Below, piece by piece: positions 1 through 64,000 of a stretch of 64,000 nt of DNA (positions are counted from its first letter, which is position 1; the number at the start of each line of letters is the position of its first letter). Location: positions 28,629 to 92,628 of the forward strand of contig CAMAVZ010000003.1 of NCBI GenBank assembly GCA_945861645.1. Reading direction: 5' to 3'. The stretch comes from Opitutus sp. GAS368 (GTDB lineage: Bacteria > Verrucomicrobiota > Verrucomicrobiia > Opitutales > Opitutaceae). The notes below the pieces were generated by a model. That model saw only the letters and a list, made by a program, of their open reading frames with translations. It was not told the origin of the DNA and did no database searches. Both the position numbers and the translations under genes were made by a program.

Positions 1-421
1 CGCCCCCGACCATAATCACGAGGCGCGCTTCTTTCGCCCCAATATCACCCCCGGACACCGGCGCATCCAGCGCGGCTAAACCTCGCGCCGTGGCCGCGGT
101 GGCGATGCGTTGGGCCAGCAACGGACTCGAGGTAGTCATATCAACGAGCACGGTGCCGAGCTTAGCCTGAGCCAAAATGCCCGTCGGACCAAAGTAAGTC
201 TGCTCTACATCCGCGGGAAAGCCGACGATGGTGAACACAAAATTCGCCTGCGCGGCCGCGGCCCCCGCCGACTCGTGCCACTGAGCGCCGCGCTCTAGCA
301 AGGCCTGCGCATTGGCTTTGGTGCGATTAAAAATATGCAGTTGGTGGCCCGCGGCGAGGAGATGCCCTGCCATGCTGCGACCCATGACGCCGGTGCCGAT
401 GAAGGCGATAGATTGAGACAT
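1..421 (-). CDS. NAD(P)-dependent beta-hydroxyacid dehydrogenase (3-hydroxyisobutyrate DH / tartronate semialdehyde reductase family), 3' end runs off window
   Basis: Manual translation from ATG at 421: MSQSIAFIGTGVMGRSMAGHLLAAGHQLHIFNRT...VDMTTSSP...LDAPVSGGDIGAKEARLVIMVGG. GxGxMG Rossmann and DAPVSGG motifs. Absent from the ORF track because there is no stop in the window. Confidence 0.9.
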   Translation of the reverse strand, partial: MSQSIAFIGTGVMGRSMAGHLLAAGHQLHIFNRTKANAQALLERGAQWHESAGAAAAQANFVFTIVGFPADVEQTYFGPTGILAQAKLGTVLVDMTTSSPLLAQRIATAATARGLAALDAPVSGGDIGAKEARLVIMVGG

Positions 422-553
422 AGCGCCACCGGAACAAATTTGCTGAAGCGAGGCGAAGCAATATTTGCCGCGGCCTTGGCCTCCGGCACCATCGCGCTGA
501 GCGTGCTGACGCGGCGGTTAGATCAGGGGTGATTCCGCCCGGGGAGCTGTCGC

Positions 554-1252
554 TTAGGGGATGCGCAATTGCGTGCCGAGGCGCAGCACGCCGTCCAGGC
601 CAATTTTATCCGGGTTGGCCAAATAAATATCCTGCCAACGATTAGCCGTCCCATAGTAGCGTTGGCTGATGCGGGCGAGTGAATCGCCCGCCACCACCAA
701 ATGAGATTTTTCACTGGGGCTTACGGCGGGCGGGGTGGGACTGACTGCGGAGGTCGCGATGCCCGCCAGGCGAGTTTTCAGTTGGTAATTTTCAGTGACA
801 ATAATGGTGTTGGTGCCCTGCAACTGTCTGATCAGAGCGCGGGCCGTGGCGAGATCGCTGGCGTATTGCGCTGATGCCCGCTGGAGAGTGGCGAGGGCTT
901 CATTAGCCCGCGTGGCTTCCGCTTGAGCCGCCGCGATCCGACTTTCCGCGGCGGCGACTTGGGCGGCTAAGGTGTTTTTTTCGCTGAGGCTAGCCTCGGC
1001 CGCTTTGTTCGAATTTTCAGTGAGCGCATCAAATTCTTTCTGCAACAGACCATAACTGTTCAGAGCGACCTCCAATTTGCTTTCGGCTTCGCTGAGGCGC
1101 GGCGCTAAGTCGGTGGGATTCTCTGTGGCAGGCGCGATGGGCGCGGGGGTCACTGTGGGTGCCGGGCTGGGCACCGTGCCTACTTCGGCGCGGGCATTTA
1201 GGCTCAAGATTAACATCAAGACGGCTGCGGCAAGGAGAGGGGTGCTTTTCAT
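554..1252 (-). CDS. Secreted coiled-coil protein with C-terminal LysM peptidoglycan-binding domain
   Basis: Signal peptide, Ala/Glu/Gln-rich coiled coil, C-terminal HLVVAGDSLARISQRYYG...W..IY.AN...LRLGTQLRIP LysM pattern. Confidence 0.9.
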   Translation of the reverse strand: MKSTPLLAAAVLMLILSLNARAEVGTVPSPAPTVTPAPIAPATENPTDLAPRLSEAESKLEVALNSYGLLQKEFDALTENSNKAAEASLSEKNTLAAQVAAAESRIAAAQAEATRANEALATLQRASAQYASDLATARALIRQLQGTNTIIVTENYQLKTRLAGIATSAVSPTPPAVSPSEKSHLVVAGDSLARISQRYYGTANRWQDIYLANPDKIGLDGVLRLGTQLRIP

Positions 1253-1346
1253 AAAGAGGAGGCGATTGATGATCAGATTTATCTGCTTTGATTATGGCTT
1301 GGCTGCAAGCTTAGGGCACCGCCGTTTTCAAAATAAATTACGGCCC

Positions 1347-1508
1347 GGCGCGGGAGCTGATGCGCGCCGTTCCCTCGGGCTTGCGGTCGTCGGTGGGTTG
1401 ATCGTCTGCCCAATGCTCACGCTCTATATCATGCCGGTAATTTATATTTACCTCGACCGCTTTGCGCACTGGTTAGATCAGCGGCGTCAGTCAGCGAGCG
1501 TGGGGTAA
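1347..1508 (+). pseudogene. Orphan C-terminal fragment of an RND efflux permease (AcrB/MdtB/MdtC-like last helix)
   Basis: GAGADARRSLGLAVVGGLIVCPMLTLYIMPVIYIYLDRF matches the RND terminal helix pattern (GaGaExRxPLGxaVvGGLxxSqxLTLyxxPvxY). The preceding ~1000 codons are absent and upstream is the LysM gene start. Confidence 0.8.
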
Positions 1509-1615
1509 CGTTGGTTTATCCGCCCCCGGAGCTGCGCCGTAATTGATTCGTCATCGAGGCATGGGTGAAGCTCGCGCGGGCGCGGGCTAGACCTGTTCGA
1601 CGGTGATTTGCACGC

Positions 1616-1659
1616 CCGTCACCAAATTATCACCGGTTCGTCATAAAAGTGCCCTCAGT
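1616..1659 (+). promoter_or_regulatory. Putative Pho box (PhoB/OmpR-family 11-bp direct repeats)
   Basis: ccGTCACcaaa / ttATCACcggt / tcGTCATaaaa / gtGCCCTcagt, exactly 11 bp apart, resembling CTGTCAT-A(A/T)A(A/T). Ends ~40 bp upstream of a phosphatase-family gene. Confidence 0.65.
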
Positions 1660-1701
1660 CCGCTTGTCAGGCTGACGGAATGTTCGGGATTTTATCGGTG
1701 C

Positions 1702-3354
1702 ATGAACACCCAGCGCAGACAGCTCCGAATTCTTTTTCCATTAACGTTGGCGGCGCTTTTGGCGCAGTCGCTTCGAGCGGCCGATGCCGGGAGCAGCTCA
1801 AATTCTTTGGCGGTCCGGCCAGAAGATTTTGCAGTACGCGCGCCGGCGGCCGAACCGCCGCGGCCGCACCCCGCCGTCGTGGTGGTCATCGATGGTTTAC
1901 GGCCAGATTTTGTTTCACCTGAGACCACCCCGCAACTGGCGAAGCTCGCGGCCGCGGGCGTATTTTTTGCCCATCATCACCCGGTTTACCTGAGCTCAAC
2001 CGAGGTCAATGGCACGGCGCTAGCGACGGGGTCTTATTCTGCCCATAGCGGCATCATCGCGAATAATGAGTTTCGCCCACGGCTCGATCCACAAAATGCG
2101 ATTGCTACCCAAGCCCCGGACATGGTCCGCCGCGGCGATGAACTCAGCGGGGGTCATTATCTCGCGCGGCCCACGGTCGCAGAAATTCTCCACGCGCAGG
2201 GTTTAGCGACGGCCATCGCGGGCTCCAAGCCGGTGGCCTTATTACACGACCGCGCTCTCCCGTCGGCTACCCCAGGAGTTTCTGCGCTGGTGTCTCAAGG
2301 CGAGGCGCGCCCTGAGGCTGTGACCACCGCGCTCAAGGCCACGCAAGGTGCTTTGCCCAGTGCGACGGAGCGCGACGATAAGACCGCGCGGGATGATTGG
2401 ACCACGCAGGCTCTCCTCGGGACTCTCTGGCGCAACGGCGTGCCACCCTACTCATTGCTGTGGTTGGCGGAGCCCGATAGCTCACAGCACGCGTCGGGCT
2501 TGGGTTCGGCACAATCGCTCGCGGCCCTTAAAAAAAGTGATGAGAAGCTCGGGTTGCTGGTAGCGGAATTGACGCGGCGCGGTGAGCTCGCCACGACAAA
2601 TATTTTTATCGTATCCGATCATGGCTTTTCCACCATTGCTGAAAAAGTTGATCTCGCGGTCGAGCTTTCGGTCGCCGGCTTCTCGGCCCAGCGGGTGGCG
2701 CTGGGGGGGCTAAAACAAAGCGAGGTGCTGGTGGTGGGGAATGGCGGTAGTTCGCTTATTTATGTGGGGGGACACGATGCAGCTACGATCGAACGCGTCG
2801 TTACTTTTCTGCAGCAGCAATCGTGGACCGGCGTCATTTTCTCGCGCTCCCCGCTGGCCGGAGCTTTTCCGCTGGCGGCGGCCAACATTGATGCGCCAGA
2901 AGCTCCGGATCTGGTAGTTTCTTTTAAATGGCAGGATGGTAAAAATGCCGCGGGCGTGCCGGGGCTTCAAATTTCTGACTTAGCTGCGACCAGTCCTAAA
3001 TTGGCCAATCATGCGAGCCTCAGCCCGTTCGATATGCACAATACTTTAGTTGCTGTTGGGCCTGATATTCGGGCCGGCGTTATCAGCACATTGCCGTCGG
3101 GCAATCTCGATGTCGCCCCCACGATTCTTTGGCTGTTGGGTCTAAAGGAGGCTGCCCAGAAAATGGATGGTCGCGTGCTGAGCGAGGCCCTGACTCAGCC
3201 GGCGCCGCCGCTGACATCCTATGAGCTAAAGCGGCTCAACGCACAGCAGGAGATTAACGGTGGGCGTTGGACGCAGTATCTCCAGATCAGTGAAGTTAAC
3301 GGCGTGCGCTACTTAGACGCAGGTAACGGTGAGTTTAGCGCCGCGCCGCGCTAG
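1702..3354 (+). CDS. Exported alkaline phosphatase superfamily protein (nucleotide pyrophosphatase/phosphodiesterase-like)
   Basis: VVIDGLRPD, STEVNGTALATG (Thr nucleophile), EPDSSQH, VSDHGF and NHAS metal motifs; signal peptide. Start set at ATG 1702. Confidence 0.88.
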   Translation: MNTQRRQLRILFPLTLAALLAQSLRAADAGSSSNSLAVRPEDFAVRAPAAEPPRPHPAVVVVIDGLRPDFVSPETTPQLAKLAAAGVFFAHHHPVYLSSTEVNGTALATGSYSAHSGIIANNEFRPRLDPQNAIATQAPDMVRRGDELSGGHYLARPTVAEILHAQGLATAIAGSKPVALLHDRALPSATPGVSALVSQGEARPEAVTTALKATQGALPSATERDDKTARDDWTTQALLGTLWRNGVPPYSLLWLAEPDSSQHASGLGSAQSLAALKKSDEKLGLLVAELTRRGELATTNIFIVSDHGFSTIAEKVDLAVELSVAGFSAQRVALGGLKQSEVLVVGNGGSSLIYVGGHDAATIERVVTFLQQQSWTGVIFSRSPLAGAFPLAAANIDAPEAPDLVVSFKWQDGKNAAGVPGLQISDLAATSPKLANHASLSPFDMHNTLVAVGPDIRAGVISTLPSGNLDVAPTILWLLGLKEAAQKMDGRVLSEALTQPAPPLTSYELKRLNAQQEINGGRWTQYLQISEVNGVRYLDAGNGEFSAAPR

Positions 3355-3411
3355 ACAGGTAAAATTCAGCCAGGTGCCCGGACTGCAAGCGTCCGCCGGC
3401 GTCGGCGGATC

Positions 3412-4923
3412 TCAGATCAAAGCTTCGCGGAGAGCCGCCAAGATATCTTCGATGGGTTCTAAGCCGACGGAGAGGCGCAGCAAATCGGGCGAGAGGCCAT
3501 GAGCCGCTAGCTCGGCGCGACCTGCCGGTGAGGTCACCAGATCGTAATGGGCGAGGTAGATAAATGGTGAGATTAGAGTCGTGCGCATGCCGAAACTCGG
3601 ACCCTTGGGTAGGCGTACGCGGTCGTAAAAATCTTTCATCGGCGCCTTGAGCGTGAATGAGATTATGCTGCCCACGGCCGTTGGGGAACGGGCAATTTTT
3701 AAATAATTTTCGCGGGAACCGGGCTGCAGTGCCCACCAGACTTGCTGCACCGCGGGATGATTTTCGAGCAAGGCTGCGACTTGCATCGTGCTCGCATTGA
3801 TTTTCCGCACGACGTCTTCAGTGGCGCCAATTTGCGCAGCGAGACGGGCCAGATCGCGCGGATGAACCGGCTCAAGATATTCACTAACGAGCCGCCGCAG
3901 CTCAGGCGCATCGGGCCCTTGGGGATTGACGACGACCGCTCCCGCAATGACGTCGCCTTCATGCGCGGTATATTTGGTAAGACTTTGCGCCACGAGATCA
4001 GCGGCCGGGAGCAGATCAACGTTGTAAGGTGAGCTGATGGCGGGATCTAAAATAAGCCGCACCCCATGGCGGCGGGCTAAGGCGGCCACGGCCGCGATGT
4101 CTGGCGTTTGGATGAGCGGATTCGTGGGCGCCTCAATAATTATTCCCGCGATACGCGCGCCGTCAGTGGCCAACAAGCGTTCGAGCCCGCTGAGGTCGGC
4201 CACATCACCATGACGCAAGTAATCGCGCGTGGGGTCGGGGGTGAATTTTTTGAGCAGCGCAATCGTATCGAGATAAAGCCAGCCGAGCTGCACCCAAGCG
4301 GTGCGGCCGCGGGTTGCCTGCAAGGTACTAATCGCACGGAAGGCCGCGTGTAGGGCGTTCATGCCGCTTGGGGCGAGCAGGAGATCGGGGTCGCTTACCC
4401 CAGGGTAAACTCGGTGGAGGCAGCGTTTGATTTCCGCCGTAGCGTTGCCAGCAAAAAGAGTTTCTGCGGCCGCGGCGGGACGGAGACCCTGGGCGACGAG
4501 TTGATCCTCCGCGGCTCGGGTAGAGAGAAAACCACCTAAGTGCTGCAGGAATTGTTTGCCGCGCGTGTTGAGCTCGGGGGTGTCATTATGCGCAACCCCA
4601 TGGATCCCGGCGGCGAGGAACGGCACGGCGCGGGCGGCACCAGTCCGGCCCAGATGGTCAGCCAGCGCCGCCGCCATTTTAGCTGAGGTCACAAGCCACA
4701 GGGAACGGCCCGCAAATTCGGTCTGCTGTTGGAGTAGCTCACACAGTTGCTTGGCGTACGTATGCACCACAAAGCGTGGATAACCGGAAGAGATATGCCG
4801 CGTGGTCTCGGTCTGGCCTTCTTCGTAGCCAATGACATCCGCTAAGGTGGGCAGACTGCAGGCCACCGAGTGTGGGCTGCCCGGGATGCGTTGACCCAGA
4901 GGAATGGGAGAAAAGATGGACAT
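3412..4923 (-). CDS. PLP-dependent Cys/Met metabolism enzyme, long (fungal Str2-like) cystathionine gamma-synthase type
   Basis: PSGMNA, EAPTNP, QSLTKY (PLP lysine), GPSFG, LLRLSVGLE, plus a ~170 aa N-terminal extension (LGQRIPGSPHSVACSLPT...SGYPRF). Confidence 0.8.
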   Translation of the reverse strand: MSIFSPIPLGQRIPGSPHSVACSLPTLADVIGYEEGQTETTRHISSGYPRFVVHTYAKQLCELLQQQTEFAGRSLWLVTSAKMAAALADHLGRTGAARAVPFLAAGIHGVAHNDTPELNTRGKQFLQHLGGFLSTRAAEDQLVAQGLRPAAAAETLFAGNATAEIKRCLHRVYPGVSDPDLLLAPSGMNALHAAFRAISTLQATRGRTAWVQLGWLYLDTIALLKKFTPDPTRDYLRHGDVADLSGLERLLATDGARIAGIIIEAPTNPLIQTPDIAAVAALARRHGVRLILDPAISSPYNVDLLPAADLVAQSLTKYTAHEGDVIAGAVVVNPQGPDAPELRRLVSEYLEPVHPRDLARLAAQIGATEDVVRKINASTMQVAALLENHPAVQQVWWALQPGSRENYLKIARSPTAVGSIISFTLKAPMKDFYDRVRLPKGPSFGMRTTLISPFIYLAHYDLVTSPAGRAELAAHGLSPDLLRLSVGLEPIEDILAALREALI

Positions 4924-5171
4924 AGCAAAAGCAAGTTTAGTTCATTGCCCGTTAGCTGGGGAAGCAATCGAGCGGTGTGTCATGCGGCCCGAGCGTCATA
5001 AATCAGGATAAATAAAAGATAAGCCAGCGGGGCGGCCTAGGGGAAAGGTTGATAATTTAAGCCGAGGGTGGGGTGAGCCGAGCATGGCGAGGAGCTTGCG
5101 CCGGAGTTTTATCGCACGAAAGGCAAAACGTGTTGCACCGCGAGCGAGAAACCACGAAGCAGTGGGGGCTC

Positions 5172-5927
5172 ATGAAAATACTTTCCTGGAATGTGAATGG
5201 CGTACGGGCTGCTCTCGGCAAGGGTTTGCTCGATTGGATGGCGGCAGCGAAAGCTGATGTCATTTGCCTCCAAGAAGTAAAAGCCCTGCCGGGAGACGTG
5301 CAGGGCGTAGTTTGGCCGGCGGGCTATACGGTGCATTGGAATGCGGCGGAGAAAAAAGGGTATAGTGGAACGGCCTTTTTTCTGCGGCGGCCGCCGCTTG
5401 CGGTGACGACGGGGATTGGTTCACCGCTACACGACGCCGAAGGCCGCGCGCTGACGGCGGAATTTGCTGATTGTTATGTGGTGGGGGTCTATGTGCCCAA
5501 TGCCCAGCCGGAGTTGGCGCGGATCGACTTTCGGCAAGCCTGGGATCGCGCCTTGCTGGCTTATGTGAAAAAATTAGAAAAGAAAAAGCCGGTCGTTTTT
5601 TGTGGGGATCTCAATGTGGCCCATGAGGCGATCGATCTCGCTCGGCCTAAAGAAAATGTGGGTAGCCCCGGATGCTCTGATCAGGAGCGGGCGGGCTTTC
5701 GGGATTATTTGGCCGCCGGATACGTTGATACCTTTCGGCATTTCGAGGAGGGGCCTGATCATTATAGTTGGTGGACGTATCGGGCGGGGGCCCGCGAGCG
5801 CAACATTGGCTGGCGCATCGATTACCTCATGGCTTCAGCCGGGCTCAAGTCACAGCTGCAGCGCGCCTGGATTGAACCCCAGGTAATGGGCAGTGATCAT
5901 TGTCCGGTGGGGCTTGAGCTCGCCTGA
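5172..5927 (+). CDS. xth: Exodeoxyribonuclease III / AP endonuclease
   Basis: SWNVNG, LQEVK, GYSGT, EGR, YVPN, GDLNVAH, GWRIDY, SDHCPV motifs. Confidence 0.95.
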   Translation: MKILSWNVNGVRAALGKGLLDWMAAAKADVICLQEVKALPGDVQGVVWPAGYTVHWNAAEKKGYSGTAFFLRRPPLAVTTGIGSPLHDAEGRALTAEFADCYVVGVYVPNAQPELARIDFRQAWDRALLAYVKKLEKKKPVVFCGDLNVAHEAIDLARPKENVGSPGCSDQERAGFRDYLAAGYVDTFRHFEEGPDHYSWWTYRAGARERNIGWRIDYLMASAGLKSQLQRAWIEPQVMGSDHCPVGLELA

Positions 5928-5929
5928 CG

Positions 5930-6436
5930 GTGCCACGTCCCCGCAAAACTTATTCCGCTCCCCTGATTCAGCTGCGCCGCTCAGGCGTGCACGGCTATGG
6001 ATTATTTGCGCGCGATTTTGTGCCGCAGGGCGACCGTCTGATGGAATATGTCGGCGAGCGCATCACCAAGGCTGAAGCGCAGCGGCGCGAGGATCGTCGG
6101 CTGGCGCGACGCGCGGTGGGGGGCGATGGGGGCGTTTATATTTTTGAATTAAATCAACGGTACGATATCGATGGGGACGTCGCGTGGAATTTAGCGCGGC
6201 GCATCAATCATTCCTGTGGGCCGAATTGTGAAACGCAAAATATCCGCGGCCATATTTGGGTGGTGGCGTGTCGCGATATCGCGTCGGGGGAGGAGCTGAC
6301 TTACGATTACGGATTTTCCTATACGGAGTGGCGAGATCATCCCTGTCGCTGCGGGGCTACGGAGTGCGTCGGTCATATTATTAATGCTGCCCAGCGGTGG
6401 CGGGTGCGGCGCCGGCTGGCCGGGGAAAATAATTGA
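5930..6436 (+). CDS. SET domain protein with post-SET zinc motif (putative lysine methyltransferase)
   Basis: SGVHGYGLFA, EYVGE, RRINHSCGPNC, GEELTYDY, CRCGATEC. Confidence 0.92.
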   Translation: MPRPRKTYSAPLIQLRRSGVHGYGLFARDFVPQGDRLMEYVGERITKAEAQRREDRRLARRAVGGDGGVYIFELNQRYDIDGDVAWNLARRINHSCGPNCETQNIRGHIWVVACRDIASGEELTYDYGFSYTEWRDHPCRCGATECVGHIINAAQRWRVRRRLAGENN

Positions 6437-6513
6437 TAGCCGGCGGTGGCGGGGCGGACTCGTTAAGGAGACTTTCCTTTTCCACCGTAGAACCCATGCT
6501 GGTGGCGATGAGA

Positions 6514-7029
6514 ATGAACCCGGACCTAGCCCCTTTATTTTTAGGAAAACCACGTCTGACGCTCGCGGTCGCGGAGAGTCTGACTTGTGGCCAAGTGCAG
6601 GCGAAAATTGGGGCGGGGGCGGGAGCTTCCCATTATTTTTTGGGCGGGATCACGACCTATTCACTCGCGCAAAAGGTGCGCCATCTCGGGGTCAATCGAG
6701 CCCATGCGCAGCGGGTTAATAGCGTCTCGCAGCGCGTCGCCGTAGAAATGGCAGAGGGGGCCGGCGTTTTGTTTGGGGCGGATTTGGGGCTCGCGACGAC
6801 CGGTTACGCTGAGCCGAGTGTTGAGCACGGCGTGGCGGTGCCGATGACTTGGTGGGCGTTATGTCATCGGCGGCGCGGCGGAAAACTCGTGGTTATTTCT
6901 GGGCAGGTGGAAATGCCGGGGGCCGATCGCGCGACGGCGCAGGCGCGGGTCGTGGCCGAGGTACTGGCCGCGCTGGTGATTTATCTGCAAGAGTTCCGGC
7001 GGCCCGGCCCGGCCAAAATTAGGGCATAA
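6514..7029 (+). CDS. pncC: CinA C-terminal / PncC family nicotinamide-nucleotide amidohydrolase
   Basis: LAVAESLTCG, GASHYFLGGITTYS...K, VAVEMAEG, ATTGYA. Start uncertain (6496/6508/6514). Confidence 0.82.
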   Translation: MNPDLAPLFLGKPRLTLAVAESLTCGQVQAKIGAGAGASHYFLGGITTYSLAQKVRHLGVNRAHAQRVNSVSQRVAVEMAEGAGVLFGADLGLATTGYAEPSVEHGVAVPMTWWALCHRRRGGKLVVISGQVEMPGADRATAQARVVAEVLAALVIYLQEFRRPGPAKIRA

Positions 7030-7054
7030 AAAAACCCGCCAGCTAAGGCGGGTT
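7028..7054 (-). terminator. Intrinsic terminator between convergent pncC and SYLF genes
   Basis: AACCCGCC-agctaa-GGCGGGTT hairpin preceded by an A-tract (U-tract on the minus strand). Confidence 0.7.
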
Positions 7055-7074
7055 GGTGGCGGCAGTGGGGGTGC

Positions 7075-7761
7075 CTACTGCGTGATGCGTGTCACGTGAT
7101 CGATCAAGAAGTGCGCCTCAGTGGGAGGCGTGACCCAATCACTGAACAGTAATTCTGGCAGCCGATTGGTGCTGCTGTAGAACAGGCGATTGGCTTCGTC
7201 ATGGGGTGACATGTAACCGGTTTTAACGGCGGCGCCGATGTACAGGCCTTCGTTGTTGGAATAGACTAAGACATTCGCTTCGGTTTGAAGCGCGGAAGTT
7301 ATTTTTTCGCGCTCCGCTGAGCGAATGCCGGCCAAGACTTTGGCTTCCGCACCGAGATTCATGCGGTTTTTGAAGAGGAGGCGGGCGGTGGCGTCGTCCA
7401 TTAAAACATAAACCGCATTGATTGATTTACCGCCCGCTTGCAGGCCGAGGCTGAGTTCACCCGCGCGCATAAAGGCGGGGACGGACCATTTACCATTGGG
7501 GCGGCGGACTAAGGCGATCGCGTAGCCATCTTTGATCCCAAAGATAAAACCGGCCTGGAATTGGTTGACGATGACGATGCCCTTCGCACGACGAAGAATG
7601 TCGGCGGGAATGGCGGTTTTATAGTTACCTTGGATGGACTGCAAAATTGCTTCGCAGCTATCGAGGCGCTCAATGACGGACGCGCGGGTTAATTCGCCGG
7701 CAGCGGACAGAGCGCCCGCCAGGGCGGTGGCACAAAAAATGGCGGTGAGGAGCTTCTTCAT
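7075..7761 (-). CDS. Lipid-binding SYLF (Ysc84-like) domain protein, exported
   Basis: IPADILRRAKGIVI, AGFIFG, WSVPAF, SLGLQAG, YS..GLYIG; signal peptide. Confidence 0.88.
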   Translation of the reverse strand: MKKLLTAIFCATALAGALSAAGELTRASVIERLDSCEAILQSIQGNYKTAIPADILRRAKGIVIVNQFQAGFIFGIKDGYAIALVRRPNGKWSVPAFMRAGELSLGLQAGGKSINAVYVLMDDATARLLFKNRMNLGAEAKVLAGIRSAEREKITSALQTEANVLVYSNNEGLYIGAAVKTGYMSPHDEANRLFYSSTNRLPELLFSDWVTPPTEAHFLIDHVTRITQ

Positions 7762-7898
7762 AATGATTAGATATAGGCGATCGCGCGGTTAGCGCAAAGC
7801 TGTTTTTAAGAACGGAATAAGCAGATTTAGCAGCTAAATGAAAGCCCTACTTCACGGGGACTCTGGGCGAGGGCGCGGTGGCGGGGTGGGCGGGCCAA

Positions 7899-8270
7899 TC
7901 ATTCTAGGCCGCGCTGCGCAATTTCCTCTTCGTCCCAGCCCAGATCATGGCCGAGTTCGTGGAGGTAAGTTAGGCGCACTTCAGCGCGATAATTTGCTTC
8001 ATCCGCTTCTGCTAGGTCCCAGATATTATCAAGAAACAGCAGGATCTGCGGGGGTAAGGGCTGCGCTTCACCGAGTTCTGCGCCGTGCTCATCACCCACA
8101 AATAAGCCGAGCAGATCGGTATCTAGACCATCGGCGATGAGGGCGAGATGAGGGCGAGATTCATAGCAAACCGGCACCTCCCGGGCCACGGCGCGAACAG
8201 TCGCGGGCAACTGATTTTGTGCGGCGGTCACCACTTGCACGGCGATTTGTACGCGTGGGATTAAGTTCAT
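7899..8270 (-). CDS. Zinicin-like metallopeptidase family protein
   Basis: DLLGLFVG, PPQILLFLDNI, EVRLTYLHELGH.LG (HExxH). Start moved to ATG 8270. Confidence 0.82.
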   Translation of the reverse strand: MNLIPRVQIAVQVVTAAQNQLPATVRAVAREVPVCYESRPHLALIADGLDTDLLGLFVGDEHGAELGEAQPLPPQILLFLDNIWDLAEADEANYRAEVRLTYLHELGHDLGWDEEEIAQRGLE

Positions 8271-8434
8271 GAGTCGGGGTGAATAAGGGCGCAGATGAGG
8301 GTGAGTTAATTTCCGCAGGAGTAAAGCGGCGCCGAGCGCGAGCATTGGGGGTGGGGGGTTGGCACGATTTAATGCAGGGCTGAAACCTCGCTTCTTCCTC
8401 AGCGTCCTATGTCGAGTAACCATTAATTCCCTCT

Positions 8435-8842
8435 ATGAAAAACTTACTTAAGCTTAGTATCGCATTTGTTGGTCTCCTGTTACTCGGCGCTCCCGCCCTG
8501 CGCGCGGAAGCCCCGCCGGCTCCCCCTGCCGGTCAACCCGAACACGGTCGCGGCCCTGGTCGCCCCGGTCAGATGATGAAGCGCGCCGCGCAAGAACTCG
8601 GCCTGAGCGCTGACCAGCAGGCTAAATGGCAGGCCATTAATCAGCAGGAAAAAGCGGCCGCCGATGCAATCATGAATGATAGCACGCTCGCTCCTGAGGC
8701 CAAACGCGCTCAGCTGCGGGCAGCTAACAAGCCTTTCGCCGATCAACGGCGCGCGGGGTTGAATCCCGAGCAGTTGAAAAAGTTCGATGAGATGCGCAAA
8801 GCCGGTGCACGCGGACCCAAGAAAGATAAAAAAGATAAGTAA
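8435..8842 (+). CDS. Exported Spy/CpxP-like (LTXXQ-type) helical protein
   Basis: Signal peptide, ELGLSADQQAK and LNPEQLKKFDEM repeats. Confidence 0.7.
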   Translation: MKNLLKLSIAFVGLLLLGAPALRAEAPPAPPAGQPEHGRGPGRPGQMMKRAAQELGLSADQQAKWQAINQQEKAAADAIMNDSTLAPEAKRAQLRAANKPFADQRRAGLNPEQLKKFDEMRKAGARGPKKDKKDK

Positions 8843-8905
8843 CGGCTCGGCGGAAGCGCCGCGCCAGCAAATTTAGGCTTTAGCTTGGCTGGTTTTATTT
8901 AAGCG

Positions 8906-8938
8906 TGCCGCGACTTAGGTCGCGGCATTTTTATTTTT
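8906..8938 (+). terminator. Intrinsic terminator
   Basis: TGCCGCGAC-ttag-GTCGCGGCA followed by TTTTTATTTTT. Confidence 0.8.
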
Positions 8939-8974
8939 GGACAACGGCTCAGCGCCGGCTCACGCTGCCAGCGG

Positions 8975-10219
8975 ATGCAGCCGCAAAAAATCATCATCGC
9001 TGGGGGGGGAGCCGCCGGATTTTTTGCGGCCATCGCTTGTGCGGAAGCCAATCCGCATGGTCGCGTGACGATTTACGAGGCGACCGCGCACCCGTTAGCG
9101 AAAGTGAAAGTGTCCGGTGGCGGTCGTTGTAATGTGACGCATGCGTGTTTTGATCCTCGCGAATTAGTGAAACGGTATCCGCGCGGTTCGCGGGAATTGC
9201 TCGGGGCTTTTCATCGCTGGCAGCCGCGGGATACGGTCGATTGGTTTGAGCAACGCGGGGTGGCGCTAAAAATTGAGGCGGATGGTCGGATGTTTCCGGT
9301 GACGGATAATTCGCAGACGATTATCGATTGTTTGCGCGGCGCGGCGGAGCGAGCGGGGGTGTCGCTCGTCTTGCAGACGGGAATTAAATCAGTGCGGCGG
9401 CTTGCTCCGTCTAGGCCCGGTGAGGCGGGTCCTTTTCAGGTCACCTTAACGACCGGGGAAGTGGTGACGAGTGATCGGCTCTTGCTCGCGACCGGCGGCA
9501 ACCAAACTAACCTCGGCTTCACCTTCGCGCAGCAGTTCGGTCACACGATCGAGCCGCCGGTGCCTTCGCTGTTTACCTTTCACATTAAGGACCCGCGTTT
9601 AGCAGGTCTCGCGGGGGTTGCGGTGGAGGAAGCCCTGACCACGGTGCGGGGCACAAATTTGCAGGCGAGCGGGCCGTTGCTGGTGACGCACTGGGGGCAG
9701 AGCGGCCCGGCAATTCTCAAGCTTTCATCATGGGGCGCGCGGATCCTTCACGACTGCAGTTATCAATTTACTTTGCTCGTCAACTGGGCGCCGACGTTTA
9801 GCGCGGCCACGTTGCATAACGCATTGGAGCAAGCTCGCGCGGCGCAGCCTAAGAGACAGGTCGCCACGTGGTGTCCCGTGGGTTTGCCGCTGCGCTTGTG
9901 GGAAAAATTATTAATTGCCGCCGGCCTCGCCCCCGAGACGCAGTGGGCTATGGCCTCAGGCGCGGCCTTGCGGGCGTTGGCGGCGCAGGTGGGCGCGGGC
10001 GAGTTTGCCGTCACCGGTAAGAGCGCTTTCAAAGAAGAGTTCGTGACTTGTGGCGGGGTGCGATTGAGCGAGGTGGATTTTAAGACCATGGAAAGCCGCC
10101 TCGTGCCTGGACTCTATTTTGCGGGAGAGGTCTTGGATATTGATGGAATTACCGGCGGATTTAATTTCCAAGCGGCTTGGACCGGCGGTTGGCTAGCAGG
10201 CCAAGCGATGGCGCGGTGA
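8975..10219 (+). CDS. HI0933/BaiN-family NAD(P)/FAD-dependent oxidoreductase
   Basis: GGGAAG, KVKVSGGGRCNVT, GRMFP, LLATGG, THWG.SGP, VTCGGV, GEVLDIDGITGGFNFQAAW. Confidence 0.93.
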   Translation: MQPQKIIIAGGGAAGFFAAIACAEANPHGRVTIYEATAHPLAKVKVSGGGRCNVTHACFDPRELVKRYPRGSRELLGAFHRWQPRDTVDWFEQRGVALKIEADGRMFPVTDNSQTIIDCLRGAAERAGVSLVLQTGIKSVRRLAPSRPGEAGPFQVTLTTGEVVTSDRLLLATGGNQTNLGFTFAQQFGHTIEPPVPSLFTFHIKDPRLAGLAGVAVEEALTTVRGTNLQASGPLLVTHWGQSGPAILKLSSWGARILHDCSYQFTLLVNWAPTFSAATLHNALEQARAAQPKRQVATWCPVGLPLRLWEKLLIAAGLAPETQWAMASGAALRALAAQVGAGEFAVTGKSAFKEEFVTCGGVRLSEVDFKTMESRLVPGLYFAGEVLDIDGITGGFNFQAAWTGGWLAGQAMAR

Positions 10220-10271
10220 GCACAATTTATTTTGGCTTTGCTCGAGACGGTGTCACCAATCTGGCCTTCCG

Positions 10272-11225
10272 ATGATGACTTACGGTCAGCTGTTTCTCAC
10301 CATTGTACCGGTCTTCGCCATGATCGCCTTGGGGGTCGGATTGCGGCGCACGCGGCTGATCACGGAAGCGGCCGAGGGGAGCTTGTTTAACTTGGTCCTC
10401 ATGGTCACCACCCCCTGTCTCATTTTTGAATCCGTGGCGCTGAACCCCGCGCTGCGGCAACCGGGTAACCTATTATTGCCGCCGTTGCTTGGATTTGGGC
10501 TGACGCTGTTATCGATGGTCATCGGTTGGTATGTGGCGCGGGCACTGGGGTTAACCATCGGTCACGGACTCCGGACCTTCGCCCTAACGGTGGGCTTAAC
10601 GAATTATGGCTATCTGCCGCTACCACTCATGGACGCCCTGTTTGGTCCAGAAAGTCGCGCCGTACTGTTGATTTATAACGTTGGCTTAGAGGCGGCAATT
10701 TGGACGGGCGGGGTTTTGGTTGTCAGCGGTTTATCCCCGCTCGCGGGCTGGCGCAAATTAATCAATGCCCCCCTAATGGCGCTCCTGCTCGCGGTCTTGG
10801 CCAATTTTACCGGAGTGGCCGATCAGCTGCCGACCCTCGTGATGAATTTTATTCATGCCTTGGCTGGGTGTGCGATCCCACTGGGATTGCTGATGTCGGG
10901 GGTGAGCTTAGCGCCGCACCTCACCGATCCGCAGCAATTGGTTAATCCCCGCGTAACTCTGATCGCTTGTTTGCTTCGGCTCGCGGTGCTGCCGTTACTG
11001 CTGCTCAGCGTGGTTTACTGGGCGCCTTGCTCGATTGAACTCAAGCGCGTGCTCGTAGTTCAGGCCGCGATGCCGGCGGCGGTGGTGTCCGTGATTGTGG
11101 CCCGCGTCTACGGCGGTCAGCCCTAGGTCGCGGTCCAGATTATTGTCGGGACGACAGTCTTGGCGCTCTTTACGATTCCGCTTTGGTTGCGCTTTGGCCT
11201 GAGCTTGGTCGGGCTCGCGCCGTAA
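10272..11225 (+). pseudogene. AEC (auxin efflux carrier) family transporter interrupted by an in-frame TAG at 11124-11126
   Basis: NYGYLPLP, AIPLGLL..G and QAAMPAA motifs. After the TAG the frame continues VAVQIIVGTTVLALFTIPLWLRFGLSLVGLAP-TAA(11225), the expected last TM helix. Confidence 0.8.
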
Positions 11226-11329
11226 GTTCAGCCGGCAATAGCGGCCACAGGGCGAGTGGAAAAAAAGCGGGAGATTGCAGTCCGGCTCCACTTGACGCGG
11301 GCACGGTGGGCCTCCTGACTCGCCGCCTT

Positions 11330-12064
11330 ATGGAATGGATGACTGACCCGCAAATTTGGATTAGCCTGATCACGTTGACCGCCCTCGAGATCGTACTCGG
11401 CATCGACAACGTCATTTTTATTTCAATTTTGGCCGGCAAACTCCCGGCTGAGCAGCAGGCCAAAGCGCGTAAAACCGGCCTCATGCTCGCCTTAGTCACG
11501 CGCATCTTGCTGCTTTGCAGCTTGGCGTGGATGATTAAATTAACGGCCCCGATTTTTTTGGTGGGTGGGTTTAGCGTTTCTGGCCGCGACCTCATTTTGC
11601 TCGGCGGCGGGCTTTTTCTCATGGTGAAAAGCACCATGGAGATTCACGAAAAGTTAGAGGGCGCCGAGGCTACTGCGCAGAAAAAAGGCCCCGCCAAATT
11701 TAATGCGGTCATCGCGCAAATCCTGCTGCTCGACATTGTCTTTTCGCTCGATTCCGTGATCACCGCGATCGGGATGGCCAACACGCTTGGGGTAATGATT
11801 ACAGCCGTCGTGATCGCGCTTGGGGTTATGCTGTGGTATGCGGACGCGATTAGCGACTTCGTGCACGAGCACCCTACGCTAAAAATGCTCGCGTTGTCTT
11901 TTTTGCTCTTGATTGGCGTCACGCTCGTCGCGGAGGGCACGCATCAGCACGTCAACAAAGGTTACATTTATTTCGCCATGGCTTTCTCGTTCGGGGTGGA
12001 GCTGCTCAATCTTAAGTTGCGCAAGAAATCTGTCCCGGTCGTCTTGCACGACGGGGCCCCGTAA
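11330..12064 (+). CDS. TerC family membrane protein
   Basis: LEIVLGIDN, DIVFSLDSVITA, HPTLKMLALSFL, KGYIYFAMAFS. Start set at ATG 11330. Confidence 0.92.
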   Translation: MEWMTDPQIWISLITLTALEIVLGIDNVIFISILAGKLPAEQQAKARKTGLMLALVTRILLLCSLAWMIKLTAPIFLVGGFSVSGRDLILLGGGLFLMVKSTMEIHEKLEGAEATAQKKGPAKFNAVIAQILLLDIVFSLDSVITAIGMANTLGVMITAVVIALGVMLWYADAISDFVHEHPTLKMLALSFLLLIGVTLVAEGTHQHVNKGYIYFAMAFSFGVELLNLKLRKKSVPVVLHDGAP

Positions 12065-12120
12065 ATTATCCGCAGAAATTGGGGCTGGAAAAGCTTCAGT
12101 TGGCGCGCAGCTTAGATCCT

Positions 12121-12612
12121 ATGAGACATTTTATTTTATTGGGCGCGCTGGCCTTCGCCCCTTGGCTCTCCGCGCAAAATCCGACGGCCGATCTCGAAAA
12201 AGAAATCGGCGCAATCGTGGCCAGCCCGGCCGTAACGACGGTGGTGCATTTTTGGGCGCCTTGGTGCTCCAATTGCCAAGCCGAGCTAAAGCCCGAGGGT
12301 TGGGCGCAGTTCATCGCGGCCAATCCATCGGTTAAATTTGTCCTCCTGAACATTTGGCATGGCGGGCAAAGTCCGGTCTCGGCCCTCACCGCCGGCGGAC
12401 TCGGCCCCCAGCCAAATTTGGTGCTGCGCAATCACCCCAATGCTTCGCGCTTGGTGGCGGATCGGCTTAATACTTTTTTGGGTCTGCCGGTGACCTGGAT
12501 TCCCACCACGTGGGTTTTTCGTGACGGCAAACTGCGAGTTGCTTTTAACTACGGGGAGATTCGTTTCCCCGTGCTGCAACAGATGATGGCTGATGCGGAG
12601 CGGGCCTGGTAA
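12121..12612 (+). CDS. Exported thioredoxin/TlpA-like protein
   Basis: Signal peptide, HFWAPWCSNC, WIPTT cis-Pro loop. Confidence 0.85.
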   Translation: MRHFILLGALAFAPWLSAQNPTADLEKEIGAIVASPAVTTVVHFWAPWCSNCQAELKPEGWAQFIAANPSVKFVLLNIWHGGQSPVSALTAGGLGPQPNLVLRNHPNASRLVADRLNTFLGLPVTWIPTTWVFRDGKLRVAFNYGEIRFPVLQQMMADAERAW

Positions 12613-12677
12613 CACGCACTCTTCGGGCCAAATCCACGAGGGCTGGCGGGTGACTCGGGAAACTTAACCAATTTTTT

Positions 12678-14513
12678 ATGAAAAATATTTATCGCTGGCT
12701 GTTGGGTGGGGCGCTTCTGCTGGCGCCGCTGACTCAGGGAGTGGCCGCGCGCGCGGCCGAGCCACTCGCCGCGGCAGCGGTCGCGGCCGAATCGGCGAAG
12801 GCCAATGCTTTTTTCGACCAAGTCTTTGATGAGGCCGTCGCCCGCAGTCCGATGATGATGGGGGCGTTAGGGATAAAAAAAGACATGGATCGGTGGGATG
12901 ATATCTCCGAGGCGCGGGCGCTTGAGGACTTCGCGCTGACGGTGCAGCATTTTGCCGAGCTGAAGCAGCAAATCAATTTTGCGCTCCTCGATGATCAAGC
13001 CAAGGTGAGCTACCGCATGTTTGTTAAAGACGCGGAGCGGAGTATTGAGGGCTGGAAGTGGCGGCATTACAATTATCCGCTCAACCAGATGTCGGGGCTG
13101 CATTCGGAAGCGGCGGCTTTTTTAATTAATTATCATCCGATTACCACCGTCGTTGAAGCGCAGGCTTACATTGCGCGGTTGCGGGGGCTGGCCCGGTTAT
13201 TTGATCAGCTCATTGCCGGGGTGGAGCTCCGGGCCGCGAAAAATATTATTCCGCCGCGCTTCGTGTTTCCTTTAGTGATCGATTCGATCAAAGAGGTGAT
13301 CAGTGGTCAGCCTTTTGTGCAGACCGAAAAATCCAGTGCCTTGTGGGAAGATTTCTCCACTAAAGTCGGCGCGTTGCCCTCGATCGATGCGGCCATCCGG
13401 GCCAGTTTATTGGCCGAGGCGCGAGCGGCGCTCCTCGAAGCGGTGGGGCCAGCCTACGAAAAATTAATCAAAGTGCTAGTGGCGCAGCAACAGATCGCGA
13501 CCGATGATGATGGCGTGTGGAAATTTGCGGAGGGGCTTGATTATTACGCTTTCGCCCTGCGCGGCTCGACCACCACGCAATTAACCGCGGCGGAGATTCA
13601 TCAATTGGGGCTGAGTGAGGTGGCGCGCATTCATCATGATATGGCGGCCATCATGCAGCAGGTTGGGTTTAAAGGTGATCTGCAGGCTTTTTTTAAATTC
13701 ATAAAAGAGGACCCGCAGTTTTATTATCCCACGACCCCGGCGGGAAAAGCGGCCTATCTTAAACGCGCGAATCAAATCATTGATGCTATGCGCGCCCGCC
13801 TAGATGAATTTTTTATCACCAAGCCACAGGCGCCGTTGGTCGTGAAACCGGTGGAGCCTTTTCGTGAACAAGGTTCGGCGGGCGCTTTCTATGAGCAACC
13901 TTCCGCCGATGGTACGCGCCCTGGGGCGTATTATGTTAATACCATCGACATGCGCGGCGTGCCAATTTTTGAAATGGAAACGCTGGCTCACCATGAAGCT
14001 ATCCCCGGCCATCACATGCAGATCGCGATCGCGCAGGAGTTAAAGAATATGCCCAAGTTTCGCATGTATGGCGGCAATACCGCGTACGCGGAGGGCTGGG
14101 CGCTCTATGCGGAATATTTCCCCAAGGAGTTCGGTTATTATCAAGATCCCTATCAGGATTTTGGCCGACTGTATGATGAACTACTGCGCGCTGTGCGCCT
14201 AGTCGTCGACACGGGGCTGCATGCCAAAAAATGGACGCGCGCTCAGGTCATGGAGTATTTCCGACAGAACACGCCAAATCCTGAGCGGGATATTTTTACC
14301 GAGACCAATCGCTATATTGTTTGGCCCAGTCAGGCGACCGCCTATAAAATTGGGATGCTCAAAATTCTCGAATTACGGGAGCTGGCCAAAAAACAATTGG
14401 GGGCCGCCTTCGACTTGCGTGAGTACCACGACCTCGTGTTAAAAAATGGGGCCGTTCCGCTGGACCTCTTGGAAGAAAACGTGCGCGCTTGGATTGCGCC
14501 GCAGAAAAATTAA
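12678..14513 (+). CDS. DUF885 family exported protein (putative zinc peptidase)
   Basis: HHEAIPGHHMQ, EGWALYAE, RAVRLVVDTGLH, RYIVWPSQATAYKIG; signal peptide. Confidence 0.9.
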   Translation: MKNIYRWLLGGALLLAPLTQGVAARAAEPLAAAAVAAESAKANAFFDQVFDEAVARSPMMMGALGIKKDMDRWDDISEARALEDFALTVQHFAELKQQINFALLDDQAKVSYRMFVKDAERSIEGWKWRHYNYPLNQMSGLHSEAAAFLINYHPITTVVEAQAYIARLRGLARLFDQLIAGVELRAAKNIIPPRFVFPLVIDSIKEVISGQPFVQTEKSSALWEDFSTKVGALPSIDAAIRASLLAEARAALLEAVGPAYEKLIKVLVAQQQIATDDDGVWKFAEGLDYYAFALRGSTTTQLTAAEIHQLGLSEVARIHHDMAAIMQQVGFKGDLQAFFKFIKEDPQFYYPTTPAGKAAYLKRANQIIDAMRARLDEFFITKPQAPLVVKPVEPFREQGSAGAFYEQPSADGTRPGAYYVNTIDMRGVPIFEMETLAHHEAIPGHHMQIAIAQELKNMPKFRMYGGNTAYAEGWALYAEYFPKEFGYYQDPYQDFGRLYDELLRAVRLVVDTGLHAKKWTRAQVMEYFRQNTPNPERDIFTETNRYIVWPSQATAYKIGMLKILELRELAKKQLGAAFDLREYHDLVLKNGAVPLDLLEENVRAWIAPQKN

Positions 14514-14522
14514 AGCGGGAGT

Positions 14523-15278
14523 TTAGGGCGTCGCCGTGCTCCGCCGAAGATTGTCGCAAACAATGGCCGCCGCCACCGCGGCGTTGAGCGATTCAGCGTG
14601 GCCGTAACGCGGAATGGTCACGCGTTGGGTCACGCACGCCTGCACGGCCGGCGACAAGCCGCGACCTTCGCTCCCGATCACAATCACCGCATGGTGGTGA
14701 GGGGCGAGGGCGTGCACTGGCGCGCCCTGCAAATCGCAGCCGAGCACCGCCGCGGTGCACCCCGCTAAGGCCTCGGGGAGAAGCTGAGTGTGGACGGTCA
14801 CCCGCGCGAACGAGCCCATACTCGCGTTAATAACTTTCTGGGAAAAGAGATCAGCGCTATCCGGTGACAGCACGACGCGATCTAATCCGTACCAATCAGC
14901 TAGCCGTAACAACGTGCCAACATTGCCCGGATCTTGTATTCCATCGAGGGCGATGGTCAGCCCGTGGTTAAGCGTGCCGTGAACCAAGGGGGGGCGCGTG
15001 ATTTTACCGACCGCTAAAATCGAGGCGGGCGTAGGGAAATGACTAGCGCGCGCCATTTCCTCTGGCGTGATCAGTTGCACGGAGCGGGCGGCCGCTTCTG
15101 CACGAGGGGCGGCGTTAAACCAGGCCGCCGTCGCATAAATTTCTAAAAGAGGATAATGGGCGGCTAATAATTCGCCGATTACTTTTTCACCTTCGATGAC
15201 AAAAAGCCCCGCACTCTCGCGATTTTTTTTCTCGCGCAAGTCACGCAGACGAGAGAGTTCGACTTTGGTCAAGGGCAT
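14523..15278 (-). CDS. TrmH/SpoU family RNA 2'-O-methyltransferase
   Basis: LDGIQDPGNVGTLLR, GSEGRGLS, ESLNAAVA. Confidence 0.92.
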   Translation of the reverse strand: MPLTKVELSRLRDLREKKNRESAGLFVIEGEKVIGELLAAHYPLLEIYATAAWFNAAPRAEAAARSVQLITPEEMARASHFPTPASILAVGKITRPPLVHGTLNHGLTIALDGIQDPGNVGTLLRLADWYGLDRVVLSPDSADLFSQKVINASMGSFARVTVHTQLLPEALAGCTAAVLGCDLQGAPVHALAPHHHAVIVIGSEGRGLSPAVQACVTQRVTIPRYGHAESLNAAVAAAIVCDNLRRSTATP

Positions 15279-15320
15279 GGCAGCAGCAAGGCAGGGGGTG
15301 CGATCGATGGCAATGGCGGC

Positions 15321-16640
15321 TTAATCAGCTGGCGAGCGCCGCACCATAAACCAATTGAGGCTAGCGATCGCGACAATTCCACTGATGACCACTGCATGGG
15401 TTAGGTTCATCTGGGCGAGCAGCGCCCCGCACAGGGCTAGGCCGGCGAGAGCGATTATGCTACCGGCCGGCAAGCGGAAGGCATCAGCTTGAGGTCGCTG
15501 CTGACGCAAGCGGATGAGAGAAACACAGGCGAGCGCGTAGGTGACGAGACGCGCGCCCGCTGAGATCACCGCGTTCCAAATAAAATTTCCGTAAATGGCG
15601 AGGGCAAGCACTAGGAGACACCATACTAGGATGGAAATATACGGGGTGCGAAAGCGAGGATGCACGCTCGCGAAGACTGCGGGAAAGTCGCCGCGTGCCG
15701 CCATGGCATAGGTCTGGCGCGGCACGCCGATGATCTGCGCACTCAGATAGCCGGAGGTGGAGATCATGGCGCCGAGGGCGATGAACGCCGCCCCGATCGG
15801 GCCGAGTAAGGTGCGGGCCGCATCCGCCAAGGGGCGTTCACTCCCCGCGAGATTGGGCACGGTGCGCATGGCGACAATCTGCGTGAGAAAATAGCAGGCG
15901 GCGATAACGAGCAGGCCGGTAAAAAGCGCAAAAGGAATATCGCGGCGCGGATTTTTCCCTTCGGCGAGCGGCATCAGGGCGGCTTCAAAGCCGCCGAAGG
16001 CAAACAACAGTACGAGGACGGCATTGAGCCAGCCGGTCGTCGTGGCGGTTACGCTCGGTTGGGACCAGCTCGGGCCCGACCACAAAAATCCCATCACGAT
16101 CAGTAGTATTAGCGGGAGAAGTTTAGCCGCGGTCAGGCAGTTGGCGAGCCGAGCGCCTCGGTCTATCCCGCGAATATTTGTGAACGTTAGGGCGCCCAGT
16201 AAGCTCGCCATGATGACGATGCGCGGGATGGGCGCAGTGGCTCCGGGCCAGAATTCGCCGAGATAGACGACAAACAGATTAGTGTTAGCCGCCGCGGCCG
16301 TCAGGCGAACTAACCAAATAAACCAGCCCATCTGAATTCCCCAAAATTGACCACACGCCTCGCGGGCAAAAAGATACGGGCCCCCCGCCTGCTTGAATTG
16401 CGAACCAAGTTCGGCAAAGACGCCCATAAAGATGGCGATGCCGGCGGCCGCGAGCACATAGGCCCAAGGAGCCGCCGCCCCTACAAATCGAACCAAATCA
16501 TCCGGCAGCCCGAAGACCCCGCTGCCAATCACTGCATTAACCACGAGCGCGGTTAAGGACCACCGGCCCAGCGCGCGGACCAACTCCGGGGTCGTCGCGG
16601 TCGCGGGCTGGCCGCTAAGAGGGAAAGCGGGGCGCTTCAT
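15321..16640 (-). CDS. APC family amino acid permease
   Basis: VIGSGVF, AELGS...GGPY, FAFGGFE, KNPRRDIP, HPRFRTP; ~12 TM helices. Confidence 0.92.
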   Translation of the reverse strand: MKRPAFPLSGQPATATTPELVRALGRWSLTALVVNAVIGSGVFGLPDDLVRFVGAAAPWAYVLAAAGIAIFMGVFAELGSQFKQAGGPYLFAREACGQFWGIQMGWFIWLVRLTAAAANTNLFVVYLGEFWPGATAPIPRIVIMASLLGALTFTNIRGIDRGARLANCLTAAKLLPLILLIVMGFLWSGPSWSQPSVTATTTGWLNAVLVLLFAFGGFEAALMPLAEGKNPRRDIPFALFTGLLVIAACYFLTQIVAMRTVPNLAGSERPLADAARTLLGPIGAAFIALGAMISTSGYLSAQIIGVPRQTYAMAARGDFPAVFASVHPRFRTPYISILVWCLLVLALAIYGNFIWNAVISAGARLVTYALACVSLIRLRQQRPQADAFRLPAGSIIALAGLALCGALLAQMNLTHAVVISGIVAIASLNWFMVRRSPAD

Positions 16641-16742
16641 GAAGAAATTAAGCTGTCAGGCCAGTGCTCGGGCTCAAGCTTGATGGTCATGATCGCCTAA
16701 CTTTTTGATTCTGCTGCGCAGGGGAACTGCTACGCAAGAGTC

Positions 16743-17408
16743 ATGAGTGCCGCCATTGTCCCCAAGCTTCGTTTGCAGCCCAAGTTCCCAGGGGATTCGG
16801 TCAGTGAATTGCCGGCGGTTGACTCGGCGCCCGCAGGAAGTCCGGCCCTCCCGTTGGCGGCAAAATCATCGAGGGCGGCGGCAGAAAATTCTTCGCCGCG
16901 GCGGCACACACTTATTCCCAATCAGGTGGCGCCGAGATCAATCAAAAAAACGATTTTTATTTTTGCCGGAGTTGTTTGGTTATGTGCGCTGAGCTACGGG
17001 CTTTATTTTATCCTGCGGGGAAAAACTCAGCCGCTCTCGCCGCCGCTGGTAGCCAAACGCGTAACACCGCTTAGCCCGTCGACCGTCTTGAAAGTGGCGC
17101 CGCTGGCCGCGGTAGTTGTCTCAGTCGTCACGCTCATCGCCCCCGCGCAGGCAGTTACGCCTCCCTCGGTCGCGCCCGTCGGGCCATCGGTCCCCTCAGC
17201 AATTTTTAAAGCTTGGGGAGAAAGCCTAAAAATCAATGGCGTCAGTGCCACCGATTATCCACGGATTTTGATTGACGGGATCGCCTATGCGGCGGGGGAG
17301 CTAGTTAATGGGCCGCTCGGTATCAGTTTTGTCGGTTACGAGCCAGCGACTCGCCTGCTCATTTTCAAAGACAAGACCGGCGCCACCGTTAAGCATCGCC
17401 GTCGTTAG
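16743..17408 (+). CDS. Hypothetical single-pass membrane protein with Pro/Ala linker and small C-terminal beta domain (loosely GspB-like)
   Basis: One TM helix (IFIFAGVVWLCALSYGLYFIL); C-terminal LKINGV...RILIDG...GELVN...LLIFKD. Confidence 0.6.
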   Translation: MSAAIVPKLRLQPKFPGDSVSELPAVDSAPAGSPALPLAAKSSRAAAENSSPRRHTLIPNQVAPRSIKKTIFIFAGVVWLCALSYGLYFILRGKTQPLSPPLVAKRVTPLSPSTVLKVAPLAAVVVSVVTLIAPAQAVTPPSVAPVGPSVPSAIFKAWGESLKINGVSATDYPRILIDGIAYAAGELVNGPLGISFVGYEPATRLLIFKDKTGATVKHRRR

Positions 17409-17493
17409 TCGCGTGGTGGGCGCCGGCGCTGCGCAGTTGCGGGTAACATAAATAATCAACTCACTCGACCTGAAGCGGCTACGCATTGAGCGC

Positions 17494-18174
17494 TTAATGC
17501 GCGGCGAGCACTTCCTTAATGCTCCGCAATAGGTCGGGATCGGTCGCAATGCCCAGCACTCCGTTGACCACGAATTGCACCCCGATGCACATAATGAGAA
17601 ACCCCATGATCTTGGTCATCGCGTTAACCCCCACCGGACCAATGATCGCCACAATCTTACCGGATACACGAAGCATCGCGTAGGTGAGGGCGGCGATCGA
17701 AATAATGCCGGCGATGATCGCTAGGTAGTCAGTCCAATGAGTCGCCAGTGAGGTGAAGCCGAGGGTGACGGCAATCGAACCAGGACCGCTGAGCATCGGC
17801 ATCGCTAGGGGGGAAAAAGAAATATCGGTTTTTTTGCGGGCGGCCTCGCGCTCCTCCTCATCGGGTTTGCCGAGATTTTGATGATTCGTCAGCATGCCCA
17901 TGCCGATACCCGCCATTAAAATTCCCCCGGCGATGCGGAGGCCAGGAACCGAGATGCCAAAAAAATTCATGATGAAGGTGCCGCCAGTGAGTGCGCTCAC
18001 CAAAATACAGATCATATAGATGCAGCCTTTGCGGGCCTGCTCGCGGCGGCGGGCATCGCTGTCGCCTTCCGTAATGGCCAGAAAAGTCGGGGCGGCCGCG
18101 AGGGGATTAATGATGGGGAGAAGCCCCATGAAGGTTCCGAGGAAAATTGCCCAGAGGTGAATAACGTTAGACAT
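17494..18174 (-). CDS. MarC family (NAAT) membrane protein
   Basis: IINPL..P.F, FFGISVPGLRIAGG, PLAMPMLSGPGSI, KIMGFLIMCIGVQF. Confidence 0.92.
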   Translation of the reverse strand: MSNVIHLWAIFLGTFMGLLPIINPLAAAPTFLAITEGDSDARRREQARKGCIYMICILVSALTGGTFIMNFFGISVPGLRIAGGILMAGIGMGMLTNHQNLGKPDEEEREAARKKTDISFSPLAMPMLSGPGSIAVTLGFTSLATHWTDYLAIIAGIISIAALTYAMLRVSGKIVAIIGPVGVNAMTKIMGFLIMCIGVQFVVNGVLGIATDPDLLRSIKEVLAAH

Positions 18175-18210
18175 GAGATTTAAAATTAAGGTGAAACCAT
18201 GAGGCCGCGC

Positions 18211-19323
18211 TCACCAAACATCAACGGGTCCTTTCGGCACGGAAATCGATTCGCGTCGGCGGAGCGCGAGCTCTTCTGGGCTGAGCATAAAGGACGCCAC
18301 CATGGGATCTGGCTGAAAGCGCGGGAGCAACTCACCCGTCGCGTCAAGAAAAGGCGCACGCCATTTTTCATAATTCACGAGCAGGGTTTCAAATTCCGCG
18401 CGGGTGCAAAATTGCGTAATCCCCTTTTTAAATTCTTTAGCGGGACCAAAGCGTTTTGCGTACCAGCTCGCGGGTTTGCGAAAGAGGCGGCAGCCATGAT
18501 CTTCGCCAAAGACCTCAATCATCAAATCGAGGTGGCGACGCATGACGTGCACCCGTTCGCGGTAGCCAGCTTCGGCACGGAGCTCGCCGGTTTTGAGGTA
18601 GTGCTGGGTGTGGGTAAAAATCCAGGGATTATAAAATGCCCCGCGGCCAATGCCCACGCCGGCGCAACCGGTTTCATTGAACATATGGCGAGCCGCTGCC
18701 GGCGTGGTGACGTCGCCGTTACCAATGACGGGGATATTTTTCACGGCGGCCACCACGGCGCGAATGCCCGCTAAATTGACGGTTCCGCTAAAACCCTGCG
18801 CGCGGGTTCGGCCATGCACGAAAATTGCGGCCACGCCGGTATCTTCGAGGACGCGGGCTAGATCGGGGGCGGTCAGATTATTTTCATCCCAGCCGAGTCG
18901 CATCTTAGCGGTGATCGGAATTTTAACGGCGTCGACCATCCCACGCACGAGCCGCGCAGTCTTGGCTAGCTCTGTCATCATAGCGGAGCCACCGCCAATC
19001 TCGGTTACTTTTTTAACCGGACACCCCATGTTAATATCAACAGAGGCAATGCCCAGTGACTCCACGATGAGGGCAGCGTCGCGCATTTCTTCTGGCACTG
19101 CGCCGAAAAGCTGCACCGCGAGCCGTTGCTCAGCCGGAGCGGTACGGATCATTTGCAGCGCGCGCGGGTTTTTTTCGATCAGAGAGCGGGCGTTAACCAA
19201 ATCTGTCGTGGTCCAGTCCAGTCCACCAATTTCGCGCACGACCAGCCGGAAGGGCAGATTGGTGTAGCCCGCGAGCGGCGAGAGAAAGAGATTTGAACCG
19301 AATTCGTAAGGCCCAATACGCAT
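18211..19323 (-). CDS. dusB: tRNA dihydrouridine synthase
   Basis: SPLAG, VQLFG, DINMGCP, KMRLGWD, VHGRTR, GNGDV, GRG. Confidence 0.9.
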   Translation of the reverse strand: MRIGPYEFGSNLFLSPLAGYTNLPFRLVVREIGGLDWTTTDLVNARSLIEKNPRALQMIRTAPAEQRLAVQLFGAVPEEMRDAALIVESLGIASVDINMGCPVKKVTEIGGGSAMMTELAKTARLVRGMVDAVKIPITAKMRLGWDENNLTAPDLARVLEDTGVAAIFVHGRTRAQGFSGTVNLAGIRAVVAAVKNIPVIGNGDVTTPAAARHMFNETGCAGVGIGRGAFYNPWIFTHTQHYLKTGELRAEAGYRERVHVMRRHLDLMIEVFGEDHGCRLFRKPASWYAKRFGPAKEFKKGITQFCTRAEFETLLVNYEKWRAPFLDATGELLPRFQPDPMVASFMLSPEELALRRRESISVPKGPVDVW

Positions 19324-19461
19324 AATCAGCTTCAGTCGTTATCGCGGGTGGCCACAGATGCAAGGATGGGCCGAAGTCGCATGCGATCGAGGTGCATAGA
19401 CTGGGGCGGCGGGCTGAATCTGGCCATTGACCGCCGGGATTCTTCGGGCCAAATTACCGGC

Positions 19462-19653
19462 ATGAGCGGAACCATTATTTTAGCGCTAATCGTGCTCGGG
19501 TTATTGGCGGCGGCCGCTTTAACTTTTAAGCCACTCAGAAAAACCATAGGTCTGTTGCTGGTGATATTGGGGGCAATCGCTTGCCTCACTTTCTTCGGTT
19601 TAATCATCGGCGTGCCCATGATCATCGTCGGGGGCATCTTACTATTTATTTAA
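19462..19653 (+). CDS. Small hydrophobic membrane protein (63 aa)
   Basis: ATG 19462; two to three hydrophobic segments; fills the gap between dusB and the C-S lyase. Confidence 0.65.
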   Translation: MSGTIILALIVLGLLAAAALTFKPLRKTIGLLLVILGAIACLTFFGLIIGVPMIIVGGILLFI

Positions 19654-19679
19654 AAAAAGGCGCCCAGCGGCGCATTTTT
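19652..19679. terminator. Possible bidirectional terminator
   Basis: A-tract, GCGCC-cagc-GGCGC, T-tract between convergent genes; short stem. Confidence 0.45.
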
Positions 19680-19720
19680 AAGCTCACTGACCGATGGAAT
19701 AAATCGGGCCGTGGCAGGAA

Positions 19721-20878
19721 TTAAGTTAACTTTGCGGCGACCGCGCGTTTCATGCGCTGGAGAGCTTCCTGGAGGGTTGCGCGAGGGCAGCCAAAGTTCA
19801 GGCGGACGTGGCGGCCGCGCGGTTCACCGAAAAAAGAACCTTCACTTAAGCCGACGCCATGTTGTTCAAAATAGGCGACGGGGTCAGCGAGTTTCAGCGC
19901 AGCTACATTAAGCCACGCGAGATAAGTTGCCTCAATGGGCGCCTCGATGGTGATGCCGGGGAGCTCGCGTGCGACGAAATCAAGGATGAGCTCGCGATTG
20001 CTCCGGAGCGTTTGGAGCAAAGCTTGGCGCCAAGGCTCGCTATCACGATAAGCGGCCTCGCAGGCGGTAAAGCCTAAGGCGTTCACTTCGGCCATAATAC
20101 CGGCTGAAGCGCGGATAAATTTGGCGCGCAGGGCAGCATCAGAAATAATGGCCATCGAAGTGCAAAGGCCGGGAACATTATACGTCTTACTCGGTGCCAT
20201 CAACGTGATGGTGCGTTGGGCCAGGGCAGCTCCTAAAGAAGCCGCGGGGAGATGAGGGAGATCGTCCAGAATCAGCCCGCAATGGATTTCATCAGAGCAG
20301 AGTATCAGATTATGGCGGATACAGAATTCGCCGAGGCGCTCGAGCTCTGCGCGGCGCCAGACGCGCCCGACGGGATTGTGCGGGTTGCAGAGAAAAAATA
20401 GCTTGGTGCGTGGGGTGACGGCTCGTTCGAGCGCCACCCAGTCAATTTCCCAGCGATGGGCGCCGAGGCACAGCGGCACCGACGTAGAAATTCTCCCGCT
20501 ATTTTTTGGCCCAGAAATAAAGGGAGGATAAACCGGCGTCAGCGTCAGGACTTCTTCGCCGGGTTCGGCGTAAGCTTGCGCAGTTAAATTGAGCCCCGCC
20601 ACTAAGCCCGGGAGCCACACGATCCAGGTGGGATCAATCGTCCAGCTGTAACGCTGAGCCATGGCATCGACAAAAGCATTTACCGTCGAAGCCATTGGGC
20701 GGGCGTAACCGTAAACACCTTCCGCCACGCGTTGCTGCAGGGCGGCCACGATGGCGGGGGAGGCCTTGAAGTCCATGTCGGCGACCCATAGGGGGAGAAT
20801 GTCGCGGCCCGCATATTTCTGCCATTTCTGGGAGTCGGTGCCCAGGCGCTGAGGAACATGGTCGAAATCAAAGGTCAT
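19721..20878 (-). CDS. PatB/MalY family PLP-dependent C-S lyase (cystathionine beta-lyase-like)
   Basis: LPLWVADMDF, GVYGY, LCNPHNPVGRVW, SDEIH, APSKTYN, RLNFGCP. Confidence 0.92.
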   Translation of the reverse strand: MTFDFDHVPQRLGTDSQKWQKYAGRDILPLWVADMDFKASPAIVAALQQRVAEGVYGYARPMASTVNAFVDAMAQRYSWTIDPTWIVWLPGLVAGLNLTAQAYAEPGEEVLTLTPVYPPFISGPKNSGRISTSVPLCLGAHRWEIDWVALERAVTPRTKLFFLCNPHNPVGRVWRRAELERLGEFCIRHNLILCSDEIHCGLILDDLPHLPAASLGAALAQRTITLMAPSKTYNVPGLCTSMAIISDAALRAKFIRASAGIMAEVNALGFTACEAAYRDSEPWRQALLQTLRSNRELILDFVARELPGITIEAPIEATYLAWLNVAALKLADPVAYFEQHGVGLSEGSFFGEPRGRHVRLNFGCPRATLQEALQRMKRAVAAKLT

Positions 20879-21064
20879 GGGTGAAGTCGGTAAGTAAAAC
20901 TACGGACCGCAGGGACGCCACGGAAATTTTAAGTGGGGCGTCGGGGCGCCAAGCTGCCCCAGCGGGCGGGGTTAAAGCGAGTGATCGGTTAAGGACGAAC
21001 GGATTGACGCTCGCGGGCGGGCCAGAAACATCGGCGCTAGCTATTAGGTCCCTTTCTTTTCCGC

Positions 21065-21297
21065 ATGGCGCCTTTAACCCTCCTTGGGAGTTTGCTTGGG
21101 CGGTGCTCAGCATCGGGTTGATCGATATTGTGCTGGCGAGCGACAACGCCGTGGTGATTGCTCTCGCGGTGCGAACACTCCCGCCGAAGCAGCGGCTGAT
21201 GGGCATTTTGCTGGGTTCGGGGGTCGCGGTCCTGCTGCGTGTCAGCTTAACTTTTATCGTGGCAGCATGGCCCGAGCAAGGGACTGCTCAGGCCTAA
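21065..21297 (+). pseudogene. Truncated YjbE/TerC-family membrane protein fragment
   Basis: LSIGLIDIVLASDNAVVIALAVRTLPPKQR..GI..G...AVLLRV is the family N-terminus, but the ORF stops after two helices. The nearest upstream ATG (21065) is out of frame with it. Confidence 0.7.
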
Positions 21298-21348
21298 ATT
21301 TTTTTGGCGATCGGCTGGGGTGCCGTAAGGCTGGGCCAATGTTTCAAT

Positions 21349-21375
21349 AAAAAAGCCGGACTAAGTCCGGCTTTT
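21349..21375. terminator. Bidirectional intrinsic terminator
   Basis: AAAAAA-GCCGGAC-taa-GTCCGGC-TTTT. Confidence 0.85.
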
Positions 21376-21416
21376 GAAAATCCTCAGAGGCAAGGAGCTT
21401 GCCGTGGTGTGATCAG

Positions 21417-21824
21417 TTATTCGCGACCGTAGCCGCCGCCATCGCGTTCACCCCCACCTTCACCGCGCCCGCCGCGATAACCACCGCCGCCGCCGCGCCC
21501 GCCGCGGCCACCACCACCACCGCGATAACCACCACCGCCGCCACCTTCGCCAAATGAACGGGGGGCGCGCTCTTCGCGGGGACGAGCGATATTAACGGAG
21601 AGGGCCCGGCCTTCGATTTCGTGGCCGTGAAATTGTTCAACTGCCTTTTGCGCCTCGTCGCCATTGCCCATCGTCACGAAGGCAAAGCCGCGGGAGCGGC
21701 CAGTGAATTTGTCGAAGATAATTTCGACGACATTGACGGTACCAACTTGGCCAAACAGGGCTTCGAGGTCCTGGGCGGTGCTAGCGAAGGGCAAATTCCC
21801 GACGTAGAGCTTACTGTTTTCCAT
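21417..21824 (-). CDS. RRM RNA-binding protein with Gly/Arg-rich tail
   Basis: KLYVGNL (RNP2), SRGFAFVTM (RNP1), RGG-rich C-terminus. Confidence 0.95.
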   Translation of the reverse strand: MENSKLYVGNLPFASTAQDLEALFGQVGTVNVVEIIFDKFTGRSRGFAFVTMGNGDEAQKAVEQFHGHEIEGRALSVNIARPREERAPRSFGEGGGGGGYRGGGGGRGGRGGGGGYRGGRGEGGGERDGGGYGRE

Positions 21825-22102
21825 GGGATGATGAGAGCTGATGATGTCGCCCGACCGCCCGTCTCCGAAACTCGGATTTCAAATCATCACTGAACTCAAC
21901 GCTCACCTGACAATTCTCCGTAGCGATAGAATCTAACAAATAACCAACTCAACGAGGTGTAGGCTGGAGATTTAGGCGTTTTAGGCAAGCGATTTTCCCA
22001 TGCCTCGCTGGCGGCCGGCGCCGTAAAAGGGGAGGCAGGGGCGCGCCGGTTGATGAAATATTTCGTGCACCGCTCGGCAGTTCGCCTAAGATGGAATCTC
22101 CT

Positions 22103-23974
22103 ATGTCCCGCCCAGATCCCATGCCGTTGCTTAATGCAGGGGACGGAGTTTTGGTGCGACGACTTTTCGGCCTAGCGTGGCGTTATCGCCTCCATTCGCT
22201 GCAGGTGCTCGGGATTCAGCTGATTCTGCTGACCCTTGGAATCGGCGGTCTCAGCTTCACGGGAGTCGGAATCGATTATATTCGGCATCAACTTGACCAC
22301 ACGCCAGTGGTTGGCTCGCTGCCTAGGCTGCTGCCTACTGACTGGCCGCCGATGCACGTGCTGGCACTCTTGGCGGGGCTAATTTTGCTTTTCGCCCTCG
22401 TGCGCGCGGGGCTCAATTATATCTACGCAGTTTCGGTGAACCAACTAGTTCAGCAAAAACTTGTCGTCGATCTGCGCGGAGAGGTTTATGATAAGCTCCA
22501 GCAGTTAAGTTTTCGGTTCTTTGACGCGAACACGACCGGTTCAATTATTACGCGAGTAACCGGTGATGTGCAATCGGTGCGTATGTTCGTGGATCAGGTG
22601 CTGATTCAGAGTGTGATCATGGTGATTTCACTGACCGCTTACGTTTTCTACATGGCGAGTCTGAGTCCTAGTTTGACGCTGGCTTGTTTGGCGACGACCC
22701 CGATCTTGTGGGTGTTGTCGGCGTGGTTCTCGCGGAAAGTTCAGCCGGAGATGTTGCACAACCGGACGCTCGTGGAGAAAATGGTCCAGATTTTGGCCGA
22801 GAGCATTCAAGGCATAGCGGTGACGAAGGGCTTTGGTCGTGAGGCGGAGGCCCGCGCGAAATTTGCGGCGGCGAACAACGCCGTACTCGCGCAGCAGGGA
22901 GATATTTTTTGGCACATGAGTTTGTTTTCCCCGGCGGTTGGCTTCCTGACGCGCATTAACATGATGGTTTTGCTGGGCTATGGCGGTTGGCTGGTGGCCC
23001 ATGATCGCCTGCCGCTCGGGACTGGGCTCATCGTCTTTGCCGGACTCCTCGAGCAATTTTCTGGTCAGGTTAATAACGTCGCGGGCATCGTTAATAGCGT
23101 GCAGCAATCGCTGATTGGCGCGCGCCGAGTGTTTGAAATTCTCGACGCGCCCGTGGAAGTGAAGAGTGCGGCTGATGCGGTGCGGCGGGTTAAGTTCGAT
23201 GGGGCCGTCGAGTTTGTGAACGTTTCTTTTGCCTACGACGGGGCGGAAGCGGTGGTGCGCGACCTTAATTTAACGGTGAAGCCCGGCCAGTGCGTTGCAA
23301 TTCTCGGCGAAACCGGAGCAGGGAAGAGCGTCTTGATGAGTTTGATCCCGCGTTTTTTTGATCCCACGGCTGGGCAGGTATTAATCGATGGCCTTGATGT
23401 TCGGCGGCTCAGCCTCGAAGATTTGCGGCGTAATATCGGTTTGGTTTTTCAGGAAAGCTTCCTGTTTTCTAACACCATTGGGGCGAATATTGCTTTTGGT
23501 CATCCGCGCGCGACCCGTGAGCAAATTGAGCGGGCGGCCAAAATTGCCGCGGCCCATGATTTTATCACGGCCCTCCCGCAGGGTTACGATACCGTGTTGG
23601 GGGAGAGCGGTAATAGTCTTTCGGGTGGGCAACGGCAGCGGTTGGCTATTGCGCGGGCCGTCTTGCTGGAACCGGCCATTTTATTGCTTGATGATCCGAC
23701 GGCTGCGATCGACAGCGAAACCGAACACGAAATTTTCGAGGCGCTCGATCGAGCGATTGCGGGTCGGACTACTTTTATCGTAGCGCATCGCCTGAGCACC
23801 TTGCGGCGGGCTGATTTTATTATCGTGATGGAAGCCGGTCGCATTGTGCAGCGCGGCACGCATGAAGAATTAATGCAGCGCCCCGGTCCTTATCTGCGGG
23901 TGGCCAATCTGCAGTTAGTCGATGGGCGTGATTTGCAGCTGCTCGGTTTAGCCGGCGGGGAGGCCACCCCATGA
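22103..23974 (+). CDS. ABC exporter half-transporter (TMD+NBD), subunit with non-canonical Walker B
   Basis: GETGAGKS, LSGGQRQR, LLLDD (Asp in place of catalytic Glu), AHRLST. Start 22091 or 22103. Confidence 0.92.
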   Translation: MSRPDPMPLLNAGDGVLVRRLFGLAWRYRLHSLQVLGIQLILLTLGIGGLSFTGVGIDYIRHQLDHTPVVGSLPRLLPTDWPPMHVLALLAGLILLFALVRAGLNYIYAVSVNQLVQQKLVVDLRGEVYDKLQQLSFRFFDANTTGSIITRVTGDVQSVRMFVDQVLIQSVIMVISLTAYVFYMASLSPSLTLACLATTPILWVLSAWFSRKVQPEMLHNRTLVEKMVQILAESIQGIAVTKGFGREAEARAKFAAANNAVLAQQGDIFWHMSLFSPAVGFLTRINMMVLLGYGGWLVAHDRLPLGTGLIVFAGLLEQFSGQVNNVAGIVNSVQQSLIGARRVFEILDAPVEVKSAADAVRRVKFDGAVEFVNVSFAYDGAEAVVRDLNLTVKPGQCVAILGETGAGKSVLMSLIPRFFDPTAGQVLIDGLDVRRLSLEDLRRNIGLVFQESFLFSNTIGANIAFGHPRATREQIERAAKIAAAHDFITALPQGYDTVLGESGNSLSGGQRQRLAIARAVLLEPAILLLDDPTAAIDSETEHEIFEALDRAIAGRTTFIVAHRLSTLRRADFIIVMEAGRIVQRGTHEELMQRPGPYLRVANLQLVDGRDLQLLGLAGGEATP

Positions 23975-25824
23975 GTTTGCCCAAGCCATTAGCCCGGGCC
24001 ATGACCCTCGTGCAGCATCCACGGGATGAAGATGCTGCTGATGAGCAATTCAAGCCGCTCGAATGGGGCCTGATTCGCCGCCTCTTTACTTATACTGCTC
24101 CGATCAAGAGCAAGGTCATCATCTTGGTGGTCATGACCATTGTTCGCTCGGCGCAATTACCGGCGCTCGGCTGGCTCATGGCTTTAATTATTAAAGGACC
24201 AATTACCGGCCGAGATTTTGCCGGCCTCGCTTGGGGGGTGGCGGCGTACGGGGTCCTCGCGCTGACGACCGATGGGCTGTTTCACTTCCGGCAGCGTTTT
24301 GCTTTAGAGATTGGGGAGACGGTGGTGAATGGTTTACGCGCGGAGATTTTCACGAAGCTGCTCCGTCAGCCGATGAGCTTTTTCCATCGCATCAAGCTCG
24401 GGCGCATTATTGGCCGAGTCACGAGCGATGTGGAGGCCGTACGGACGGGGATTCAGGATGTGCTTTTTGTCAGCGTGATCCAATTCGGCTCGATGATATT
24501 TTCCGCTATTGTGATGGCGTGGAGCGACTGGGTGCTTTTTCTCGTCGTACTCGCGTTGGCGCCAGTGTTGTGGCTCATCAGCCGGCATTTTCGTTCGCGG
24601 CTTAGTCAATACTCGCGGGCTTCGCAGGAAAGTTTTAGTCGGGTCACCGCCACTTTGGCTGAGTCGGTGAACGGCATTCGCGTGACCCAAGGTTTTGTTC
24701 GTCAGGAAACCAACGCCGGTTTGTTTCGCAGTTTATTGGCTGATCATGCGCGGTACAATATCGCCCTAGCGCGGACCTCGGCTATTCTCACCCCGCTCTT
24801 GGAATTGAACAGTCAGTTTTTCGTGGCCATTCTCCTCTTGGTGGGCGGCGGCCGCGTGTTTCACGGCGACATGTCGATAGGCGGCCTCATCACCTTTTTT
24901 CTGCTGGCTAACCAGTTCTTTGCGCCCATCGCCATTATTGGTAATCAATACAATCAGGCGCTCATCGCGATGGCGGGCGCCGAGCGCGTCTTCCGCTTGA
25001 TTGATGTCGTGCCGGATTGGGCGGATGCACCGACGGCCATTAATTTACCGGATCCGCGCTTGATCAATCCATCGAGTGGGCGGGGGGCGCGGGTCGAGTT
25101 GCGTGGGGTGACTTTTGGCTATGACCCCGCGCGCGCGGTTTTGCATGACGTCAGTTTCGTCGCTGAGCCCGGTCAGACCATCGCGCTGGTTGGGCATACG
25201 GGCAGCGGCAAGAGCTCGATTATTAATCTGGTCGCCAAGTTTTATTTGGCCACTGGCGGCCAGGTGTTGGTCGATGATCGAGACATGCGGACCCTGACGG
25301 GCCAATCGCTGCATCGCCAAATGGGGATGGTCCAGCAACAGAATGTGCTCTTTAGCGGCACCGTGATGGAAAATATTCGACTGAGTCGGCCGGAGGCCAC
25401 GGATCAAGAGGTTCGCGCGGCGGCAGCCTCGCTAGCTTGTCTCGATCTGCTGGAGGCCTTGCCGCTTGGTCTGCAAACTGAGGTGGGGGAGAAGGGCGCG
25501 GGGTTGTCCGTTGGTCAGCGCCAGCTGATCTGTTTTACGCGAGCGCTGCTCGCGGATCCGCGCATTCTCTTGCTCGATGAGGCCACCAGTTCGATCGATG
25601 CCCTCACGGAAGCGCGCTTACAGCAGGCGTTGCAGAAATTACTGGTGGGCCGCACGAGTTTAGTGGTCGCCCATCGCCTCAGCACGATTCGGCATGCGGA
25701 TGTTGTCCTCGTGCTGGATCAAGGGCGGATTATTGAGCGTGGTTCGCATCATGAGCTCCTGATGCGCCGCGGACATTACGCCGCCTTGTACCGTCAATTT
25801 GTGCAGGTGGACGATCAAGGGTGA
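23971..25824 (+). CDS. ABC exporter half-transporter (TMD+NBD), partner subunit
   Basis: GHTGSGKS, LSVGQRQ, LLLDEATS, AHRLST; 4-bp ATGA overlap with the upstream gene. Confidence 0.92.
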   Translation: MSLPKPLARAMTLVQHPRDEDAADEQFKPLEWGLIRRLFTYTAPIKSKVIILVVMTIVRSAQLPALGWLMALIIKGPITGRDFAGLAWGVAAYGVLALTTDGLFHFRQRFALEIGETVVNGLRAEIFTKLLRQPMSFFHRIKLGRIIGRVTSDVEAVRTGIQDVLFVSVIQFGSMIFSAIVMAWSDWVLFLVVLALAPVLWLISRHFRSRLSQYSRASQESFSRVTATLAESVNGIRVTQGFVRQETNAGLFRSLLADHARYNIALARTSAILTPLLELNSQFFVAILLLVGGGRVFHGDMSIGGLITFFLLANQFFAPIAIIGNQYNQALIAMAGAERVFRLIDVVPDWADAPTAINLPDPRLINPSSGRGARVELRGVTFGYDPARAVLHDVSFVAEPGQTIALVGHTGSGKSSIINLVAKFYLATGGQVLVDDRDMRTLTGQSLHRQMGMVQQQNVLFSGTVMENIRLSRPEATDQEVRAAAASLACLDLLEALPLGLQTEVGEKGAGLSVGQRQLICFTRALLADPRILLLDEATSSIDALTEARLQQALQKLLVGRTSLVVAHRLSTIRHADVVLVLDQGRIIERGSHHELLMRRGHYAALYRQFVQVDDQG

Positions 25825-25960
25825 GTCGGCCCGGGTGAATTACGCGGAAAGGGCAAAAATAAATTAGGGGAAACCCCTTTCATTTCCCCTCTGAAAAAAG
25901 ATGATTCCCCTCTAGAAAATCGTTGCATTGCCCTAAAGCACTGCTATCAAGAATACCACT

Positions 25961-26230
25961 ATGGCAAAAAAATCCACTCGTAAACCAAACGCCGCTTTCA
26001 TGAAGCCGGTAACTCCCGATGCCAAGCTCGCGCTTGTCGTTGGTTCCAATCCGCTGCCCCGCACGGAAATGACCAAGAAACTCTGGGTCTACATCAAGAA
26101 GAATGGCCTCCAGGACAAAAAGAATCGCCGCATGATCAATGCCGACGACGCCCTCAAGGCGGTCTTCAACGGCAAGACTCAAGTGAGCATGTTCGACATG
26201 ACCAAGTTGGTCAGCAAGCACGTCTCGTAA
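25961..26230 (+). CDS. Stand-alone SWIB/MDM2 domain protein
   Basis: FMKP....LA.VVG..PLPRTEMTKKLWVYIKKNGLQD.KNRRMINAD..LK.VF.G...VSMF.MTKLVSKH. Confidence 0.93.
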   Translation: MAKKSTRKPNAAFMKPVTPDAKLALVVGSNPLPRTEMTKKLWVYIKKNGLQDKKNRRMINADDALKAVFNGKTQVSMFDMTKLVSKHVS

Positions 26231-26257
26231 GACTTTTGCTTTTTAGCGAAATTCAAG

Positions 26258-26293
26258 AAACCGCCGCGGAGTAATCCGCGGCGGTTTTGTTTT
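26258..26293 (+). terminator. Intrinsic terminator
   Basis: AAACCGCCGCGGA-gtaa-TCCGCGGCGGTTT then TGTTTT. Confidence 0.88.
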
Positions 26294-26395
26294 AATGCGC
26301 CGCGCGGCGCGTAAAATAGCCTTCCATTAAGCCTTGCGGCTCGAGTGAGTCGTCCGCGGCTGCGGGGGTGCCTTGCTTAACTGTTTACTGATTTT

Positions 26396-27361
26396 ATGGT
26401 CGCCGATCATTCGCTGCACCGCCGAGCTGTTGGGATGCTCCTGCTCGCCAATTTGTATTGGGGGCTGAGTTTCCCGTTGGTTAAGTCGATCGCTTTAGTC
26501 CATGCGCAGCTGGTGCCGGCGAGTAGCACTTGGTTTATTGCCGCCTATACCATTGCCCCGCGATTTTTACTCGCGACCTTGGTGCTCACGGTAGTCTTGG
26601 GGCAGAAAATCCGCACCATCACGCGGCGAGAAATTGAGCAAGGCAGCTGGCTCGGGTTAATGGCCGGCGGCGGAATGCTCTTACAAAATGATGGACTCCA
26701 ATTTACCTCGGTCTCGGTTTCATCTTTTCTGACCCAGCTTTACGCGATCATGATTCCCTTTTACTTTGCGTTGCAGCTCCGGCGCTGGCCCTCCCCGCTG
26801 ATCCTCGGTTGTGCGGCGCTGGTTTTTGTCGGGGTTGCCGTGCTGGGGCGATTTGATTTTTGGGCCCTGCGGATTGGGCGGGGTGAACTTGAAACACTCC
26901 TTTGCTCGGGATTCTTTATGGCGCAGATTTTGTTGCTCGAGGGCAAGCGCTACGCTGCCAACCGGGCGCTGCCGATTACCTTGGTCATGTTTGTGGTGGA
27001 AGCGCTGGTGTTTTCAATCGTATCGGGGGTCACGGCCCCTCAACTCAGCGATTTGCTGATCCCGTGGACCAACGGTCCTTGGCTCGTGTTCACCGGCCTG
27101 TTGACGGTCTTCTGCACGCTGGGCTCTTTTATTCTAATGAATCAGTGGCAGCCAAAAATCACGGCCACCGAGGCGGGGCTCATTTACTGTTTGGAGCCGA
27201 TCTTTGCTTCAATCATGGCGCTATTTTTACCAGCTATTTTTGCGGCGTGGGCTGGGTTCACTTACGCCAACGAACAGCTGACTTGGCATTTGTTGCTCGG
27301 CGGTGGGCTCATCACGCTCGCCAACGTGCTGCTCCAGCTCAACCCCCCGGCTAAAACTTAA
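26396..27361 (+). CDS. DMT/EamA family transporter
   Basis: WGLSFPLVK, LQ..GLQFT, Q.KITATEAGLIYCLEPIFA; ~10 TM. Confidence 0.88.
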   Translation: MVADHSLHRRAVGMLLLANLYWGLSFPLVKSIALVHAQLVPASSTWFIAAYTIAPRFLLATLVLTVVLGQKIRTITRREIEQGSWLGLMAGGGMLLQNDGLQFTSVSVSSFLTQLYAIMIPFYFALQLRRWPSPLILGCAALVFVGVAVLGRFDFWALRIGRGELETLLCSGFFMAQILLLEGKRYAANRALPITLVMFVVEALVFSIVSGVTAPQLSDLLIPWTNGPWLVFTGLLTVFCTLGSFILMNQWQPKITATEAGLIYCLEPIFASIMALFLPAIFAAWAGFTYANEQLTWHLLLGGGLITLANVLLQLNPPAKT

Positions 27362-27394
27362 AGCGCTCCGGTGCGTGTTCGCCGGCCGAGTTTT

Positions 27395-28258
27395 TTAACT
27401 GGTCGCGGCGGCAAGCGGAGTGACGCGGCGTAAGGAATGAAGCGCGCGCCAGGTGACGGCCCCCACCACGATAGCTCCGCCGACTAGGGCGAGGCGGCTG
27501 GGTCGTTCGCCGATGAAGAGCAACACCCAGAGTGGATTTAAAATTGGCTCGATGATCGGAATGAGCACGGCTTCAAGGGCGGTGACCTGCTTGAGCGCAC
27601 GGGCATAGAAAAGATAGGCGAGGCCGAGTTGCACTAAGCCGAGTAAAAGTAACGCCACCATGCCGCTCGGGGCGAGGGCCGGGGCCGAACTCAGTGCAGG
27701 CAATCCAATGAGCAACGCGAGCCCGTTGCCTAAAATTATCGATTCAATAGGCGAGCCGTTCTTCTGCTTGCGGAGGAGCAGAATCATGAGACCGAAGCAG
27801 AAGCCACTCGCGATCGAGACGGCGATCCCGGTAAGATCATGGAGGCGGAGGCCATCAAAGAGAAAAACACCCATGCCGATAAAGGTGGCGAGAATTGTCC
27901 ACCAGTCGGCCCGTGAGGCGCGTTCACCAAGCAGCCAGGCACCTAAAAGCGCCACCCAAACGGGCGCGGTATATTGAAGAAGTATCGCATTGGCCGCCGT
28001 AGTAAGTTTATTGGCCGCAGCAAAAAGGATGGTGCAGCCGGCAAAAGCCACCGCAGCGCCGAGTTGCAGGGGCGACCACGTGAAGCGCAAGGTGCGCCAA
28101 CATACGATGAGTAAAAATAGGGCGGCAATACCTCCGCGACCACCAGCCACGGCCAGGCTCGGCCAGGCCACGGATTTAAGAAGGACTCCGCCTAGGCTCC
28201 AACAAAGGGCCGCCAACAGTAAGAGGCCGACAGATTTTCGATGAGCAGGATCCTTCAC
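27395..28258 (-). CDS. DMT/EamA family transporter
   Basis: WSLGGVLLK, ANKLTTAANAILLQYTAP, IEPILNPLWV...GERP. Confidence 0.88.
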   Translation of the reverse strand: MKDPAHRKSVGLLLLAALCWSLGGVLLKSVAWPSLAVAGGRGGIAALFLLIVCWRTLRFTWSPLQLGAAVAFAGCTILFAAANKLTTAANAILLQYTAPVWVALLGAWLLGERASRADWWTILATFIGMGVFLFDGLRLHDLTGIAVSIASGFCFGLMILLLRKQKNGSPIESIILGNGLALLIGLPALSSAPALAPSGMVALLLLGLVQLGLAYLFYARALKQVTALEAVLIPIIEPILNPLWVLLFIGERPSRLALVGGAIVVGAVTWRALHSLRRVTPLAAATS

Positions 28259-28383
28259 GCAGAAACCACCTATGACGAAATTAGAGCGGGGTGGGAACTC
28301 TGAATAATGGCCGCAAAGGCGACCTTGTTCAGAGGGGATGCTGCCCTAAATAACTAATCGTCTTAGCAGTTAGCCCCCGGAAA

Positions 28384-30600
28384 TTATTTTCCGGCTTGAG
28401 CTAAAGCATCGAGGACGATCTGCGGGGTTAGCAGTTCGGGCAGAATGATCGGTTGGAGTTTACCTGGAGCGTAGATTAAATTGAAAGGCACTGCGGAGCG
28501 GTTCCAGCGGGCGAGCTCGGCGGTGATGAGAGGATCACGATTCGTCCAATCGCCGCGGAGTAACACGGTCTGGTGCTGCGCCAGCGCGGCGAGCACGGCG
28601 TCGTGATGGAACACGGTCGCCTTATTCGTTTGGCAAGTGGCGCACCAGCGCGCGGTGAAATCTACATAGACAAATTTGCCCGCGGCTTGAGCTGCAGCTA
28701 TGGCCGCGGGACTCCATTTCTCCCAAGTGACTTGGTAGCTGCCAGCTGTCGTGGGGGCTGCGGTTGTTTGGGGCCAACCCGTATAAAGACCGCTCGCGAG
28801 CAGGAGTGCCGCGCCGATCCGACCGGCTAATTGGCGCTGAGGTTTTCCTGACGCCTGACCAAAACGGCCGTAAGCCCATGCTGCCATCGCGACGAGCACG
28901 AAGCCGAAGGAGATTAACAACAGGGCGTTGTCATCATCCTTAGTCTGGCCGGCGAGTACCCACAACAACCAGCCGACGGTCGCATAAAGGGGGAAGGCCA
29001 TGAATTGTTTAAACGTTTCCATCCATGCGCCAGGCTTGGGGAGCAGTTTGATCGCTTGCGGAAAAATTGAAAACAGCAGGTACGGGAGCGCGAGCCCGAG
29101 GGCGATCGCGGTAAAAATCAGGAAAGCTTGTCCCGCGGAGAGGGACAGCGCCGCGCCCAACGCTGGCGCCAGAAAGGGGGCACTGCAGGGAGTCGCGACG
29201 AGCGTGGCTAAAGCGCCGGTGAAAAATGATCCGGCAAAACCATCCTGCATCTGTAGATTGCCGCCGACACTCGTGGCGGACAGCCCTACTTCAAAAAGCC
29301 CACTTAAGTTGAGGGCAAAAATCAGCAGGAACACGGCCATGCCAAAAACAAAAACGGGCGATTGGAGTTGGAATCCCCAGCCGAGTTGAGCGCCGCCGGC
29401 GCGGAGCATCAAAAGCGCGCCCGCTAGCGCCCAAAATGAAACCAGTACGCCGAGCGTAAAAGTCAGACCATGCGCGGTGATTTTTTTACGGTCATTACCG
29501 GATTGGTTAACGAAGCCGAGGATCTTGATGCCGAGCACGGGGAAAACGCAGGGCATCAGATTCAAGATTAAGCCACCAATGAAAGCCAAGCCGAGGGTGG
29601 CGAGCAAGCTGCTGGGAGCGACGAGTGCAGTGGGCGGCGGGGTCGGGTTGGCTGTTGGGCGCGTGACCGTGGGAAGGGTCGGCCCTGCATCGGCACTGAA
29701 GGCCACATCGATCACCAAACCGCCGTAGCTGGCACCAGCCGACCAGCCATTGGCTGAGGCGAGCACTCCGGTGAGGCGCTTCGTCGTTTTATCAGCGGCG
29801 GCATCGAGCGGCAGAACTAAGACCCAGCCGTCATGGTCAGCGGTCACTTTCGCTAGCTGAGTATAATCGGTGAGGGCATCAGTCGCGAAGAAATGCAGCT
29901 CCGTCGGCTTATGGGTATTACCCGACTTTGGGGTGAGCCGTAGGGTGACATTTTTGTCGTCGTGCGTAGCGGTGAGATTCCACTCGGTGGCGGCGACGGG
30001 GAGTTGCGCCCGAGCCTGAGTAATCGGCTGGGCCCATTGGGCGTCAGGTTGGGCGGTGGAGGCGACGTCGAAAGCGATTTCCAGTTTCGCCTCACCGGGC
30101 ATGCAGACGTCTTGGCACATGAGCCACTCGGTGGCGGCCGCGAGTTTGATTTTTGTGCCGGGAGCCAGGGGCGCGGCAGCGGCCGGTTGGCCGCTCGATG
30201 TTGGGCCTAGATTCTCGCCGGCACGAAGCTCGGGCCGTGCTGGCGGCGTGATTTCCACAAGGAGAAAGGACTCGTCGCTGTAGCCATTGCCCACAATTTT
30301 TCTCGAGGAGTCGCGCAAAATGGTGGGCGTCGGCCATTGAATTTCGCCGGCCTTAAAACCAGCCGGCAAAGTCCAATTGATGGAAGTGGGATAGCCGGTG
30401 CCTGCGGCAATCCAGTAACTGTGCCAGTGCGGGTCGTGCTGCATTCGCAGGGCAATCGTAAATGGCTTGCCCGCTTCGAGGGCGGCAGATGCCGATACGA
30501 GAGAGACCTGGACCGAGCCATTTTTTACTACTGGGGATTCAGCGGCCCAAAGCAGCGCGGGCAGGAGAAACAGAACAGAGAGGTGGCGAAGAAAATTCAT
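28384..30600 (-). CDS. dsbD: DsbD/ScsB-family thiol:disulfide interchange membrane protein
   Basis: Periplasmic Ig-like domain (WHSYW, CQDVCMP), TM domain cysteines (LMPCVFPVL, TPCSAPFL), C-terminal thioredoxin (DFTARWCATC). Confidence 0.9.
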   Translation of the reverse strand: MNFLRHLSVLFLLPALLWAAESPVVKNGSVQVSLVSASAALEAGKPFTIALRMQHDPHWHSYWIAAGTGYPTSINWTLPAGFKAGEIQWPTPTILRDSSRKIVGNGYSDESFLLVEITPPARPELRAGENLGPTSSGQPAAAAPLAPGTKIKLAAATEWLMCQDVCMPGEAKLEIAFDVASTAQPDAQWAQPITQARAQLPVAATEWNLTATHDDKNVTLRLTPKSGNTHKPTELHFFATDALTDYTQLAKVTADHDGWVLVLPLDAAADKTTKRLTGVLASANGWSAGASYGGLVIDVAFSADAGPTLPTVTRPTANPTPPPTALVAPSSLLATLGLAFIGGLILNLMPCVFPVLGIKILGFVNQSGNDRKKITAHGLTFTLGVLVSFWALAGALLMLRAGGAQLGWGFQLQSPVFVFGMAVFLLIFALNLSGLFEVGLSATSVGGNLQMQDGFAGSFFTGALATLVATPCSAPFLAPALGAALSLSAGQAFLIFTAIALGLALPYLLFSIFPQAIKLLPKPGAWMETFKQFMAFPLYATVGWLLWVLAGQTKDDDNALLLISFGFVLVAMAAWAYGRFGQASGKPQRQLAGRIGAALLLASGLYTGWPQTTAAPTTAGSYQVTWEKWSPAAIAAAQAAGKFVYVDFTARWCATCQTNKATVFHHDAVLAALAQHQTVLLRGDWTNRDPLITAELARWNRSAVPFNLIYAPGKLQPIILPELLTPQIVLDALAQAGK

Positions 30601-30765
30601 CGGGCAAGTAGCGGGGAAAGAAATATTTTAGCGAAGGCTAAGTGACAAGATGCGCGAGTCGGCTCCAAAGACAAGACTCTGGCGATAGGCCGATGGGATT
30701 AAAGGACGGATTTATTTGGGCTGGTTTGCCGCAAGCGGGAAAGCTAGAACTCATTCTTTAGATTT

Positions 30766-31305
30766 GTGAACCTACCCCCTAAACCCCCGGCGCCACCTGA
30801 GCAATGGTTCAAGGATGAGGTGCAGCCGCACGGCACCTCCCTGCGGGCATACGTCCGCGGGCGTTTCCCGGGCATACGGGATGTGGACGATGTGGTGCAG
30901 GAATCTTATCTCCGCATTTGGCAGGCACGGGCGCGGCATCCCATTCAGTCGGCGCGGGCCTTTTTATTTCGGATCGCGCGTAATCTCGCCCTCGACACCG
31001 TCCGACACGATCGCCGTTCACCGATAAAGGTCGTAACAGATTTAGCCCACCTGTTCGTCATAGATGATAGACCGGATGCCGCTGCGGCCGCTGCTCGTCA
31101 GCAGGAAATTGCCCTGCTGGTGGCCGCGATTGATGCGCTGCCGGCTCGCTGTCGTGAAATTTTTATTCTCCGTAAACTTCGTGGGGTCTCCCAAAAAGAT
31201 ATCGCTGCCCGGCTCGGGCTTTCCGAGCAAACGGTCCAAGTGCAAGCGGCCCGTGGGTTGCGGCGCGTGGCCGATTCACTCCGCCGGCAACTGAGCCCAC
31301 TATGA
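30766..31305 (+). CDS. ECF (FecI-like) RNA polymerase sigma-70 factor
   Basis: DVDDVVQESYLRIW, AFLFRIARNLALD, LPARCREIFILR...G.SQKDIA.RLGLSEQTV; GTG start. Confidence 0.92.
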   Translation: MNLPPKPPAPPEQWFKDEVQPHGTSLRAYVRGRFPGIRDVDDVVQESYLRIWQARARHPIQSARAFLFRIARNLALDTVRHDRRSPIKVVTDLAHLFVIDDRPDAAAAAARQQEIALLVAAIDALPARCREIFILRKLRGVSQKDIAARLGLSEQTVQVQAARGLRRVADSLRRQLSPL

Positions 31306-32390
31306 GCACTTCTTCGACTTATGGGCAAACTTCCCCGCCGGCGATTGAGGCGGCGGCAGCTGATTGGGTGACGCGCTGTGATGCGGGTCTGACCTCCGCC
31401 GAGCAGCAGATTTTTCAAGATTGGCTGGGCGCAGATGCGCGTCATGCGGATGCCTTTGATCGGCTAACCGAGGCTTGGTCTGTATTTGATCGAGTCCAAG
31501 GCAGCGGGGCAATCAGCGCGGTCCTAGCTGGATTGGCGGTGCGGGCTAGCCAACGGCGCCGGCGTCAGCTGCAAGGAGCGGCCGCGGCTGGGATTATTTT
31601 AGTCAGCGGATTATTTTTCCTGCGCTCTCGTCTTGGGGAAGCTGAGCCAATGAGCCGCCCGGCAGCGAAGGCCCCGATTCAAGAAATCTCGATCGTGGCT
31701 AATAATGCTATTCGTCAGTTGCCAGATGGATCCATTGTAGAGCTGAAAGTGGGGGCAGAAATTTCGGTGCATTATGAGGCGGCAGCGCGTCGCGTAACGC
31801 TCATTAATGGCGAGGCCTATTTTCGCGTAATGAAAGACACGGCTCGCCCATTTTATGTGGAAGCTAACGGCATTGCGGTCCGCGCCGTCGGGACGGCTTT
31901 CTCGGTGCAGCTGCAGCCGTCGGCCGTAGAGATTTTTGTGAAAGAAGGTGCGGTTGATGTCGGGCGCACCGCGGTCGGACGAGCGCCCGCGGGCGGCGAT
32001 AACCGCGTGGTGCGGGTCGTTGCCGGGAAGCGATTTGTCGCTTTGACTAAATTAAGGTTACCCAAATCGATTAAAGGAACGGCCCCCGTTCGCCTGGAAT
32101 CCTTTGCCGAGCCGCAGTTGGTATCTGCAGCGGAGATGGCTCACCAGCTAGCTTGGCGTGATACTCGGCAGGATTTCAACGGCACGACATTGAGCGAAGC
32201 GGTGGCGTTATTAAACCGACATAATGTAACGCAAATATCGATTGAAGATCCGGTGGTGGGCGCCTGGCGCGTCAGCGGGAGTTTTCGCTCGGATAATCCT
32301 GAGGGGTTTGCCCGAATCGTCGGGGAGAGTTTTGACCTGCAAACTGATAAGCAAGGCGAGCACTTGCTTCTATTACGGCGTACGCCCTGA
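31302..32390 (+). CDS. FecR-family anti-sigma/transmembrane sensor
   Basis: EAAAADW...FQDWL.AD.RH N-domain, TM helix, LPDGS.VEL, GEAYF.V.KD..RPF.V, AVGTAF, VSGSF; ATGA overlap with the sigma gene. Confidence 0.92.
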   Translation: MSTSSTYGQTSPPAIEAAAADWVTRCDAGLTSAEQQIFQDWLGADARHADAFDRLTEAWSVFDRVQGSGAISAVLAGLAVRASQRRRRQLQGAAAAGIILVSGLFFLRSRLGEAEPMSRPAAKAPIQEISIVANNAIRQLPDGSIVELKVGAEISVHYEAAARRVTLINGEAYFRVMKDTARPFYVEANGIAVRAVGTAFSVQLQPSAVEIFVKEGAVDVGRTAVGRAPAGGDNRVVRVVAGKRFVALTKLRLPKSIKGTAPVRLESFAEPQLVSAAEMAHQLAWRDTRQDFNGTTLSEAVALLNRHNVTQISIEDPVVGAWRVSGSFRSDNPEGFARIVGESFDLQTDKQGEHLLLLRRTP

Positions 32391-32647
32391 ACTTGAGCAT
32401 CCAAGGGCGGCAAAAATAATTGTAACAGATTTTGCCGGCTGGGGCGTGGTGTAGGAAACCCCTGCGGTCCTCCCTTGGAGTATTTTTACAGCTGAATGCT
32501 TACCCCTGTTATTTTTAAAAAAATATTTGCGAACGATTAGGCAAGGGTATGTTTGTTGCCTTTACGCAACAACTAAGGTTAAAATCTTAGTTAACCTTCA
32601 CTCGACTCGGTCGTCCACATTCTGTGGGGGGCCAATCACAACACACC

Positions 32648-35600
32648 ATGACCCAAGTAATCTCGTTTCCCCGTCTACGAAATCATTACGCGCTAGCAGC
32701 GCTGTGCGCTCTGGCGTTAACACTAGTATCTCATGCAGCTGAGGTTAAGCATTTTAGCATCTCTGCTGCTTCCGCGACCGCCGCGATTAAAGATTTTTCC
32801 AGCCAATCAGGGGGCGAGGTCTTGGTGCCCACGGACGCGGTGGCCGGCATCAGTACCCATGCGGTGGAAGGGGACATGACGCCGCGACAAGCGTTGGAAC
32901 AGATGGTGGCGGGCACGGGGTTGGTTGTCATTCAGGATGAAAAAACCGGAGCCCTTGGTCTGCGCCTTAATCCTGACCGCGCAAAAAACGTCGAGAGCCG
33001 TCAGGTCATGGTGCCGACGGCCAAGGTCACAAAAAGTGAAACGGGCGCCCTTAAGCTTGAGACTTATTCGGTCCTCGGTTCCCGCATTCGGCAAACCGAG
33101 ACCGCTGGCCCTTCCCCCGTTAGTTCATATGATAAAGAATATATTCGGGCTACTGGCTCGATGACGTTGTCAGATTTTCTTAATCAAATCCCGCAAACCT
33201 ATGCGGGTATTGCCTCCGGTCGCGGGAGCGCGCCGAACGAATTGAATCCTGAATTCGGCCAACGTACTGAGACGAGCAATCCGGCGTTCAATCTGGTGCT
33301 AGGCTCATCCGCCGCTCCTCCGGGGCAGACGGGCGTTTCGGGAGTCAGCTTGCGCGGCCTTGGATCTGGCTCGACGCTTGTATTAGTCGATGGCCGGCGG
33401 GCAGCGCAATCGGGTAACGGTAATCGCTCGACGGACACGCGGCAGGGTTTCGTTGATTTGAATACCATTCCGTTAGGCATGGTTGATCGCATTGAGGTCA
33501 TCACTGATGGGGCCTCGGCGATTTATGGTGCCGATGCGGTGGCGGGGGTTATCAACATCATCCTCAAAAAGAATTTCACCGGCACCGAATTATCAGGCGG
33601 CTATAAAGTCTCCCAGCATGGTGGCGGCGCGGAGCGGAATGTTTCCGTCATTAGTGGATTTTCTTATGGAAAATTGAGCGGCTCGGTAGCGATCGAGTAT
33701 TATGACCGAGAAGACCTCAAAGCTGCTCAGCGTTCTTTCTCTAAAAACCAAAATCACACTGGCATTCAGGCTGGCACGCTGACGGCAACCGGCTTGCCTA
33801 AATACGGCGTCGATTGGCGGCTTAATTGGGGCTTCCCAGCTGTAATCCAAGCTTCCGGCGGTACGGTCTCGGGAAATTTTGATGCCCTGCCCGGCGTGCG
33901 CGTTGTGATGGTTCCCGTCGGGGCTACGAGCACCCCAACATTGGCGCAATTTCAGACGGTGCTGACGCCGGCCCCTGGAGCCACGTTGGTGAATGCCTCG
34001 CAGCAGCGCCGAGCCAACACGGCCGAATATCTCGCCTTGATTCCTGAATCAAAGCGAAAGGGCTTGAGCGGTAATTTCAATTATCGCTTTAACGATCATC
34101 TGGATGTTTTCACGAGTCTCCGCACCAGCGAGACGCGCAGTTTTTACACCGCGCAGCCCGGGGCGAATTCGATTACCGGTGGTTTCGGTGCTGCCGTAAC
34201 TTTGCCGGCAGCTTATAATCCATTTAATCAAAATGTGACCATCGGCATGATTCTGCCTGAATGGGGTGCGCAATCCCAGCGCGTGCGGACTTTAGATGAT
34301 GCAATTACGGCTGGCTTGAGGGGTAAGTTTGGCCAGACGTGGGAATGGGAACTCGGGACCAATTGGGAAGAGCAAAAAGTTCGGCAGATCTCGCGTAATT
34401 TTAATCCGGCCCCGTTCGCCGCGATGTTAATCGCCGCCGATCCGGCCCAGCGTTTTAATCCCTTTATCGATTCCAGTGCCCCCGGGGCGCCTTCCCAAGC
34501 GGCCTTGCTCGAGACACTCGCGCTTTATCCGTCGCTGGCCTCAGTTTCCAAGCAGATGGGATTAGATTTTTCCGCCAACGGTAATCTGCTCGACCTCTGG
34601 GGCGGCTCGATGAAAATGGCTGTCGGTGGCTCCAATTTGAAGGGCGAGATGCAGAGCACCGCGGTCAATTATTCTTCCGTGCTGATTCCCGTCGCGACGA
34701 TGACGACTGTCACCGGCGAGCAAACCACGAAGGCCATGTTTGCCGAGTTGAGTGTGCCGATCGTGGGCAAGCCCAATGCGCAGCCGCTGCTGCGTCGTTT
34801 AGATTTAAATCTGGCGGAACGTTATGAAGATAACGGCCGCTTCTCGAAAACGGTGCCGAAGTATGGGGTCTCCTGGACTCCCGTGCAGTCGTTGTTAATC
34901 CGTGCAAATTGGAGCGAGGGCTTCCGGGCCCCTGGCATTACGGAATACATGGTCGCGCCATCAATTGTGACCTCAACCCTGCTCGATCCTCGGCGCACGC
35001 CAACATCGACGACAGGTATCGTGGAATCACGGGGCTCTAATTTAAATCCTCGGCCCGAACTTTCGAAAAACACGTTTGCGGGCATCGTCTATGAGCCCTC
35101 TTGGGTCAAGGGGCTCAGTTTACAGGTTAATTATTATGATACCGTGCAGAAAGATGTGCTGCAGTTGATCACCGCCCAGTCGATCATCAACAATGAGTCG
35201 CTCTTCACTGATCGCATCACGCGGGCCGCGGCCACGCCGGCGGATACCGCACTTAATCAGCCCGGACAAATCACGGCGATCAGTCGCATCTTCGTCAATT
35301 TCGGCCAAGTGGTGAATCGGAGTATGGATTTTGTGGCCGACTATCGTCTGCCTGGGGAGCAATTGGGTCGTTGGCGCTTGAATCTTGCGGCCAGTCGTAC
35401 GCTGGAGGCTACGCGTCAACTGGCCCCGGGTCAGCCGGCGGTTATTCTCGAAGACGACACGGCGGCTCCGCCCAAATGGCGCATCAACGCCGCCGTGTTT
35501 TGGAGTAAAGGGGATTGGAATGCCTCCGCCTTTGTTTCCTATCTGGATGGATTCACGGTCAACAGCGCGGGAAGTAACTTGGTGGCCAATAGTACCGCTG

Positions 35601-35833
35601 TAACTTTTTTCCCTACGCCTTCGATTACCAAACTTGATCTGCGGGCCGGCTATGAATTTCGCAAAGGTCTGTGGCGCGGTTATGGTAAGCGTCTACGCGT
35701 CACGTTGGGCGTAAATAACGTGTTCGATCAAGAGCCGCCGTTCTCCGACACCGTCTGGGGTTTCAATGCCGGCTTACATAGTCAGTTTATTCTCGGCCGC
35801 AGTTACGAGTTCGCCTTCATTCTGCCGCTTTAA
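32648..35833 (+). CDS. TonB-dependent transducer/receptor with N-terminal STN signalling domain
   Basis: Signal peptide; STN-like FSISA..A..AI.DFS.QSG...V.G.MTP..AL..M.AGTGL; plug motifs VLGSRI, LRGLGSGSTLVLVDGRR, DLNTIP, RIEV..DGASAIYGADAVAGVINII; barrel PELS and GVNNVFD. Confidence 0.93.
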   Translation: MTQVISFPRLRNHYALAALCALALTLVSHAAEVKHFSISAASATAAIKDFSSQSGGEVLVPTDAVAGISTHAVEGDMTPRQALEQMVAGTGLVVIQDEKTGALGLRLNPDRAKNVESRQVMVPTAKVTKSETGALKLETYSVLGSRIRQTETAGPSPVSSYDKEYIRATGSMTLSDFLNQIPQTYAGIASGRGSAPNELNPEFGQRTETSNPAFNLVLGSSAAPPGQTGVSGVSLRGLGSGSTLVLVDGRRAAQSGNGNRSTDTRQGFVDLNTIPLGMVDRIEVITDGASAIYGADAVAGVINIILKKNFTGTELSGGYKVSQHGGGAERNVSVISGFSYGKLSGSVAIEYYDREDLKAAQRSFSKNQNHTGIQAGTLTATGLPKYGVDWRLNWGFPAVIQASGGTVSGNFDALPGVRVVMVPVGATSTPTLAQFQTVLTPAPGATLVNASQQRRANTAEYLALIPESKRKGLSGNFNYRFNDHLDVFTSLRTSETRSFYTAQPGANSITGGFGAAVTLPAAYNPFNQNVTIGMILPEWGAQSQRVRTLDDAITAGLRGKFGQTWEWELGTNWEEQKVRQISRNFNPAPFAAMLIAADPAQRFNPFIDSSAPGAPSQAALLETLALYPSLASVSKQMGLDFSANGNLLDLWGGSMKMAVGGSNLKGEMQSTAVNYSSVLIPVATMTTVTGEQTTKAMFAELSVPIVGKPNAQPLLRRLDLNLAERYEDNGRFSKTVPKYGVSWTPVQSLLIRANWSEGFRAPGITEYMVAPSIVTSTLLDPRRTPTSTTGIVESRGSNLNPRPELSKNTFAGIVYEPSWVKGLSLQVNYYDTVQKDVLQLITAQSIINNESLFTDRITRAAATPADTALNQPGQITAISRIFVNFGQVVNRSMDFVADYRLPGEQLGRWRLNLAASRTLEATRQLAPGQPAVILEDDTAAPPKWRINAAVFWSKGDWNASAFVSYLDGFTVNSAGSNLVANSTAVTFFPTPSITKLDLRAGYEFRKGLWRGYGKRLRVTLGVNNVFDQEPPFSDTVWGFNAGLHSQFILGRSYEFAFILPL

Positions 35834-35856
35834 TCACTCAGTGATTATTTTTACGC

Positions 35857-35884
35857 GCCGCCGTGCAACTCTGCGCACGGCGGC
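35857..35884 (+). other. Intercistronic hairpin between the TBDT and the first multi-thioredoxin gene
   Basis: GCCGCCGTGC-aactctgc-GCACGGCGGC, with no U-tract immediately after it. Confidence 0.6.
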
Positions 35885-35904
35885 CTGGCTGTTTTATTTT
35901 AGTT

Positions 35905-38364
35905 ATGAAAAATTTTCTCTGGTCTGTTGCGCTTAGCATTTTTTGTTTAACGGTGATGCCGGCAGGCGCGCAGCCGGCCATCGTGCCGACTTCTACGCCG
36001 AGCGTTCATCATATTGGACCGAAGGTGGGCGAGCTCGCCCCTGATTTTACCGTCGTGGGCCCCGATGGCCAAGCGATCAAACTGGCTGATTTTCGCGGCC
36101 GGACCGTCTTAATCGATATTTGGGCCACCTGGTGCGGGCCGTGCGTGGCTTCCATGCCCCATAACAGCGAACTAGCCGAGCAGCATGCTAAAGACGGTCT
36201 CGTGATCCTGGCGGTCTGCGCCGATGACTCGCGCGCCAATTATGATGGCTGGGTGAAGCGCAACGCCGCTAAATATAAATTTCTCACCGCGCATGATCCG
36301 GCCGGCAAGGACGGTTGGGATAAATCTGTTTTTAATACTCAGTATGGTGTCAGTGGCTTCCCCACGCTTTTCCTGATCGACAAAGACGGGAAGGTGGTCG
36401 GCTCCACCTCCGGCGGTGGCCCGGGCGAAAACCCGCACGTCACGCGCCTGCTCGCCAAGGGTGGCGTGCCGGTCGATACCTCGCATTTACCACCGGAGGA
36501 AAAACGTGAGCGTCAGTCCATTCCCATGATAGGCAAGACGGCGGCAACGCTGATTGGGGCTATTCCTGCCAGTGGAAAATCTGCCGCTGCGCGCCCGCCA
36601 ACCATTCGGTTAGGCTCACTTAAATTTGATGACCAGGTGGCCGATTTCGCCGCTATCGGCGTGGACGGCAAGGAAGTGAAGCTCTCGTCCTTCAAGGGCA
36701 AGCCGGTGCTTATTTCCTTCTGGACCGGAGCGCGTTCGCCCAACGAAGATTTTGCTAAGCTTGCGGCCAATTATAAAGATCAGGGTTTAGCGGTATGGGC
36801 CATCAACGTTGCCACGGATCGCGCTGAATTCGACGCCTGGGCAAAAGCGAATGCGGCTGGCCTGGGTTATACCGTCGCTTGGGATCCAGCAGGGAAGGCC
36901 GTCATGGAGTCCCTTTCCTATATGAAATTTGGCATCGGCATGTATCCCGCTTTCATGGTGGTGAATGCCGGCGGCTATTTTCGCGGTGGCCTGATTGGCA
37001 TGGGCCCAAAGATCGCTGGTTGGATGCGCGCAAGCTTGCAGGTCGCTGATCTTAAGCTCACCGCCGAAGATAAGGCGGCGGCGGATAAAGTTATGGCCGA
37101 AATTTTTGCGGCTCGCGATCAACCGGCCGCGGTTGCCGCCGGCGGGGTGATGGCTGCCGCTACGATCATACCCATGCCTAATAATCCGGCCGCGGCGCCG
37201 AAGGCCGCGTTGCTCGCCGTCGGCGCAATCGCCCCCGATTTTCTGATGAAGGATGTCGCGGCCAAGGATGTCCGTCTTTCCGATTTTAAAGGCAAGGTAG
37301 TGATCCTCGATTTTTGGGCCACTTGGTGTGGACCGTGCATTAGCTCATTTCCGCATACTCAGGAAATCGCCGCGAAATATAAAGACCAGGATGTCATTGT
37401 GCTGGGCGCTGGAACGAGCGACTCGATTGCGAAATTCCAGGAATGGATTCCTAAGAATCAGGCAAAATATCCTGACATTCGCTTCGCGTACGATCTGCAC
37501 GAACGCGAATCGCTCAATTTTGAAGAACGCGCTTCCGCAAAGCTCTATCATGTGGTGGGCATTCCGACGCAGTTTGTGATCGGCCGCGATGGTAAGATCA
37601 CCGGCGTGGTAGTGGGTAATGGCGGAGCGGGGGATGCTCGGACCGAATTTGCGCTGGCCGCCGCGGGGGTGAAAGTGAGTGACGCGATTCTGGCGCAGGG
37701 CAAGGAGCAGGTGGGTAAGCAGGAACAAGCCCGCGCAGCGAGCACGGCGGCGGCAATCAAGAAACCCAAGGCTCCCTTCTACGAAAGTTACGGCAAACTC
37801 AAAGCGGGCGAATTGGTGCCCGACTTCACGGTGCTTACCCCTGAAGGCAAAGAGGCCAAATTTTCTGACTACGCCAAGGGCAAGACGGTCATTCTTGATT
37901 TTTGGGCCACCTGGTGCGGGCCGTGCCAAAAGGCCATGCCGCACTACGAAGAGATCCACCGCAAGTATGGCTCTAAGGGCGTAGTTATTTTCGGGGTCTG
38001 CGGTTTCGACACCCGCGCGAACTACGACAAGTGGCTAATCGAAAATAAAAATAAATATACTTTCGCTACAGTCTTTGATCCGGTCGGTAAACCACCCTCA
38101 GGGGACAAAGAAGCGATGCGTAAGACGATCATGATGCAGCTGACTCGCGGAGCGGTCACGCCGCTGCCGACGACGCTCGTCATCAATTCCGCGGGCAAGC
38201 TGGTCGGGTCCTATGTCGGCTACAGCGAAGCCACGCACGACGGCTTGGCTAATTTACTCATGATCGCTGGCGTCGAGCTAGCGAGAGAAGACCAGCCCAA
38301 AGTATTTTTCCCGTCGGGCTATACCGCCAAACCGGCGATCACGCCGGCCGCGGTGGCCAAGTAA
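35905..38364 (+). CDS. Exported multi-domain TlpA/redoxin protein (4 thioredoxin-fold domains, 3 with WCGPC)
   Basis: Signal peptide; four (A/V)PDF...G(K/R)..lxxW units. WATWCGPC at ~36121, ~37315 and ~37902; domain 2 has FWTGARSP instead. Confidence 0.88.
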   Translation: MKNFLWSVALSIFCLTVMPAGAQPAIVPTSTPSVHHIGPKVGELAPDFTVVGPDGQAIKLADFRGRTVLIDIWATWCGPCVASMPHNSELAEQHAKDGLVILAVCADDSRANYDGWVKRNAAKYKFLTAHDPAGKDGWDKSVFNTQYGVSGFPTLFLIDKDGKVVGSTSGGGPGENPHVTRLLAKGGVPVDTSHLPPEEKRERQSIPMIGKTAATLIGAIPASGKSAAARPPTIRLGSLKFDDQVADFAAIGVDGKEVKLSSFKGKPVLISFWTGARSPNEDFAKLAANYKDQGLAVWAINVATDRAEFDAWAKANAAGLGYTVAWDPAGKAVMESLSYMKFGIGMYPAFMVVNAGGYFRGGLIGMGPKIAGWMRASLQVADLKLTAEDKAAADKVMAEIFAARDQPAAVAAGGVMAAATIIPMPNNPAAAPKAALLAVGAIAPDFLMKDVAAKDVRLSDFKGKVVILDFWATWCGPCISSFPHTQEIAAKYKDQDVIVLGAGTSDSIAKFQEWIPKNQAKYPDIRFAYDLHERESLNFEERASAKLYHVVGIPTQFVIGRDGKITGVVVGNGGAGDARTEFALAAAGVKVSDAILAQGKEQVGKQEQARAASTAAAIKKPKAPFYESYGKLKAGELVPDFTVLTPEGKEAKFSDYAKGKTVILDFWATWCGPCQKAMPHYEEIHRKYGSKGVVIFGVCGFDTRANYDKWLIENKNKYTFATVFDPVGKPPSGDKEAMRKTIMMQLTRGAVTPLPTTLVINSAGKLVGSYVGYSEATHDGLANLLMIAGVELAREDQPKVFFPSGYTAKPAITPAAVAK

Positions 38365-38397
38365 ATTTTTGCATACCCAGCCGTTTTTCCCCCGATC

Positions 38398-40224
38398 ATG
38401 AAATTAATTCATTCACTCGTATTTGGTGTTTTCAGCTGCGTTGCCACTCTGGCTTGGGCCCAGATGCAAACGGCAAAGTCAGTTAACCAACCAATCGCTA
38501 CGCTCGCCGCTGGCGCGGTCGCGCCAGATTTCGCGATGCATGACATTCACGACCAGGAGGTCCGCCTTTCGTCCTTCAAGGGCAAAGTCGTCATTCTCGA
38601 TTTCTGGGCGACGTGGTGCGGACCATGCATCGCCTCGATGCCGCACACCGATGAGATCGCCGCGAAATACAAGGATCAGGAGGTCGTCGTCGTGGCCTCC
38701 GGCACGAGCGACACCATCGCCATGTTCAAGCAATGGATTCCGGCGAACCAGTCGAAATTTCCAAACCTGCAATTCTTTTTTGACCTCAACGAGCGCGGCG
38801 CAGCCACCTTCGAGGAGCGGGCTTCGAGCAAGCTTTACGGGGTCGTTGGCATTCCCTCGCAGTTTGTCGTTGGTCGGGATGGTGTGATCACGGCGACGAT
38901 TGTCGGCAACGGCGGTAAAGAGGACGCCCGCACAGAGGCTGCGCTAGCGAGGGCGGGGGTGAAAGTGGATGCCGCGCGCGTTGCCGCGGGAGAGAGGCAG
39001 CTTAAGGCTGCTGCAGAGGATGCGGCCGACCGTCTGGCCGCGATCGAGGAGGAGAAAAAAAATCCCAAGCCAAAATTCCGTGAAGGCTTTGCTCAGCTGC
39101 AGCGAGGTTTGCCAGTGCCAGATTTTACCGCGCAGGCTGTTGATGGCTCTGCGGTCAAATTTTCTGAGCTCACTCAGGGCAAGACGGTGGTGTTGATGGT
39201 CTGCTCGGCGCGTGGCGCTCGGCCTGACGATATGGTGGCTTTTCAAGATGCTTGGGCCCGCCGCTATGCCGATCAGGGCGTCCTGTTTGTCGAGCTCGCC
39301 GCTTATGGCTCACGCGCTGACTTTGATAAGTATCATGCACCTGCGGCCGCCAAGCTGGCCTATCCGGTGCTGTTCGACCCGGCCGGGGCGGCGCCGAAGC
39401 CGGCCAAAGAGTCCATGGACGAAATGACAGCCGAGGATAAAAAAGCTTTCCGGGAGGCCAATCGCGCGCACTACAGCAAGGTCATCCCCATGGCGTTCTC
39501 TGGCGGCGCCATGGCGCCGGTCCCGAACAATATTGTCATCGACGCCCAAGGCAAATTCCTCGGTTTCTATGTGGGCAGTGGCCCGCAGAGCGCCGAATCA
39601 CTCGGCAATTTGCTCCTCCGCGCGGGGGTGAAGCTAAAGCCGGAAGATAGGCCAAAGAAGATCTTCTCCGCGGAGGAGACAAAGGAGAAGCCGCCGGAGG
39701 CCAAGGTGCCGATGCTGAAAATTGGTGACGCGGCCCCTGATTTTATCGCCACCGACGCCACCGGCAAAGCCGTGAAGATTTCTGATTATCGCGGCAAGGT
39801 CGTCATTCTTGATTTTTGGGCTACCTGGTGCGGACCCTGTATCGCTTCGATGCCGCATACTCAGGAAGTGGCGGCTCATTACAAAAATCAAGGAGTCGTG
39901 GTGCTGGCTTCGTGCACCTCCGATGATCGCAAGAAATTCGATACTTGGGTGAAGCGGAATCAGGAACAGTATCCCGATATTAATTTTTCGCATGATCCGC
40001 AGGAGCGCGGGCCTAATCGGGCCTCGCATAAACTCTACGGGGTCGGCGGCATCCCGCAGCAGTTCATCATCGATCGTGACGGCAAAGTCGCTGCGCTCGT
40101 CACCGGCTACCTCAAGGGCGAGTCCATTCTCGATGCCGCGCTGGCGAAGGCTGGAATCAAGGTTGATCCCGCTCTCATCGCCAAAGGCGCCGAGGATCTA
40201 AAAAAGCGCGAGTCCATGCGCTGA
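38398..40224 (+). CDS. Exported multi-domain TlpA/redoxin protein (3 thioredoxin-fold domains, 2 with WCGPC)
   Basis: Signal peptide; WATWCGPC at ~38605 and ~39817; middle domain has VCSARGARP. Confidence 0.88.
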   Translation: MKLIHSLVFGVFSCVATLAWAQMQTAKSVNQPIATLAAGAVAPDFAMHDIHDQEVRLSSFKGKVVILDFWATWCGPCIASMPHTDEIAAKYKDQEVVVVASGTSDTIAMFKQWIPANQSKFPNLQFFFDLNERGAATFEERASSKLYGVVGIPSQFVVGRDGVITATIVGNGGKEDARTEAALARAGVKVDAARVAAGERQLKAAAEDAADRLAAIEEEKKNPKPKFREGFAQLQRGLPVPDFTAQAVDGSAVKFSELTQGKTVVLMVCSARGARPDDMVAFQDAWARRYADQGVLFVELAAYGSRADFDKYHAPAAAKLAYPVLFDPAGAAPKPAKESMDEMTAEDKKAFREANRAHYSKVIPMAFSGGAMAPVPNNIVIDAQGKFLGFYVGSGPQSAESLGNLLLRAGVKLKPEDRPKKIFSAEETKEKPPEAKVPMLKIGDAAPDFIATDATGKAVKISDYRGKVVILDFWATWCGPCIASMPHTQEVAAHYKNQGVVVLASCTSDDRKKFDTWVKRNQEQYPDINFSHDPQERGPNRASHKLYGVGGIPQQFIIDRDGKVAALVTGYLKGESILDAALAKAGIKVDPALIAKGAEDLKKRESMR

Positions 40225-40483
40225 ATGGGCCGGTTAATTTTAAACGTTCCTCATCACCGATCAGCCGTGCCGACCACTGCTTGGACGCGGCTGAATTGCC
40301 TGGTTTCTCGGCCAGGCCGGGCCCACGGTGAAGCATCAGGTCAGCGCCGGTTGGCGAAAATTTGGGCTATCTTCTCGGATGCGGCTGATCGCGGCCTTGC
40401 GCGAGCCAGCGTAAGCTGGGTTTGCTGGTTGCATCTGTTTCCTGCCTCAATTTGCGTAACAATTCCTTTGGTTGATATATTCT

Positions 40484-43327
40484 ATGAAAATTAAATTATC
40501 GCTCCTCATTGCTTTTCAATTGGGGCTATCGGTGCTGGTCGCAGCCGCCTTGGCGCGACCTTTTGCGCAAGCGACGAGCGATCTGCCGGTTGATCCGGCG
40601 GCGCATTTTGGCACGCTCCCGAATGGGGTGCGGTACGTCATCTACCCCAACAAGGAACCGCGGGGCCGTGCCTCGCTGCGCTTACTCGTCGAGGCCGGCT
40701 CACTGATGGAGAACGAAGATCAACGCGGCGTCGCACATTTTCTCGAGCACATGGCCTTCAATGGTAGCAAGCACTATGCGCCGGGCACGCTCGTGGAGTT
40801 TTTCCAGCGCATGGGTATGAGCTTGGGGGGCGACACGAATGCGTCCACTGGGCTTGATCGCACGCAATATTTGCTGGAGCTGCCGCACACGGATGGCGCG
40901 ACCTTATCGGAGGGGTTGCGGGTGTTGACCGATTACGCGAGCGGCCTGTTGCTCCTCGATGCAGAAATTAATAAAGAGCGGGGCATTATCATGAGCGAGA
41001 AGCGCACCCGCGACAATGTGGGCTACCGCACCTTCATCGCGCAGTTCGAATTTATGCTGGGCGACACGCGCCTGCCCAAGCGGCTCCCCATCGGCCTGCC
41101 TGAGGTTATTGAACAGGCGCCGCGGGCGCGTTTCACCGAGTTTTGGGACACGTGGTATCGCCCAGAGAAAATCGGGATCGTGGCAGTTGGTGATTTTGAC
41201 CCAGTGGTCGTCGAGCAACTGATTATTGCCGCGTTCACGCCTCTTGTGGCTCGTGCCCCCGCGGCCCCTGCGCCGACACTGGGTGTAGTGCCGCAATTCG
41301 ACGGCGTTCGGGCCCATTTTCATGCGGAACCAGAAGCGTCCTCGACTGGAGTGAAGATGACCAACTTGACGCCATTTGTCGATGAACCCGACACCGCCGC
41401 GAATCGAGTTAAGGAACTCCCGCGTCAGATTGCGCTGGCGATCCTCAACCGCCGGTTCAGCGAACTCGTTAAGAAGGAGGGCGCTCCCTTCAGTGCGGCC
41501 CGGGCCAGCGTCTCTAAGGCGTATCGTTTCATACGCGAAGCGAGCATCGAACTCACCTGCAAACCCGAGCAGTGGCCTGCGGCCCTGGCCGTCGGCGAGC
41601 AAGAATTGCGCCGCGCGCTCGAGCACGGCTTCCAGCCCAGCGAGCTGAAGGAGATCGTCGCCACGTTTACCAACGGCCTTGATCAAGCCGTCAAGACCGC
41701 GGCCACGCGCCAATCTCATGCCCTGGCTGACGAAATTCTCGGCGGCCTCTTCGATCAGGAAGTCTTTACCCATCCCGTCGCTGAGCGCGCCCTTTATCAG
41801 CCGGCCCTCGACCAAGTCTCCTTGGCCGATTGCCAAGCCGCGCTCCGTCGCGCTTTCGCGGCGCCCGGTCTCTTCGTGATGGTGACGGGCAATGTCCTCA
41901 TTCCCGGTGAGGCCAATGCGACGATTGCCGTGGCCTTTGAAAAATCCCGCGCTACCCCCGTTGCGGCACCGACCGCGCAGGCCGAGTCCGTTTGGGCTTA
42001 CGCCCAGTGGGGCGCTCCGGGAAAAGTGGTGCAGCGCACGCGGGTCGCTGATCTCGACGTGGAGCTGGTGAGTTTTGCCAACGGCGTAAAATTAAACCTC
42101 AAGAAAACTGACTTCGAGGCCGGCCGCATCCGCACGGGGGTGCGCGTGGGCAGCGGCACCATCACTGAACCGGCCGGTCAGCGCGGTCTAGCGGCGCTCG
42201 CCGGCGGCACGTTTGGCGCGGGCGGTCTGAGCCAGCATAGCGCGGATGAACTGCGCCGGCTGTTCGCCGGTAAAAATGTCAGTGTGCAGTTCCAGCCGGG
42301 CAGCGATGCCTTTAACTTCACCGGCGGCACCACCTCTGGCGACCTTAGCTTGCAGCTGCAGCTCCTGGCCGCCCTGCTCACGGACGCCGGCTGGCGCCCG
42401 GAAGCGCTGCGGCAGGCGCAGAAAAGCATGGAGCAAATGTATCTCGGATTTGAGCACACGGCCAATGGCCCGATGGCCACCGAGGTGGCCAATTTGCTCG
42501 CCAATGGCGACCCGCGCTTCGGCCTGCCGGCCCAGGAAGTGATGATGTCCCGCAATCTCGTCGAGGCCAAGGCCTGGCTCGCGTCGCAGCTGGCGCATGG
42601 TGCACTCGAGGTCTCGCTCGTGGGCGACCTTGAGATCGAGGCCGCCATTGCCGCCGTGGCGCAAACGCTCGGCGCGCTCCCACCCCGCGAGCCCAAGCCC
42701 GCGCTCGACGCGTTGAAAAAAATCTCCTTCCCCGCGACGCCCTTCACTAAGAGCTACACCATCGCGTCCGAAATCCCCAAGGGTAATGTGGCCATCTATT
42801 GGCCGACGACCGATGGCTTCGACGTCAAGCGCGCCCGCCGGCTTAATCTGCTGGCTAGCGTGCTCAACGACCGCTTGCGCGTGAAAGTGCGCGAGGAAAT
42901 CGGCGGCACCTACACCCCGAATGCCGGCAGCAACGCCAGCGACACCTTCCCGAGCTACGGTTACATCCAGGCCGGCTGCGTGGTAGATCCGGCATTGGCG
43001 GATAAAATTACGGCAGTGATTATTGCTCTCGGGGATGATCTTGCGCAGCGCGGGGTGACACCTGAAGAGCTCAATCGGGCGCGTCAGCCCGCGCTCACAG
43101 CGGCTAAAGAGTCATCGCGGACCAATAGTTATTGGGGCGGCACGGTGTTGGCTCGCGCGCAAGAAAAGCCTGAGGCCTTGGATTGGGCCCGCACGCGTTT
43201 GCCCGATCTAGAAGCCATTACGCCGGCAGAATTAAGCATTCTCGCCAAAACTTATCTTAGCGCTGACCGTGCCTCGCGGGTAAAAATATTACCAGCTGTT
43301 GGGGTAAAAACTCCCGCCCGTCCGTAA
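40484..43327 (+). CDS. Exported M16 (insulinase/pitrilysin; PqqL/FusC-like) zinc protease
   Basis: GTLPNGVRY, AHFLEHMAFNG (HxxEH), NAST, ERGII.SE, WYRP, second-half FANG..L and VREE.G.TY; signal peptide. Confidence 0.93.
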   Translation: MKIKLSLLIAFQLGLSVLVAAALARPFAQATSDLPVDPAAHFGTLPNGVRYVIYPNKEPRGRASLRLLVEAGSLMENEDQRGVAHFLEHMAFNGSKHYAPGTLVEFFQRMGMSLGGDTNASTGLDRTQYLLELPHTDGATLSEGLRVLTDYASGLLLLDAEINKERGIIMSEKRTRDNVGYRTFIAQFEFMLGDTRLPKRLPIGLPEVIEQAPRARFTEFWDTWYRPEKIGIVAVGDFDPVVVEQLIIAAFTPLVARAPAAPAPTLGVVPQFDGVRAHFHAEPEASSTGVKMTNLTPFVDEPDTAANRVKELPRQIALAILNRRFSELVKKEGAPFSAARASVSKAYRFIREASIELTCKPEQWPAALAVGEQELRRALEHGFQPSELKEIVATFTNGLDQAVKTAATRQSHALADEILGGLFDQEVFTHPVAERALYQPALDQVSLADCQAALRRAFAAPGLFVMVTGNVLIPGEANATIAVAFEKSRATPVAAPTAQAESVWAYAQWGAPGKVVQRTRVADLDVELVSFANGVKLNLKKTDFEAGRIRTGVRVGSGTITEPAGQRGLAALAGGTFGAGGLSQHSADELRRLFAGKNVSVQFQPGSDAFNFTGGTTSGDLSLQLQLLAALLTDAGWRPEALRQAQKSMEQMYLGFEHTANGPMATEVANLLANGDPRFGLPAQEVMMSRNLVEAKAWLASQLAHGALEVSLVGDLEIEAAIAAVAQTLGALPPREPKPALDALKKISFPATPFTKSYTIASEIPKGNVAIYWPTTDGFDVKRARRLNLLASVLNDRLRVKVREEIGGTYTPNAGSNASDTFPSYGYIQAGCVVDPALADKITAVIIALGDDLAQRGVTPEELNRARQPALTAAKESSRTNSYWGGTVLARAQEKPEALDWARTRLPDLEAITPAELSILAKTYLSADRASRVKILPAVGVKTPARP

Positions 43328-43499
43328 ATTTAGGCTCCGGTGCTCCTGCTGGTGCTCACCCCTAAACCCAGTTGGGTGGTGGGGTCGGTTTGGCTCGCGC
43401 TCGAGCCAAGTGGAGTGGTTGGTCCAAGAAAGTAGCCTAGCCGTTAGGGCCCTCTGTAATTCTAGTTGTGCGTAGAGGAGCGAAGCTTTTGCTCATCCT

Positions 43500-44159
43500 A
43501 TGGTGGTTGATTTTTCTAAATGGGAAGAGCGCTGTATCACGGCCCTCGCGGCGCAAGGTGGTGATGTCGCGCACGATCTGGCGCACGTTCGCCGGGTGGT
43601 GGCCAACGCCCAAATGTTGGCTGCGGGTGAGTCGGCGCGCGTTGAGGTGATCTTGCCGGCCGCCTGGCTGCATGATTGCGTGACGGTGCCAAAAGATTCC
43701 CCCCAGCGCCCCATCGCGTCGCGACTCGCCGCGCAGCAAGCCGTGACTTGGTTGCGCGAGTGGCATTATCCCGCAGTTTTTCTGGCGGACATCGCGCACG
43801 CCATCGAGGCCCACAGTTTTAGTGCGGGAATCACGCCCCGAACGCTTGAGGCAAAAATTATCCAAGATGCTGATCGCCTCGAGGCGCTTGGCGCCATCGG
43901 GTTGGCGCGCTGCTTGATGCTGGGTGGGGCGATGGGCCGGCCACTCTACGCGGCGGCGGATCCTTTTTGTGCGAACCGCGAGCCGGACGACCGCGCCGCC
44001 ACGGTTGATCATTTTTATGCGAAGTTGCTCCAACTAGAGCACACGATGCAAACCGCGAGTGGTCGGCGCGCGGCGCAAACCCGCACGGTCTACCTGCGGG
44101 ATTTTCTCGCGCAATTACAACGCGAGCTCCCCGCCGCTCCCCCCTCCGTTCGTTGGTAA
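43500..44159 (+). CDS. HD-domain phosphohydrolase (YedJ-like)
   Basis: AHDLAHVRRV, AAWLHDCV, AHSFS, QDADRLEALGAIG, DHFY.KL. Confidence 0.9.
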   Translation: MVVDFSKWEERCITALAAQGGDVAHDLAHVRRVVANAQMLAAGESARVEVILPAAWLHDCVTVPKDSPQRPIASRLAAQQAVTWLREWHYPAVFLADIAHAIEAHSFSAGITPRTLEAKIIQDADRLEALGAIGLARCLMLGGAMGRPLYAAADPFCANREPDDRAATVDHFYAKLLQLEHTMQTASGRRAAQTRTVYLRDFLAQLQRELPAAPPSVRW

Positions 44160-44172
44160 TATATTATATTAC
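44156..44172. repeat. AT-rich palindrome GTAATAT-ATT-ATATTAC overlapping the HD gene stop codon
   Basis: Perfect 7-bp inverted arms in GC-rich context. Confidence 0.6.
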
Positions 44173-44525
44173 AAACCGAGCGAGCGACTGGAGTGGTTTA
44201 GTCGGTGGGTCCGGCCCGCGCCATCATTCCCTCGACTAAAGTAAAGGCCGCGGTGCGGCGGGGGAAGGAGTGGCTGGTGGTAAACACGGGAGGGCAGGCC
44301 GGGCCTCGAGCGGAAAGTAGGGTGGGTCCGGGCACGGACAAGATTTAAGCAATCGGCTCGATGCGCTAGGCAGTTAACGCCATAAGCGTTGAGCGGCGGT
44401 AAAAAAACTCGCCGCTGAAGCTCCGGCCGGCCCCTAAAGCGCTAGCTCGCTTCCCTCATCGCTCGATTAAATATTGCGTTCGGTCCGCGGCCGAGCTGAT
44501 TTAAAAAATCCGCAATTTTTTTAAT

Positions 44526-45608
44526 ATGGCCAACCCCCTTGCTATTCGTCCCACCGGTGCGCTCGATTTTCTGTCCCTGGGCGCCCTCGTGCACCGCCTA
44601 GATCCGGGCATCATGCCCTTTCGCAAGGCGCAGCACTGCGATATTCATGTCAGCGGGGGGGAATTTAATGTAGCCGCCAATCTCTCCGATTGTTTTCGCC
44701 TCAAGACGGGCGTCGCCTCGGCCATGGTTGATTATCCGGTGGGTGATTTGATTGCGGAGCGTGTGCGCGCGATGGGGGTAACCCCTTTTTATAAAAAATT
44801 TAAACACGACGGCGTCCGCGGACCCAACATGGCCACCGTGTATTCTGATCGTGGGCAAGGCGTGCGCGGCCCAGTGGTTTTTTATAATCGCAGCAACGAA
44901 GCTGCCGCCCAGCTCAAGGCGGGTGATTTCAATTGGGCAGAAATCTTTGGGGGTGGGGTGCGCTGGTTTCACAGCGGGGGCATTTTTGCGGCGCTCTCGG
45001 ACACCACGGGCGAGTTGATCGTCGAGGCGATGCAAGCCGCCAAGGCCGCGGGCGCGGTGACCTCCTTTGATTTAAATTACCGCCAGAAATTGTGGGATAT
45101 CTGGGGTGGCCAGACCAAGGCGCTCAATGTGCTGGGCCGGATCGTCGAACACGTCGATGTCCTCGTGGGCAATGAAGAAGATCTACAGAAGGGCCTCGGC
45201 ATCGAGGGCCAAGATGTGGAGAGCAAGGGGAAGCTCGACCCTTCCGCTTTTTATGCGGTCATCGATAAAGCCGTGAAGAAGTTTCCGAAGGTTAAAGCCG
45301 TCGCTACCACATTGCGCGAAGTGCATTCTACGAATCGCCATACGTGGGGCGCGGTCGCTTGGATCAAGGGTCAAACCTATCAATCCCCGATGTGCGAGCT
45401 TGATGTCGTTGACCGAGTTGGCGGGGGCGACGGTTATGCGGCCGGCTTTATTTATGGATTATTGACCGGCGCCTCCGAACAAGAGTCCGTTAATCTTGGC
45501 TGGGCACATGGAGCGCTGCTCACTACGTTCCCCGGGGATACCAGCATGGCGACCGTGGAGCAGGTGCGCGCTTTTGCCCAAGGTGGCTCCGCTCGCATTC
45601 AGCGCTAA
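44526..45608 (+). CDS. kdgK: PfkB-family sugar kinase, 2-keto-3-deoxygluconate kinase-like (paralogue A)
   Basis: GGEFNVA, WFHSGGI, SFDLNYR, GNEED, DRVGGGD, PGDTS; hexuronate context. Confidence 0.8.
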   Translation: MANPLAIRPTGALDFLSLGALVHRLDPGIMPFRKAQHCDIHVSGGEFNVAANLSDCFRLKTGVASAMVDYPVGDLIAERVRAMGVTPFYKKFKHDGVRGPNMATVYSDRGQGVRGPVVFYNRSNEAAAQLKAGDFNWAEIFGGGVRWFHSGGIFAALSDTTGELIVEAMQAAKAAGAVTSFDLNYRQKLWDIWGGQTKALNVLGRIVEHVDVLVGNEEDLQKGLGIEGQDVESKGKLDPSAFYAVIDKAVKKFPKVKAVATTLREVHSTNRHTWGAVAWIKGQTYQSPMCELDVVDRVGGGDGYAAGFIYGLLTGASEQESVNLGWAHGALLTTFPGDTSMATVEQVRAFAQGGSARIQR

Positions 45609-45717
45609 ATGGTGGGGTCGGGGAGCGGACGGGGGTTCGCCCTGGCGCTGGGCTCGCCTGGGTTAAGCGAGAATTTCGGCTTCCGCTGTTGCGGGTAGCG
45701 CCTTAGTGTGGACGACT

Positions 45718-46260
45718 ATGAGTAACACGGTTCGACCAGCTTTTATTTTATCCCGCGCCGGGTGGCGTGAGACCACCATCTTGTTGGCCGTTGCGGGGCT
45801 CATCCCGTTTTTGGTTCACCTGCTCCCGTGGTCAGGGCATCGACCACTCGGGGTTTATCTGCTGCCGGTATTTTGGACAACTTTTGTGGCCGTATATTTT
45901 CGGGGCCCGTTCATCGGCTTGCTCGTCGGGTTAGTTACTCCCGTGATTAACCTGCTGGTGACCGGTTTGCCGGTCTCGACGAGTCTCATGGCCCTGAGTC
46001 TAGAAATCGCCTTTTTTGTCGTGGTGGCGGCGCAGTGGCCGCGATTCCGCTGGGCCGCGCCGCTCGCGTGGGTAGCCGCGAAAGGCCTGGCGGTTAGCGT
46101 GCAATATTTCATCCCGGCTTTTATGGAGACGGAATATCCTTGGCAGCATCTCGCTCGTTCGACGCAGAATGCCGGCGCGGGTCTAGCGGTGCTCGCCGCG
46201 ATTAATATCCTGCTCGTTATTTTTTATCCGCCGGCGGATGGCTGGGAAAAAGAAGTCTGA
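45718..46260 (+). CDS. Hydrophobic membrane protein, ECF S-component-like
   Basis: PFLVHL, G..LLP, GLL.GL.TP.IN.LVTG.P pattern; ~5-6 TM. Confidence 0.55.
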   Translation: MSNTVRPAFILSRAGWRETTILLAVAGLIPFLVHLLPWSGHRPLGVYLLPVFWTTFVAVYFRGPFIGLLVGLVTPVINLLVTGLPVSTSLMALSLEIAFFVVVAAQWPRFRWAAPLAWVAAKGLAVSVQYFIPAFMETEYPWQHLARSTQNAGAGLAVLAAINILLVIFYPPADGWEKEV

Positions 46261-46294
46261 GCCCGCGCGGGCTCAGGCTGTCAGCAGGTTAATT

Positions 46295-47389
46295 TTACCG
46301 CACTACGCGGGCGTCGCCGCCCTGCATGAGTTTCTCCACTTCCTTCTGGGTCACCATCGAAGTGTCCCCCGGCGTCGTCGAGGCCAAAGCGCCATGCGCT
46401 GCGCCATAATCAACGGCTAGTTGAGGATCATTCTTAGCGAGAAAACCAAACTGCAGTCCGGAGGCAAAGGAGTCGCCCCCGCCGACGCGGTCCAGAATTT
46501 CGAGTCCAGGATAAGCGCGGCTGTCATAGAATTTGCCGTCGTGATAAAGGATCGCGCCCCAATCATTTTTGGTCGCAGTGATCACGTGGCGTAAGGTGGT
46601 GGCCGCCACTTTGAAATTAGGAAATTCTGCCACGGCGGTTTTAATCATCGTCTTGAAGGCATCCGTCTCGAGGTGCGCCAGCGTGTCGGCTCCTTTTACC
46701 GCGAAGCCAAGTGAGGCGGTAAAATCTTCTTCGTTGCCGATCATGACATCAACAGAGCGAGCGATCTCGCGATTGACCTCCTGCGCTTTCTTGAGGCCGC
46801 CAATCGATTTCCAGAGGGAAGGGCGGTAATTCAGATCATAGCTGACGATCGTGCCGTATTTATTCGCGGCCTTAACCGCCTCGACCGTGAGGGCGGCGGT
46901 TGACGGAGAGAGGGCCGCAAAAATCCCCCCCGTATGAAACCAACGCACGCCTTGTTGGCCAAAAATGTCATCCCAGTCGAAGTCGCCCGGTTTAAGTTGT
47001 GAGGCGGCGGTGTTGCCGCGATCGGGTACGCCAACCGCACCGCGCACGCCGAAGCCCCGCTCGGTAAAATTAAGGCCGTTGCGCACGATGCGGCCGATGC
47101 CGTCATCCTCGCGCCACTGGATAAAATCGGTGGCCACACCTCCTTGCATAATAAAATCTTCGACGAGATGGCCGACTTCATTGTCGACGAAGGCAGTGCA
47201 GACCGCGGTTTTTAGATTAAAGCATTTCCGGAGGCCGCGGGAGGTATTGTATTCGCCGCCACCCTCCCAGGCGGTGAAAGCGCGGGCGGTACGGACGCGG
47301 CCCTCGCCAGGATCGAGGCGTAGCATGACTTCACCGAGTGAAAGCTGATCCCAGCGGCAAGAACTAGCGGGGCGAATTTTTAGTGACAT
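46295..47389 (-). CDS. kdgK: PfkB-family sugar kinase, 2-keto-3-deoxygluconate kinase-like (paralogue B)
   Basis: LGEVMLRLDP, GGGEYN, WFHTGGI, SYDLNYR, GNEED, DRVGGGDSF, TPGDTS; same strand and downstream of uxuA and eda. Confidence 0.85.
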   Translation of the reverse strand: MSLKIRPASSCRWDQLSLGEVMLRLDPGEGRVRTARAFTAWEGGGEYNTSRGLRKCFNLKTAVCTAFVDNEVGHLVEDFIMQGGVATDFIQWREDDGIGRIVRNGLNFTERGFGVRGAVGVPDRGNTAASQLKPGDFDWDDIFGQQGVRWFHTGGIFAALSPSTAALTVEAVKAANKYGTIVSYDLNYRPSLWKSIGGLKKAQEVNREIARSVDVMIGNEEDFTASLGFAVKGADTLAHLETDAFKTMIKTAVAEFPNFKVAATTLRHVITATKNDWGAILYHDGKFYDSRAYPGLEILDRVGGGDSFASGLQFGFLAKNDPQLAVDYGAAHGALASTTPGDTSMVTQKEVEKLMQGGDARVVR

Positions 47390-47476
47390 GGTAGACGGGA
47401 GTAAAAGTCGGTGAGGCGAGGACGATTGGTAAGGGAGTCATGGCCAAAGCCAAGTTTGGAACGAGGCGGGCGGCGC

Positions 47477-48526
47477 TTACGGAGCTGCGGTCAAAGCCTG
47501 CTGGTAGGCCCAGAGCATCTTGTTGGCGACGTAGCGGTCGATGGCGGGATAGCCGTTCGTGACGGTGTCGCTTTCGTGGAGCAGTTCTAGGCCGTGGTCA
47601 GAGCGGAAAATTCCATCCCAGCCGATGGCGACGAGCGTGCGCATGACCTGGAGTAAATTAACGTTACCGGTTGGATCGGCATGATCCGCTTCGTGGAAGC
47701 GTTTTTCACCTGTGGTTTTAACGCTGCGCAAATGCATCCACGCAATGGAATCCTTAAATTCACGAATCATGCCAATGATATCGTTACTCGGCTCCGCCCC
47801 GTAGCTGCCGGTGCAGAAGCACAGCGCATTCGCGCGGTGCGGGTGTAGCGCGAGGAGTCGCCGAATCTGCGCGGCGTTGCCGAGGTACGCGGGTAGGCCC
47901 AAATAACCCCAGGGCGGATCATTGGGGTGGGCAGCTAAGCGCATGCTCCGCACGGCCGCGGCGGGAACGAGGGCATCGAGCACGTAGCGGGCATTTTTCC
48001 AGAAACCCTCTTCGCCACATTTCGCGTAGGCTTGTTGCAGTGCGCGAAAATCTTCGGCGCTGTAACGTTTCGACCAGCCCGGTAGAAAAAGTCCACGTGA
48101 TAAATCAATCCGGTCCATCGCAGCGTGATCATAGGCGAGGCCCCGCGTGCCGTTCGCATGAAGATGGGCCACGGCGGTCCGCCCCCAATCGAGCGGCATG
48201 AGATTATAGGTGATGATGATCTCGGGCTCGTCCGGGAAAACTTCCCGCAGGTGATCGAGGGTCTTAATATAATTTTCGATGTGCTCATCACGCTCGGGGC
48301 GGCCGAGCTTCATCGCATCAGTCCAAAAAACACTTTCGATCGGGCCAAGACGCAGTCCGTGTTCGGTCAGTTCCGTGCGCAGCAGTTGTAAATCCTCGCG
48401 GGACCAAGCTTCCCCCGGCGGAACATGCCCGAGATGAGTCACGACGAGGGGTCGCGGCATCATTTGGCGCAGCCAGACGAGTGGGACGCGATCGGAGTGA
48501 CCGTACCAGCGAAAGGAGGTTTGCAT
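47477..48526 (-). CDS. uxuA: Mannonate dehydratase family protein (divergent)
   Basis: FRWYG..D.V.L, IES, YN.MP.DW.RT, LPGW, HPNDPP, CTGSYG, HLRSV, RSDHG. Confidence 0.82.
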   Translation of the reverse strand: MQTSFRWYGHSDRVPLVWLRQMMPRPLVVTHLGHVPPGEAWSREDLQLLRTELTEHGLRLGPIESVFWTDAMKLGRPERDEHIENYIKTLDHLREVFPDEPEIIITYNLMPLDWGRTAVAHLHANGTRGLAYDHAAMDRIDLSRGLFLPGWSKRYSAEDFRALQQAYAKCGEEGFWKNARYVLDALVPAAAVRSMRLAAHPNDPPWGYLGLPAYLGNAAQIRRLLALHPHRANALCFCTGSYGAEPSNDIIGMIREFKDSIAWMHLRSVKTTGEKRFHEADHADPTGNVNLLQVMRTLVAIGWDGIFRSDHGLELLHESDTVTNGYPAIDRYVANKMLWAYQQALTAAP

Positions 48527-48581
48527 CAGAAAATTTCAGCGATGAGCCGGCGAAGAAATAAACTACTGAATGGTTTACTCA

Positions 48582-49217
48582 TTAAACTTTAGCGGCGGCG
48601 GCGACAAATTGCTGAGCGCGCGCCGTAATCGCGGGCCAATCGCGGGCCTTGAGCGCGGCGGCTGAGACGAGGGCGCTGCCGGCGGCAGTGGCGAAGGCTC
48701 CGGCTTGAAGAAATTCACCAACCGTCTCAGGCGTAACGCCGCCCGTGGGCATGACCTCGATCTGGGGGAACGGGGCTTTCACCGATTTAATATAAGTGGG
48801 GCCAAAAAATTCGGCGGGAAAAATTTTCACGATATCGACGCCGAGTTCCCACGAGGTATAAACTTCGGTCGGCGTGAGCGCGCCACCCAGGACCGGCACG
48901 CCCAGCTCCTTGCACACGGCGATGACTGCGGGGCGCACGGCGGGAGTGACAATAAATTTGGCGCCAGCGGCGATGCCGGCGCGGGCGGTGGCAGCGTCGA
49001 GCACCGTGCCCAGACCCAGTAGAATATGCGGCAGCTCGCGGGAAACTTGGGCGCACAGCTCAAGCGCGCCCGGAGTGGTCATGGTGAGTTCCAAGCAATT
49101 GAGCCCCCCGGCCGAGAGCGCACGCGCGCAGTCGAGCAGACTAGCTGGGCTATCGGCCCGAATGAGCGCGATGACTTTTTCCGCCTTAATTTTAGCGAGG
49201 ATTTCAGTTTTGTTCAT
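48582..49217 (-). CDS. eda: KDPG/KHG aldolase
   Basis: ELTMTTP, GLGTVL, GAKFIVTP, TPTE, KIFPA, MPTGGV. Confidence 0.93.
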   Translation of the reverse strand: MNKTEILAKIKAEKVIALIRADSPASLLDCARALSAGGLNCLELTMTTPGALELCAQVSRELPHILLGLGTVLDAATARAGIAAGAKFIVTPAVRPAVIAVCKELGVPVLGGALTPTEVYTSWELGVDIVKIFPAEFFGPTYIKSVKAPFPQIEVMPTGGVTPETVGEFLQAGAFATAAGSALVSAAALKARDWPAITARAQQFVAAAAKV

Positions 49218-49345
49218 GGAAGGAAGGGAGCGTGAGTCACGAAAATGGGGTGATGAATTAAAATTATGTCCACGACCATCAAGGCGCGGGCGGAGCGAGT
49301 TTGATCATGTTAACGGCGCGCTACTCAATCGTTGCGCCTGTCATA

Positions 49346-50641
49346 TCAGGCTCCACCCGCCCACTTCGGTTTCTGGCGCAGATGGTAGAGGCGTTCACCG
49401 GCCTTGGGTTCGTAGAAAATTCCTTCGGCCTCGCGATTGGCGTAGTCGGCCGGGTTAATCGTGCGCCAGTCGCGGTAGCCGAGATTAATTTTTTTGCACG
49501 TCGCTTCGGGGATCCCGGTGGCAAGGGTCACGCGGACGCGCGGGTTTTCGCGGCCCGTCTTTTCATCGTAGGTCCCGATGCCATGCACGTGGGTGGAGTG
49601 AGCCATGGTGCCCCACGGTTCAGCCTTAAATTTATCCCATTGTTTGAGGAAATATTGCACGCAGTGGTAGCCGAGGCGCTCGATCATCTGGCCGTGGACG
49701 AGGGAGATCTCGTGGATGTGCGGCGCGTAAATGATCAACTCCCCGCCGTCCGCCACGATGGGCTCGAGTTTGTACATGCATTTTCCGCCGACCCAGAGCT
49801 CATCATACATTTTCGGGGCGCACGATAGTACGGTATGAAAGGGGCGGTCTTTATAGGTGATGTGCAGCTCGCGGGAAAGTTCACTGGCGTCATCCCAGGC
49901 TTGTTCCGGCGTGCCCGCGAAGAGGCCCGCGAGTTCGCCGTGACCGTGTACCACTAAACAAAAGCAGAGCTTGGGGACGGTGACCATGGCGCCCGCGCGA
50001 TCGACTACTTTGCGGACGGCAGTCCATTTATTGCCGATGATCATCGGGTTGGTGACGACGGCGCCGAGCCAATGGAAGAAATTTAAAATGCCGGGGCCCG
50101 CGACCCCCGGGAAAAGATATTTATTGCCGCCAGAAAAACCGACAACTTCGTGGGGGAAGACGGGACCACAAATAATGATTTGGTCGTAGTCGAAAAGGCT
50201 TCGGTTGATGTGCACCGGTACATCCATGGCGAAGAGGCCACCGGAGAGAGTCTTAATGTCCTCGGCGGGGATTGAGCCGAGGTCGCGGAGAGCCGCGGGG
50301 TTGTCCCATTCGTGATTAATGAATTCTACGCTTTGATAAGTAGACGCGCGTTCCGCGGCCGTAATTTCCACGCGTTCATTGATCGCCTCCTCGGTCATCG
50401 CGGGGTGGGTACCGAGCGCGAGCATGACATCAAATTTTTTGGCGACGCCCGCGATTTGGTTAAAAAGCGTTTTGAACATTAAGCCAACGGGCGCGGTGCG
50501 GGTGGCATCGGGGATGATGAGGACAATTCGTTGGCCGCGGTAGTTGGCTGCCGGGCAGGCCGATTGGACGAAGGCGCGCACTTGCTCAGCGGTGAGCGCT
50601 TGGCCGGTCGGCGCGAGGGAGCGATAGGGAGCGAGGGCCAT
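49346..50641 (-). CDS. LarA-family (nickel-pincer nucleotide dependent) alpha-hydroxyacid racemase/epimerase
   Basis: IPDATR, ALGTH, FPHEVVGFSGGNKYLFPG, FHW and GGK correspond to the LarA Asp/Arg, His, His...Lys, His and Lys catalytic/cofactor positions. Start set at ATG 50641. Confidence 0.88.
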   Translation of the reverse strand: MALAPYRSLAPTGQALTAEQVRAFVQSACPAANYRGQRIVLIIPDATRTAPVGLMFKTLFNQIAGVAKKFDVMLALGTHPAMTEEAINERVEITAAERASTYQSVEFINHEWDNPAALRDLGSIPAEDIKTLSGGLFAMDVPVHINRSLFDYDQIIICGPVFPHEVVGFSGGNKYLFPGVAGPGILNFFHWLGAVVTNPMIIGNKWTAVRKVVDRAGAMVTVPKLCFCLVVHGHGELAGLFAGTPEQAWDDASELSRELHITYKDRPFHTVLSCAPKMYDELWVGGKCMYKLEPIVADGGELIIYAPHIHEISLVHGQMIERLGYHCVQYFLKQWDKFKAEPWGTMAHSTHVHGIGTYDEKTGRENPRVRVTLATGIPEATCKKINLGYRDWRTINPADYANREAEGIFYEPKAGERLYHLRQKPKWAGGA

Positions 50642-50942
50642 GGGCAAAAAAGGAGTGCGGCAGTGGGCCACCCGCGCGGGCGTAAGCGAATTTAGCGCAA
50701 CGACCCTCAGGGCCAACCAACCGTGCCGCCATCCCCGCAAGATCAAATCTGGATTACAAGTTCATTAGCGTTGAGTGGGCGGTCGCTCGCGGCGCAATGA
50801 GTCCGCCCATTTTAAAATTTCTGCTGAGGTTAGCCGCTAAAAGAGCCGTCGCTACCCGCGATTAGGCTCGGGCAGCGTTATCGCGTTAAGCAAAAGGATC
50901 CTTTCCGGCGGCCCCATTTGCCTTATACTAAAACCATATATT

Positions 50943-51773
50943 ATGCATATTCATGATACCAGTACCGCGAGCATCGCCGCTACCTTGCCCACGGAGGTAT
51001 TGCGCGCCGAGTTTCTCCTCAGCAATTTATTTGAGGTCGGCGCGGCTAATTTCCATTATTGGACGACGGATCGCACCATTGTGGGGGCAATTGTGCCGGG
51101 CGCAACCGCGCTCGAGCTGCCTAATCCTCCCGAGGTGCGGAGCACTTTTTTTCTCGAGCGACGGGAAGCGGGCGTGATCAATCTCGGCGGTCCGGGCACA
51201 ATTACAGTCGACGGGGTCATCCAAACCCTCGCGTCGCTCGATGGTCTTTATCTGGGGCGCGGGACCAAGATTGTTTCTTTTGCTTCGGGCTCGGCTGAGC
51301 AGCCGGCTCGTTTCTATTTCCTCTCTTATCCGGCGCACGCGGTTTACCCAGTGAGACACGTCGCTTTTCAAGCCGCCACGCCGGCTCGATTGGGAGCTGC
51401 CGTCACGGCGAATGATCGTACGATCTATAAATATTTTCATCCGGGCGCATTTCCAACCTGTCAGTTGGTCATGGGCTTCACGCGACTCGAGCCGGGCAGT
51501 GTGTGGAACACGATGCCGCCCCACACGCACTTGCGGCGCTCGGAGGTTTATTGTTATTTCCAGGTGCCAGCGGCTCAGGCCGTCTTCCATTTCATGGGCG
51601 CGCCGGCCACGACGCGTCACTTGGTCGTGCGCGATCTCGAGGCGGTCCTGTCACCGCCGTGGTCGATTCACAGTGGTGTCGGGACTGCCGCCTATAGTTT
51701 TGTCTGGGGCATGGGTGGGGAAAACCAAGAATTTGCCGACATGGATCCGGCCCCGGTGGCTAGCCTGAGCTAA
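50943..51773 (+). CDS. kduI: 5-dehydro-4-deoxy-D-glucuronate isomerase
   Basis: LRAEFL, FFLERREAGVINLGG, CQLVMG.T.L.PGSVWNTMPPHTH.RRSEVY, SPPWSIHSG, WGMGGENQ. Confidence 0.95.
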   Translation: MHIHDTSTASIAATLPTEVLRAEFLLSNLFEVGAANFHYWTTDRTIVGAIVPGATALELPNPPEVRSTFFLERREAGVINLGGPGTITVDGVIQTLASLDGLYLGRGTKIVSFASGSAEQPARFYFLSYPAHAVYPVRHVAFQAATPARLGAAVTANDRTIYKYFHPGAFPTCQLVMGFTRLEPGSVWNTMPPHTHLRRSEVYCYFQVPAAQAVFHFMGAPATTRHLVVRDLEAVLSPPWSIHSGVGTAAYSFVWGMGGENQEFADMDPAPVASLS

Positions 51774-51776
51774 CTC

Positions 51777-52544
51777 GTGAGCTCGATTCTTGATCGCTTT
51801 CGTCTCGACGGTAAAGTTGCGATTGTGACTGGGGCCTCGCGCGGCCTCGGTGCGGCGATGGCGCAAGCGCTGGCGGAAGCGGGGGCTGATCTGGTCCTGG
51901 TTGCCCGCGGGGATATGGCCGCGCTGGAAAAATCCATCGCCGCCCTCGGCCGCCGGAGTATCACGGTCGCAGCGGATGTCGCGGCGCCGACTGCGGCCGC
52001 TAAAATTATGGCCGCCGCAGTGGCCGCTTTTGGGCGGGCGGATATTTTGGTGAACAACGCCGGCATTATTCGTCGCGCCGGTTTTCTTGATTTTACCGAA
52101 CAGGATTGGCAGGAAGTGCTGGATGTTAATTTGAGCGGAGCCTTTCGACTGAGTCAGCATTTTGCGCGCGCGATTGTAGCGCGAAAAGGCACGGGCAAAA
52201 TTATCCACCTCGCCTCCATGCTATCCTTTCAAGGTGGGCTCCGCGTGGCTTCTTACACGGCGGCTAAAAGTGGTCTGAATGGTCTGACTAAACTCATGGC
52301 CAACGAGCTCGCGCCCCTGGGCATTAACGTCAATGCCATCGCCCCGGGTTATATGATCACGGACAACACGGCGGCCATACGCGCCGATGCCGCCCGCAAT
52401 CAGTCTATTCTTGATCGTATTCCCGCCGCGCGCTGGGGGGCCCCGGCTGATTTGGCGGGAGCGGTCGTTTTTCTAGCCTCACCGGCAGCAGATTATATGC
52501 ATGGCCACACGCTGGCGGTCGATGGGGGTTGGTTGGCCCGTTAA
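51777..52544 (+). CDS. kduD: 2-dehydro-3-deoxy-D-gluconate 5-dehydrogenase (SDR)
   Basis: TGASRGLG, NNAGIIRR, ASMLSFQGG, YTAAK, RIPAARWG, VDGGWLAR; follows kduI. Confidence 0.92.
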   Translation: MSSILDRFRLDGKVAIVTGASRGLGAAMAQALAEAGADLVLVARGDMAALEKSIAALGRRSITVAADVAAPTAAAKIMAAAVAAFGRADILVNNAGIIRRAGFLDFTEQDWQEVLDVNLSGAFRLSQHFARAIVARKGTGKIIHLASMLSFQGGLRVASYTAAKSGLNGLTKLMANELAPLGINVNAIAPGYMITDNTAAIRADAARNQSILDRIPAARWGAPADLAGAVVFLASPAADYMHGHTLAVDGGWLAR

Positions 52545-52550
52545 TTTTCT

Positions 52551-53771
52551 ATGAAAAAAACATTCTGTCGCTGGGCGCCGTTTATTTTGGCCATCACGCT
52601 GGCGGTCGCCGCGAGTGCTCTGACGGTCACCGTCACACAGCAACTCCCTGTAGCGCGCCCCGCGGAAACGATTACGGTGCCGTGGGCCGACGTGGCGCGC
52701 GCCTTGCCCGGCGCCTTGTTGCAGCAGCTCGCGGTTAAGGATGCGACCGGTCGCGGCTTGCCTTATCAAGTGACGAATATTGCGCCTCAAGCCAAGGATC
52801 CCAGTGGCGCGGGCGTCGCTTACGGGGAGCTAATTTTCCAGCATGATTTTGCGGCGGGCGAAAAATCTGCTACCTTCACGATCGAAAAAATTTCTACGGT
52901 CGCCCCCGTATTTCCGGCGCAGGTTTCTGCGCGTTATGTACCGGAGCGGCTCGATGATTTTGGCTGGGAGAATGACAAGATTGGGCATCGTACCTACGGA
53001 CCCGCGCTCGCGGCGCCCGCGCAGCCGGGCATTAATAAAGAAGTGTTAGTCACGAGCGGCCTCGATGTATGGTGTAAGCGGGTCAGCTATCCCATTGTCG
53101 ATCGTTGGTACAATAAAGGCCACGATCACTATCATAAAGATGAGGGCGAAGGCATGGATATGTACCAAGTGGGGGCTTCCCGCGGCTGCGGCGGCACGGG
53201 GGTTTGGATTAATCAGCAGTTATATGTCAGCCGGAATTATAAATCTTGGAAGGTCATCGCCAATGGTCCGATCCGGGCAATTTTTGAATTAACTTATGAG
53301 GCGTGGCCCGCGGGAGGCTTGATGGTCTCCGAGGTCAAACGCTTCACGGTCGATGCCGGTCATAATCTAGACCAGATTGAGAGCACCTTCACGGTGACCG
53401 GAGCAAAGGAAATCACCGTGGGTATCGGTCTGAATAAGACCCCCACCGACAAGGGCCAGGAACCGCAGGTCACCCTCACGCCCAATCCGGCAGACGGGAG
53501 CTTCACCCAGTGGATCGTCCAAAAAACTAACGGGTCGCTCGGCACGGCGGTCATCGTGCCTGCCGGGTTCCTCGGTTGGGCTGAGGACGAGCGCAATCAC
53601 CTGCTGCTCGCAAAGGTCGCGACCGGTCAGCCGCTGCGATATTATGCCGGGGCCGGCTGGTCTAAGGCCGGTGAATTCTCTACCCCGCAGGCTTGGAACG
53701 ATTATGTGGCCGCTTGGGCGGCACGTGCGGCTTGGCCCGTGCAAATTGCCCTCAGCCCCGCTAACAATTAA
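52551..53771 (+). CDS. DUF4861 family exported protein
   Basis: RYVPERLDDFGWENDKIGHRTYGP, SGLDVWCKR, YHKDEGEGMDMY.VG.S.G.GG, GPIR, YYAGAGWSK. Confidence 0.82.
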   Translation: MKKTFCRWAPFILAITLAVAASALTVTVTQQLPVARPAETITVPWADVARALPGALLQQLAVKDATGRGLPYQVTNIAPQAKDPSGAGVAYGELIFQHDFAAGEKSATFTIEKISTVAPVFPAQVSARYVPERLDDFGWENDKIGHRTYGPALAAPAQPGINKEVLVTSGLDVWCKRVSYPIVDRWYNKGHDHYHKDEGEGMDMYQVGASRGCGGTGVWINQQLYVSRNYKSWKVIANGPIRAIFELTYEAWPAGGLMVSEVKRFTVDAGHNLDQIESTFTVTGAKEITVGIGLNKTPTDKGQEPQVTLTPNPADGSFTQWIVQKTNGSLGTAVIVPAGFLGWAEDERNHLLLAKVATGQPLRYYAGAGWSKAGEFSTPQAWNDYVAAWAARAAWPVQIALSPANN

Positions 53772-53801
53772 GTCCAAGGTCCGCCTCAACCCCTGCGCTT
53801 C

Positions 53802-55142
53802 ATGACCACTATGGCTCCGTCCCCCTCCAGTCCCGTGATCGGCCGATACCGCTGGCGCATCTGCGCCGTGCTCTTCATGGCCACCACCATCAACTACATC
53901 GACCGGAATGTCTTCTCGTTTACGATGCTAGACCCCATCTTTCGTCACCAGATGCTGGGCATCCCGCTTGAAGTGCCCCTGACTGAGGCGGACATGGCGC
54001 TGTTCCGGGAGAAGATGAGCTTCTTGGATTCGATCTTCAAATACTGTTACGCCTTCGGCTTCTTGCTGGCCGGCTATATGATCGACCGCATCGGTATCCG
54101 CCGCGGCTATGCTGCTGGTATCACTGGTTGGAGCTTCGCGGCCGTCGGCCATGGCCTCGCGAGTTCCGTGCCCGGCATGGCCTGGGCGCGCGGTCTGCTG
54201 GGGGTCGGCGAGGCGTGCAATTTTCCCGCCGCCATTAAAACTGTGTCCGAGTGGTTCCCCAAAAAGGAGCGCAGCTTTGCCACCGGCGTCTTCAACGCTG
54301 GCGCGAATGTCGGCATCATCCTCACCGCTATTTTCGTGCCGCTGATCATCGCCCAGTGGGGCTGGCGGGCTAGTTTCATCCTCACCGGCGCCGTCGGCAT
54401 CCTCGTGCTCTTTTGGTGGCTGGCCGATTACCGCAAGCCTCATGAGCACCCCAAGGTCACGCCCGCCGAGCTCGCTCACATTCAGCAAGACGGAGCGCTC
54501 GACACCGAGCAGCCAGTCAAGTGGCGCGAGCTGATCCGGTACCGCGCAACTTGGGCGTTCGCGATTCCGAAATTTATGACCGACGCCATCTGGTGGTTCT
54601 ACCTGACGTGGTTGCCCACTTTCTTCAACAGTAACCCCGAGTTCACGACCAAGGTAGATTTGAAGCAAGTCGGTCTCCCGTTTCTTGTTATTTATTTAGT
54701 CTCGGACGGCGGCAGCATCTTCTTCGGCTGGCTGGCCACGAAATTCATCAGCCTCGGCTGGAGCGTGAATAAGGCCCGCAAGACCACCATGTTCATCTGC
54801 GCCGTCTCCGTTGTGCCCATCATCTTTGCTTCGATCACCAGCAGCCTTTGGGTCGCGATTGCCCTCATCGCCCTCGCTACCGCGGCGCACCAAGGCTGGA
54901 GCGCTAATCTCTTCACGACCGTTTCCGACCAGTTTCCCCGCCGCGCGGTGGGTAGCGTGGTCGGCATCGGTGGCCTCGCTGGTGGCCTCGGCGGTGCACT
55001 GCTTGCCGCCAAGGTCGGGTTCATCATCAACACCGGTGGCTACGTGCCGCTTTTCGCCATCGCGGCTTCCGCCTACCTCCTCGCTTTACTTGTTTTGCAG
55101 ACTCTGTCGCCCAAGCTGGAAGCAGTCCGACTGGCGGAGTGA
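53802..55142 (+). CDS. exuT: MFS hexuronate transporter (ExuT-like)
   Basis: RYRW.I...LF.ATTINYIDR, GEA.NFPAAIK.VSEWFPKKER, WWFYL.WLP, AHQGWSANLFT. Confidence 0.88.
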   Translation: MTTMAPSPSSPVIGRYRWRICAVLFMATTINYIDRNVFSFTMLDPIFRHQMLGIPLEVPLTEADMALFREKMSFLDSIFKYCYAFGFLLAGYMIDRIGIRRGYAAGITGWSFAAVGHGLASSVPGMAWARGLLGVGEACNFPAAIKTVSEWFPKKERSFATGVFNAGANVGIILTAIFVPLIIAQWGWRASFILTGAVGILVLFWWLADYRKPHEHPKVTPAELAHIQQDGALDTEQPVKWRELIRYRATWAFAIPKFMTDAIWWFYLTWLPTFFNSNPEFTTKVDLKQVGLPFLVIYLVSDGGSIFFGWLATKFISLGWSVNKARKTTMFICAVSVVPIIFASITSSLWVAIALIALATAAHQGWSANLFTTVSDQFPRRAVGSVVGIGGLAGGLGGALLAAKVGFIINTGGYVPLFAIAASAYLLALLVLQTLSPKLEAVRLAE

Positions 55143-55222
55143 TCCCAGACCTATTTACCCGCGGGGATTAATATGCACGTACGCGCAGCTAAATTTAAAC
55201 TGATTGAGCTAAAGGGAGTCTG

Positions 55223-56281
55223 ATGCAGCGGTCCGGCGTTCTCTGTCTGCTGGCGATCGGTGTCGTCACGACGGCCGGGGCAGAAGTGCGTTGGGCTGAC
55301 ATTAATCGCCAGCCCCCGGCCTGGTACGCTGGTTCGGCGGCGCACGTCATCGCTACGCACGTCCTTAGTTATCAGGCCCCGAGTGGCGGTTGGCCAAAAA
55401 ATATCGATATGACGCAACCGCTGTCTGCAGAATATTTGGCGGCCAAAGGATCCGCGGCACAGGCGGCGACCATTGATAATCATGCGACGACAACGCAGCT
55501 CAATTTTTTGGCCAAGGTCGTGGCCGCGACGGGTGATCTCACCTTTCGAGCGGCGTATGAGCAGGGCCTCGATTATTTGCTCACCGCGCAGTATCCGTCC
55601 GGCGGTTGGCCACAATTTTACCCGCTGCGGGCTGGTTACTATGCGCACATCACCTATAATGATAACGCGATGGTGAATGTGCTCGAGTGTTTGCGGGCTG
55701 TCGCCAGGCACAGCGGACCGAACGCCTTGGTTGATGCTCGACGTCAGGCGCGCGTGGCGGCCGCGGTTGAGCAGGGCATCGCTTGTCTGTTGCGAACCCA
55801 AGTACGTCAGGCGGGCAAGCTCACCGCTTGGGCGGCACAACATGATGAAGTCACCTTCGCGCCGGCCGGGGCGCGCAATTTTGAGCCGCCAGCCCTCACC
55901 GCTAATGAAAGTGTGGGGATTGTTAGATTTCTACTCGCGGTGCAGCGGCCCAGTCCGGCCATCGTGGCGGCGATCGAGGGCGCCGTGGCATGGTTGGAGT
56001 CAGTAAAAATTTCTGGTTACCGCCTTGACGATACCCCCGGCGCGGATGGTCGAAATGATCGCCACGTCGTGGCGGACCCAGCGGCGCCCCCGCTGTGGGC
56101 GCGCTTTTACGAGCTTGGCACCAATCAGCCGATTTTTGTCGGGCGCGATAAAATCGTGCATTACGATTATAATGAAATCGAGCGTGAGCGGCGCGTGGGT
56201 TATGATTATCTAGGAAATTGGCCGGCTAGGCTCCTCGCCCAAGATTATGTTGGCTGGCGGGCGCAGCAGTTTCGGCCCTGA
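55223..56281 (+). CDS. pelA: Pectate lyase, PL10 family
   Basis: Q..SGGWPKN, TIDNHAT, GGWPQFYP, ITYNDNAM, WAAQHDE, AR.FEP, WARFY, ERR.GY; signal peptide. Confidence 0.92.
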   Translation: MQRSGVLCLLAIGVVTTAGAEVRWADINRQPPAWYAGSAAHVIATHVLSYQAPSGGWPKNIDMTQPLSAEYLAAKGSAAQAATIDNHATTTQLNFLAKVVAATGDLTFRAAYEQGLDYLLTAQYPSGGWPQFYPLRAGYYAHITYNDNAMVNVLECLRAVARHSGPNALVDARRQARVAAAVEQGIACLLRTQVRQAGKLTAWAAQHDEVTFAPAGARNFEPPALTANESVGIVRFLLAVQRPSPAIVAAIEGAVAWLESVKISGYRLDDTPGADGRNDRHVVADPAAPPLWARFYELGTNQPIFVGRDKIVHYDYNEIERERRVGYDYLGNWPARLLAQDYVGWRAQQFRP

Positions 56282-56387
56282 AGCACTCGGGCCCCTGCGC
56301 GGGGGCGCTGCTGGGTCGCAGGTTAAATTATCGCTTGGCGCAAATTATGTGCTGACCTTCGCTGCGGATTGGATAAATAAATATCCG

Positions 56388-58610
56388 GTGCGCCTTTTTC
56401 CCCTTTTACTCACTCTCGGCCGATCCCGCGGTCGATGTGGGGGCTGGGCTGGGCTCTGGGGTGCCCTCTGGATTGCGGGGATCGCGCAGACGCCGGCCAT
56501 TCACGTCGGGGAGCGCGCGGTTGCCTTGCCAAAATTATTAGTAATCGAGCACGCGGGGGATGATCAGTTTGATGCCACCGGCATGGGGACGGTGGCAGAA
56601 GAGCTGCGCAGTGCGCCGTTTTCTAACGAGCTGACCGAGGTCGATTTTACCGGCGAGGAGGGACTCGGCGTTGAAATCTCCGCCGAGTTGGCCGCGATCA
56701 GCAGTGCGTCGCCCGCCGCGGCGGCGGCCGGGGAAACCCGGCTGAACCTCCGAGGTTTTCCTGCCCCAATTTTGCGCAACGGCTTCGCGCAACTGGGTAT
56801 TCTGGAAACGTTGAACATTAATGAGATTATCGTGATTCAAGGCCCGCTCGTCCCGGTGTTGGGTCGCGCCGCCCCCGGCGGCATCCAGAATTTCTTGACC
56901 ACACGGCCGTCCGCCAAGGAGCGCAATAAATTTGAGGCAGGGACGAGTACGGAGAATCGCCAACGGGCGAGCTGGGAGTCAACCGGCGCCCTCGTGCCTA
57001 AAAAAATCTGGCAGCGCTGGGCGGTTGATTGGTCCCGCAAGCTCGGCCCCGAGGAATTTGTGCGCGAAAATGATCTTACGGTGAGTGGCGCCGTGACCCT
57101 CAAGCATACGCGCGCGGCGAGTAGCTTGATCAGTGTTGATTACCGCCGCTACGACGGCAACCCAACTGCCGGCATTCCGGAATATAAATTGGCGGCGGGG
57201 CAGTTGGTGCTCGGGCCGTACTTACCCTTGGCTTATTTTAATAATAATGGACCTGATGCAGGCATCTTGCGGCAAAGCCTCGTCGTTGGCGCGCAATTTG
57301 AAGGGCAAATCAATCGAACTTGGGCACTGCGGGCCGCGGTCGAGGGCTGGTGGCGAGCCATTGATCAAGATCGGTTCACGGCGACGCAGTTGGTTCTAGC
57401 GACGGGTTTATTTGAAGGCACGCGCGAGCCGCGGCACATCGAGCAGCGCCAGCAGGCCTTGGCCACCCATGTTGAATTTAACGGCCGTTTTCGCACCGCA
57501 GGGATCGAGCACAAATTACTGAGCTACGTCGGGGTGACTTGGGGTGAATATGATCGGGTAGATCGCGCGTTGAGTCTCGCCGATCGGGCGGCGCTGCCAC
57601 TCTCAGTCCGCGCTTTTAACCCCTTGGCTCCTGATTATTATTTCCCCGCCTATACTCCTGATCTTTACGCGCGTCTCTTGACCGATCGGCAGGAGGCTGC
57701 CCGTTATACTTCGTGGGAACTCACCGATCGCGCGGCCTTTGATCGTGGCCGGACCGTGGTCACGGCGGGGCTCCGGCTCGATCAAGTAAACTTGGCGGTG
57801 CAGGATCATAAACCAAATGCACTCTGGCCTCAGCTCAGCGATCATACGGGGCAATTGAGTTATCACATGGGCGTCAATTATCAGTGGATCCCTCGGCGCG
57901 TCTTGCTCTTCGCCAGCGCCAGTACGGCCTTTGATCCCTCGACGCCCGTGGATGCCCGCACCGGGAGAATTCAGCAGAACGAAACAACCTTGGGGTATGA
58001 GAGTGGGCTCAAGGGACGGGCGCTCGCAGGCAAGGTTGATTACTCCGCTTCATTATTTGTGCTCTATAATCAGCATATCGCTCGCCGTAATCCGCTCTAT
58101 GATGATCCCGTTTTAGACGCGGCCCAAACGCAGCCCCAGTTGGTGGCGGCCGGCGAGGAGCGTTTTACTGGAGCGCGGGTTGATCTCCGTTATAAACTTA
58201 CGCCCCGGTTGACCGCGGCGCTGCGGGCGGTGCATCTTGAGGCAATTACTACGAAGTCGCCGTCGTTAGATCCTGAGGTGGGGCAACAACTGACGCGCCT
58301 GCCGGTCGACACCGCGACGGTGCAATTGCGTTATCTTCCACTGCTGGGCATGGCGGGATTTAGCAGCAGTGTCAGTTTCAGTTATCTCGGTTCCTACGTG
58401 GCTAATTATGGGGATGCGAAGCATGTTTATCTCGCTTGGCCAAATTATGGGCTGCTCACCCTCACCGGCGGCTACACGTGGAAGGTGGGCCCGCGGCGCT
58501 GCACCCTGGGGCTCAGTTTGCGCAATGCGCTGGCGCGGGATCTCGTGGCAAGCAACGCGCGGGTCGGATCACCCCGCGAATTGGGTGGTTCCGTGCGCAT
58601 CCTGTTTTAG
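56388..58610 (+). CDS. TonB-dependent receptor (no STN domain)
   Basis: Plug LRGF...RNG, GP....G...PGG..N..T.RP; barrel E.G.K and RN.L; terminal Phe. Start uncertain (GTG 56388). Confidence 0.8.
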   Translation: MRLFPLLLTLGRSRGRCGGWAGLWGALWIAGIAQTPAIHVGERAVALPKLLVIEHAGDDQFDATGMGTVAEELRSAPFSNELTEVDFTGEEGLGVEISAELAAISSASPAAAAAGETRLNLRGFPAPILRNGFAQLGILETLNINEIIVIQGPLVPVLGRAAPGGIQNFLTTRPSAKERNKFEAGTSTENRQRASWESTGALVPKKIWQRWAVDWSRKLGPEEFVRENDLTVSGAVTLKHTRAASSLISVDYRRYDGNPTAGIPEYKLAAGQLVLGPYLPLAYFNNNGPDAGILRQSLVVGAQFEGQINRTWALRAAVEGWWRAIDQDRFTATQLVLATGLFEGTREPRHIEQRQQALATHVEFNGRFRTAGIEHKLLSYVGVTWGEYDRVDRALSLADRAALPLSVRAFNPLAPDYYFPAYTPDLYARLLTDRQEAARYTSWELTDRAAFDRGRTVVTAGLRLDQVNLAVQDHKPNALWPQLSDHTGQLSYHMGVNYQWIPRRVLLFASASTAFDPSTPVDARTGRIQQNETTLGYESGLKGRALAGKVDYSASLFVLYNQHIARRNPLYDDPVLDAAQTQPQLVAAGEERFTGARVDLRYKLTPRLTAALRAVHLEAITTKSPSLDPEVGQQLTRLPVDTATVQLRYLPLLGMAGFSSSVSFSYLGSYVANYGDAKHVYLAWPNYGLLTLTGGYTWKVGPRRCTLGLSLRNALARDLVASNARVGSPRELGGSVRILF

Positions 58611-59770
58611 CGCGGGCCGGTTAAGCGGCGTCGATACTCTGAGGGGGAGGTATGGTAGCGCCGCCGGAAAGCGGAGGCGAAGACGGAGGGACTTTCAAAT
58701 CCTGAGGCATCAGCAATCTCACTCAGAGTGAGGGTCGACTCCGGCATGAGCTCGAGCGCCCGTTCAAAATGCAGCCGTTGGGCTTCCGCGTAAACCGAGG
58801 TGCCGAGCGCCGCGCGGAAGCGCAGCTCGAGCACGCGGCGCGTGACGCCCGCCGCCCGGGCGACCTCTTCAACGTAAACAGTGTTGCCGACATGCTCGCG
58901 GAGGTAGTCCAGCGCGAGGGTGACAATTTCATCGTCCACCGCCCGACGATCAGTGGAAAGCCGCGTTACTATTTTCTGCGGACTGACGAGAATTTCCGAG
59001 GGCATCACGCGTGCTTCGGTCATGAGGGCCCAAAGTTTTTCTGCGGCGAGCCAGCCAATTTGTTGCGTGTTAAGTTGAATACTGGAAAGCGCCACGTGCG
59101 CGAATTCGATGCGGGCTAAATCATTACCGACGCCGAGAATGGCTACGTCCTCGGGTACGCGGAGCCCGCAACGGGCGCAGGCCTCGTCCAGTTCGAGCGC
59201 AACCCGATCGGTGAAGCCGAGAATTCCCACGGGCCGCGGCAGGGTTTTTAGCCAAGCGACGAGGCGGGCACGCGTCGCATCGGGGTACGGCGAGTTTTGA
59301 TCACCTTGGGGTAAAATGTGTCGTGGGATGGCGGTGACCACTCCGCGGCTGCGCGCCTCCGCGCGGAAGCCACGGTAGCGCAGAATCGAGCCGAGGTGAG
59401 TATTATTACCGCAATAGGCAAAGTGCCGATAGCCGCGGCCGTGCAAGTGACCTAAGGCCAACTGCCCCACCCGGAGGTCATCGGTATTGATGAGCGACAG
59501 GCTGGGGGTAGCGATTTGCCCAGAAACATTTACCACGGGGCAACTAAGCTCTGCTAATTCACGTTCATGGCGCCGAGTAGCTACTCGGGCGATGATGCCA
59601 GCCAACCGCAGGCGGCGCAGCGCCGCGCGATCGTATGAGAGGGGATCGGTAAATTTTAAAACGGTGACATCCGCGCGTTGGTGAAAAAATTTCGCGATCC
59701 CGCGTAAAATACCCCGACCATGCTCCGTCGCGAGCGAGAGATAGACGGCGATGCGGCGGGGCGGGGTCAT
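58607..59770 (-). CDS. XylR-type regulator (periplasmic-binding-protein-like domain + AraC HTH)
   Basis: G..ILRGI, G.RHFAY.G, L..P.GI, VPEDVAILGV.ND, LSSI, C-terminal AraC (RRVLE.RF...LG; IA.ASGF....F...FRR....SPSEYR). Confidence 0.9.
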   Translation of the reverse strand: MTPPRRIAVYLSLATEHGRGILRGIAKFFHQRADVTVLKFTDPLSYDRAALRRLRLAGIIARVATRRHERELAELSCPVVNVSGQIATPSLSLINTDDLRVGQLALGHLHGRGYRHFAYCGNNTHLGSILRYRGFRAEARSRGVVTAIPRHILPQGDQNSPYPDATRARLVAWLKTLPRPVGILGFTDRVALELDEACARCGLRVPEDVAILGVGNDLARIEFAHVALSSIQLNTQQIGWLAAEKLWALMTEARVMPSEILVSPQKIVTRLSTDRRAVDDEIVTLALDYLREHVGNTVYVEEVARAAGVTRRVLELRFRAALGTSVYAEAQRLHFERALELMPESTLTLSEIADASGFESPSVFASAFRRRYHTSPSEYRRRLTGPR

Positions 59771-59797
59771 GGTGGGCCCAGTCACTTAAAGTGCCTA

Positions 59798-59828
59798 TTC
59801 GCAAAATATAAACTCTTTTTCGCAATAT
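59798..59828. promoter_or_regulatory. Direct repeat TTCGCAAAAT / TTCGCAATAT, 21 bp apart; candidate operator of the divergent AraC/XylR regulator
   Basis: Copies start at 59798 and 59819 in the AT-rich divergent intergenic region. Confidence 0.55.
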
Positions 59829-59891
59829 CATATATACGGCCGACGGTGTTCCCGTTATGCTCGGGCTTATCCCTTAAATTCTTAATTACCT

Positions 59892-60674
59892 ATGAGCACT
59901 TACCTGAACGCACTATTTGGTCTCACCGGCAAGGTCGCCGTCGTCATCGGCGGTACCGGTGAACTGTGTGGCGCGATGGCGGCCGGCCTGGCTGGGGCGG
60001 GCGCCGAAGTGGTGATTGTGGGCCGTAATGCAGAAAAAGCGGCGGCGCGAATCGCGCAGATCAGTGCCGCCGGCGGCCGCGCGTGGTTTCACGCGGCGGA
60101 AGCCACAAGCAAGGCGGAGGTCGAGGGCTTGCTGGCGGCGGTGTTGGCGCGGAGCGGTCGAGTCGACATCGTCGTTAACGGCGCGGGGATTAATTCCGCC
60201 ACGCCATTTTTTGATATTACGGAAGAAGAGTTCGATCGCATCGTGCGGGTCAATCTCAAGGGCGTCTTTCTTGGTTGTCAGGTTTTTGGTAAATATCTCG
60301 TCGGCCGAGGGCAGGGGGGCTCGATTATCAATCTTGGCTCGATGTCGGGCGTCGTGCCGTTGTCACGGGTTTTCACCTACTCGGCCACCAAAGGCGCCGT
60401 GCATAATCTTTCGCTCAACCTTGCCCGCGAGTGGGCGCCGCACCAGGTGCGGGTGAATGTCTTGGTCCCTGGCTTTTTCCCCGCGGAGCAGAACAAGAAG
60501 GTGCTCACGCCCGAGCGCGTGACTCACATCATGGGCCACACTCCGATGAAACGTTTCGGCGAGGCCCGCGAGCTCATCGGCGCTACCCTGCTCTTGGCGA
60601 GTGATGCCGCTGGCTCCTTCATCACTGGGGAGGAGCTCATCGTCGATGGCGGGTATCACGCGATGACGATCTGA
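59892..60674 (+). CDS. SDR oxidoreductase, probable D-mannonate oxidoreductase (fructuronate reductase) type
   Basis: [43 protein letters not shown]; upstream of uxaE-like and uxaC. Confidence 0.75.
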
Positions 60675-60782
60675 GCGCCGCTGCGCCGCACCGTTTAAGC
60701 CTCAAGTTTAAGTTGAAGAGCCTGTCGCCGCACCTGCTGTCTGTTCCTTCAATTTTAATTCCCGACTTCAACTCGTTATTTC

Positions 60783-62603
60783 ATGTCTGCGATCAATGCC
60801 TTTCTCCTGCAGCATAATCTGCGGATCGCGCAGAATCCGTGCATCAGCCCTGATTTCTGCCTAGATTGGCCCGCGCTGCGCGCTGACCTCCAGGCGGGGC
60901 GCATTTCTGAATATCCCAAGAGCCGCTTCGCGACTCGGGTCGGTGAGATCGTCCTCGTGGAGAATGCGGCGGGCGATTGCGCGTGGAAGTTGTCCGCGGC
61001 CACCGCGCCGCTCGCTGATGGTTTCGCCTCTGGCGGCGCGACCTACTTTCCCGCGACCTGGGCAAATCTGCTGACCCTGAAAAATCTCATTCAGGAACAT
61101 GATCCCGCGGCCACGATCTTCCCGACGACCGCTGGTCAGCTTGGGCAGCGCACTCTGGGAGTGGGGGCGCGTTTCACCACCTTGCACTGGCCGGCGGTGG
61201 AGTGGGCGATGAGCGCTCTCGAACTCGGGGTCACGGCCAACCAGAATTCAATCCCGCGTGAGCTGGTCTACGACGTGGATGCCATGCTTTCGGGCCGGCT
61301 CGATTCCGTGCCGTTTCCCTTCATCGGCACCGAGGTCCCCGAGGGCCACCAAGGCCAGAGCGTTGAGGGCATGAGTCACGGCTGCGTGCTTTCTAAGCTT
61401 AAGACCGGCTTTCATCATCGCCGGATCGCGTGGTTATTTAACGCCGATCACCAACCTATCGGCGGCAAGTTCGACTCGCGGGAGGACGCCCTCGTGAGCG
61501 GCTGCTTGCTCGCCAGCTACATCACCTTCGACCTTTCGCCGGAGCTCGCTCGCAACCAGCCAGCCAAGCTCGCTGATATTCCAGCTGATGTCGTCACGAA
61601 GACGCGCGCGCGCGTCGCGGCCGCTGGTTTGAAACTGGACGAGGCCGCTTTCAACCAGCTCCTCGCGACCGTCTGGACGCCAATGCAGAAGATGAAGCGC
61701 CGCGATGAGTGCTATGCCGCCGCCCGCGCTGCGGCGTTCACGAGTGATGTCGGCCGTCGCTATTTGCGGGAGCTGTCGATCGATGAGTTGCCCGGTCTTA
61801 CGTCCCCCGAGACGACCGCCATCATGCTCGCGCTCTGCGAAGTCCTCGGGATGCCGGTTAACTACGTCGCCCCCGCCTTCGGCTTTCAAAAGAATATGCC
61901 GTATTCCGACAACGTGGCGCTCCGTGCCCTCATCCAGAAACAGTGGGATGTCTGTGTAAAATTCGGAGTGAGCATCGGTTTCCATTCTGGTTCTGGGAAG
62001 TCCGCTGAAAATTATCGCGTCATGGGCGAGGTGACCGGCCGCCGACTCGAGATCAAGACCAGTGGTCGCTACACCTACGAGATGGGGCTAGCGGTGTTCA
62101 ACTCGCAGGATACCGCTGATCAGGCCCTCTGGCGCGACTGGTACCGCTTCACCTTGGAGCTGGCTCTCCTCGGCGCCTTTGTTGCCGATGGCACTGAGCA
62201 GAAGATGGCGCGGACTTTTATCACCACTCCCCTGGCTGCGGCCGGCCGGCCGGTCGAGGTCTTCGCCTCGGCTGCTGTCACTCGGGCCGCGCTCGAGGCG
62301 TTACCACCGTCGCCAGAGCACATGTTCTTTTTCGAATATAATTTCCTCTTTGTCCTCGCCGCGGGCGGCCAGCCCAAGAAGGCGGCGTTCGGTGATCATT
62401 CACCGGCTGGTTATGCGCAGCGCGCCCGCTTCTACGCCCTCAGTCCCGAAGCTCGGCTCAACTATTCGAAGGGCGTTGCAAGTTACCTCATTTTTCTCGC
62501 TGAGACGACCGGCCTCGTTGACCCCACGCGCTGTGCCGCGACCGCTAAGCTGCTCGCAAGTTACCCCTCGCTCAATGCAATGATGAACGACATTTCAAGA
62601 TAG
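60783..62603 (+). CDS. Tagaturonate/fructuronate epimerase (UxaE)-family protein, divergent and extended
   Basis: LGVGARF, NQNSIPREL, NADH, TFDLS, ELSIDE, AP.FG, FHSGSGK and KTSG resemble UxaE G.GDR, AQQS.RE, DADH, E.S.DE, HSGSDK and KTAG. Confidence 0.72.
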   Translation: MSAINAFLLQHNLRIAQNPCISPDFCLDWPALRADLQAGRISEYPKSRFATRVGEIVLVENAAGDCAWKLSAATAPLADGFASGGATYFPATWANLLTLKNLIQEHDPAATIFPTTAGQLGQRTLGVGARFTTLHWPAVEWAMSALELGVTANQNSIPRELVYDVDAMLSGRLDSVPFPFIGTEVPEGHQGQSVEGMSHGCVLSKLKTGFHHRRIAWLFNADHQPIGGKFDSREDALVSGCLLASYITFDLSPELARNQPAKLADIPADVVTKTRARVAAAGLKLDEAAFNQLLATVWTPMQKMKRRDECYAAARAAAFTSDVGRRYLRELSIDELPGLTSPETTAIMLALCEVLGMPVNYVAPAFGFQKNMPYSDNVALRALIQKQWDVCVKFGVSIGFHSGSGKSAENYRVMGEVTGRRLEIKTSGRYTYEMGLAVFNSQDTADQALWRDWYRFTLELALLGAFVADGTEQKMARTFITTPLAAAGRPVEVFASAAVTRAALEALPPSPEHMFFFEYNFLFVLAAGGQPKKAAFGDHSPAGYAQRARFYALSPEARLNYSKGVASYLIFLAETTGLVDPTRCAATAKLLASYPSLNAMMNDISR

Positions 62604-62687
62604 CGTGTCGGATCCCATCGCCGCTAACAACGGCACGGGTCTGCGCGCTGTCGATGACTTAAAAAAATCGCGAATCTAAAATTTAAA

Positions 62688-64000
62688 ATGACTAAGCCCT
62701 TCATTCACGACGATTTTCTCCTGCAGTCTGATGCCGCGCGCGCATTGTATCACACTTACGCGGCCGCTGAACCGATTTACGATTACCACTGTCACCTGCC
62801 GCCGTCGCAGATTGCCGACAACCATCAGTTTGCTGATCTCAGCGAAATCTGGCTCGGGGGAGATCACTATAAATGGCGGGCGCTGCGGGCGAATGGCGTG
62901 GCTGAGCGCTTTTGTACGGGTGACGCCACGCCGCGGGAAAAGCATGAGGCTTGGTGTGCGACCGTGCCATACACCCTCCGCAATCCGCTGTACCATTGGT
63001 CGCATCTGGAGCTGAAGCGTTACTTCGGTCTAGAGGCTACGATCAATCCGAGTTCTGCGCAGGAAATTTGGCAGCAGGCTAATGCGAAGCTCCCGACCAT
63101 GCGCGTCCATGATATTCTCGCGGCGAATCGCGTCGCGGTCATCTGCACGACGGATGACCCCGCGGATTCCCTGGAGACGCATACGCGGATCAGAAAATCT
63201 GGGCTGACGACGCGAGTTTATCCGACCTTCCGGCCGGACAAAGCTTTCTTGGTTCATCAGCCGGCGATCTTTAATCCCTATCTCGAGAAATTAGCCGGCG
63301 CGGCGGGAGCTGGGACGATCAAGTCCTTTGATGATTTTCTCGCGACGCTAAAGCAACGTCACGACGACTTTCATGCAATCGGCGGGCGGTTGTCCGATCA
63401 CGGTTTGGAGCATGCTTGGGCCGAGCCCTGTACGGCGGCGGAGGCCGGCACGATTTTTGCGGCGGCTCGTCAGGGGCGCGCGGCCACCCGGGAGGAGGGA
63501 GCGCGGTTTAGCTCCTATTTGATGCTCGTGCTAGGGAGGTGGGATGCGGCCCGCGGTTGGACGAAGCAGTTGCACCTCGGTGCGCTACGGGGAAATAATA
63601 CGCGCCAGTTCCAAAAGCTCGGACCTGATACAGGTTTTGATTCCATTGGTGACTTCGGGCAAGCGCGTGGCCTGAGTCGGTATCTCGACACCCTTGATGC
63701 CACCGATGAGCTTCCGCGGACCGTACTCTATAATCTTAATCCGGCGGATAATTATGTTTTCGCGGCAATGATCGGTAATTTCCAGGACGGCTCCATTGCG
63801 GGGAAGCTGCAATTTGGTAGCGGCTGGTGGTTCCTTGATCAAAAAGAAGCGATGGAGTGGCAGCTCAATGCGCTTTCGAATAATGGTCTTTTACGGCGCT
63901 TCGTGGGCATGCTGACCGATTCGCGCAGTTTCCTTTCCTATACACGGCACGAATATTTCCGGCGCGTATTGTGTAATTTGCTCGGCGCCGAAATGGAGCG
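62688..64000 (+). CDS. uxaC: Uronate (glucuronate/galacturonate) isomerase, 3' end runs off window
   Basis: Manual translation: MTKPFIHDDFLLQS...PIYDYHCHLPP...WLGGDHYKWRALRANG...NPLYHWSHLEL...CTTDDP...PTFRPDK...QFGSGWWFLDQ...GMLTDSRSFLSYTRHEYFRR. Confidence 0.95.
   Translation, partial: MTKPFIHDDFLLQSDAARALYHTYAAAEPIYDYHCHLPPSQIADNHQFADLSEIWLGGDHYKWRALRANGVAERFCTGDATPREKHEAWCATVPYTLRNPLYHWSHLELKRYFGLEATINPSSAQEIWQQANAKLPTMRVHDILAANRVAVICTTDDPADSLETHTRIRKSGLTTRVYPTFRPDKAFLVHQPAIFNPYLEKLAGAAGAGTIKSFDDFLATLKQRHDDFHAIGGRLSDHGLEHAWAEPCTAAEAGTIFAAARQGRAATREEGARFSSYLMLVLGRWDAARGWTKQLHLGALRGNNTRQFQKLGPDTGFDSIGDFGQARGLSRYLDTLDATDELPRTVLYNLNPADNYVFAAMIGNFQDGSIAGKLQFGSGWWFLDQKEAMEWQLNALSNNGLLRRFVGMLTDSRSFLSYTRHEYFRRVLCNLLGAEME

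What the first reader, a model, noticed from the sequence alone, without database searches (positions are those of the whole stretch)
28384..43327. Candidate undescribed system: signal-inducible TonB import coupled to a multi-thioredoxin reduction relay and an M16 protease
Seen: dsbD (minus) is divergent from a co-oriented run of ECF sigma, FecR, STN-type TBDT, a 4-domain TlpA protein, a 3-domain TlpA protein and an M16 protease. The TBDT, both TlpA proteins and the protease have signal peptides. Established: FecI/FecR/STN-TBDT triads induce their operon when the ligand binds the transporter; DsbD feeds cytoplasmic electrons to periplasmic TlpA-type thioredoxins; TBDT plus M16 protease pairs import and degrade proteins (Pectobacterium FusA/FusC; E. 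coli YddB/PqqL). Inference: the locus takes up a disulfide-stabilised protein or peptide, reduces it with five WCGPC centres recharged by DsbD, and cleaves it. The purpose could be nutrient/metal scavenging or detoxifying cysteine-rich peptides. I do not recall this combination being described for FecIR-type loci.
Basis: partly seen in the sequence, partly recalled or inferred. Interest (0 to 1): 0.88.

Follow-up and report, generated by a model that had tools for sequence, protein, structure and literature searches.

The report
TonB importer coupled to disulfide reductases
A lake bacterium carries a gene island in which an outer-membrane importer always travels with large multi-thioredoxin reductases next to the cell's electron supplier DsbD, which points to an undescribed "import, then reduce" route for disulfide-containing nutrients.

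Summary

Comparative genomics splits the locus into layers:
- **Core:** the transporter (TBDT1) plus the multi-domain TlpA reductase. In 151 Opitutaceae genomes, 25 have both, 2 have only one, 2 only the other, and 122 neither. The two genes lie within 5 kb in 20 of the 25, despite inversions.
- **dsbD:** a single-copy core gene. The pair lies within about 15 kb of it in 15 of 25.
- **ECF sigma/FecR:** optional, and present exactly when the transporter has its N-terminal signalling domain (18 of 18 against 0 of 9).
- **M16 protease:** PqqL/FusC-like, an accessory paralogue linked to the island only in this genus. In relatives it has its own small LuxR-type regulator, which is a truncated relic here.

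The transporter is not FusA-like. Related sigma-FecR-SusC-SusD-TlpA loci are common in Bacteroidota (7 in one Pedobacter genome). My eight literature searches found no paper describing either form.

Import coupled to periplasmic disulfide reduction is well supported as an inference. The proteolysis step and the nature of the substrate remain open. I class it as a new variant of known import systems, of moderately high interest.

The parts
28384..30600 (-). dsbD: membrane electron transporter with three Cys pairs. It is the only DsbD_TM gene found in this 84%-complete genome.
   Evidence: Pfam matches to DsbD_N, DsbD_TM and Thioredoxin_7. Six Cys in three pairs. A single DsbD_TM match in G000. 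It is a core gene: 62 of 65 genus genomes and 140 of 151 family genomes.
30766..31305 (+). ECF sigma factor, FecI-like in role
   Evidence: Sigma70_r2 and r4_2. The NCBIfam sigma70-ECF superfamily model scores above its cut-off. Found upstream of every TBDT1 orthologue that has the N-terminal extension (18 of 18).
31302..32390 (+). FecR-type anti-sigma factor
   Evidence: DUF4880 plus FecR. Its start overlaps the sigma stop by 4 nt.
32422..32447 (+). Putative ECF-type promoter, GTAACAGATTT-N10-GGGCGT. It is the only copy in the window.
   Evidence: Conserved at the same place in 9 loci: the window plus L027, L028, L030, L032, L039, L040, L041 and L043. One match in 64 kb, against 0.11 expected by chance.
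32624..35833 (+). TBDT1: TonB-dependent transporter with an N-terminal STN signalling domain and a TonB-box-like ETYSVLG at residue 146. The probable start is the ATG at 32648.
   Evidence: Plug, barrel and STN matches. Model with pLDDT 70. No Cys in the mature protein. Orthologues in 18 of 65 genus genomes and 27 of 151 family genomes.
35863..38364 (+). TlpA4: secreted protein with four thioredoxin folds. Domains 1, 3 and 4 carry WCGPC; domain 2 has lost it. Probable start at 35905.
   Evidence: Four AhpC-TSA/Redoxin stretches. Domain alignment. WCGPC at residues 90, 488 and 684.
38398..40224 (+). TlpA3: secreted protein with three thioredoxin folds. Domains 1 and 3 carry WCGPC; domain 2 has lost it.
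   Evidence: The AlphaFold2 model (pLDDT 86.3) shows three thioredoxin folds, with a long helix joining the first two. Foldseek matches only single-domain DsbE/ResA/Etrx/TlpA chains.
40295..40414 (+). Relic: the last 39 codons of a small LuxR/GerE-type regulator gene that is intact in relatives
   Evidence: Translation. The intact 80-aa gene L027:6045-6287 matches GerE at E 7e-9. Upstream alignment.
40472..43327 (+). Secreted four-domain M16 metallopeptidase of the PqqL/FusC type (HFLEH). Probable start at 40484.
   Evidence: Peptidase_M16 plus M16_C. PDB sequence matches: 9ldy 7e-70, PqqL 6ofs 1e-54, 6b03 3e-33. It is an accessory paralogue (at least 71% identity) in 19 of 65 genus genomes.

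Best explanation
This is an accessory import-and-reduce island, inserted between the core genes dsbD and an HD-phosphohydrolase gene.

Proposed steps (all function is inferred from sequence and conserved linkage):
1. An unknown ligand binds the STN-type TonB-dependent transporter.
2. The signal passes through FecR to the ECF sigma factor.
3. The sigma factor fires the single promoter in front of the transporter gene and the two TlpA genes behind it.
4. The transporter brings in a disulfide-bearing substrate, most likely a cysteine-rich peptide or small protein.
5. In the periplasm, two soluble multi-thioredoxin proteins reduce its disulfides. Together they have five thioredoxin-type WCGPC centres and two non-catalytic thioredoxin-like domains that may hold the substrate, as the b domains of PDI do.
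6. The neighbouring DsbD, the only one found in the genome, recharges them.
7. In this genus, an accessory PqqL/FusC-type M16 peptidase in the same island probably cuts the unfolded product. That step is under separate control and is not part of the conserved core.
For: **Linkage of TBDT1 and multi-TlpA.**
- In 151 family genomes: both 25, TlpA only 2, TBDT1 only 2, neither 122.
- The pair lies within 5 kb in 20 of the 25, in co-directional, convergent and divergent orders.
- In the genus, all 16 multi-TlpA genomes fall among the 18 TBDT1 genomes, and 15 of the 16 pairs are adjacent.

**A second, unrelated cassette repeats the theme.** It has TBDT2 (27% identical to TBDT1) with its own sigma, FecR and a 353-aa TlpA.

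**dsbD proximity.** dsbD lies within about 15 kb of the pair in 15 of 25 genomes in other arrangements.

**The link is specific.** Among 80 loci chosen only for a TlpA-like domain, 5 had a TBDT in the flanks, and all 5 were Bacteroidota.

**The locus's own proteins offer no disulfide target.** The mature TBDT has no Cys.

**Reductase character.** WCGPC is the thioredoxin motif (established knowledge). The three-fold model has pLDDT 86.

**M16.**
- It is PqqL/FusC-like.
- The accessory copy occurs only in the island, next to either cassette. The core paralogue has no TBDT, TlpA or DsbD within 8 kb in 3 of 3 genomes checked.
- A different M16 (30% identical, HYLEH) sits beside a 5-domain TlpA and dsbD in another lineage.

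**Prior work.** TBDT plus M16 import systems are established (PMC6793856: abstract and section 6 read).

**Expression (weak).** Contigs from four lake RNA libraries cover the genes and cross the TBDT stop codon and the TlpA3-M16 gap.
Against: - No experiment bears on this, and the substrate is unknown.
- M16 is linked to the pair in 0 of 22 other-genus genomes.
- M16 lies upstream of sigma in G052 and G053.
- In relatives M16 has its own LuxR-type gene or a conserved palindrome-like site. In the window it has no second ECF promoter.
- In the window's small-genome clade this is the only M16 of its family, so it may be housekeeping there.
- The TBDT is not FusA- or YddB-like. Neither is among the 18 PDB sequence matches or the listed best Foldseek rows.
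- dsbD is a core, sole gene, so part of the proximity may be inherited synteny.
- No inner-membrane transporter for the products lies in the island.
- RNA contigs cannot prove a single transcript, and DNA carry-over is possible.
Confidence: 0.5

Rival explanations
1. The transporter and reductases act together, but on a non-protein substrate: a small organic disulfide or polysulfide, or a metal complex released by thiol chemistry. The M16 peptidase is an unrelated neighbour.
For: - M16 is absent from the pair in 0 of 22 other-genus genomes.
- In Bacteroidota, none of the 7 Pedobacter sigma-FecR-SusC-SusD-TlpA loci gave an M16 or DsbD match.
- FecIR-type loci classically serve metal chelates (established knowledge).
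- The flank holds two EamA-type exporters. In one relative a PLP enzyme of the cysteine-synthase fold family lies next to dsbD.
Against: - Five to seven tandem thioredoxin folds, including conserved non-catalytic ones, look excessive for a small molecule and resemble polypeptide-handling PDI.
- Two different M16 paralogues have been recruited beside multi-TlpA genes.
- A subtilase lies beside a multi-TlpA gene in a Planctomycetota locus.
Confidence: 0.2
2. A Fus-like piracy system. The transporter imports a metalloprotein or iron-sulfur protein from algae or cyanobacteria, M16 degrades it to free the metal, and the reductases help release it.
For: - M16 is of the PqqL/FusC type.
- The Fus precedent exists, and its authors suggest that redox enzymes may replace the protease in some clusters (PMC6793856, section 6).
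- The habitat is lake water.
Against: - The TBDT is not FusA-like.
- No FusB-like TonB or FusD-like ABC gene lies between dsbD and the HD gene.
- The M16 linkage is confined to one genus.
- I neither looked for nor found evidence of iron regulation.
Confidence: 0.1
3. There is no link to import. The multi-TlpA proteins are envelope redox-maintenance enzymes, repairing oxidised periplasmic proteins or feeding peroxidases or Msr enzymes. They cluster around dsbD, and the transporter cassette merely shares this variable spot.
For: - The ground state of the site already holds dsbD with a single-domain TlpA gene in several relatives.
- The nearest solved folds include Etrx1/2. That these feed a methionine sulfoxide reductase is recalled, not tested.
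- dsbD is the sole electron supplier.
Against: - Multi-TlpA and TBDT1 co-occur 25/2/2/122 and stay adjacent through rearrangements, even where dsbD is on another contig or 41 kb away.
- Two unrelated TBDT families and the Bacteroidota SusC genes show the same pairing.
- No Msr or peroxidase gene lies in the island.
Confidence: 0.15
4. Pure chance: an insertion hot spot between dsbD and the HD gene collected unrelated genes.
For: The dsbD-HD interval is variable within the genus. It is empty, or holds one or two cassettes, with or without M16.
Against: The same gene pair recurs in at least 15 genera, with changed order and orientation.
Confidence: 0.05

Closest known systems
Protease-associated import systems: FusA/FusC of Pectobacterium and YddB/PqqL of E. 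coli (Grinter et al. 2019, PMC6793856; abstract and section 6 read)
   Same: A large TonB-dependent transporter sits near a secreted four-domain M16 peptidase. The M16 here matches PqqL (1e-54) and the 6b03/6b05/6brs chains (about 3e-33) over its full length. That those three entries are FusC is my recollection.
   Different: - The transporter is not a FusA/YddB relative.
- There is no FusB or FusD.
- The M16 link holds only within one genus.
- The conserved partner is a multi-thioredoxin reductase plus DsbD. The words thioredoxin, disulfide and anti-sigma do not occur in that paper's main text; I could not see its supplementary table.
FecI/FecR/FecA-type cell-surface signalling
   Same: An ECF sigma factor, a FecR anti-sigma factor (DUF4880 plus FecR) and a transporter with an N-terminal STN domain. 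There is one ECF-type promoter in front of the transporter gene. STN and sigma/FecR are gained and lost together.
   Different: The cargo genes are periplasmic reductases rather than binding-protein/ABC uptake genes. The ligand is unknown. The sigma and FecR scores against the FecI/FecR equivalog models are far below their cut-offs.
DsbD/ScsB-driven periplasmic reductive pathways (DsbD to CcmG, ResA or TlpA)
   Same: The DsbD has the three canonical Cys pairs. The TlpA domains match ResA/TlpA/DsbE models and folds.
   Different: Known TlpA/ResA/CcmG proteins are single-domain and usually membrane-anchored, with dedicated endogenous clients such as cytochrome c or Sco. These proteins are soluble, have 3 to 5 tandem folds, and are genetically tied to a transporter.
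Bacteroidota ECF sigma / anti-sigma / SusC / SusD loci carrying TlpA-family genes
   Same: The order is sigma-FecR-STN-TBDT-(SusD)-TlpA, found in Pedobacter (7 loci in one genome) and in a Bacteroides MAG. In the Bacteroides locus a protein with a DsbD_N domain follows.
   Different: - They have a SusD partner.
- The TlpA proteins have one catalytic domain behind TPR or DUF4369 regions.
- No M16 or dsbD match was found within the 20 kb fetched.
- I found no functional study of them.
Eukaryotic protein disulfide isomerase (a-b-b'-a')
   Same: Tandem thioredoxin folds in which catalytic domains alternate with non-catalytic ones: a-b-a-b-a in the usual roughly 1000-aa relatives, and a-b-a-a plus a-b-a here.
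   Different: The motif is WCGPC (thioredoxin-type, reducing) rather than WCGHC. The score against the PDI family model is 76 bits against a cut-off of 344. The resemblance is one of architecture only, not membership.

Membership tests
FecI/FecR/FecA-type cell-surface signalling unit | ECF sigma factor gene next to a FecR-type anti-sigma gene | tested here: met
   Sigma70_r2/r4_2, and DUF4880 plus FecR. The two genes overlap by 4 nt.
FecI/FecR/FecA-type cell-surface signalling unit | Transporter with an N-terminal STN signalling domain ahead of the TonB box | tested here: met
   The Pfam STN match has E 4.7e-5 but is below the curated cut-off. The model shows a folded domain at residues 34-107. 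The extension is present in 18 of 18 orthologues with sigma/FecR and in 0 of 9 without.
FecI/FecR/FecA-type cell-surface signalling unit | Ligand-dependent induction of the transporter operon | not testable with these tools
   I found only a conserved promoter-like motif and RNA-library contigs.
Protease-associated import system (Fus / YddB-PqqL) | Transporter of the FusA/YddB family | tested here: not met
   FusA and YddB chains are not among the 18 PDB sequences matched at E 0.001 or better, nor among the listed best Foldseek rows (model pLDDT 70).
Protease-associated import system (Fus / YddB-PqqL) | Periplasmic four-domain M16 peptidase of the PqqL/FusC type with HxxEH | tested here: met
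   Full-length matches to 9ldy, 6ofs and 6b03. HFLEH at residue 89.
Protease-associated import system (Fus / YddB-PqqL) | Conserved genetic association of transporter and protease | tested here: inconclusive
   Within the genus, 14 of the 19 genomes with the accessory M16 also have TBDT1, and 3 more have TBDT2 adjacent. In other genera the figure is 0 of 22.
DsbD family | Three domains, each with a redox Cys pair | tested here: met
   DsbD_N, DsbD_TM and Thioredoxin_7. Cys pairs 162/166, 351/472 and 653/656. The score against the DsbD subfamily model is below its cut-off (115 against 330 bits), so it is a divergent member.
TlpA/ResA/DsbE periplasmic thiol-disulfide reductases | Thioredoxin fold with a CxxC motif and a cis-Pro loop, exported | tested here: met
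   The ResA subfamily model scores above its cut-off for both proteins (264 and 190 bits against 170). Fold matches to DsbE, ResA and TlpA. Motifs.
TlpA/ResA/DsbE periplasmic thiol-disulfide reductases | Single catalytic domain (the architecture of the characterised members) | tested here: not met
   Four and three tandem folds. No multi-domain chain appears among the Foldseek matches, where TM-score relative to the query is about 0.2.
Protein disulfide isomerase family | Match to the PDI family model; WCGHC motif | tested here: not met
   The ER_PDI_fam model scores 76 and 52 bits against a cut-off of 344. The motif is WCGPC.

The most novel reading that the evidence does not exclude
TonB-dependent transporters paired with dedicated periplasmic thioredoxin-type reductases form a widespread, unstudied class of "reductive import" systems. 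After uptake, disulfide-locked peptides, proteins or glycopeptides are unlocked by DsbD-powered reductases before they are degraded.

The Opitutaceae form uses a bacterial PDI-like a-b-a-b-a protein. The Bacteroidota form uses single-domain TlpA proteins behind SusCD pairs, many times per genome.
Probability: 0.4. Interest if true: 0.8.

Novelty: new variant of a known kind. Interest (0 to 1): 0.62.

Why it matters
TonB-dependent import followed by periplasmic processing is known for glycans (Sus-like loci) and for ferredoxin (Fus). A reduction step has not been described in the library I could search.

If it is real, it would:
- explain dozens of unannotated sigma/FecR/TBDT/TlpA loci per genome in soil and gut Bacteroidota, and the roughly 1000-aa "redoxin domain-containing proteins" of freshwater Opitutaceae;
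- identify a route by which bacteria use the protease-resistant, cysteine-rich fraction of dissolved organic matter, or defence peptides;
- provide a natural, soluble, multi-site periplasmic reductase with a PDI-like layout.

It is directly testable, because cultured Opitutaceae encode the module. One search names a homologue from Oleiharenicola lentus.

Tried and rejected
- **First alignment for the collection scan.** Seven domains including the degenerate ones had no stretch conserved enough to search with. I re-made it with the five catalytic domains.
- **First home-made TBDT profile.** It was built from Opitutaceae sequences only and missed SusC proteins. I replaced it with a Plug profile that included two SusC sequences. 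That profile may still under-count, so the figure of 5 of 80 loci is a lower bound.
- **Closest solved TBDT.** The sequence search gave only Plug-region matches. The fold search gave generic TBDT matches. Neither suggests a substrate class. Partial NCBIfam matches to haem/transferrin receptor models are far below their cut-offs, and I did not use them.
- **Rfam.** No family was matched in 27000-45000.
- **Repeats.** I found only the internal repeats of the thioredoxin domains and no flanking mobile-element repeats.
- **Promoter and terminator scan.** The counts were no higher than in shuffled sequence.
- **Earlier notes of this scan.** Nothing for this genome or for look-alike sequences. The word search gave leads in other genomes only.
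- **Literature.** Eight searches found no paper describing a TBDT-TlpA or TBDT-TlpA-M16 system. In one search the term SusC also matched "susceptible", so that search was noisy.
- **RNA contigs.** Parts of the locus without cover say nothing either way.
- **Complex prediction.** I did not run it.
Full report
**1. What is there**

The window is contig C3:28629-92628 of a 2.30-Mb assembly in 116 contigs, 84% complete. Names attached to close protein homologues place it in the Opitutaceae, Verrucomicrobiota. The DNA occurs in lake and freshwater metagenomes.

- dsbD on the minus strand.
- Diverging from it: ECF sigma, FecR, an STN-Plug-barrel TonB-dependent transporter (TBDT1), a four-fold and a three-fold TlpA/ResA-type protein, and a four-domain M16 peptidase.

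Further details:
- DsbD has exactly the three canonical Cys pairs.
- Aligning the seven thioredoxin folds shows five WCGPC centres and two folds that have lost the motif.
- M16 has HFLEH. Over its full length it matches an unnamed M16 structure (9ldy, 7e-70), PqqL (6ofs, 1e-54) and 6b03/6b05/6brs (about 3e-33). That the last three are FusC is my recollection.
- The flanks are an ABC exporter and two EamA genes on one side, and an HD phosphohydrolase and PfkB kinases on the other.

**2. The conserved core is the transporter plus the multi-thioredoxin reductase**

Within the genus (65 genomes):
- dsbD is found in 62.
- A multi-domain TlpA is found in 16.
- A TBDT1 orthologue, at least 46% identical, is found in 18.
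- All 16 TlpA genomes are among the 18 TBDT1 genomes.
- The two genes lie within 2.5 kb on one contig in 15 of the 16. In G062 they are on different contigs.
- The two TBDT1-only genomes are fragmented drafts.

In an even draw of 151 family genomes, with the same handles in all four searches:
- 25 have both genes, 2 have only the TlpA, 2 have only TBDT1, and 122 have neither.
- Of the 25, the pair lies within 5 kb in 20, is 15.7 kb apart in 1, and is on different contigs in 4.
- The matches span at least 15 genera.
- The order varies: co-directional, convergent, divergent, or with dsbD in between. That argues for selection on linkage rather than frozen synteny.

Kin are not independent, so I give no statistics.

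Outside the family, no multi-domain TlpA at E 1e-45 or better was found in 275 genomes of the phylum. Only 4 candidates per genome were scored in that search.

The usual form is a single protein of about 1000 aa laid out a-b-a-b-a. The split into a 4-fold and a 3-fold gene seen here also occurs in two other genera.

**3. The other layers**

*dsbD.* It is a core gene (140 of 151 family genomes) and the only DsbD_TM gene found in this assembly. The pair lies within about 15 kb of it in 15 of 25 genomes, 41 kb away in 1, and on other contigs in 9.

*The empty site.* I fetched 20 genus loci around dsbD from genomes without the block. None had a TBDT1, FecR, sigma or M16 match. In 9 of them the HD gene lies 0.2-4.1 kb from dsbD, with at most one single-domain TlpA gene between. 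The block is therefore an insertion between two core genes, and M16 is not a core neighbour of dsbD.

*sigma/FecR.* I tabulated 29 TBDT1 loci and set two aside, one split between two fetched pieces and one at a contig start. Of the other 27, 18 have the N-terminal extension and all 18 have FecR and sigma just upstream. The remaining 9 lack the extension and none has them.

*The promoter.* A motif, GTAACAGATTT-N9/10-GGGGCGT, is conserved in front of TBDT1 in 9 loci. It occurs once in the 64-kb window, at 32422-32447.

**4. The protease is a lineage-specific addition**

The genus has two M16 classes:
- One is about 55% identical to the window's protein and is present in most genomes. In 3 of 3 genomes checked it lies away from any TBDT, TlpA or dsbD.
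- The other is an accessory class, at least 71% identical, in 19 of 65 genomes.

Of the 19 accessory-class genomes:
- 14 also have TBDT1. M16 lies within 8 kb of it in 11, and on another contig in 3.
- 3 have M16 directly after a second cassette of sigma (47%), FecR (33%), TBDT2 (27%) and a 353-aa TlpA.
- 1 (G047) has it divergent from dsbD, with a third TBDT and three TlpA genes of about 400 aa on the other side.
- 1 is a contig fragment.

Evidence that M16 is not a conserved member of the unit:
- In other genera, the window-type M16 is near the pair in 0 of 22 genomes.
- In G052 and G053 it lies upstream of sigma.
- In several relatives an 80-aa LuxR/GerE gene precedes it. The window keeps only the last 39 codons of that gene, at 40295-40414. 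This explains the 250-nt "gap".
- Other relatives have a conserved site, TTAGGACACATGGCCCATAGGC, there.
- The window's small-genome clade has only this one M16 of the family.

Evidence in favour of a reductase-protease link:
- A different M16 (30% identical, HYLEH) lies beside a 5-domain TlpA and dsbD in another lineage.
- A subtilase lies beside a multi-TlpA gene in a Planctomycetota locus.

**5. Structure and relatives**

- The 3-fold TlpA models well (pLDDT 86.3). It forms three thioredoxin folds, with a long helix (residues 192-221) joining the first two.
- Foldseek finds only single-domain DsbE, ResA, Etrx and TlpA chains.
- TBDT1 models moderately (pLDDT 70). Its best fold matches are generic: PfeA, PirA, FpvA, Cir, PhuR, BtuB, a SusC and TbpA. 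FusA and YddB are not among the listed best rows or the PDB sequence matches.
- The mature TBDT has no cysteine, and FecR has one, in its N-terminal part. The reductases' client is therefore not an obvious locus protein.

**6. The theme exists elsewhere**

I selected 80 loci only for a TlpA-like catalytic domain. Five had a TBDT in the flanks, and all five are Bacteroidota (a lower bound).

Two of them read sigma-FecR-STN-SusC-SusD-TlpA. In the Bacteroides locus a DsbD_N-containing protein follows.

One Pedobacter genome has 28 Redoxin matches and 113 Plug matches. All 7 loci I fetched from it have FecR-SusC-SusD-TlpA, with one or two TlpA genes; sigma was detected in 6 of the 7. None gave an M16 or DsbD match.

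The combination of FecIR, TBDT and TlpA is therefore common. What is particular here is the multi-domain reductase, the dsbD neighbourhood and the M16.

**7. Literature**

Grinter et al. 2019 (PMC6793856; abstract and section 6 read) describe FusA-like TBDT and M16 clusters in Proteobacteria. They note that redox enzymes (cytochrome c peroxidases) replace the protease in some clusters. The words thioredoxin, disulfide, anti-sigma, Verrucomicrobia and Bacteroidetes do not occur in the main text. I could not see its supplementary table.

Eight searches found no description of a TBDT-TlpA system. A thioredoxin-dependent protease precedent exists: PsbO is degraded by HhoA after reduction (PMC3446894; abstract only).

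**8. Expression**

Contigs from four lake metatranscriptome libraries, from three studies and 95-100% alike, cover dsbD, TBDT1, both TlpA genes and M16.
- One contig runs 33257-35895, across the TBDT stop codon.
- One runs 39517-40612, across the TlpA3 stop and the M16 start. It skips 40283-40376, so it is a strain variant with a larger deletion in the LuxR relic.

Contigs cannot show a single transcript, and DNA carry-over is possible. This is weak support only.

**9. Verdict**

It overreaches on the protease, the Fus analogy and the uniqueness of the combination.

I put 0.5 on the import-reduce(-cleave) reading. The rivals are:
- a non-protein substrate, 0.2;
- metalloprotein piracy, 0.1;
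- envelope redox maintenance without import, 0.15;
- chance, 0.05.

It is a new variant of known TBDT-plus-periplasmic-processing systems.

Noticed in passing
window 40295-40414 (+); L027:6045-6287 (-): The 250-nt gap between the 3-domain TlpA gene and the M16 gene holds the last 39 codons of a small LuxR/GerE-type regulator gene. The gene is intact (80 aa) in close relatives. An RNA-library contig from a related strain lacks a further 94 nt (40283-40376).
   Followed up: yes
L035, L036, L044, L045, L037, L042 (relatives): A second cassette lies in the same dsbD-HD interval: sigma (47%), FecR (33%), a TBDT only 27% identical to the window's, then one to three TlpA proteins of 350-420 aa whose N-terminal 220-270 residues match no Pfam family. 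It is often followed by the accessory M16. It is present in 9 of 65 genus genomes.
   Followed up: partly
L040, L043, L035, L036, L044, L034, L038: about 60-100 nt upstream of the M16 start: A conserved site, TTAGG(A/C)CACATGGCCCATAGGC, lies in front of the accessory M16 gene in seven relatives. It is absent from the window and its two closest relatives. It may be an operator.
   Followed up: no
L173:3817-6795 (+) and L071:11781-14744 (-): A different four-domain M16 peptidase (HYLEH; about 30% identical to the window's; the two copies are 85% identical to each other) lies next to a 5-domain TlpA gene and dsbD in another Opitutaceae lineage.
   Followed up: partly
L073:3791-7981 (+) and 9335-12847 (+): In a Planctomycetota MAG, a multi-domain TlpA protein (44% identical to the window's 3-domain protein over its whole length) lies just downstream of a large subtilase with proprotein-convertase P domains.
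   Followed up: no
window 26396-28258; L037:4750-5886 (-): Two EamA-family transporter genes flank dsbD throughout the genus. In one complete genome a PLP-dependent enzyme (PALP family) lies between dsbD and the first cassette. Together these might form a thiol-redox neighbourhood.
   Followed up: no
window 32624-32648: The listed GTG start of the TBDT ORF is probably not used. Close relatives have an in-frame TAA in this leader, and the conserved start is the ATG at 32648.
   Followed up: partly
G374 (genome of L130): L150-L156: One Pedobacter genome has at least seven paralogous FecR-SusC-SusD-TlpA loci, with one or two TlpA genes each; sigma was detected in six of the seven. I found no functional study of this locus type.
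   Followed up: partly
window 36097-39917: Five direct repeats of about 125 nt, 60-76% identical, mark the five catalytic thioredoxin domains. They show that the two genes arose by internal duplication.
   Followed up: partly

What the first reader, a model, noticed from the sequence alone, without database searches (positions are those of the whole stretch)
35905..40224. Seven tandem TlpA domains across two genes, built by duplication
Seen: protein 1 is D1(WCGPC)-D2(no CxxC)-D3(WCGPC)-D4(WCGPC); protein 2 is D5(WCGPC)-D6(no CxxC)-D7(WCGPC). D3 and D5 are very similar (GTSD.IA.F..WIP.NQ.K.P...DL.ER....FEERAS.KLY.VVGIP.QFV.GRDG.IT...VGNGG..DARTE.ALA.AGVKV). The D3-D4 junction (KPKAPFYESYGKLKAGELVPDF) matches D5-D6 (NPKPKFREGFAQLQRGLPVPDF), and both D4 and D6 end in NLL..AGV.L..ED.PK. 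Most domains end with an L..(A/G)G(V/I).(V/L) helix not typical of TlpA. Established: TlpA proteins usually have one redox domain, whereas multi-Trx chains recall eukaryotic PDI. Inference: a two-domain cassette was duplicated and the array works as a multivalent reductase or isomerase.
Basis: partly seen in the sequence, partly recalled or inferred. Interest (0 to 1): 0.75.

Follow-up and report, generated by a model that had tools for sequence, protein, structure and literature searches.

The report
Split seven-domain periplasmic thioredoxin-fold reductase chain
Two neighbouring genes of an Opitutaceae bacterium encode a chain of seven thioredoxin-like domains, a split and enlarged form of an unstudied five-domain protein family that travels with an outer-membrane importer and probably reduces disulfide bonds in what that importer brings in.

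Summary
Window 35905..38364 (819 aa) and 38398..40224 (608 aa) encode 4 + 3 TlpA/ResA-type domains. CGPC is present in D1, D3, D4, D5 and D7 and absent in D2 and D6.

The arrangement is not private to this genome. In Opitutaceae the usual form is a ~1000-aa five-domain protein, I-II-III-IV-V (108 of 176 retrieved cluster representatives). The window carries I-II-III-IV' | III-IV-V, so an extra III-IV' unit lies between II and III. Seven clusters hold the same seven domains in one 1378-1425-aa chain.

The two window genes share a reading frame. They are separated by one TAA and 33 nt. Relative to the fused form, 41 extra codons carry the stop, the spacer and a new signal peptide.

The chain co-occurs strictly with an orthologous TonB-dependent transducer. 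DsbD usually lies nearby (10 of 20 loci). Here a PqqL/FusC-like M16 protease follows.

My best reading is a DsbD-fed, multi-site periplasmic disulfide reductase for imported cargo. The function is inferred, not shown. I found no paper describing it.

The parts
28384..30600 (-). DsbD-type membrane thiol-disulfide electron transporter (DsbD_N, DsbD_TM, C-terminal thioredoxin-like domain with WCATC), divergent from the sigma gene
   Evidence: Pfam PF11412, PF02683 and PF13899. NCBIfam DsbD subfamily scores 114.7 bits, below its cut-off of 330. A homologue lies near the chain in 10 of 20 Opitutaceae loci.
30766..31305 (+). ECF-type sigma factor
   Evidence: Pfam Sigma70_r2 and Sigma70_r4_2. Present in 7 of 20 loci.
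31302..32390 (+). FecR-type anti-sigma / signal transducer
   Evidence: Pfam FecR and DUF4880. Present in 7 of 20 loci.
32624..35833 (+). TonB-dependent transducer, 1069 aa (STN, plug, barrel), directly upstream of p1
   Evidence: Pfam PF07660, PF07715 and PF00593. Orthologues at 46-65% identity occur in 18 of 120 other family genomes, including all 14 genomes that carry a full III-IV-V trunk.
35905..38364 (+). p1, 819 aa: signal peptide, then domains I(CGPC)-II(no CxxC)-III(CGPC)-IV'(CGPC)
   Evidence: AF2 mean pLDDT 80.0, pTM 0.35, with four thioredoxin-like folds; the linkers at 200-232 and 404-434 have pLDDT below 50.
35992..36513 (+). D1, class I, CGPC at residues 77-80
36592..37113 (+). 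D2, class II, no CxxC
37183..37725 (+). D3, class III, CGPC at residues 475-478; the extra copy
37759..38331 (+). D4, class IV' (a class IV relative that keeps CGPC, residues 671-674); the extra domain
38362..38397 (+). In-frame TAA plus 33-nt spacer between p1 and p2
   Evidence: With the p2 signal peptide, this region makes up the 41 codons that are absent from the fused 1398-aa orthologue of G024.
38398..40224 (+). p2, 608 aa: own signal peptide, then domains III(CGPC)-IV(no CxxC)-V(CGPC)
   Evidence: AF2 mean pLDDT 90.7, pTM 0.77.
38476..39018 (+). D5, class III, CGPC at residues 74-77
39058..39681 (+). D6, class IV, no CxxC, with a helical insert
39688..40206 (+). D7, class V, CGPC at residues 478-481
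40472..43327 (+). M16 zinc peptidase, 951 aa, PqqL/FusC-like over its full length
   Evidence: Pfam M16 and M16_C. PDB matches: 9ldy E 7e-70, PqqL 6ofs E 1e-54, 6b03/6b05/6brs E about 1e-32. Linked to the chain in only 3 of 20 loci.

Best explanation
What is shown: p1 and p2 are secreted chains of TlpA/ResA-type thioredoxin-fold domains. Together they form a split seven-domain version (I-II-III-IV' | III-IV-V) of a five-domain periplasmic protein family (I-II-III-IV-V) that is widespread in Opitutaceae. Catalytic CGPC domains alternate with domains that have lost the motif. The gene sits directly behind a TonB-dependent transducer gene and next to DsbD.

What is inferred: the chain is kept reduced by DsbD. 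It acts as a multi-site disulfide reductase on cargo that the co-inherited transporter brings into the periplasm, and the CxxC-less domains help to hold the substrate. In this genome the next gene is a PqqL/FusC-like M16 protease, so the cargo is plausibly a disulfide-bonded polypeptide that is reduced and then cut.

The split into two genes looks like a real, conserved fission or fusion polymorphism of the linker between IV' and III. It does not look like a broken gene.
For: Anatomy: the calls cited under the observation check establish the domains and motifs.

Fold: p2 models at pLDDT 90.7. Foldseek matches each domain to ResA, DsbE-like, Etrx and TlpA structures (TM normalised to the target 0.59-0.85, normalised to the query at most 0.21).

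Active site: D7 aligns to ResA, a DsbE-like protein and Etrx2 with the CxxC and the G-x-P loop in register. It shares WCGPC-x-x-S-(M/F)-P with Etrx2 and the Chlorobium DsbE-like protein. That CGPC is the classical thioredoxin motif is recalled knowledge.

Family: 108 of 176 retrieved cluster representatives are I-II-III-IV-V; 7 are single seven-domain chains; 5 are p1-like; 16 are p2-like.

Reality of the split: p1-like proteins (P0139 and P0140 at 95%, P0141 and P0143 at 84%) and p2-like proteins (P0001 at 94%, P0006 at 84%, P0015 at 78%) come from other assemblies and end and start at the same places.

Coupling to the transporter: a full-length III-IV-V match occurs in 14 of 120 other family genomes, and all 14 have the TBDT orthologue. 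Of the 18 genomes with the TBDT orthologue, 17 have chain-type genes; G022 does not. The TBDT lies in 13 of 20 fetched loci by phmmer and 14 by clustering. Among 80 loci of TlpA-like genes from other taxa it was found in 2.

Electron supply: DsbD lies in 10 of 20 loci.

Protease: M16 matches as listed under parts. Protease-associated import systems are described in PMC6793856 (abstract and outline read).
Against: - No experiment or expression data were examined, and no substrate is known.
- M16 is linked in only 3 of 20 loci (the window, G043 of the same genus, and G069), so proteolysis of the cargo cannot be the general rule.
- The TBDT matches solved receptors only in the plug region (CirA, FepA, BtuB). 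It shows no detectable likeness to FusA or YddB.
- ECF-sigma/FecR/STN transducers are best known for iron-chelate uptake (recalled), which fits a metal reading as well.
- A CysK-like PLP enzyme lies in 8 of 20 loci and EamA-type transporters in 3 of 20. These hint at small-molecule thiol chemistry rather than protein cargo.
- DsbD adjacency is not proof of electron transfer.
- Related genomes are not independent, so the co-occurrence counts overstate the support.
Confidence: 0.45

Rival explanations
1. General periplasmic repair or antioxidant electron supply. The chain passes DsbD electrons to envelope repair enzymes (methionine sulfoxide reductases, peroxidases) or to oxidised envelope proteins, as the pneumococcal Etrx proteins do. 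On this reading the transporter link is regulatory or incidental.
For: Among solved structures, Etrx2 (2yp6, 4hqz) is one of the closest sequence matches (E 1e-20) and shares the WCGPC-x-x-S-M-P signature. DsbD is adjacent. The Etrx role is taken from the abstract of PMC3914529 in the listing.
Against: No Msr or peroxidase gene appears among the conserved neighbours in 20 loci. The strict co-occurrence and adjacency with one TBDT orthologue group is hard to explain by a housekeeping role. The system was not found in about 100 of 120 sampled family genomes, so it is accessory.
Confidence: 0.2
2. Metal-centred role. The transducer imports an iron or copper chelate or a metalloprotein. The thioredoxin chain reduces the metal, the carrier or metallochaperone thiols, in the way TlpA serves ScoI and CoxB.
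For: The ECF sigma, FecR and STN-bearing TBDT architecture. The best, though sub-threshold, NCBIfam matches of the TBDT are haem/haemoglobin/transferrin receptor families. TlpA structures, including the TlpA-ScoI complex 4txo, are among the matches.
Against: The NCBIfam TlpA equivalog model scores 172.6 against a cut-off of 230. No Sco, PcuC, Cox or siderophore gene appears among the conserved neighbours. Five catalytic and two non-catalytic domains are hard to rationalise for a small chelate.
Confidence: 0.12
3. PDI- or DsbC-like isomerase or folding catalyst for the cell's own exported, disulfide-rich proteins.
For: The alternation of catalytic and non-catalytic thioredoxin folds recalls PDI a-b-b'-a'. 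The PDI architecture is taken from the abstract of PMC4030966 (listings).
Against: The NCBIfam PDI family model scores 76.3 against a cut-off of 344. The motif is CGPC, not CGHC. There is no dimerisation domain as in DsbC (recalled). The co-inheritance with a transporter is left unexplained.
Confidence: 0.1
4. The two-gene state is an artefact or a recent nonsense mutation of a single seven-domain gene.
For: Both genes are in the same frame and only one TAA separates them. A fused 1398-aa orthologue exists.
Against: Relative to the fused form there are 41 extra codons, not a point change. They encode a typical signal peptide (Lys, a hydrophobic core, A-W-A then Q). Proteins with the same ends occur in other assemblies at 78-95% identity. 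Other lineages split the chain at a different linker (IV'-III-IV-V, 3 clusters; I-II-III, 2 clusters).
Confidence: 0.03

Closest known systems
Single-domain extracytoplasmic thiol-disulfide reductases: ResA, TlpA, CcmG/DsbE, Etrx1/2
   Same: Same fold and motif positions (Foldseek TM normalised to the target 0.59-0.85; phmmer E down to 1e-23). An export signal is present. A DsbD/CcdA-type partner is encoded nearby.
   Different: Five to seven domains are concatenated, and two or more of them have lost CxxC. The active site is CGPC with Ser, not Glu, three residues after the second Cys; the ResA chain in the alignment reads C-E-K-E there. A family-specific terminal motif occurs in 1 of 84 single-domain proteins from other taxa. 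The chain is linked to a TonB-dependent transducer, not to cytochrome c or Cu-A assembly genes.
Eukaryotic PDI family, especially ERdj5 (a multi-thioredoxin-domain ER reductase that prepares misfolded proteins for degradation)
   Same: A chain of catalytic and non-catalytic thioredoxin folds. The proposed logic is reduction before proteolysis. The ERdj5 role is taken from the abstract of PMC10591012 in the listing.
   Different: No homology beyond the shared fold (PDI model 76.3 bits against a cut-off of 344). The domains are of the TlpA/ResA type and arose by internal duplication within the family. There is no J domain.
Protease-associated import systems (Fus of Pectobacterium; YddB-PqqL of E. 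coli)
   Same: A TonB-dependent receptor gene is clustered with a roughly 930-950-aa periplasmic M16 protease. The window's M16 aligns over its full length with PqqL (E 1e-54) and with the 6b03/6b05/6brs chains (E about 1e-32). That those three entries are FusC is recalled. The concept comes from PMC6793856 (abstract).
   Different: That paper does not contain the words thioredoxin, disulfide, DsbD or Verrucomicrobia. The TBDT shows no detectable FusA/YddB likeness. M16 is present in only 3 of 20 loci, whereas the thioredoxin chain and the TBDT are the constant pair.

Membership tests
TlpA/ResA/DsbE-like redoxins (Pfam PF08534 Redoxin, PF00578 AhpC-TSA) | Thioredoxin fold of the TlpA/ResA type, above Pfam gathering scores | tested here: met
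   Redoxin scores 244.9 bits for p1 and 159.8 for p2 against a cut-off of 26.6. Foldseek gives TM normalised to the target of 0.75-0.85 to ResA, DsbE-like and Etrx structures.
TlpA/ResA/DsbE-like redoxins | CxxC active site at the N-terminus of helix 1 | tested here: met
   CGPC in D1, D3, D4, D5 and D7. Not met in D2 and D6, which are degenerate copies.
TlpA/ResA/DsbE-like redoxins | cis-Pro loop opposite the active site | tested here: met
   D7 G-I-P aligns with G-P-L-P, G-M-P and S-I-P of ResA, the DsbE-like protein and Etrx2. Equivalent F-P, I-P, L-P, Y-P and V-P are visible in the seven-domain alignment. The cis geometry itself was not checked.
TlpA/ResA/DsbE-like redoxins | Export to the periplasm | tested here: inconclusive
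   Both proteins start with M-K, a hydrophobic stretch and A-x-A then Q. These residues model at pLDDT below 50. No signal-peptide predictor was available.
TlpA (NCBIfam NF047696, equivalog) | Score above the curated cut-off | tested here: not met
   172.6 bits (p1) and 115.1 bits (p2) against a cut-off of 230, even when summed over several domains.
ResA subfamily (NCBIfam NF002854) | Score above the curated cut-off | tested here: inconclusive
   263.7 and 189.5 bits against a cut-off of 170, but only as the sum of 4 and 2 stretches. No single domain was scored alone.
Peroxiredoxin (the name given by one source to many relatives) | Match to curated peroxiredoxin models | tested here: not met
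   Thiol peroxidase NF006960 scores 68.1 against 140, PrxU 42.2 against 270, PrxQ 29.5 against 260. The motif is the thioredoxin-type WCGPC.
Protein disulfide isomerase (TIGR01130) | Family model above cut-off; CGHC sites | tested here: not met
   76.3 bits against 344.25. The sites are CGPC.
Protease-associated import system (Fus / YddB-PqqL) | PqqL/FusC-type M16 protease | tested here: met
   Full-length phmmer matches to 6ofs (E 1e-54) and 6b03 (E 3e-33).
Protease-associated import system (Fus / YddB-PqqL) | FusA/YddB-type TonB-dependent receptor | tested here: not met
   Only plug-region matches to CirA, FepA, BtuB and PirA. No FusA or YddB appears among the 17 matches at E up to 1e-5. This is sequence evidence only; no fold comparison was made.
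Protease-associated import system (Fus / YddB-PqqL) | Conserved linkage of receptor and protease | tested here: not met
   M16 lies in 3 of 20 Opitutaceae loci that hold the chain.

The most novel reading that the evidence does not exclude
Reductive import. The chain works at the periplasmic exit of its TonB-dependent transporter as a DsbD-powered thiol-disulfide unfoldase or ratchet. It reduces disulfide-rich proteins as they enter and so makes them importable and digestible. This would be a bacterial counterpart of ERdj5-type reduction before degradation. The number of domains (5, 6, 7, or split) would be retuned quickly by recombination between the repeated class III domains.
Probability: 0.15. 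Interest if true: 0.8.

Novelty: new variant of a known kind. Interest (0 to 1): 0.5.

Why it matters
Extracytoplasmic TlpA/ResA-type reductases are known as single domains with dedicated partners such as cytochrome c, Cu-A centres and Msr enzymes.

A family of five- to seven-domain chains that alternate active and inactive thioredoxin folds would add a new layout to bacterial envelope redox biology. The chains are inherited together with one TonB-dependent transducer and lie close to DsbD. This points to a nutrient-uptake step that needs disulfide reduction in the periplasm.

The family is also a clean natural example of domain-array evolution. It shows internal duplication, loss of catalytic cysteines, gain and loss of a cassette, and fission of a gene that required a new signal peptide in a linker.

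The predicted proteins are already in public databases under generic names. What is new is the interpretation and the context, not the sequences.

Tried and rejected
- Complex prediction of p1 425-819 with p2 27-608 gave no verdict (score 0.00). It says nothing either way about binding.
They returned almost only distant single-domain TlpA-like genes; the best metagenome match was 40% identical. Adjacency of p1-like and p2-like genes in other assemblies therefore could not be checked. It is inferred only from matching identity levels and identical protein ends.
- Origin of the p2 signal peptide as a copy of the p1 5' end: the local DNA alignment score was 14, reached by 337 of 500 shuffles. No support.
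- An odd/even 'didomain' origin was suggested by the midpoint-rooted tree ({II, IV} against {I, III, V}). The outgroup-rooted tree did not uphold it. That tree gives (III, V) and (I, (II, (IV, IV'))) with supports 99*, 90, 94 and 99*.
- Selenocysteine reading of matches flagged '1 TGA': in the one checked (G068, L088 18778-19398, minus strand) the TGA is the ordinary stop after a complete single-domain protein.
- The ABC pair at 22091..25824 as CydDC or FusD/YddA-like: only generic exporter matches, all below cut-offs.
- Recent gene conversion between D3 and D5: the longest shared DNA segment is 125 nt at 74% identity.
- The search of earlier findings returned nothing.

Full report
**What is there**

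Window 35905..38364 and 38398..40224 are two + strand ORFs of 819 aa (from the ATG; the frame is open from GTG 35863) and 608 aa. Pfam finds four AhpC-TSA/Redoxin stretches in the first. In the second it finds three AhpC-TSA stretches and two Redoxin stretches. An HMM made from the seven domains delimits them at p1 30-203, 230-403, 427-607 and 619-809, and at p2 27-207, 221-428 and 431-603.

CGPC occurs at p1 77, 475 and 671 and at p2 74 and 478. D2 and D6 have none.

Identities between domains are D3/D5 65%, D3/D7 54%, D5/D7 52%, D1/D4 41%, D4/D6 35% and D2/D6 32%. D3-D4 aligns with D5-D6 at 47% over 396 columns, E 2e-112.

**The two genes are one frame**

Translating 35905-40224 in one frame meets a single TAA (38362-38364). 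After 33 nt it runs on into the ATG of p2.

A family genome (G024, locus L001) has one ORF of 1398 aa with WCGPC at 80, 479, 674, 866 and 1270, which is the same seven domains. Its global identity to the window's read-through is 65% over 1384 aligned positions. At the D4-D5 linker the window has 41 extra codons. These hold the end of p1, the stop, the spacer and the p2 signal peptide (M-K, a hydrophobic core, A-W-A then Q).

This is not a point nonsense mutation. Proteins with the same ends exist in other assemblies. The p1-like ones are P0139 and P0140 (95%) and P0141 and P0143 (84%). The p2-like ones are P0001 (94%), P0006 (84%) and P0015 (78%).

I could not tell fission from fusion. The p2 signal-peptide DNA shows no likeness to the p1 5' end.

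**The family**

The best relatives of p2 are mostly ~1000-aa proteins that their sources name as Opitutaceae, Lacunisphaera, Oleiharenicola or Cephaloticoccus. Their product names are generic: redoxin domain-containing protein, peroxiredoxin, thiol-disulfide isomerase/thioredoxin.

A tree of 143 domains gives five classes that correspond to the five positions of that protein, I(C)-II(x)-III(C)-IV(x)-V(C). With class HMMs the window reads I-II-III-IV' | III-IV-V, where IV' is a class IV relative that keeps CGPC.

I classified the 176 cluster representatives retrieved by the two searches. This sample is biased by my queries.

| Architecture | Clusters (of 176) |
|---|---|
| I-II-III-IV-V | 108 |
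| III-IV-V | 16 |
| I-II-IV'-III-IV-V | 11 |
| I-II-III-IV'-III-IV-V (1378-1425 aa) | 7 |
| I-II-III-IV' | 5 |
| I-IV-V | 5 |
| I-II-III-IV'-V | 4 |
| IV'-III-IV-V | 3 |
| Rarer forms | 17 |

In a sample of 120 other genomes of the family, a full III-IV-V match occurs in 14. A D4-type domain above 65% identity occurs in 3: G024, G019 and G076.

Outside the family the layout is rare. Of 80 loci with TlpA-like genes from other taxa, 75 have single-domain genes. Three have four domains: two Opitutaceae MAGs and one Planctomycetota MAG.

**How it was built**

Against 18 single-domain outgroups, all chain domains form one clade (99*, with one long-branch outgroup row inside it). The array therefore grew by internal duplication. 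The rooted order is (III, V) and (I, (II, (IV, IV'))). The tidy odd/even split seen with midpoint rooting did not survive.

The depths differ, however. The inserted IV' domains form their own clade (96*) in a three-way split with the whole CxxC-less class IV (100*) and with the IV' of the I-II-III-IV'-V forms. D3, by contrast, sits inside crown class III next to the first class III domain of another seven-domain protein (98*).

On a tree of the III-IV-V trunk, the five-, six-, seven-domain and split forms are interleaved. For example, 7-domain P0122 pairs with 5-domain P0007 (98*), and 6-domain P0129 pairs with 7-domain P0124 (93).

I read this as frequent gain and loss of the III-IV' (or IV') unit. 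Unequal recombination between the two class III repeats is a simple route from seven to five domains. This is inference.

In the window itself the repeats share no long identical DNA; the best segment is 125 nt at 74%.

**Structure**

AF2 with family alignments gives p2 a mean pLDDT of 90.7 and pTM of 0.77. It gives p1 a mean pLDDT of 80.0 and pTM of 0.35. All seven domains model as thioredoxin-like folds.

The I-II and II-III linkers (p1 200-232, 404-434) are of low confidence. In both proteins III and IV are joined by one long helix (p1 593-616, p2 192-221), which fits III-IV being a unit.

It is specific to the family: 1 of 84 single-domain proteins from other taxa carry it.

Foldseek finds only single-domain matches (ResA, DsbE-like, Etrx, TlpA). 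The TM normalised to the query is at most 0.21 among the rows shown. No multi-domain match appeared.

**Context**

The order of genes in the window is:
1. DsbD (28384..30600, minus strand)
2. ECF sigma
3. FecR
4. A 1069-aa TonB-dependent transducer with an STN domain
5. p1
6. p2
7. A 951-aa M16 peptidase

The table shows how often each neighbour appears near the chain in 20 Opitutaceae loci. These are the window plus 19 fetched loci, several of them short contig ends.

| Neighbour | Loci (of 20) |
|---|---|
| TBDT | 13 by phmmer, 14 by clustering |
| DsbD | 10 |
| CysK-like PLP enzyme | 8 |
| ECF sigma and FecR | 7 |
| LuxR-type regulator | 5 |
| M16 peptidase | 3 |

Across the 120 sampled genomes the TBDT orthologue (46-65% identity) is found in 18. 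These include all 14 genomes with the full trunk, plus G109, G050 and G118, which have partial or two-domain forms beside it. Only G022 has the TBDT without a chain-type match. The genomes are related to one another, so these counts are descriptive and not a test.

The M16 peptidase aligns over its full length with E. coli PqqL (6ofs, E 1e-54) and with 6b03/6b05/6brs (E about 1e-32).

**Function**

Shown: the fold, the motifs, the neighbours and the co-occurrence.

Inferred: a periplasmic location, from the signal peptides by inspection. Also inferred: reduction by DsbD, and action as a multi-site disulfide reductase on what the transducer imports. In this genome the PqqL-like protease would then cut a reduced polypeptide.

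The CGPC motif with Ser three residues after the second Cys is shared with Etrx2 and a Chlorobium DsbE-like protein. The ResA chain in the same alignment has acidic residues there.

The rivals are envelope repair, metal handling and isomerase activity. They are not excluded, and their weights are given in the Rival explanations section.

**Literature**

Five full-text searches found no paper on a bacterial multi-TlpA chain or on this locus type. The paper on protease-associated import systems (PMC6793856; abstract, outline and a term search were read) does not contain the words thioredoxin, disulfide or DsbD. Papers outside the held library were not searched.

**Verdict**

This is a split, enlarged member of an unstudied but locally common family. 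I class it as a new variant of a known kind, of moderate interest.

Noticed in passing
window 40472..43327: A 951-aa M16 peptidase lies directly downstream. It is full-length similar to PqqL (6ofs) and to the 6b03/6b05/6brs chains. Together with the TonB-dependent transducer this resembles a protease-associated import system, but the protease is linked in only 3 of 20 related loci.
   Followed up: partly
L002, L003, L005, L006, L092, L094, L095, L099 (for example L005 13875-14810): A CysK/CysM-like PLP enzyme (TIGR01136 scores 337.8 bits against a cut-off of 344) lies between or beside DsbD and the chain in 8 of 20 loci. In the window's own genome the only match is a 38% identical gene on another contig.
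   Followed up: partly
window 22091..25824 and 26396..28258: Two adjacent ABC exporter-type half-transporters and two EamA-family transporters lie just beyond DsbD. The NCBIfam matches are generic and below cut-offs. EamA homologues recur in 3 of 20 loci.
   Followed up: partly
L002 (G019) 9228-13028, and L003 (G076): A second type of locus has II-III-IV-V (819 aa) followed by a separate III-IV' gene (411-414 aa) behind its own TBDT. G019 also carries a canonical five-domain gene elsewhere on the same contig (L007).
   Followed up: partly
L008 9581-12910: A Planctomycetota MAG encodes a 1109-aa III-IV-V-V-like chain that is 44% identical to p2. This could reflect transfer between PVC phyla or a binning error. 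Two Poribacteria loci (L029, L034) hold two-domain genes.
   Followed up: no
L005, L006, L007, L091, L094 (for example L005 6102-7283): A ~400-aa protein with a C-terminal LuxR/GerE helix-turn-helix lies next to the chain in 5 of 20 loci. Four of the five (all but L005) show no ECF sigma/FecR pair in the fetched stretch, so it may be an alternative regulator.
   Followed up: no
L088 18778-19398 (minus strand): A single-domain, class I-like secreted redoxin carries the same terminal L..AGLKL motif, so free-standing relatives of the chain domains exist. The '1 TGA' flag on this match is its ordinary stop codon.
   Followed up: yes
window 44526..48526: Two PfkB-family kinases and a UxuA mannonate dehydratase lie downstream. 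This looks like sugar-acid catabolism, apparently unrelated to the redox locus.
   Followed up: no

Follow-up and report, generated by a model that had tools for sequence, protein, structure and literature searches.

A putative GntE-type epimerase of the LarA superfamily in a pectin-breakdown gene cluster of Opitutaceae, and the puzzle of its cofactor supply

Among the described relatives of the LarA homologue considered here, the lactate racemase LarA of Lactiplantibacillus plantarum (5HUQ), which carries a tethered nickel-pincer nucleotide, belongs to the same fold family and has the same seven key residues (PMC7583248), but it is distant in sequence (E 2.6e-4) and its pocket contains F-F/W-T where the homologue has E-V/A-H. 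A much closer parallel is offered by GntE2 (LarAH20) of Thermotoga maritima, a D-gluconate 2-epimerase (4NAR) with the same catalytic and cofactor residues; GntE1 (LarAH19) of Corynebacterium glutamicum, whose gene context is uronate-linked (PMC7583248) like that of the homologue, and the uncharacterised LarAH18 (NF052594) share with it the hexonate-epimerase branch. GntE activity has been demonstrated biochemically (PMC7583248), and a uxaE-uxaD-gntE(-gntK) module is described for T. maritima, whose operon is reported as ...uxaRED-gntEK (PMC3750489); the enzymatic step that the initial annotation of the present locus had called unexplained is thus one for which a module and an activity are on record.

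The window, i.e. the whole stretch of 64,000 nucleotides that was analysed, comes from a freshwater Opitutaceae bacterium, and the LarA homologue (431 aa; 49346-50641, minus strand), a putative D-mannonate/D-gluconate 2-epimerase, lies in it within a gene cluster for pectin breakdown. Its start is an ATG, the frame being open as far as a TTG at 50746. On the basis of open reading frames and of Pfam and NCBIfam matches, it is followed on the minus strand, at spacings of 128, 55 and 87 bp, by the KDPG/KHG aldolase gene eda (48582-49217; Pfam Aldolase 156 bits; TIGR01182 188 bits, above cut-off), the D-mannonate dehydratase gene uxuA (47477-48526; Pfam UxuA 260.6 bits; NF003027 286 and TIGR00695 207.7 bits, both above cut-off) and a PfkB-family kinase gene of KDG-kinase type (46295-47389; Pfam PfkB 56.5 bits; best NCBIfam matches to KDG/KDGal kinase models, none of which reaches its cut-off). 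On the plus strand, 301 bp separate the homologue from the divergent kduI (5-dehydro-4-deoxy-D-glucuronate isomerase; 50943-51773; NF002091 365.9 bits, above cut-off), which precedes kduD (2-dehydro-3-deoxy-D-gluconate 5-dehydrogenase; 51777-52544; TIGR01832 348.3 bits, above cut-off); the minus-strand four-gene run divergent from kduID had been placed exactly, at 46295-50641, by the initial annotation. Further along the plus strand are found genes for a DUF4861 protein, an MFS transporter and a pectic acid lyase (52551-56281; Pfam DUF4861 283, MFS_1 181 and Pec_lyase 336.5 bits) and for a TonB-dependent receptor (56247-58610; Pfam TonB_dep_Rec_b-barrel 73 bits), then, on the minus strand, an AraC-type regulator with a periplasmic-binding-protein-like sensor domain (58607-59785; Pfam Peripla_BP_3 and HTH_18). 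The window closes, again on the plus strand, with a short-chain dehydrogenase (SDR), probably a fructuronate reductase/D-mannonate oxidoreductase of UxaD/UxuB-like type (59892-60674; NF006132, 237.6 bits against a cut-off of 281), a 606-aa UxaE-like protein, putatively a tagaturonate/fructuronate epimerase (60783-62603), whose match to Pfam UxaE is weak (33.6 bits, cut-off 27.1) and confined to residues 323-459, with none among the NCBIfam models, and the uronate isomerase UxaC, which runs off the window end (62694-64000; PF02614 585 bits at 62694-63995); these three activities had already been named for the window, and are borne out with the reservation just given for UxaE. Beyond the other end of the four-gene run lie, on the plus strand, the gene of a 184-aa membrane protein resembling an ECF S component (45706-46260; probable start ATG 45718) and, upstream of it, a second PfkB-family sugar-acid kinase (44526-45608; Pfam PfkB 64.9 bits; KDG/KDGal-kinase-like by NCBIfam, below cut-off).

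The closest solved relative of the LarA homologue, which scores 75.6 bits against Pfam Lar_N, is 4NAR (E 1.3e-61 over residues 15-424). Among NCBIfam models it matches NF052594 best, a LarAH18 model titled 'putative hexonate epimerase'; at 179.8 bits it stays far short of the cut-off of 500, so the protein is no equivalog of that model, and its likeness to LarAH18 is judged by this model score. Alignment to 4NAR and 2YJG, with the LarA numbering of PMC7583248, makes D72, R75, H108, H174, K184, H200 and K298 of LarA equivalent to D45, R48, H79, H164, K174, H190 and K287 here; all seven of the catalytic and cofactor residues, recognisable already at the initial annotation, are therefore kept, and they are unchanged in 21 of 21 aligned orthologues. 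As in GntE2, the second histidine is followed by an acidic loop, and helix 14 contains an A-H pair; the loop reads E165-V166, differing from the E-S of GntE2, and the pair is A347-H348, in agreement with the published rule that 'GntEs usually exhibit E, V, A, H' (PMC11770544; PMC7583248). By sequence, then, 49346-50641 encodes a GntE-branch protein of the LarA superfamily whose catalytic and cofactor site is intact. The four-residue signature, together with the gene context, points to D-mannonate and D-gluconate as substrates, which the enzyme probably interconverts at C2. The chemistry would presumably be that of LarA, i.e. proton-coupled hydride transfer to a bound nickel-pincer pyridinium cofactor, since the seven residues are invariant and the conserved positions are the same as in the orthologues of cofactor-making relatives.

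The window's UxaC, UxaE-like protein, SDR mannonate oxidoreductase and gntE-type gene make up the Thermotoga uxaE-uxaD-gntE module, and the context shared with GntE2 extends in relatives to gntK (PMC3750489): a gluconokinase (TIGR01313) exceeds the cut-off in four of five tested genomes, and in three genomes its gene lies 0.3-1.8 kb from that of the membrane protein. The operon with eda, uxuA and a KDG-type kinase is, in contrast, a difference from GntE2. Across Verrucomicrobiota, the neighbour conserved beside the LarA homologue is the SDR; an SDR homologue adjoins that of LarA in 38 of 68 loci from outside the Opitutaceae (upstream and on the same strand in 35). In three loci the SDR is accompanied by the UxaE-like gene. 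The linkage with eda, uxuA and kdgK, on the other hand, is kept only in a few genera of Opitutaceae and was not found outside the family, where an Eda-like neighbour occurs in a single one of the 68 loci. The initial interpretation is hence supported in part: the assignment to the LarA superfamily with an intact site stands, and so, for a few Opitutaceae genera, does the synteny with uxuA and eda, whereas neither an unexplained step nor a linkage general to the phylum can be maintained. As regards the extra substrate proposed to enter the pathway, D-gluconate/D-mannonate fits best of the three pairs put forward, in view of the GntE signature, of 4NAR and of the SDR, UxaE-like and UxaC context.

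A pincer-dependent 2-epimerase acting natively on 5-keto-D-gluconate/D-fructuronate, on another hexonate or on a phosphorylated hexonate appears unlikely. In the first of these versions the neighbouring SDR would be a gluconate 5-dehydrogenase; indeed its best PDB match, 1VL8, was deposited under this name, and gluconate 5-dehydrogenase models match it at about 200 bits, but its top NCBIfam match is D-mannonate oxidoreductase (NF006132). More generally, the Km of GntE1 for mannonate (120 mM) and its uronate-linked context make the native substrate of GntE1 doubtful (PMC7583248), a 6-phosphomannonate 2-epimerase activity is known in L. suebicus (PMC6978723), and the present locus has two PfkB kinases; against this, E, V, A, H is the combination that PMC11770544 ascribes to GntEs, and the operon is shared with a mannonate dehydratase.

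T. maritima possesses larB, larC and larE, unlike the Opitutaceae lineage studied here. None of the three is present in the window, as the initial annotation had stated, and none was found in a search of the whole genome (84% complete) in which the T. maritima genes served as controls; in the genus they were not found in 64 of 65 genomes, closed ones included, the sole exception carrying all three. Five near-complete genomes from four genera gave 0/5 for PF01969 and 0/5 for LarB and LarE above cut-off. At the scale of the family larC alone was taken as a proxy for the pathway, larB and larE having been tested in the genus and in the five further genomes: larC was detected in 3 of the 54 Opitutaceae genomes with an orthologue of at least 70% identity (not found in 51), compared to 45 of 50 other Verrucomicrobiota genomes carrying an orthologue. 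The organism, its genus and nearly all of the gene-bearing Opitutaceae subclade are thus without larB, larC and larE, and the cofactor is accordingly not made by the known route. A genome lacking larBCE had been named beforehand as refuting the assignment, and such are both the present, incomplete genome and closed genomes of the genus; with a cofactor site free of changes and purifying selection acting on the gene, the missing genes are read here as a puzzle of cofactor supply and not as disproof of the identity of the enzyme.

Purifying selection is evident from dN/dS: among 171 larC-less pairs, the 40 that have diverged least give values of 0.03-0.32. In a tree the larC-less proteins group together (SH-aLRT 97) as a clade embedded among larC-positive lineages, and they differ consistently from larC-positive orthologues at only four columns, all of them common to three larC-positive Opitutaceae members too. 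That the homologue is a relic of larBCE loss, either an inactive apo-protein or one with a non-catalytic role, would agree with the missing cofactor genes, but is rendered very improbable by frames intact in 54 family genomes, by dN/dS well below 1, by the invariant active site, by an operon position conserved among relatives and, as weak evidence, by contigs of RNA libraries from three studies that span parts of the gene. It is also rather unlikely that the enzyme of this clade dropped the nickel-pincer cofactor in favour of another pyridine nucleotide (e.g. NaMN or NAD), or of no organic cofactor at all, so that the loss of larBCE was harmless. Closed and near-complete genomes without larB, larC and larE in which the gene is retained by purifying selection would be accounted for in this way, as would 15 LarA-bearing genomes that lack both larC and the membrane protein; the lysine of the tether, K174, and the nickel ligand, H190, are nonetheless invariant, the four separating columns are mere clade markers shared with larC-positive Opitutaceae, and a change of cofactor with no change of the pocket is hardly to be expected. 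In addition, GntE1, GntE2 and LarAH15 are reported as active only with added pincer cofactor (PMC7583248, PMC11770544).

A more favoured, still tentative answer is that the pincer cofactor or a late precursor of it is imported, the candidate importer being the solitary S-component-like protein at 45706-46260. In its predicted fold this protein resembles an S component: the AF2 model (pLDDT 81) aligns by VIA-align with RibU at Z 10.4, and S components fill 19 of the top 20 rows, with the caveat that a Z of about 10 may arise by chance for helical bundles; Foldseek E-values of the model are 0.06 or worse, and ESM look-alikes (score 0.95) are named 'putative ECF transporter S component'. It is a small protein of six helices, and among solved S components its predicted fold comes closest to RibU, FolT and ThiT (Z 9-10.4); in sequence it has no significant match to any S-component family, the weak matches (NF045596, E 8.9e-4; PF12822, E 0.95) reaching no curated threshold. 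EcfT was not found in four of the five genomes searched, a trait recalling solitary S components such as BioY and BtuM, the latter a solitary vitamin B12 importer whose host is without EcfT (PMC6072759); as with BtuM-type proteins, the 184-aa protein occurs in genomes that lack a route for making a metal cofactor.

This last point is apparent from the distribution among 352 genomes, where LarA-bearing genomes of Opitutaceae have larC only in 48 cases, the membrane protein only in 80, both in 2 and neither in 15; the membrane protein is thus found in 80 of 95 larC-less genomes versus 2 of 50 larC-positive ones, with a Fisher p of 1.6e-22 that overstates the association because genomes of one family are kin. 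Five genera hold both larC and the membrane protein, in different genomes with a sole overlap. The membrane-protein gene lies 21-500 bp from that of the LarA homologue in eight genomes, adjoins a canonical LarA in two and a distant Lar_N protein in another; it is present, too, in 16 genomes that have no LarA homologue, and the 15 genomes that bear LarA but neither larC nor the membrane protein, four of which are 100% complete, remained at 0/15 for the latter in a profile search. A literature search found no described uptake of the pincer cofactor, which is reported to be labile (PMC11796402), making an environmental pool doubtful.

In seven loci the membrane protein is followed by a small phosphoribosyltransferase, translationally coupled to it in several; its nearest relatives are purine enzymes, and in two of these loci the pair stands amid housekeeping genes. 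Such coupling, and the absence of larB, larC and larE, would also fit an unrecognised intracellular route, non-homologous to LarB, LarE and LarC, in which the two proteins take part in making the cofactor and not in its uptake. This is quite improbable: a carboxylation, two sulfur insertions and a nickel insertion are not plausibly replaced by two small genes, a search of the window's own genome did not find the phosphoribosyltransferase, and the fold predicted for the membrane protein is of the type of a substrate-binding transport subunit.

The reading of the locus as a whole, a GntE-type epimerase that probably obtains its cofactor by uptake (the uptake being deduced, not observed), is put forward as about evenly balanced. 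In the proposed scheme, UxaC would make tagaturonate or fructuronate, from which the UxaE-like epimerase and the SDR reductase would lead to D-mannonate, and the GntE-type enzyme would link mannonate with gluconate. Since the gene of the LarA homologue is joined into a single operon with eda, uxuA and a KDG-type kinase, mannonate may proceed to KDG, KDPG and finally pyruvate and GAP, or else to gluconate; gluconate could equally enter via mannonate, and relatives have a gluconokinase in the same locus. The pincer cofactor or a late precursor would be taken up via the 184-aa S-component-like protein, coupled in some relatives to the small phosphoribosyltransferase; in the LarA-bearing genomes of the Opitutaceae, this membrane protein replaces larC almost one for one.

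The LarA homologue (49346-50641, minus strand; 431 aa from an ATG that its orthologues also use as start) is followed on the same strand by Eda (48582-49217), UxuA (47477-48526) and a kinase of the PfkB/KDG type (46295-47389), with gaps of 128, 55 and 87 bp within the row; the initial annotation had placed four minus-strand genes here, and the ORF listing and family scans on which the gene calls rest match it exactly in coordinates. Divergent from this row are KduI, KduD, a DUF4861 protein, an MFS transporter, a pectic acid lyase and a TonB-dependent receptor; beyond the receptor lie an AraC-type regulator, then a plus-strand SDR (59892-60674), which in NCBIfam scores highest against D-mannonate oxidoreductase (at 237.6 bits, under the cut-off of 281), a protein of 606 aa that matches UxaE weakly (33.6 bits) and, last in the window and continuing past its end, UxaC. 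The plus strand upstream of the KDG-type kinase encodes another PfkB kinase (44526-45608) and a membrane protein of 184 aa (45706-46260). The gene for this membrane protein is thereby flanked by two paralogous PfkB kinases; both are nearest to KDG/KDGal kinases, with scores below cut-off, and one of them might have a different sugar acid as its substrate, for instance gluconate or mannonate. The host, a member of the Opitutaceae (Verrucomicrobiota) from fresh water, is represented by a genome of 2.30 Mb in 116 contigs, 84% complete, the window being part of contig 3; proteins nearly identical to its own are labelled Lacunisphaera, Didemnitutus or Opitutaceae, among other names. Parts of the locus are covered by RNA-library contigs from four runs of three studies, a support for expression that is weak at best, such contigs being no proof of transcription and the uncovered parts being uninformative. 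Elsewhere in the window, 28384-40224 is occupied by an unusual redox cluster that has no relation to the LarA finding. It comprises a DsbD-like protein, an ECF sigma factor and a FecR-like anti-sigma factor, a TonB-dependent receptor of 1069 aa and, in two large proteins of 833 and 608 aa, AhpC/redoxin-thioredoxin domains repeated three to four times.

Pfam detects the Lar_N domain in the LarA homologue (PF09861; 75.6 bits, cut-off 23.3) and does not report the LarA C-terminal domain (PF21113) at E <=0.001; the alignment to the top solved relative, 4NAR (E 1.3e-61), nevertheless spans residues 15-424. Desguin et al. 2020 (PMC7583248) describe this relative as the D-gluconate 2-epimerase GntE2/LarAH20. 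In NCBIfam the LarA homologue scores highest with NF052594, the LarAH18 model named 'putative hexonate epimerase', but at 179.8 bits it stays far under the cut-off of 500. Through the 4NAR numbering published in PMC7583248, the catalytic residues D45, H79, H164 and K287 are equivalent to D72, H108, H174 and K298 of LarA, and the cofactor-binding residues R48, K174 and H190 to R75, K184 and H200; all of them are invariant in 21 of 21 orthologues of 45% to 86% identity. The positions of LarA F175, F176, W358 and T359 are occupied by E165, V166, A347 and H348, the first two being the residues that follow the second catalytic histidine and the helix-14 pair A347-H348 being placed, at the sequence level, by alignment to A351-H352 of 4NAR; E, V, A and H are given as the usual GntE residues at these four positions (Urdiain-Arraiza et al. 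2024, PMC11770544). Because of its relation to 4NAR, its invariant residues and this E/V/A/H signature, the LarA homologue would be predicted to be a GntE by published criteria.

The top solved relative of the SDR is 1VL8, deposited as gluconate 5-dehydrogenase, which we take to be the product of uxaD of T. maritima. The pectin regulon of T. maritima includes the run gnd-uxaR-uxaE-uxaD-gntE-gntK (PMC3750489), in which GntE is proposed to convert mannonate into gluconate as an entry to the pentose phosphate pathway (PMC7583248; PMC6978723); the sugar-acid step that the initial annotation called unexplained has therefore a precedent, a branch described with the same parts (PMC3750489, PMC7583248). 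The SDR and a UxaE-like gene of this context are also present in the window, whereas gluconokinase (gntK) was not found in the window's genome (84% complete). The enzyme is accordingly predicted, by its sequence and its neighbours, to be an epimerase of the GntE type; it would belong to the uxaE-uxaD-gntE branch already described, which is combined here with eda-uxuA-kdgK. Among five genomes tested, gluconokinase (TIGR01313, over cut-off) is present in four, and no match over cut-off was obtained for Edd or an FGGY-type gluconokinase in the five; in genomes G082, G024 and G164 the gluconokinase, of the thermoresistant type, shares a hexuronate locus with the LarA homologue and completes the Thermotoga-like gntE-gntK pair. 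In these three genomes it lies 0.3-1.8 kb from the gene for the S-component-like membrane protein discussed below (G164:C1:1957907-1959150; G082:C1:2019495-2022311; G024:C6:66842-69557).

The neighbourhood of the orthologue was surveyed at 68 loci of other Verrucomicrobiota orders (62-71% identity). An SDR 46-51% identical to that of the window adjoins the orthologue in 38 of them, 35 of these 38 having it immediately upstream in the same orientation; the linkage with uxuA and eda, whose conservation the initial annotation proposed to check, does not extend outside Opitutaceae, since Eda, UxuA, KdgK and KduI/D stand beside the orthologue in almost none of the 68 loci (one Eda-like gene, at locus L083). 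Within the family, the larA-eda(-uxuA)-kdgK arrangement holds for the genus of the window and for one or two more (loci L032, L033, L034, L041, L042-L047, L049, L129, L130, L135, L140 and L160), and in other genera the LarA homologue is next to an SDR/UxaE-like pair or to kduID (L035, L036, L039, L040). From the adjacency of SDR and orthologue and the scarce linkage to eda, uxuA and kdgK it follows that the conserved functional unit is the fructuronate reductase together with the epimerase. The most economical reading of this gene content would be that mannonate and gluconate are linked reversibly, alongside the UxuA route; its rival holds that the substrate pair is instead 5-keto-gluconate/fructuronate. 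With the mannonate/gluconate link, the gain for pectin and uronate metabolism is modest, namely an extension of the Thermotoga branch to Verrucomicrobiota.

The prevailing view is that a LarA-family enzyme relies for its cofactor on LarB, LarE and LarC of its own cell; here, the opposite is seen. A supply from larB, larC and larE elsewhere in the genome, on which the initial annotation made its reading depend, did not materialise, the LarB, LarC and LarE models giving nothing over cut-off in the window's own genome (84% complete). In the genus, the three genes occur in only one of 65 species genomes (G076, 72% complete), together on one contig; this contig (C358, loci L017-L019) is short and may be either real or a binning contaminant. 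The orthologue is carried by 20 members of the genus with a genome completeness of at least 90%, among them the closed one-contig genome G082 and several that are 99-100% complete. No full LarC domain (PF01969) turned up in five near-complete genomes that represent four genera, and the LarB and LarE searches of the same five returned PurE-like and PP-loop background matches only. The search for larC was then family-wide (352 genomes: the window's own and 351 with a completeness of at least 90%), larB and larE being covered in the genus and in the five near-complete genomes. Of 54 other family genomes with an orthologue of at least 70% identity, only three have larC (G133, G293 and G298); orthologues of 47-64% identity are accompanied by larC in 7/7 of the genomes carrying them, and outside Opitutaceae larC is present in 45 of 50 orthologue-bearing genomes, the remaining five being of unstated completeness.

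In a quick maximum-likelihood tree, 19 larC-less and three larC-positive Opitutaceae sequences form one clade (SH-aLRT 97); because this clade is nested among larC-positive lineages, the loss of larC is derived. The enzyme itself has been kept. A relic gene is rejected in view of the intact frames and of dN/dS values of 0.03-0.32 among larC-less orthologues (the 40 least-diverged of 171 pairs). Comparison of 19 larC-less with 52 larC-positive sequences disclosed no cofactor-site changes in the larC-less proteins and only four separating columns, which mark the clade rather than cofactor status, since all four are common to the three larC-positive Opitutaceae proteins. The absence of the cofactor pathway is robust, and it extends over an entire lineage in which the enzyme has stayed unchanged. 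In the available text of four papers (PMC7583248, PMC11770544, PMC11796402, PMC13524815), LarA homologues are treated as users of the cofactor made by LarB, LarE and LarC, and the orphan case that is stressed is that of cofactor genes without LarA; the present case is its mirror image, a LarA-family epimerase and other LarA homologues persisting across many genera without the synthesis genes. The literature searched did not speak of genomes that carry LarA homologues but lack the synthesis genes, a mention in an earlier survey being possible, and, among the matches listed, described no uptake or salvage of the pincer cofactor.

The 184-aa membrane protein encoded at 45706-46260 (+) was found in 98 of the 352 Opitutaceae genomes. 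Among the 145 genomes that bear any LarA-superfamily protein, 48 have larC only, 80 the membrane protein only, two both (G133 and G172) and 15 neither; among the 207 LarA-less genomes, larC is present in 20, the membrane protein in 16, neither in 171 and both in none. The Fisher p of 1.6e-22 for this co-occurrence table overstates the association, because the genomes are kin. In the window's genus the membrane protein coincides exactly with the LarA homologue: 20 genomes have both (three of the 20 membrane-protein matches being weak), and the membrane protein is present in 0/21 of the others. In the five genera where both features occur (g46, g50, g66, g67, g71) larC and the membrane protein reside in separate genomes, G172 excepted. 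In LarA-bearing genomes, therefore, the membrane protein replaces larC nearly one-for-one. A profile search of the 50 orthologue-bearing genomes outside Opitutaceae gave no membrane-protein match, a result that weighs neither way, the run having had no positive control and the five genomes lacking a larC match being of unstated completeness.

In two genera, eight genomes have the membrane-protein gene tail to tail with the LarA homologue at a distance of 21-500 bp; in the window's genus and in genus g45 the two are 3-16 kb apart. Related copies also adjoin a canonical LarA (Lar_N + LarA_C; genomes G092 and G097) and a distant 553-aa Lar_N protein (genome G300), so that what these neighbourhoods share is the enzyme family rather than the sugar acid. 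Directly behind the membrane-protein gene, seven loci have a gene of 129-146 aa with a phosphoribosyltransferase domain, nearest to purine enzymes; by local tblastn at E <=1e-5 it was not found in the window's genome (84% complete). At loci L122 (G092, 6447-9937) and L123 (G097, 5347-9763), both in larC-less genomes, the order is aldo-keto reductase (397 aa), S-component-like protein, 142-aa phosphoribosyltransferase and canonical LarA, with a TonB-receptor plug protein just upstream; the reductase could be of the pincer-dependent AKR type described in PMC13524815. At locus L124 (G300, 6057-9985) the 553-aa protein with its faint Lar_N match, an ADP-ribosylglycohydrolase and the S-component-like gene form one same-strand row. 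The window's own genome encodes, at C65:488-1723, a 39% identical homologue of the 553-aa protein (tblastn E 3.5e-65), which was not reported by the Lar_N search of that genome.

No significant family match was obtained for the membrane protein, the weak ones all pointing toward ECF S components (NF045596, 19 bits against a cut-off of 180, E 8.9e-4; PF12822, 9.9 bits against 30.7, E 0.95); its ESM look-alike clusters are labelled 'putative ECF transporter S component' (0.95). The AlphaFold model (pLDDT 81, pTM 0.76) aligns best with RibU, FolT, ThiT, CbiM, PanT and BioY (Z 7.3-10.4), and S components fill 19 of the top 20 structural rows; in this comparison with the six-helix fold of S components the RibU alignment reaches Z 10.4 over 145 residues, a Z that is not decisive for helical bundles. 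Foldseek against the PDB gave no match to the model at E <=0.001 (E 0.057 or worse), and the family profile found nothing among PDB sequences up to E 10. EcfT (PF02361) was detected in one of five genomes (G289) and not found in the other four, closed G082 included, so that the membrane protein would be a solitary S component, acting alone. There is an analogue in BtuM, a solitary S-component-type vitamin B12 importer shown in a host without an ECF module (PMC6072759). H34 and E96 are invariant polar helix residues across the wider family, and the window copy lacks, after 'VVVAA', four residues present in all 24 aligned homologues.

It is possible, if doubtful, that the pincer nucleotide, or a late precursor such as the base, is an exchanged micronutrient for which a large Opitutaceae lineage is auxotrophic, LarA being kept running there through an unrecognised solitary S-component-type importer that is coupled in some genomes to a phosphoribosyltransferase. 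In such a scheme the membrane protein would take up the nucleotide or its late precursor, and the small phosphoribosyltransferase, where coupled, would rebuild the nucleotide after import. Against import stand the 15 genomes that bear LarA but neither larC nor the membrane protein, four being 100% complete (G174, G175, G178, G182, G183, G184, G188, G202, G269, G273, G274, G313, G316, G317 and G326; profile check 0/15, positive controls 4/4, negatives 0/30), which may have a third cofactor source or cofactor-free LarA homologues. Also counted against it are the membrane protein in 16 genomes without any LarA homologue, two metagenome loci where it lies with the phosphoribosyltransferase among housekeeping genes, the closeness of that phosphoribosyltransferase to purine enzymes and the lack of a tblastn match to it in the window's genome, and the description of the pincer cofactor as labile (PMC11796402). 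Cofactor salvage by the S-component-like protein is put forward here as a hypothesis; given the pathway absence and the near one-for-one replacement of larC by a protein linked to three kinds of LarA, it is directly testable.

What lifts the finding is the lineage-wide absence of the pathway with an unchanged enzyme, together with the S-component-like protein that replaces larC. Should import prove wrong, the clade would be the best place to seek a LarA enzyme working without the pincer cofactor; should it prove true, it would offer a means to load LarA enzymes in heterologous hosts, the reading of LarA homologues in metagenomes would change, and the pincer cofactor would join the shared 'vitamins' of freshwater and soil communities.
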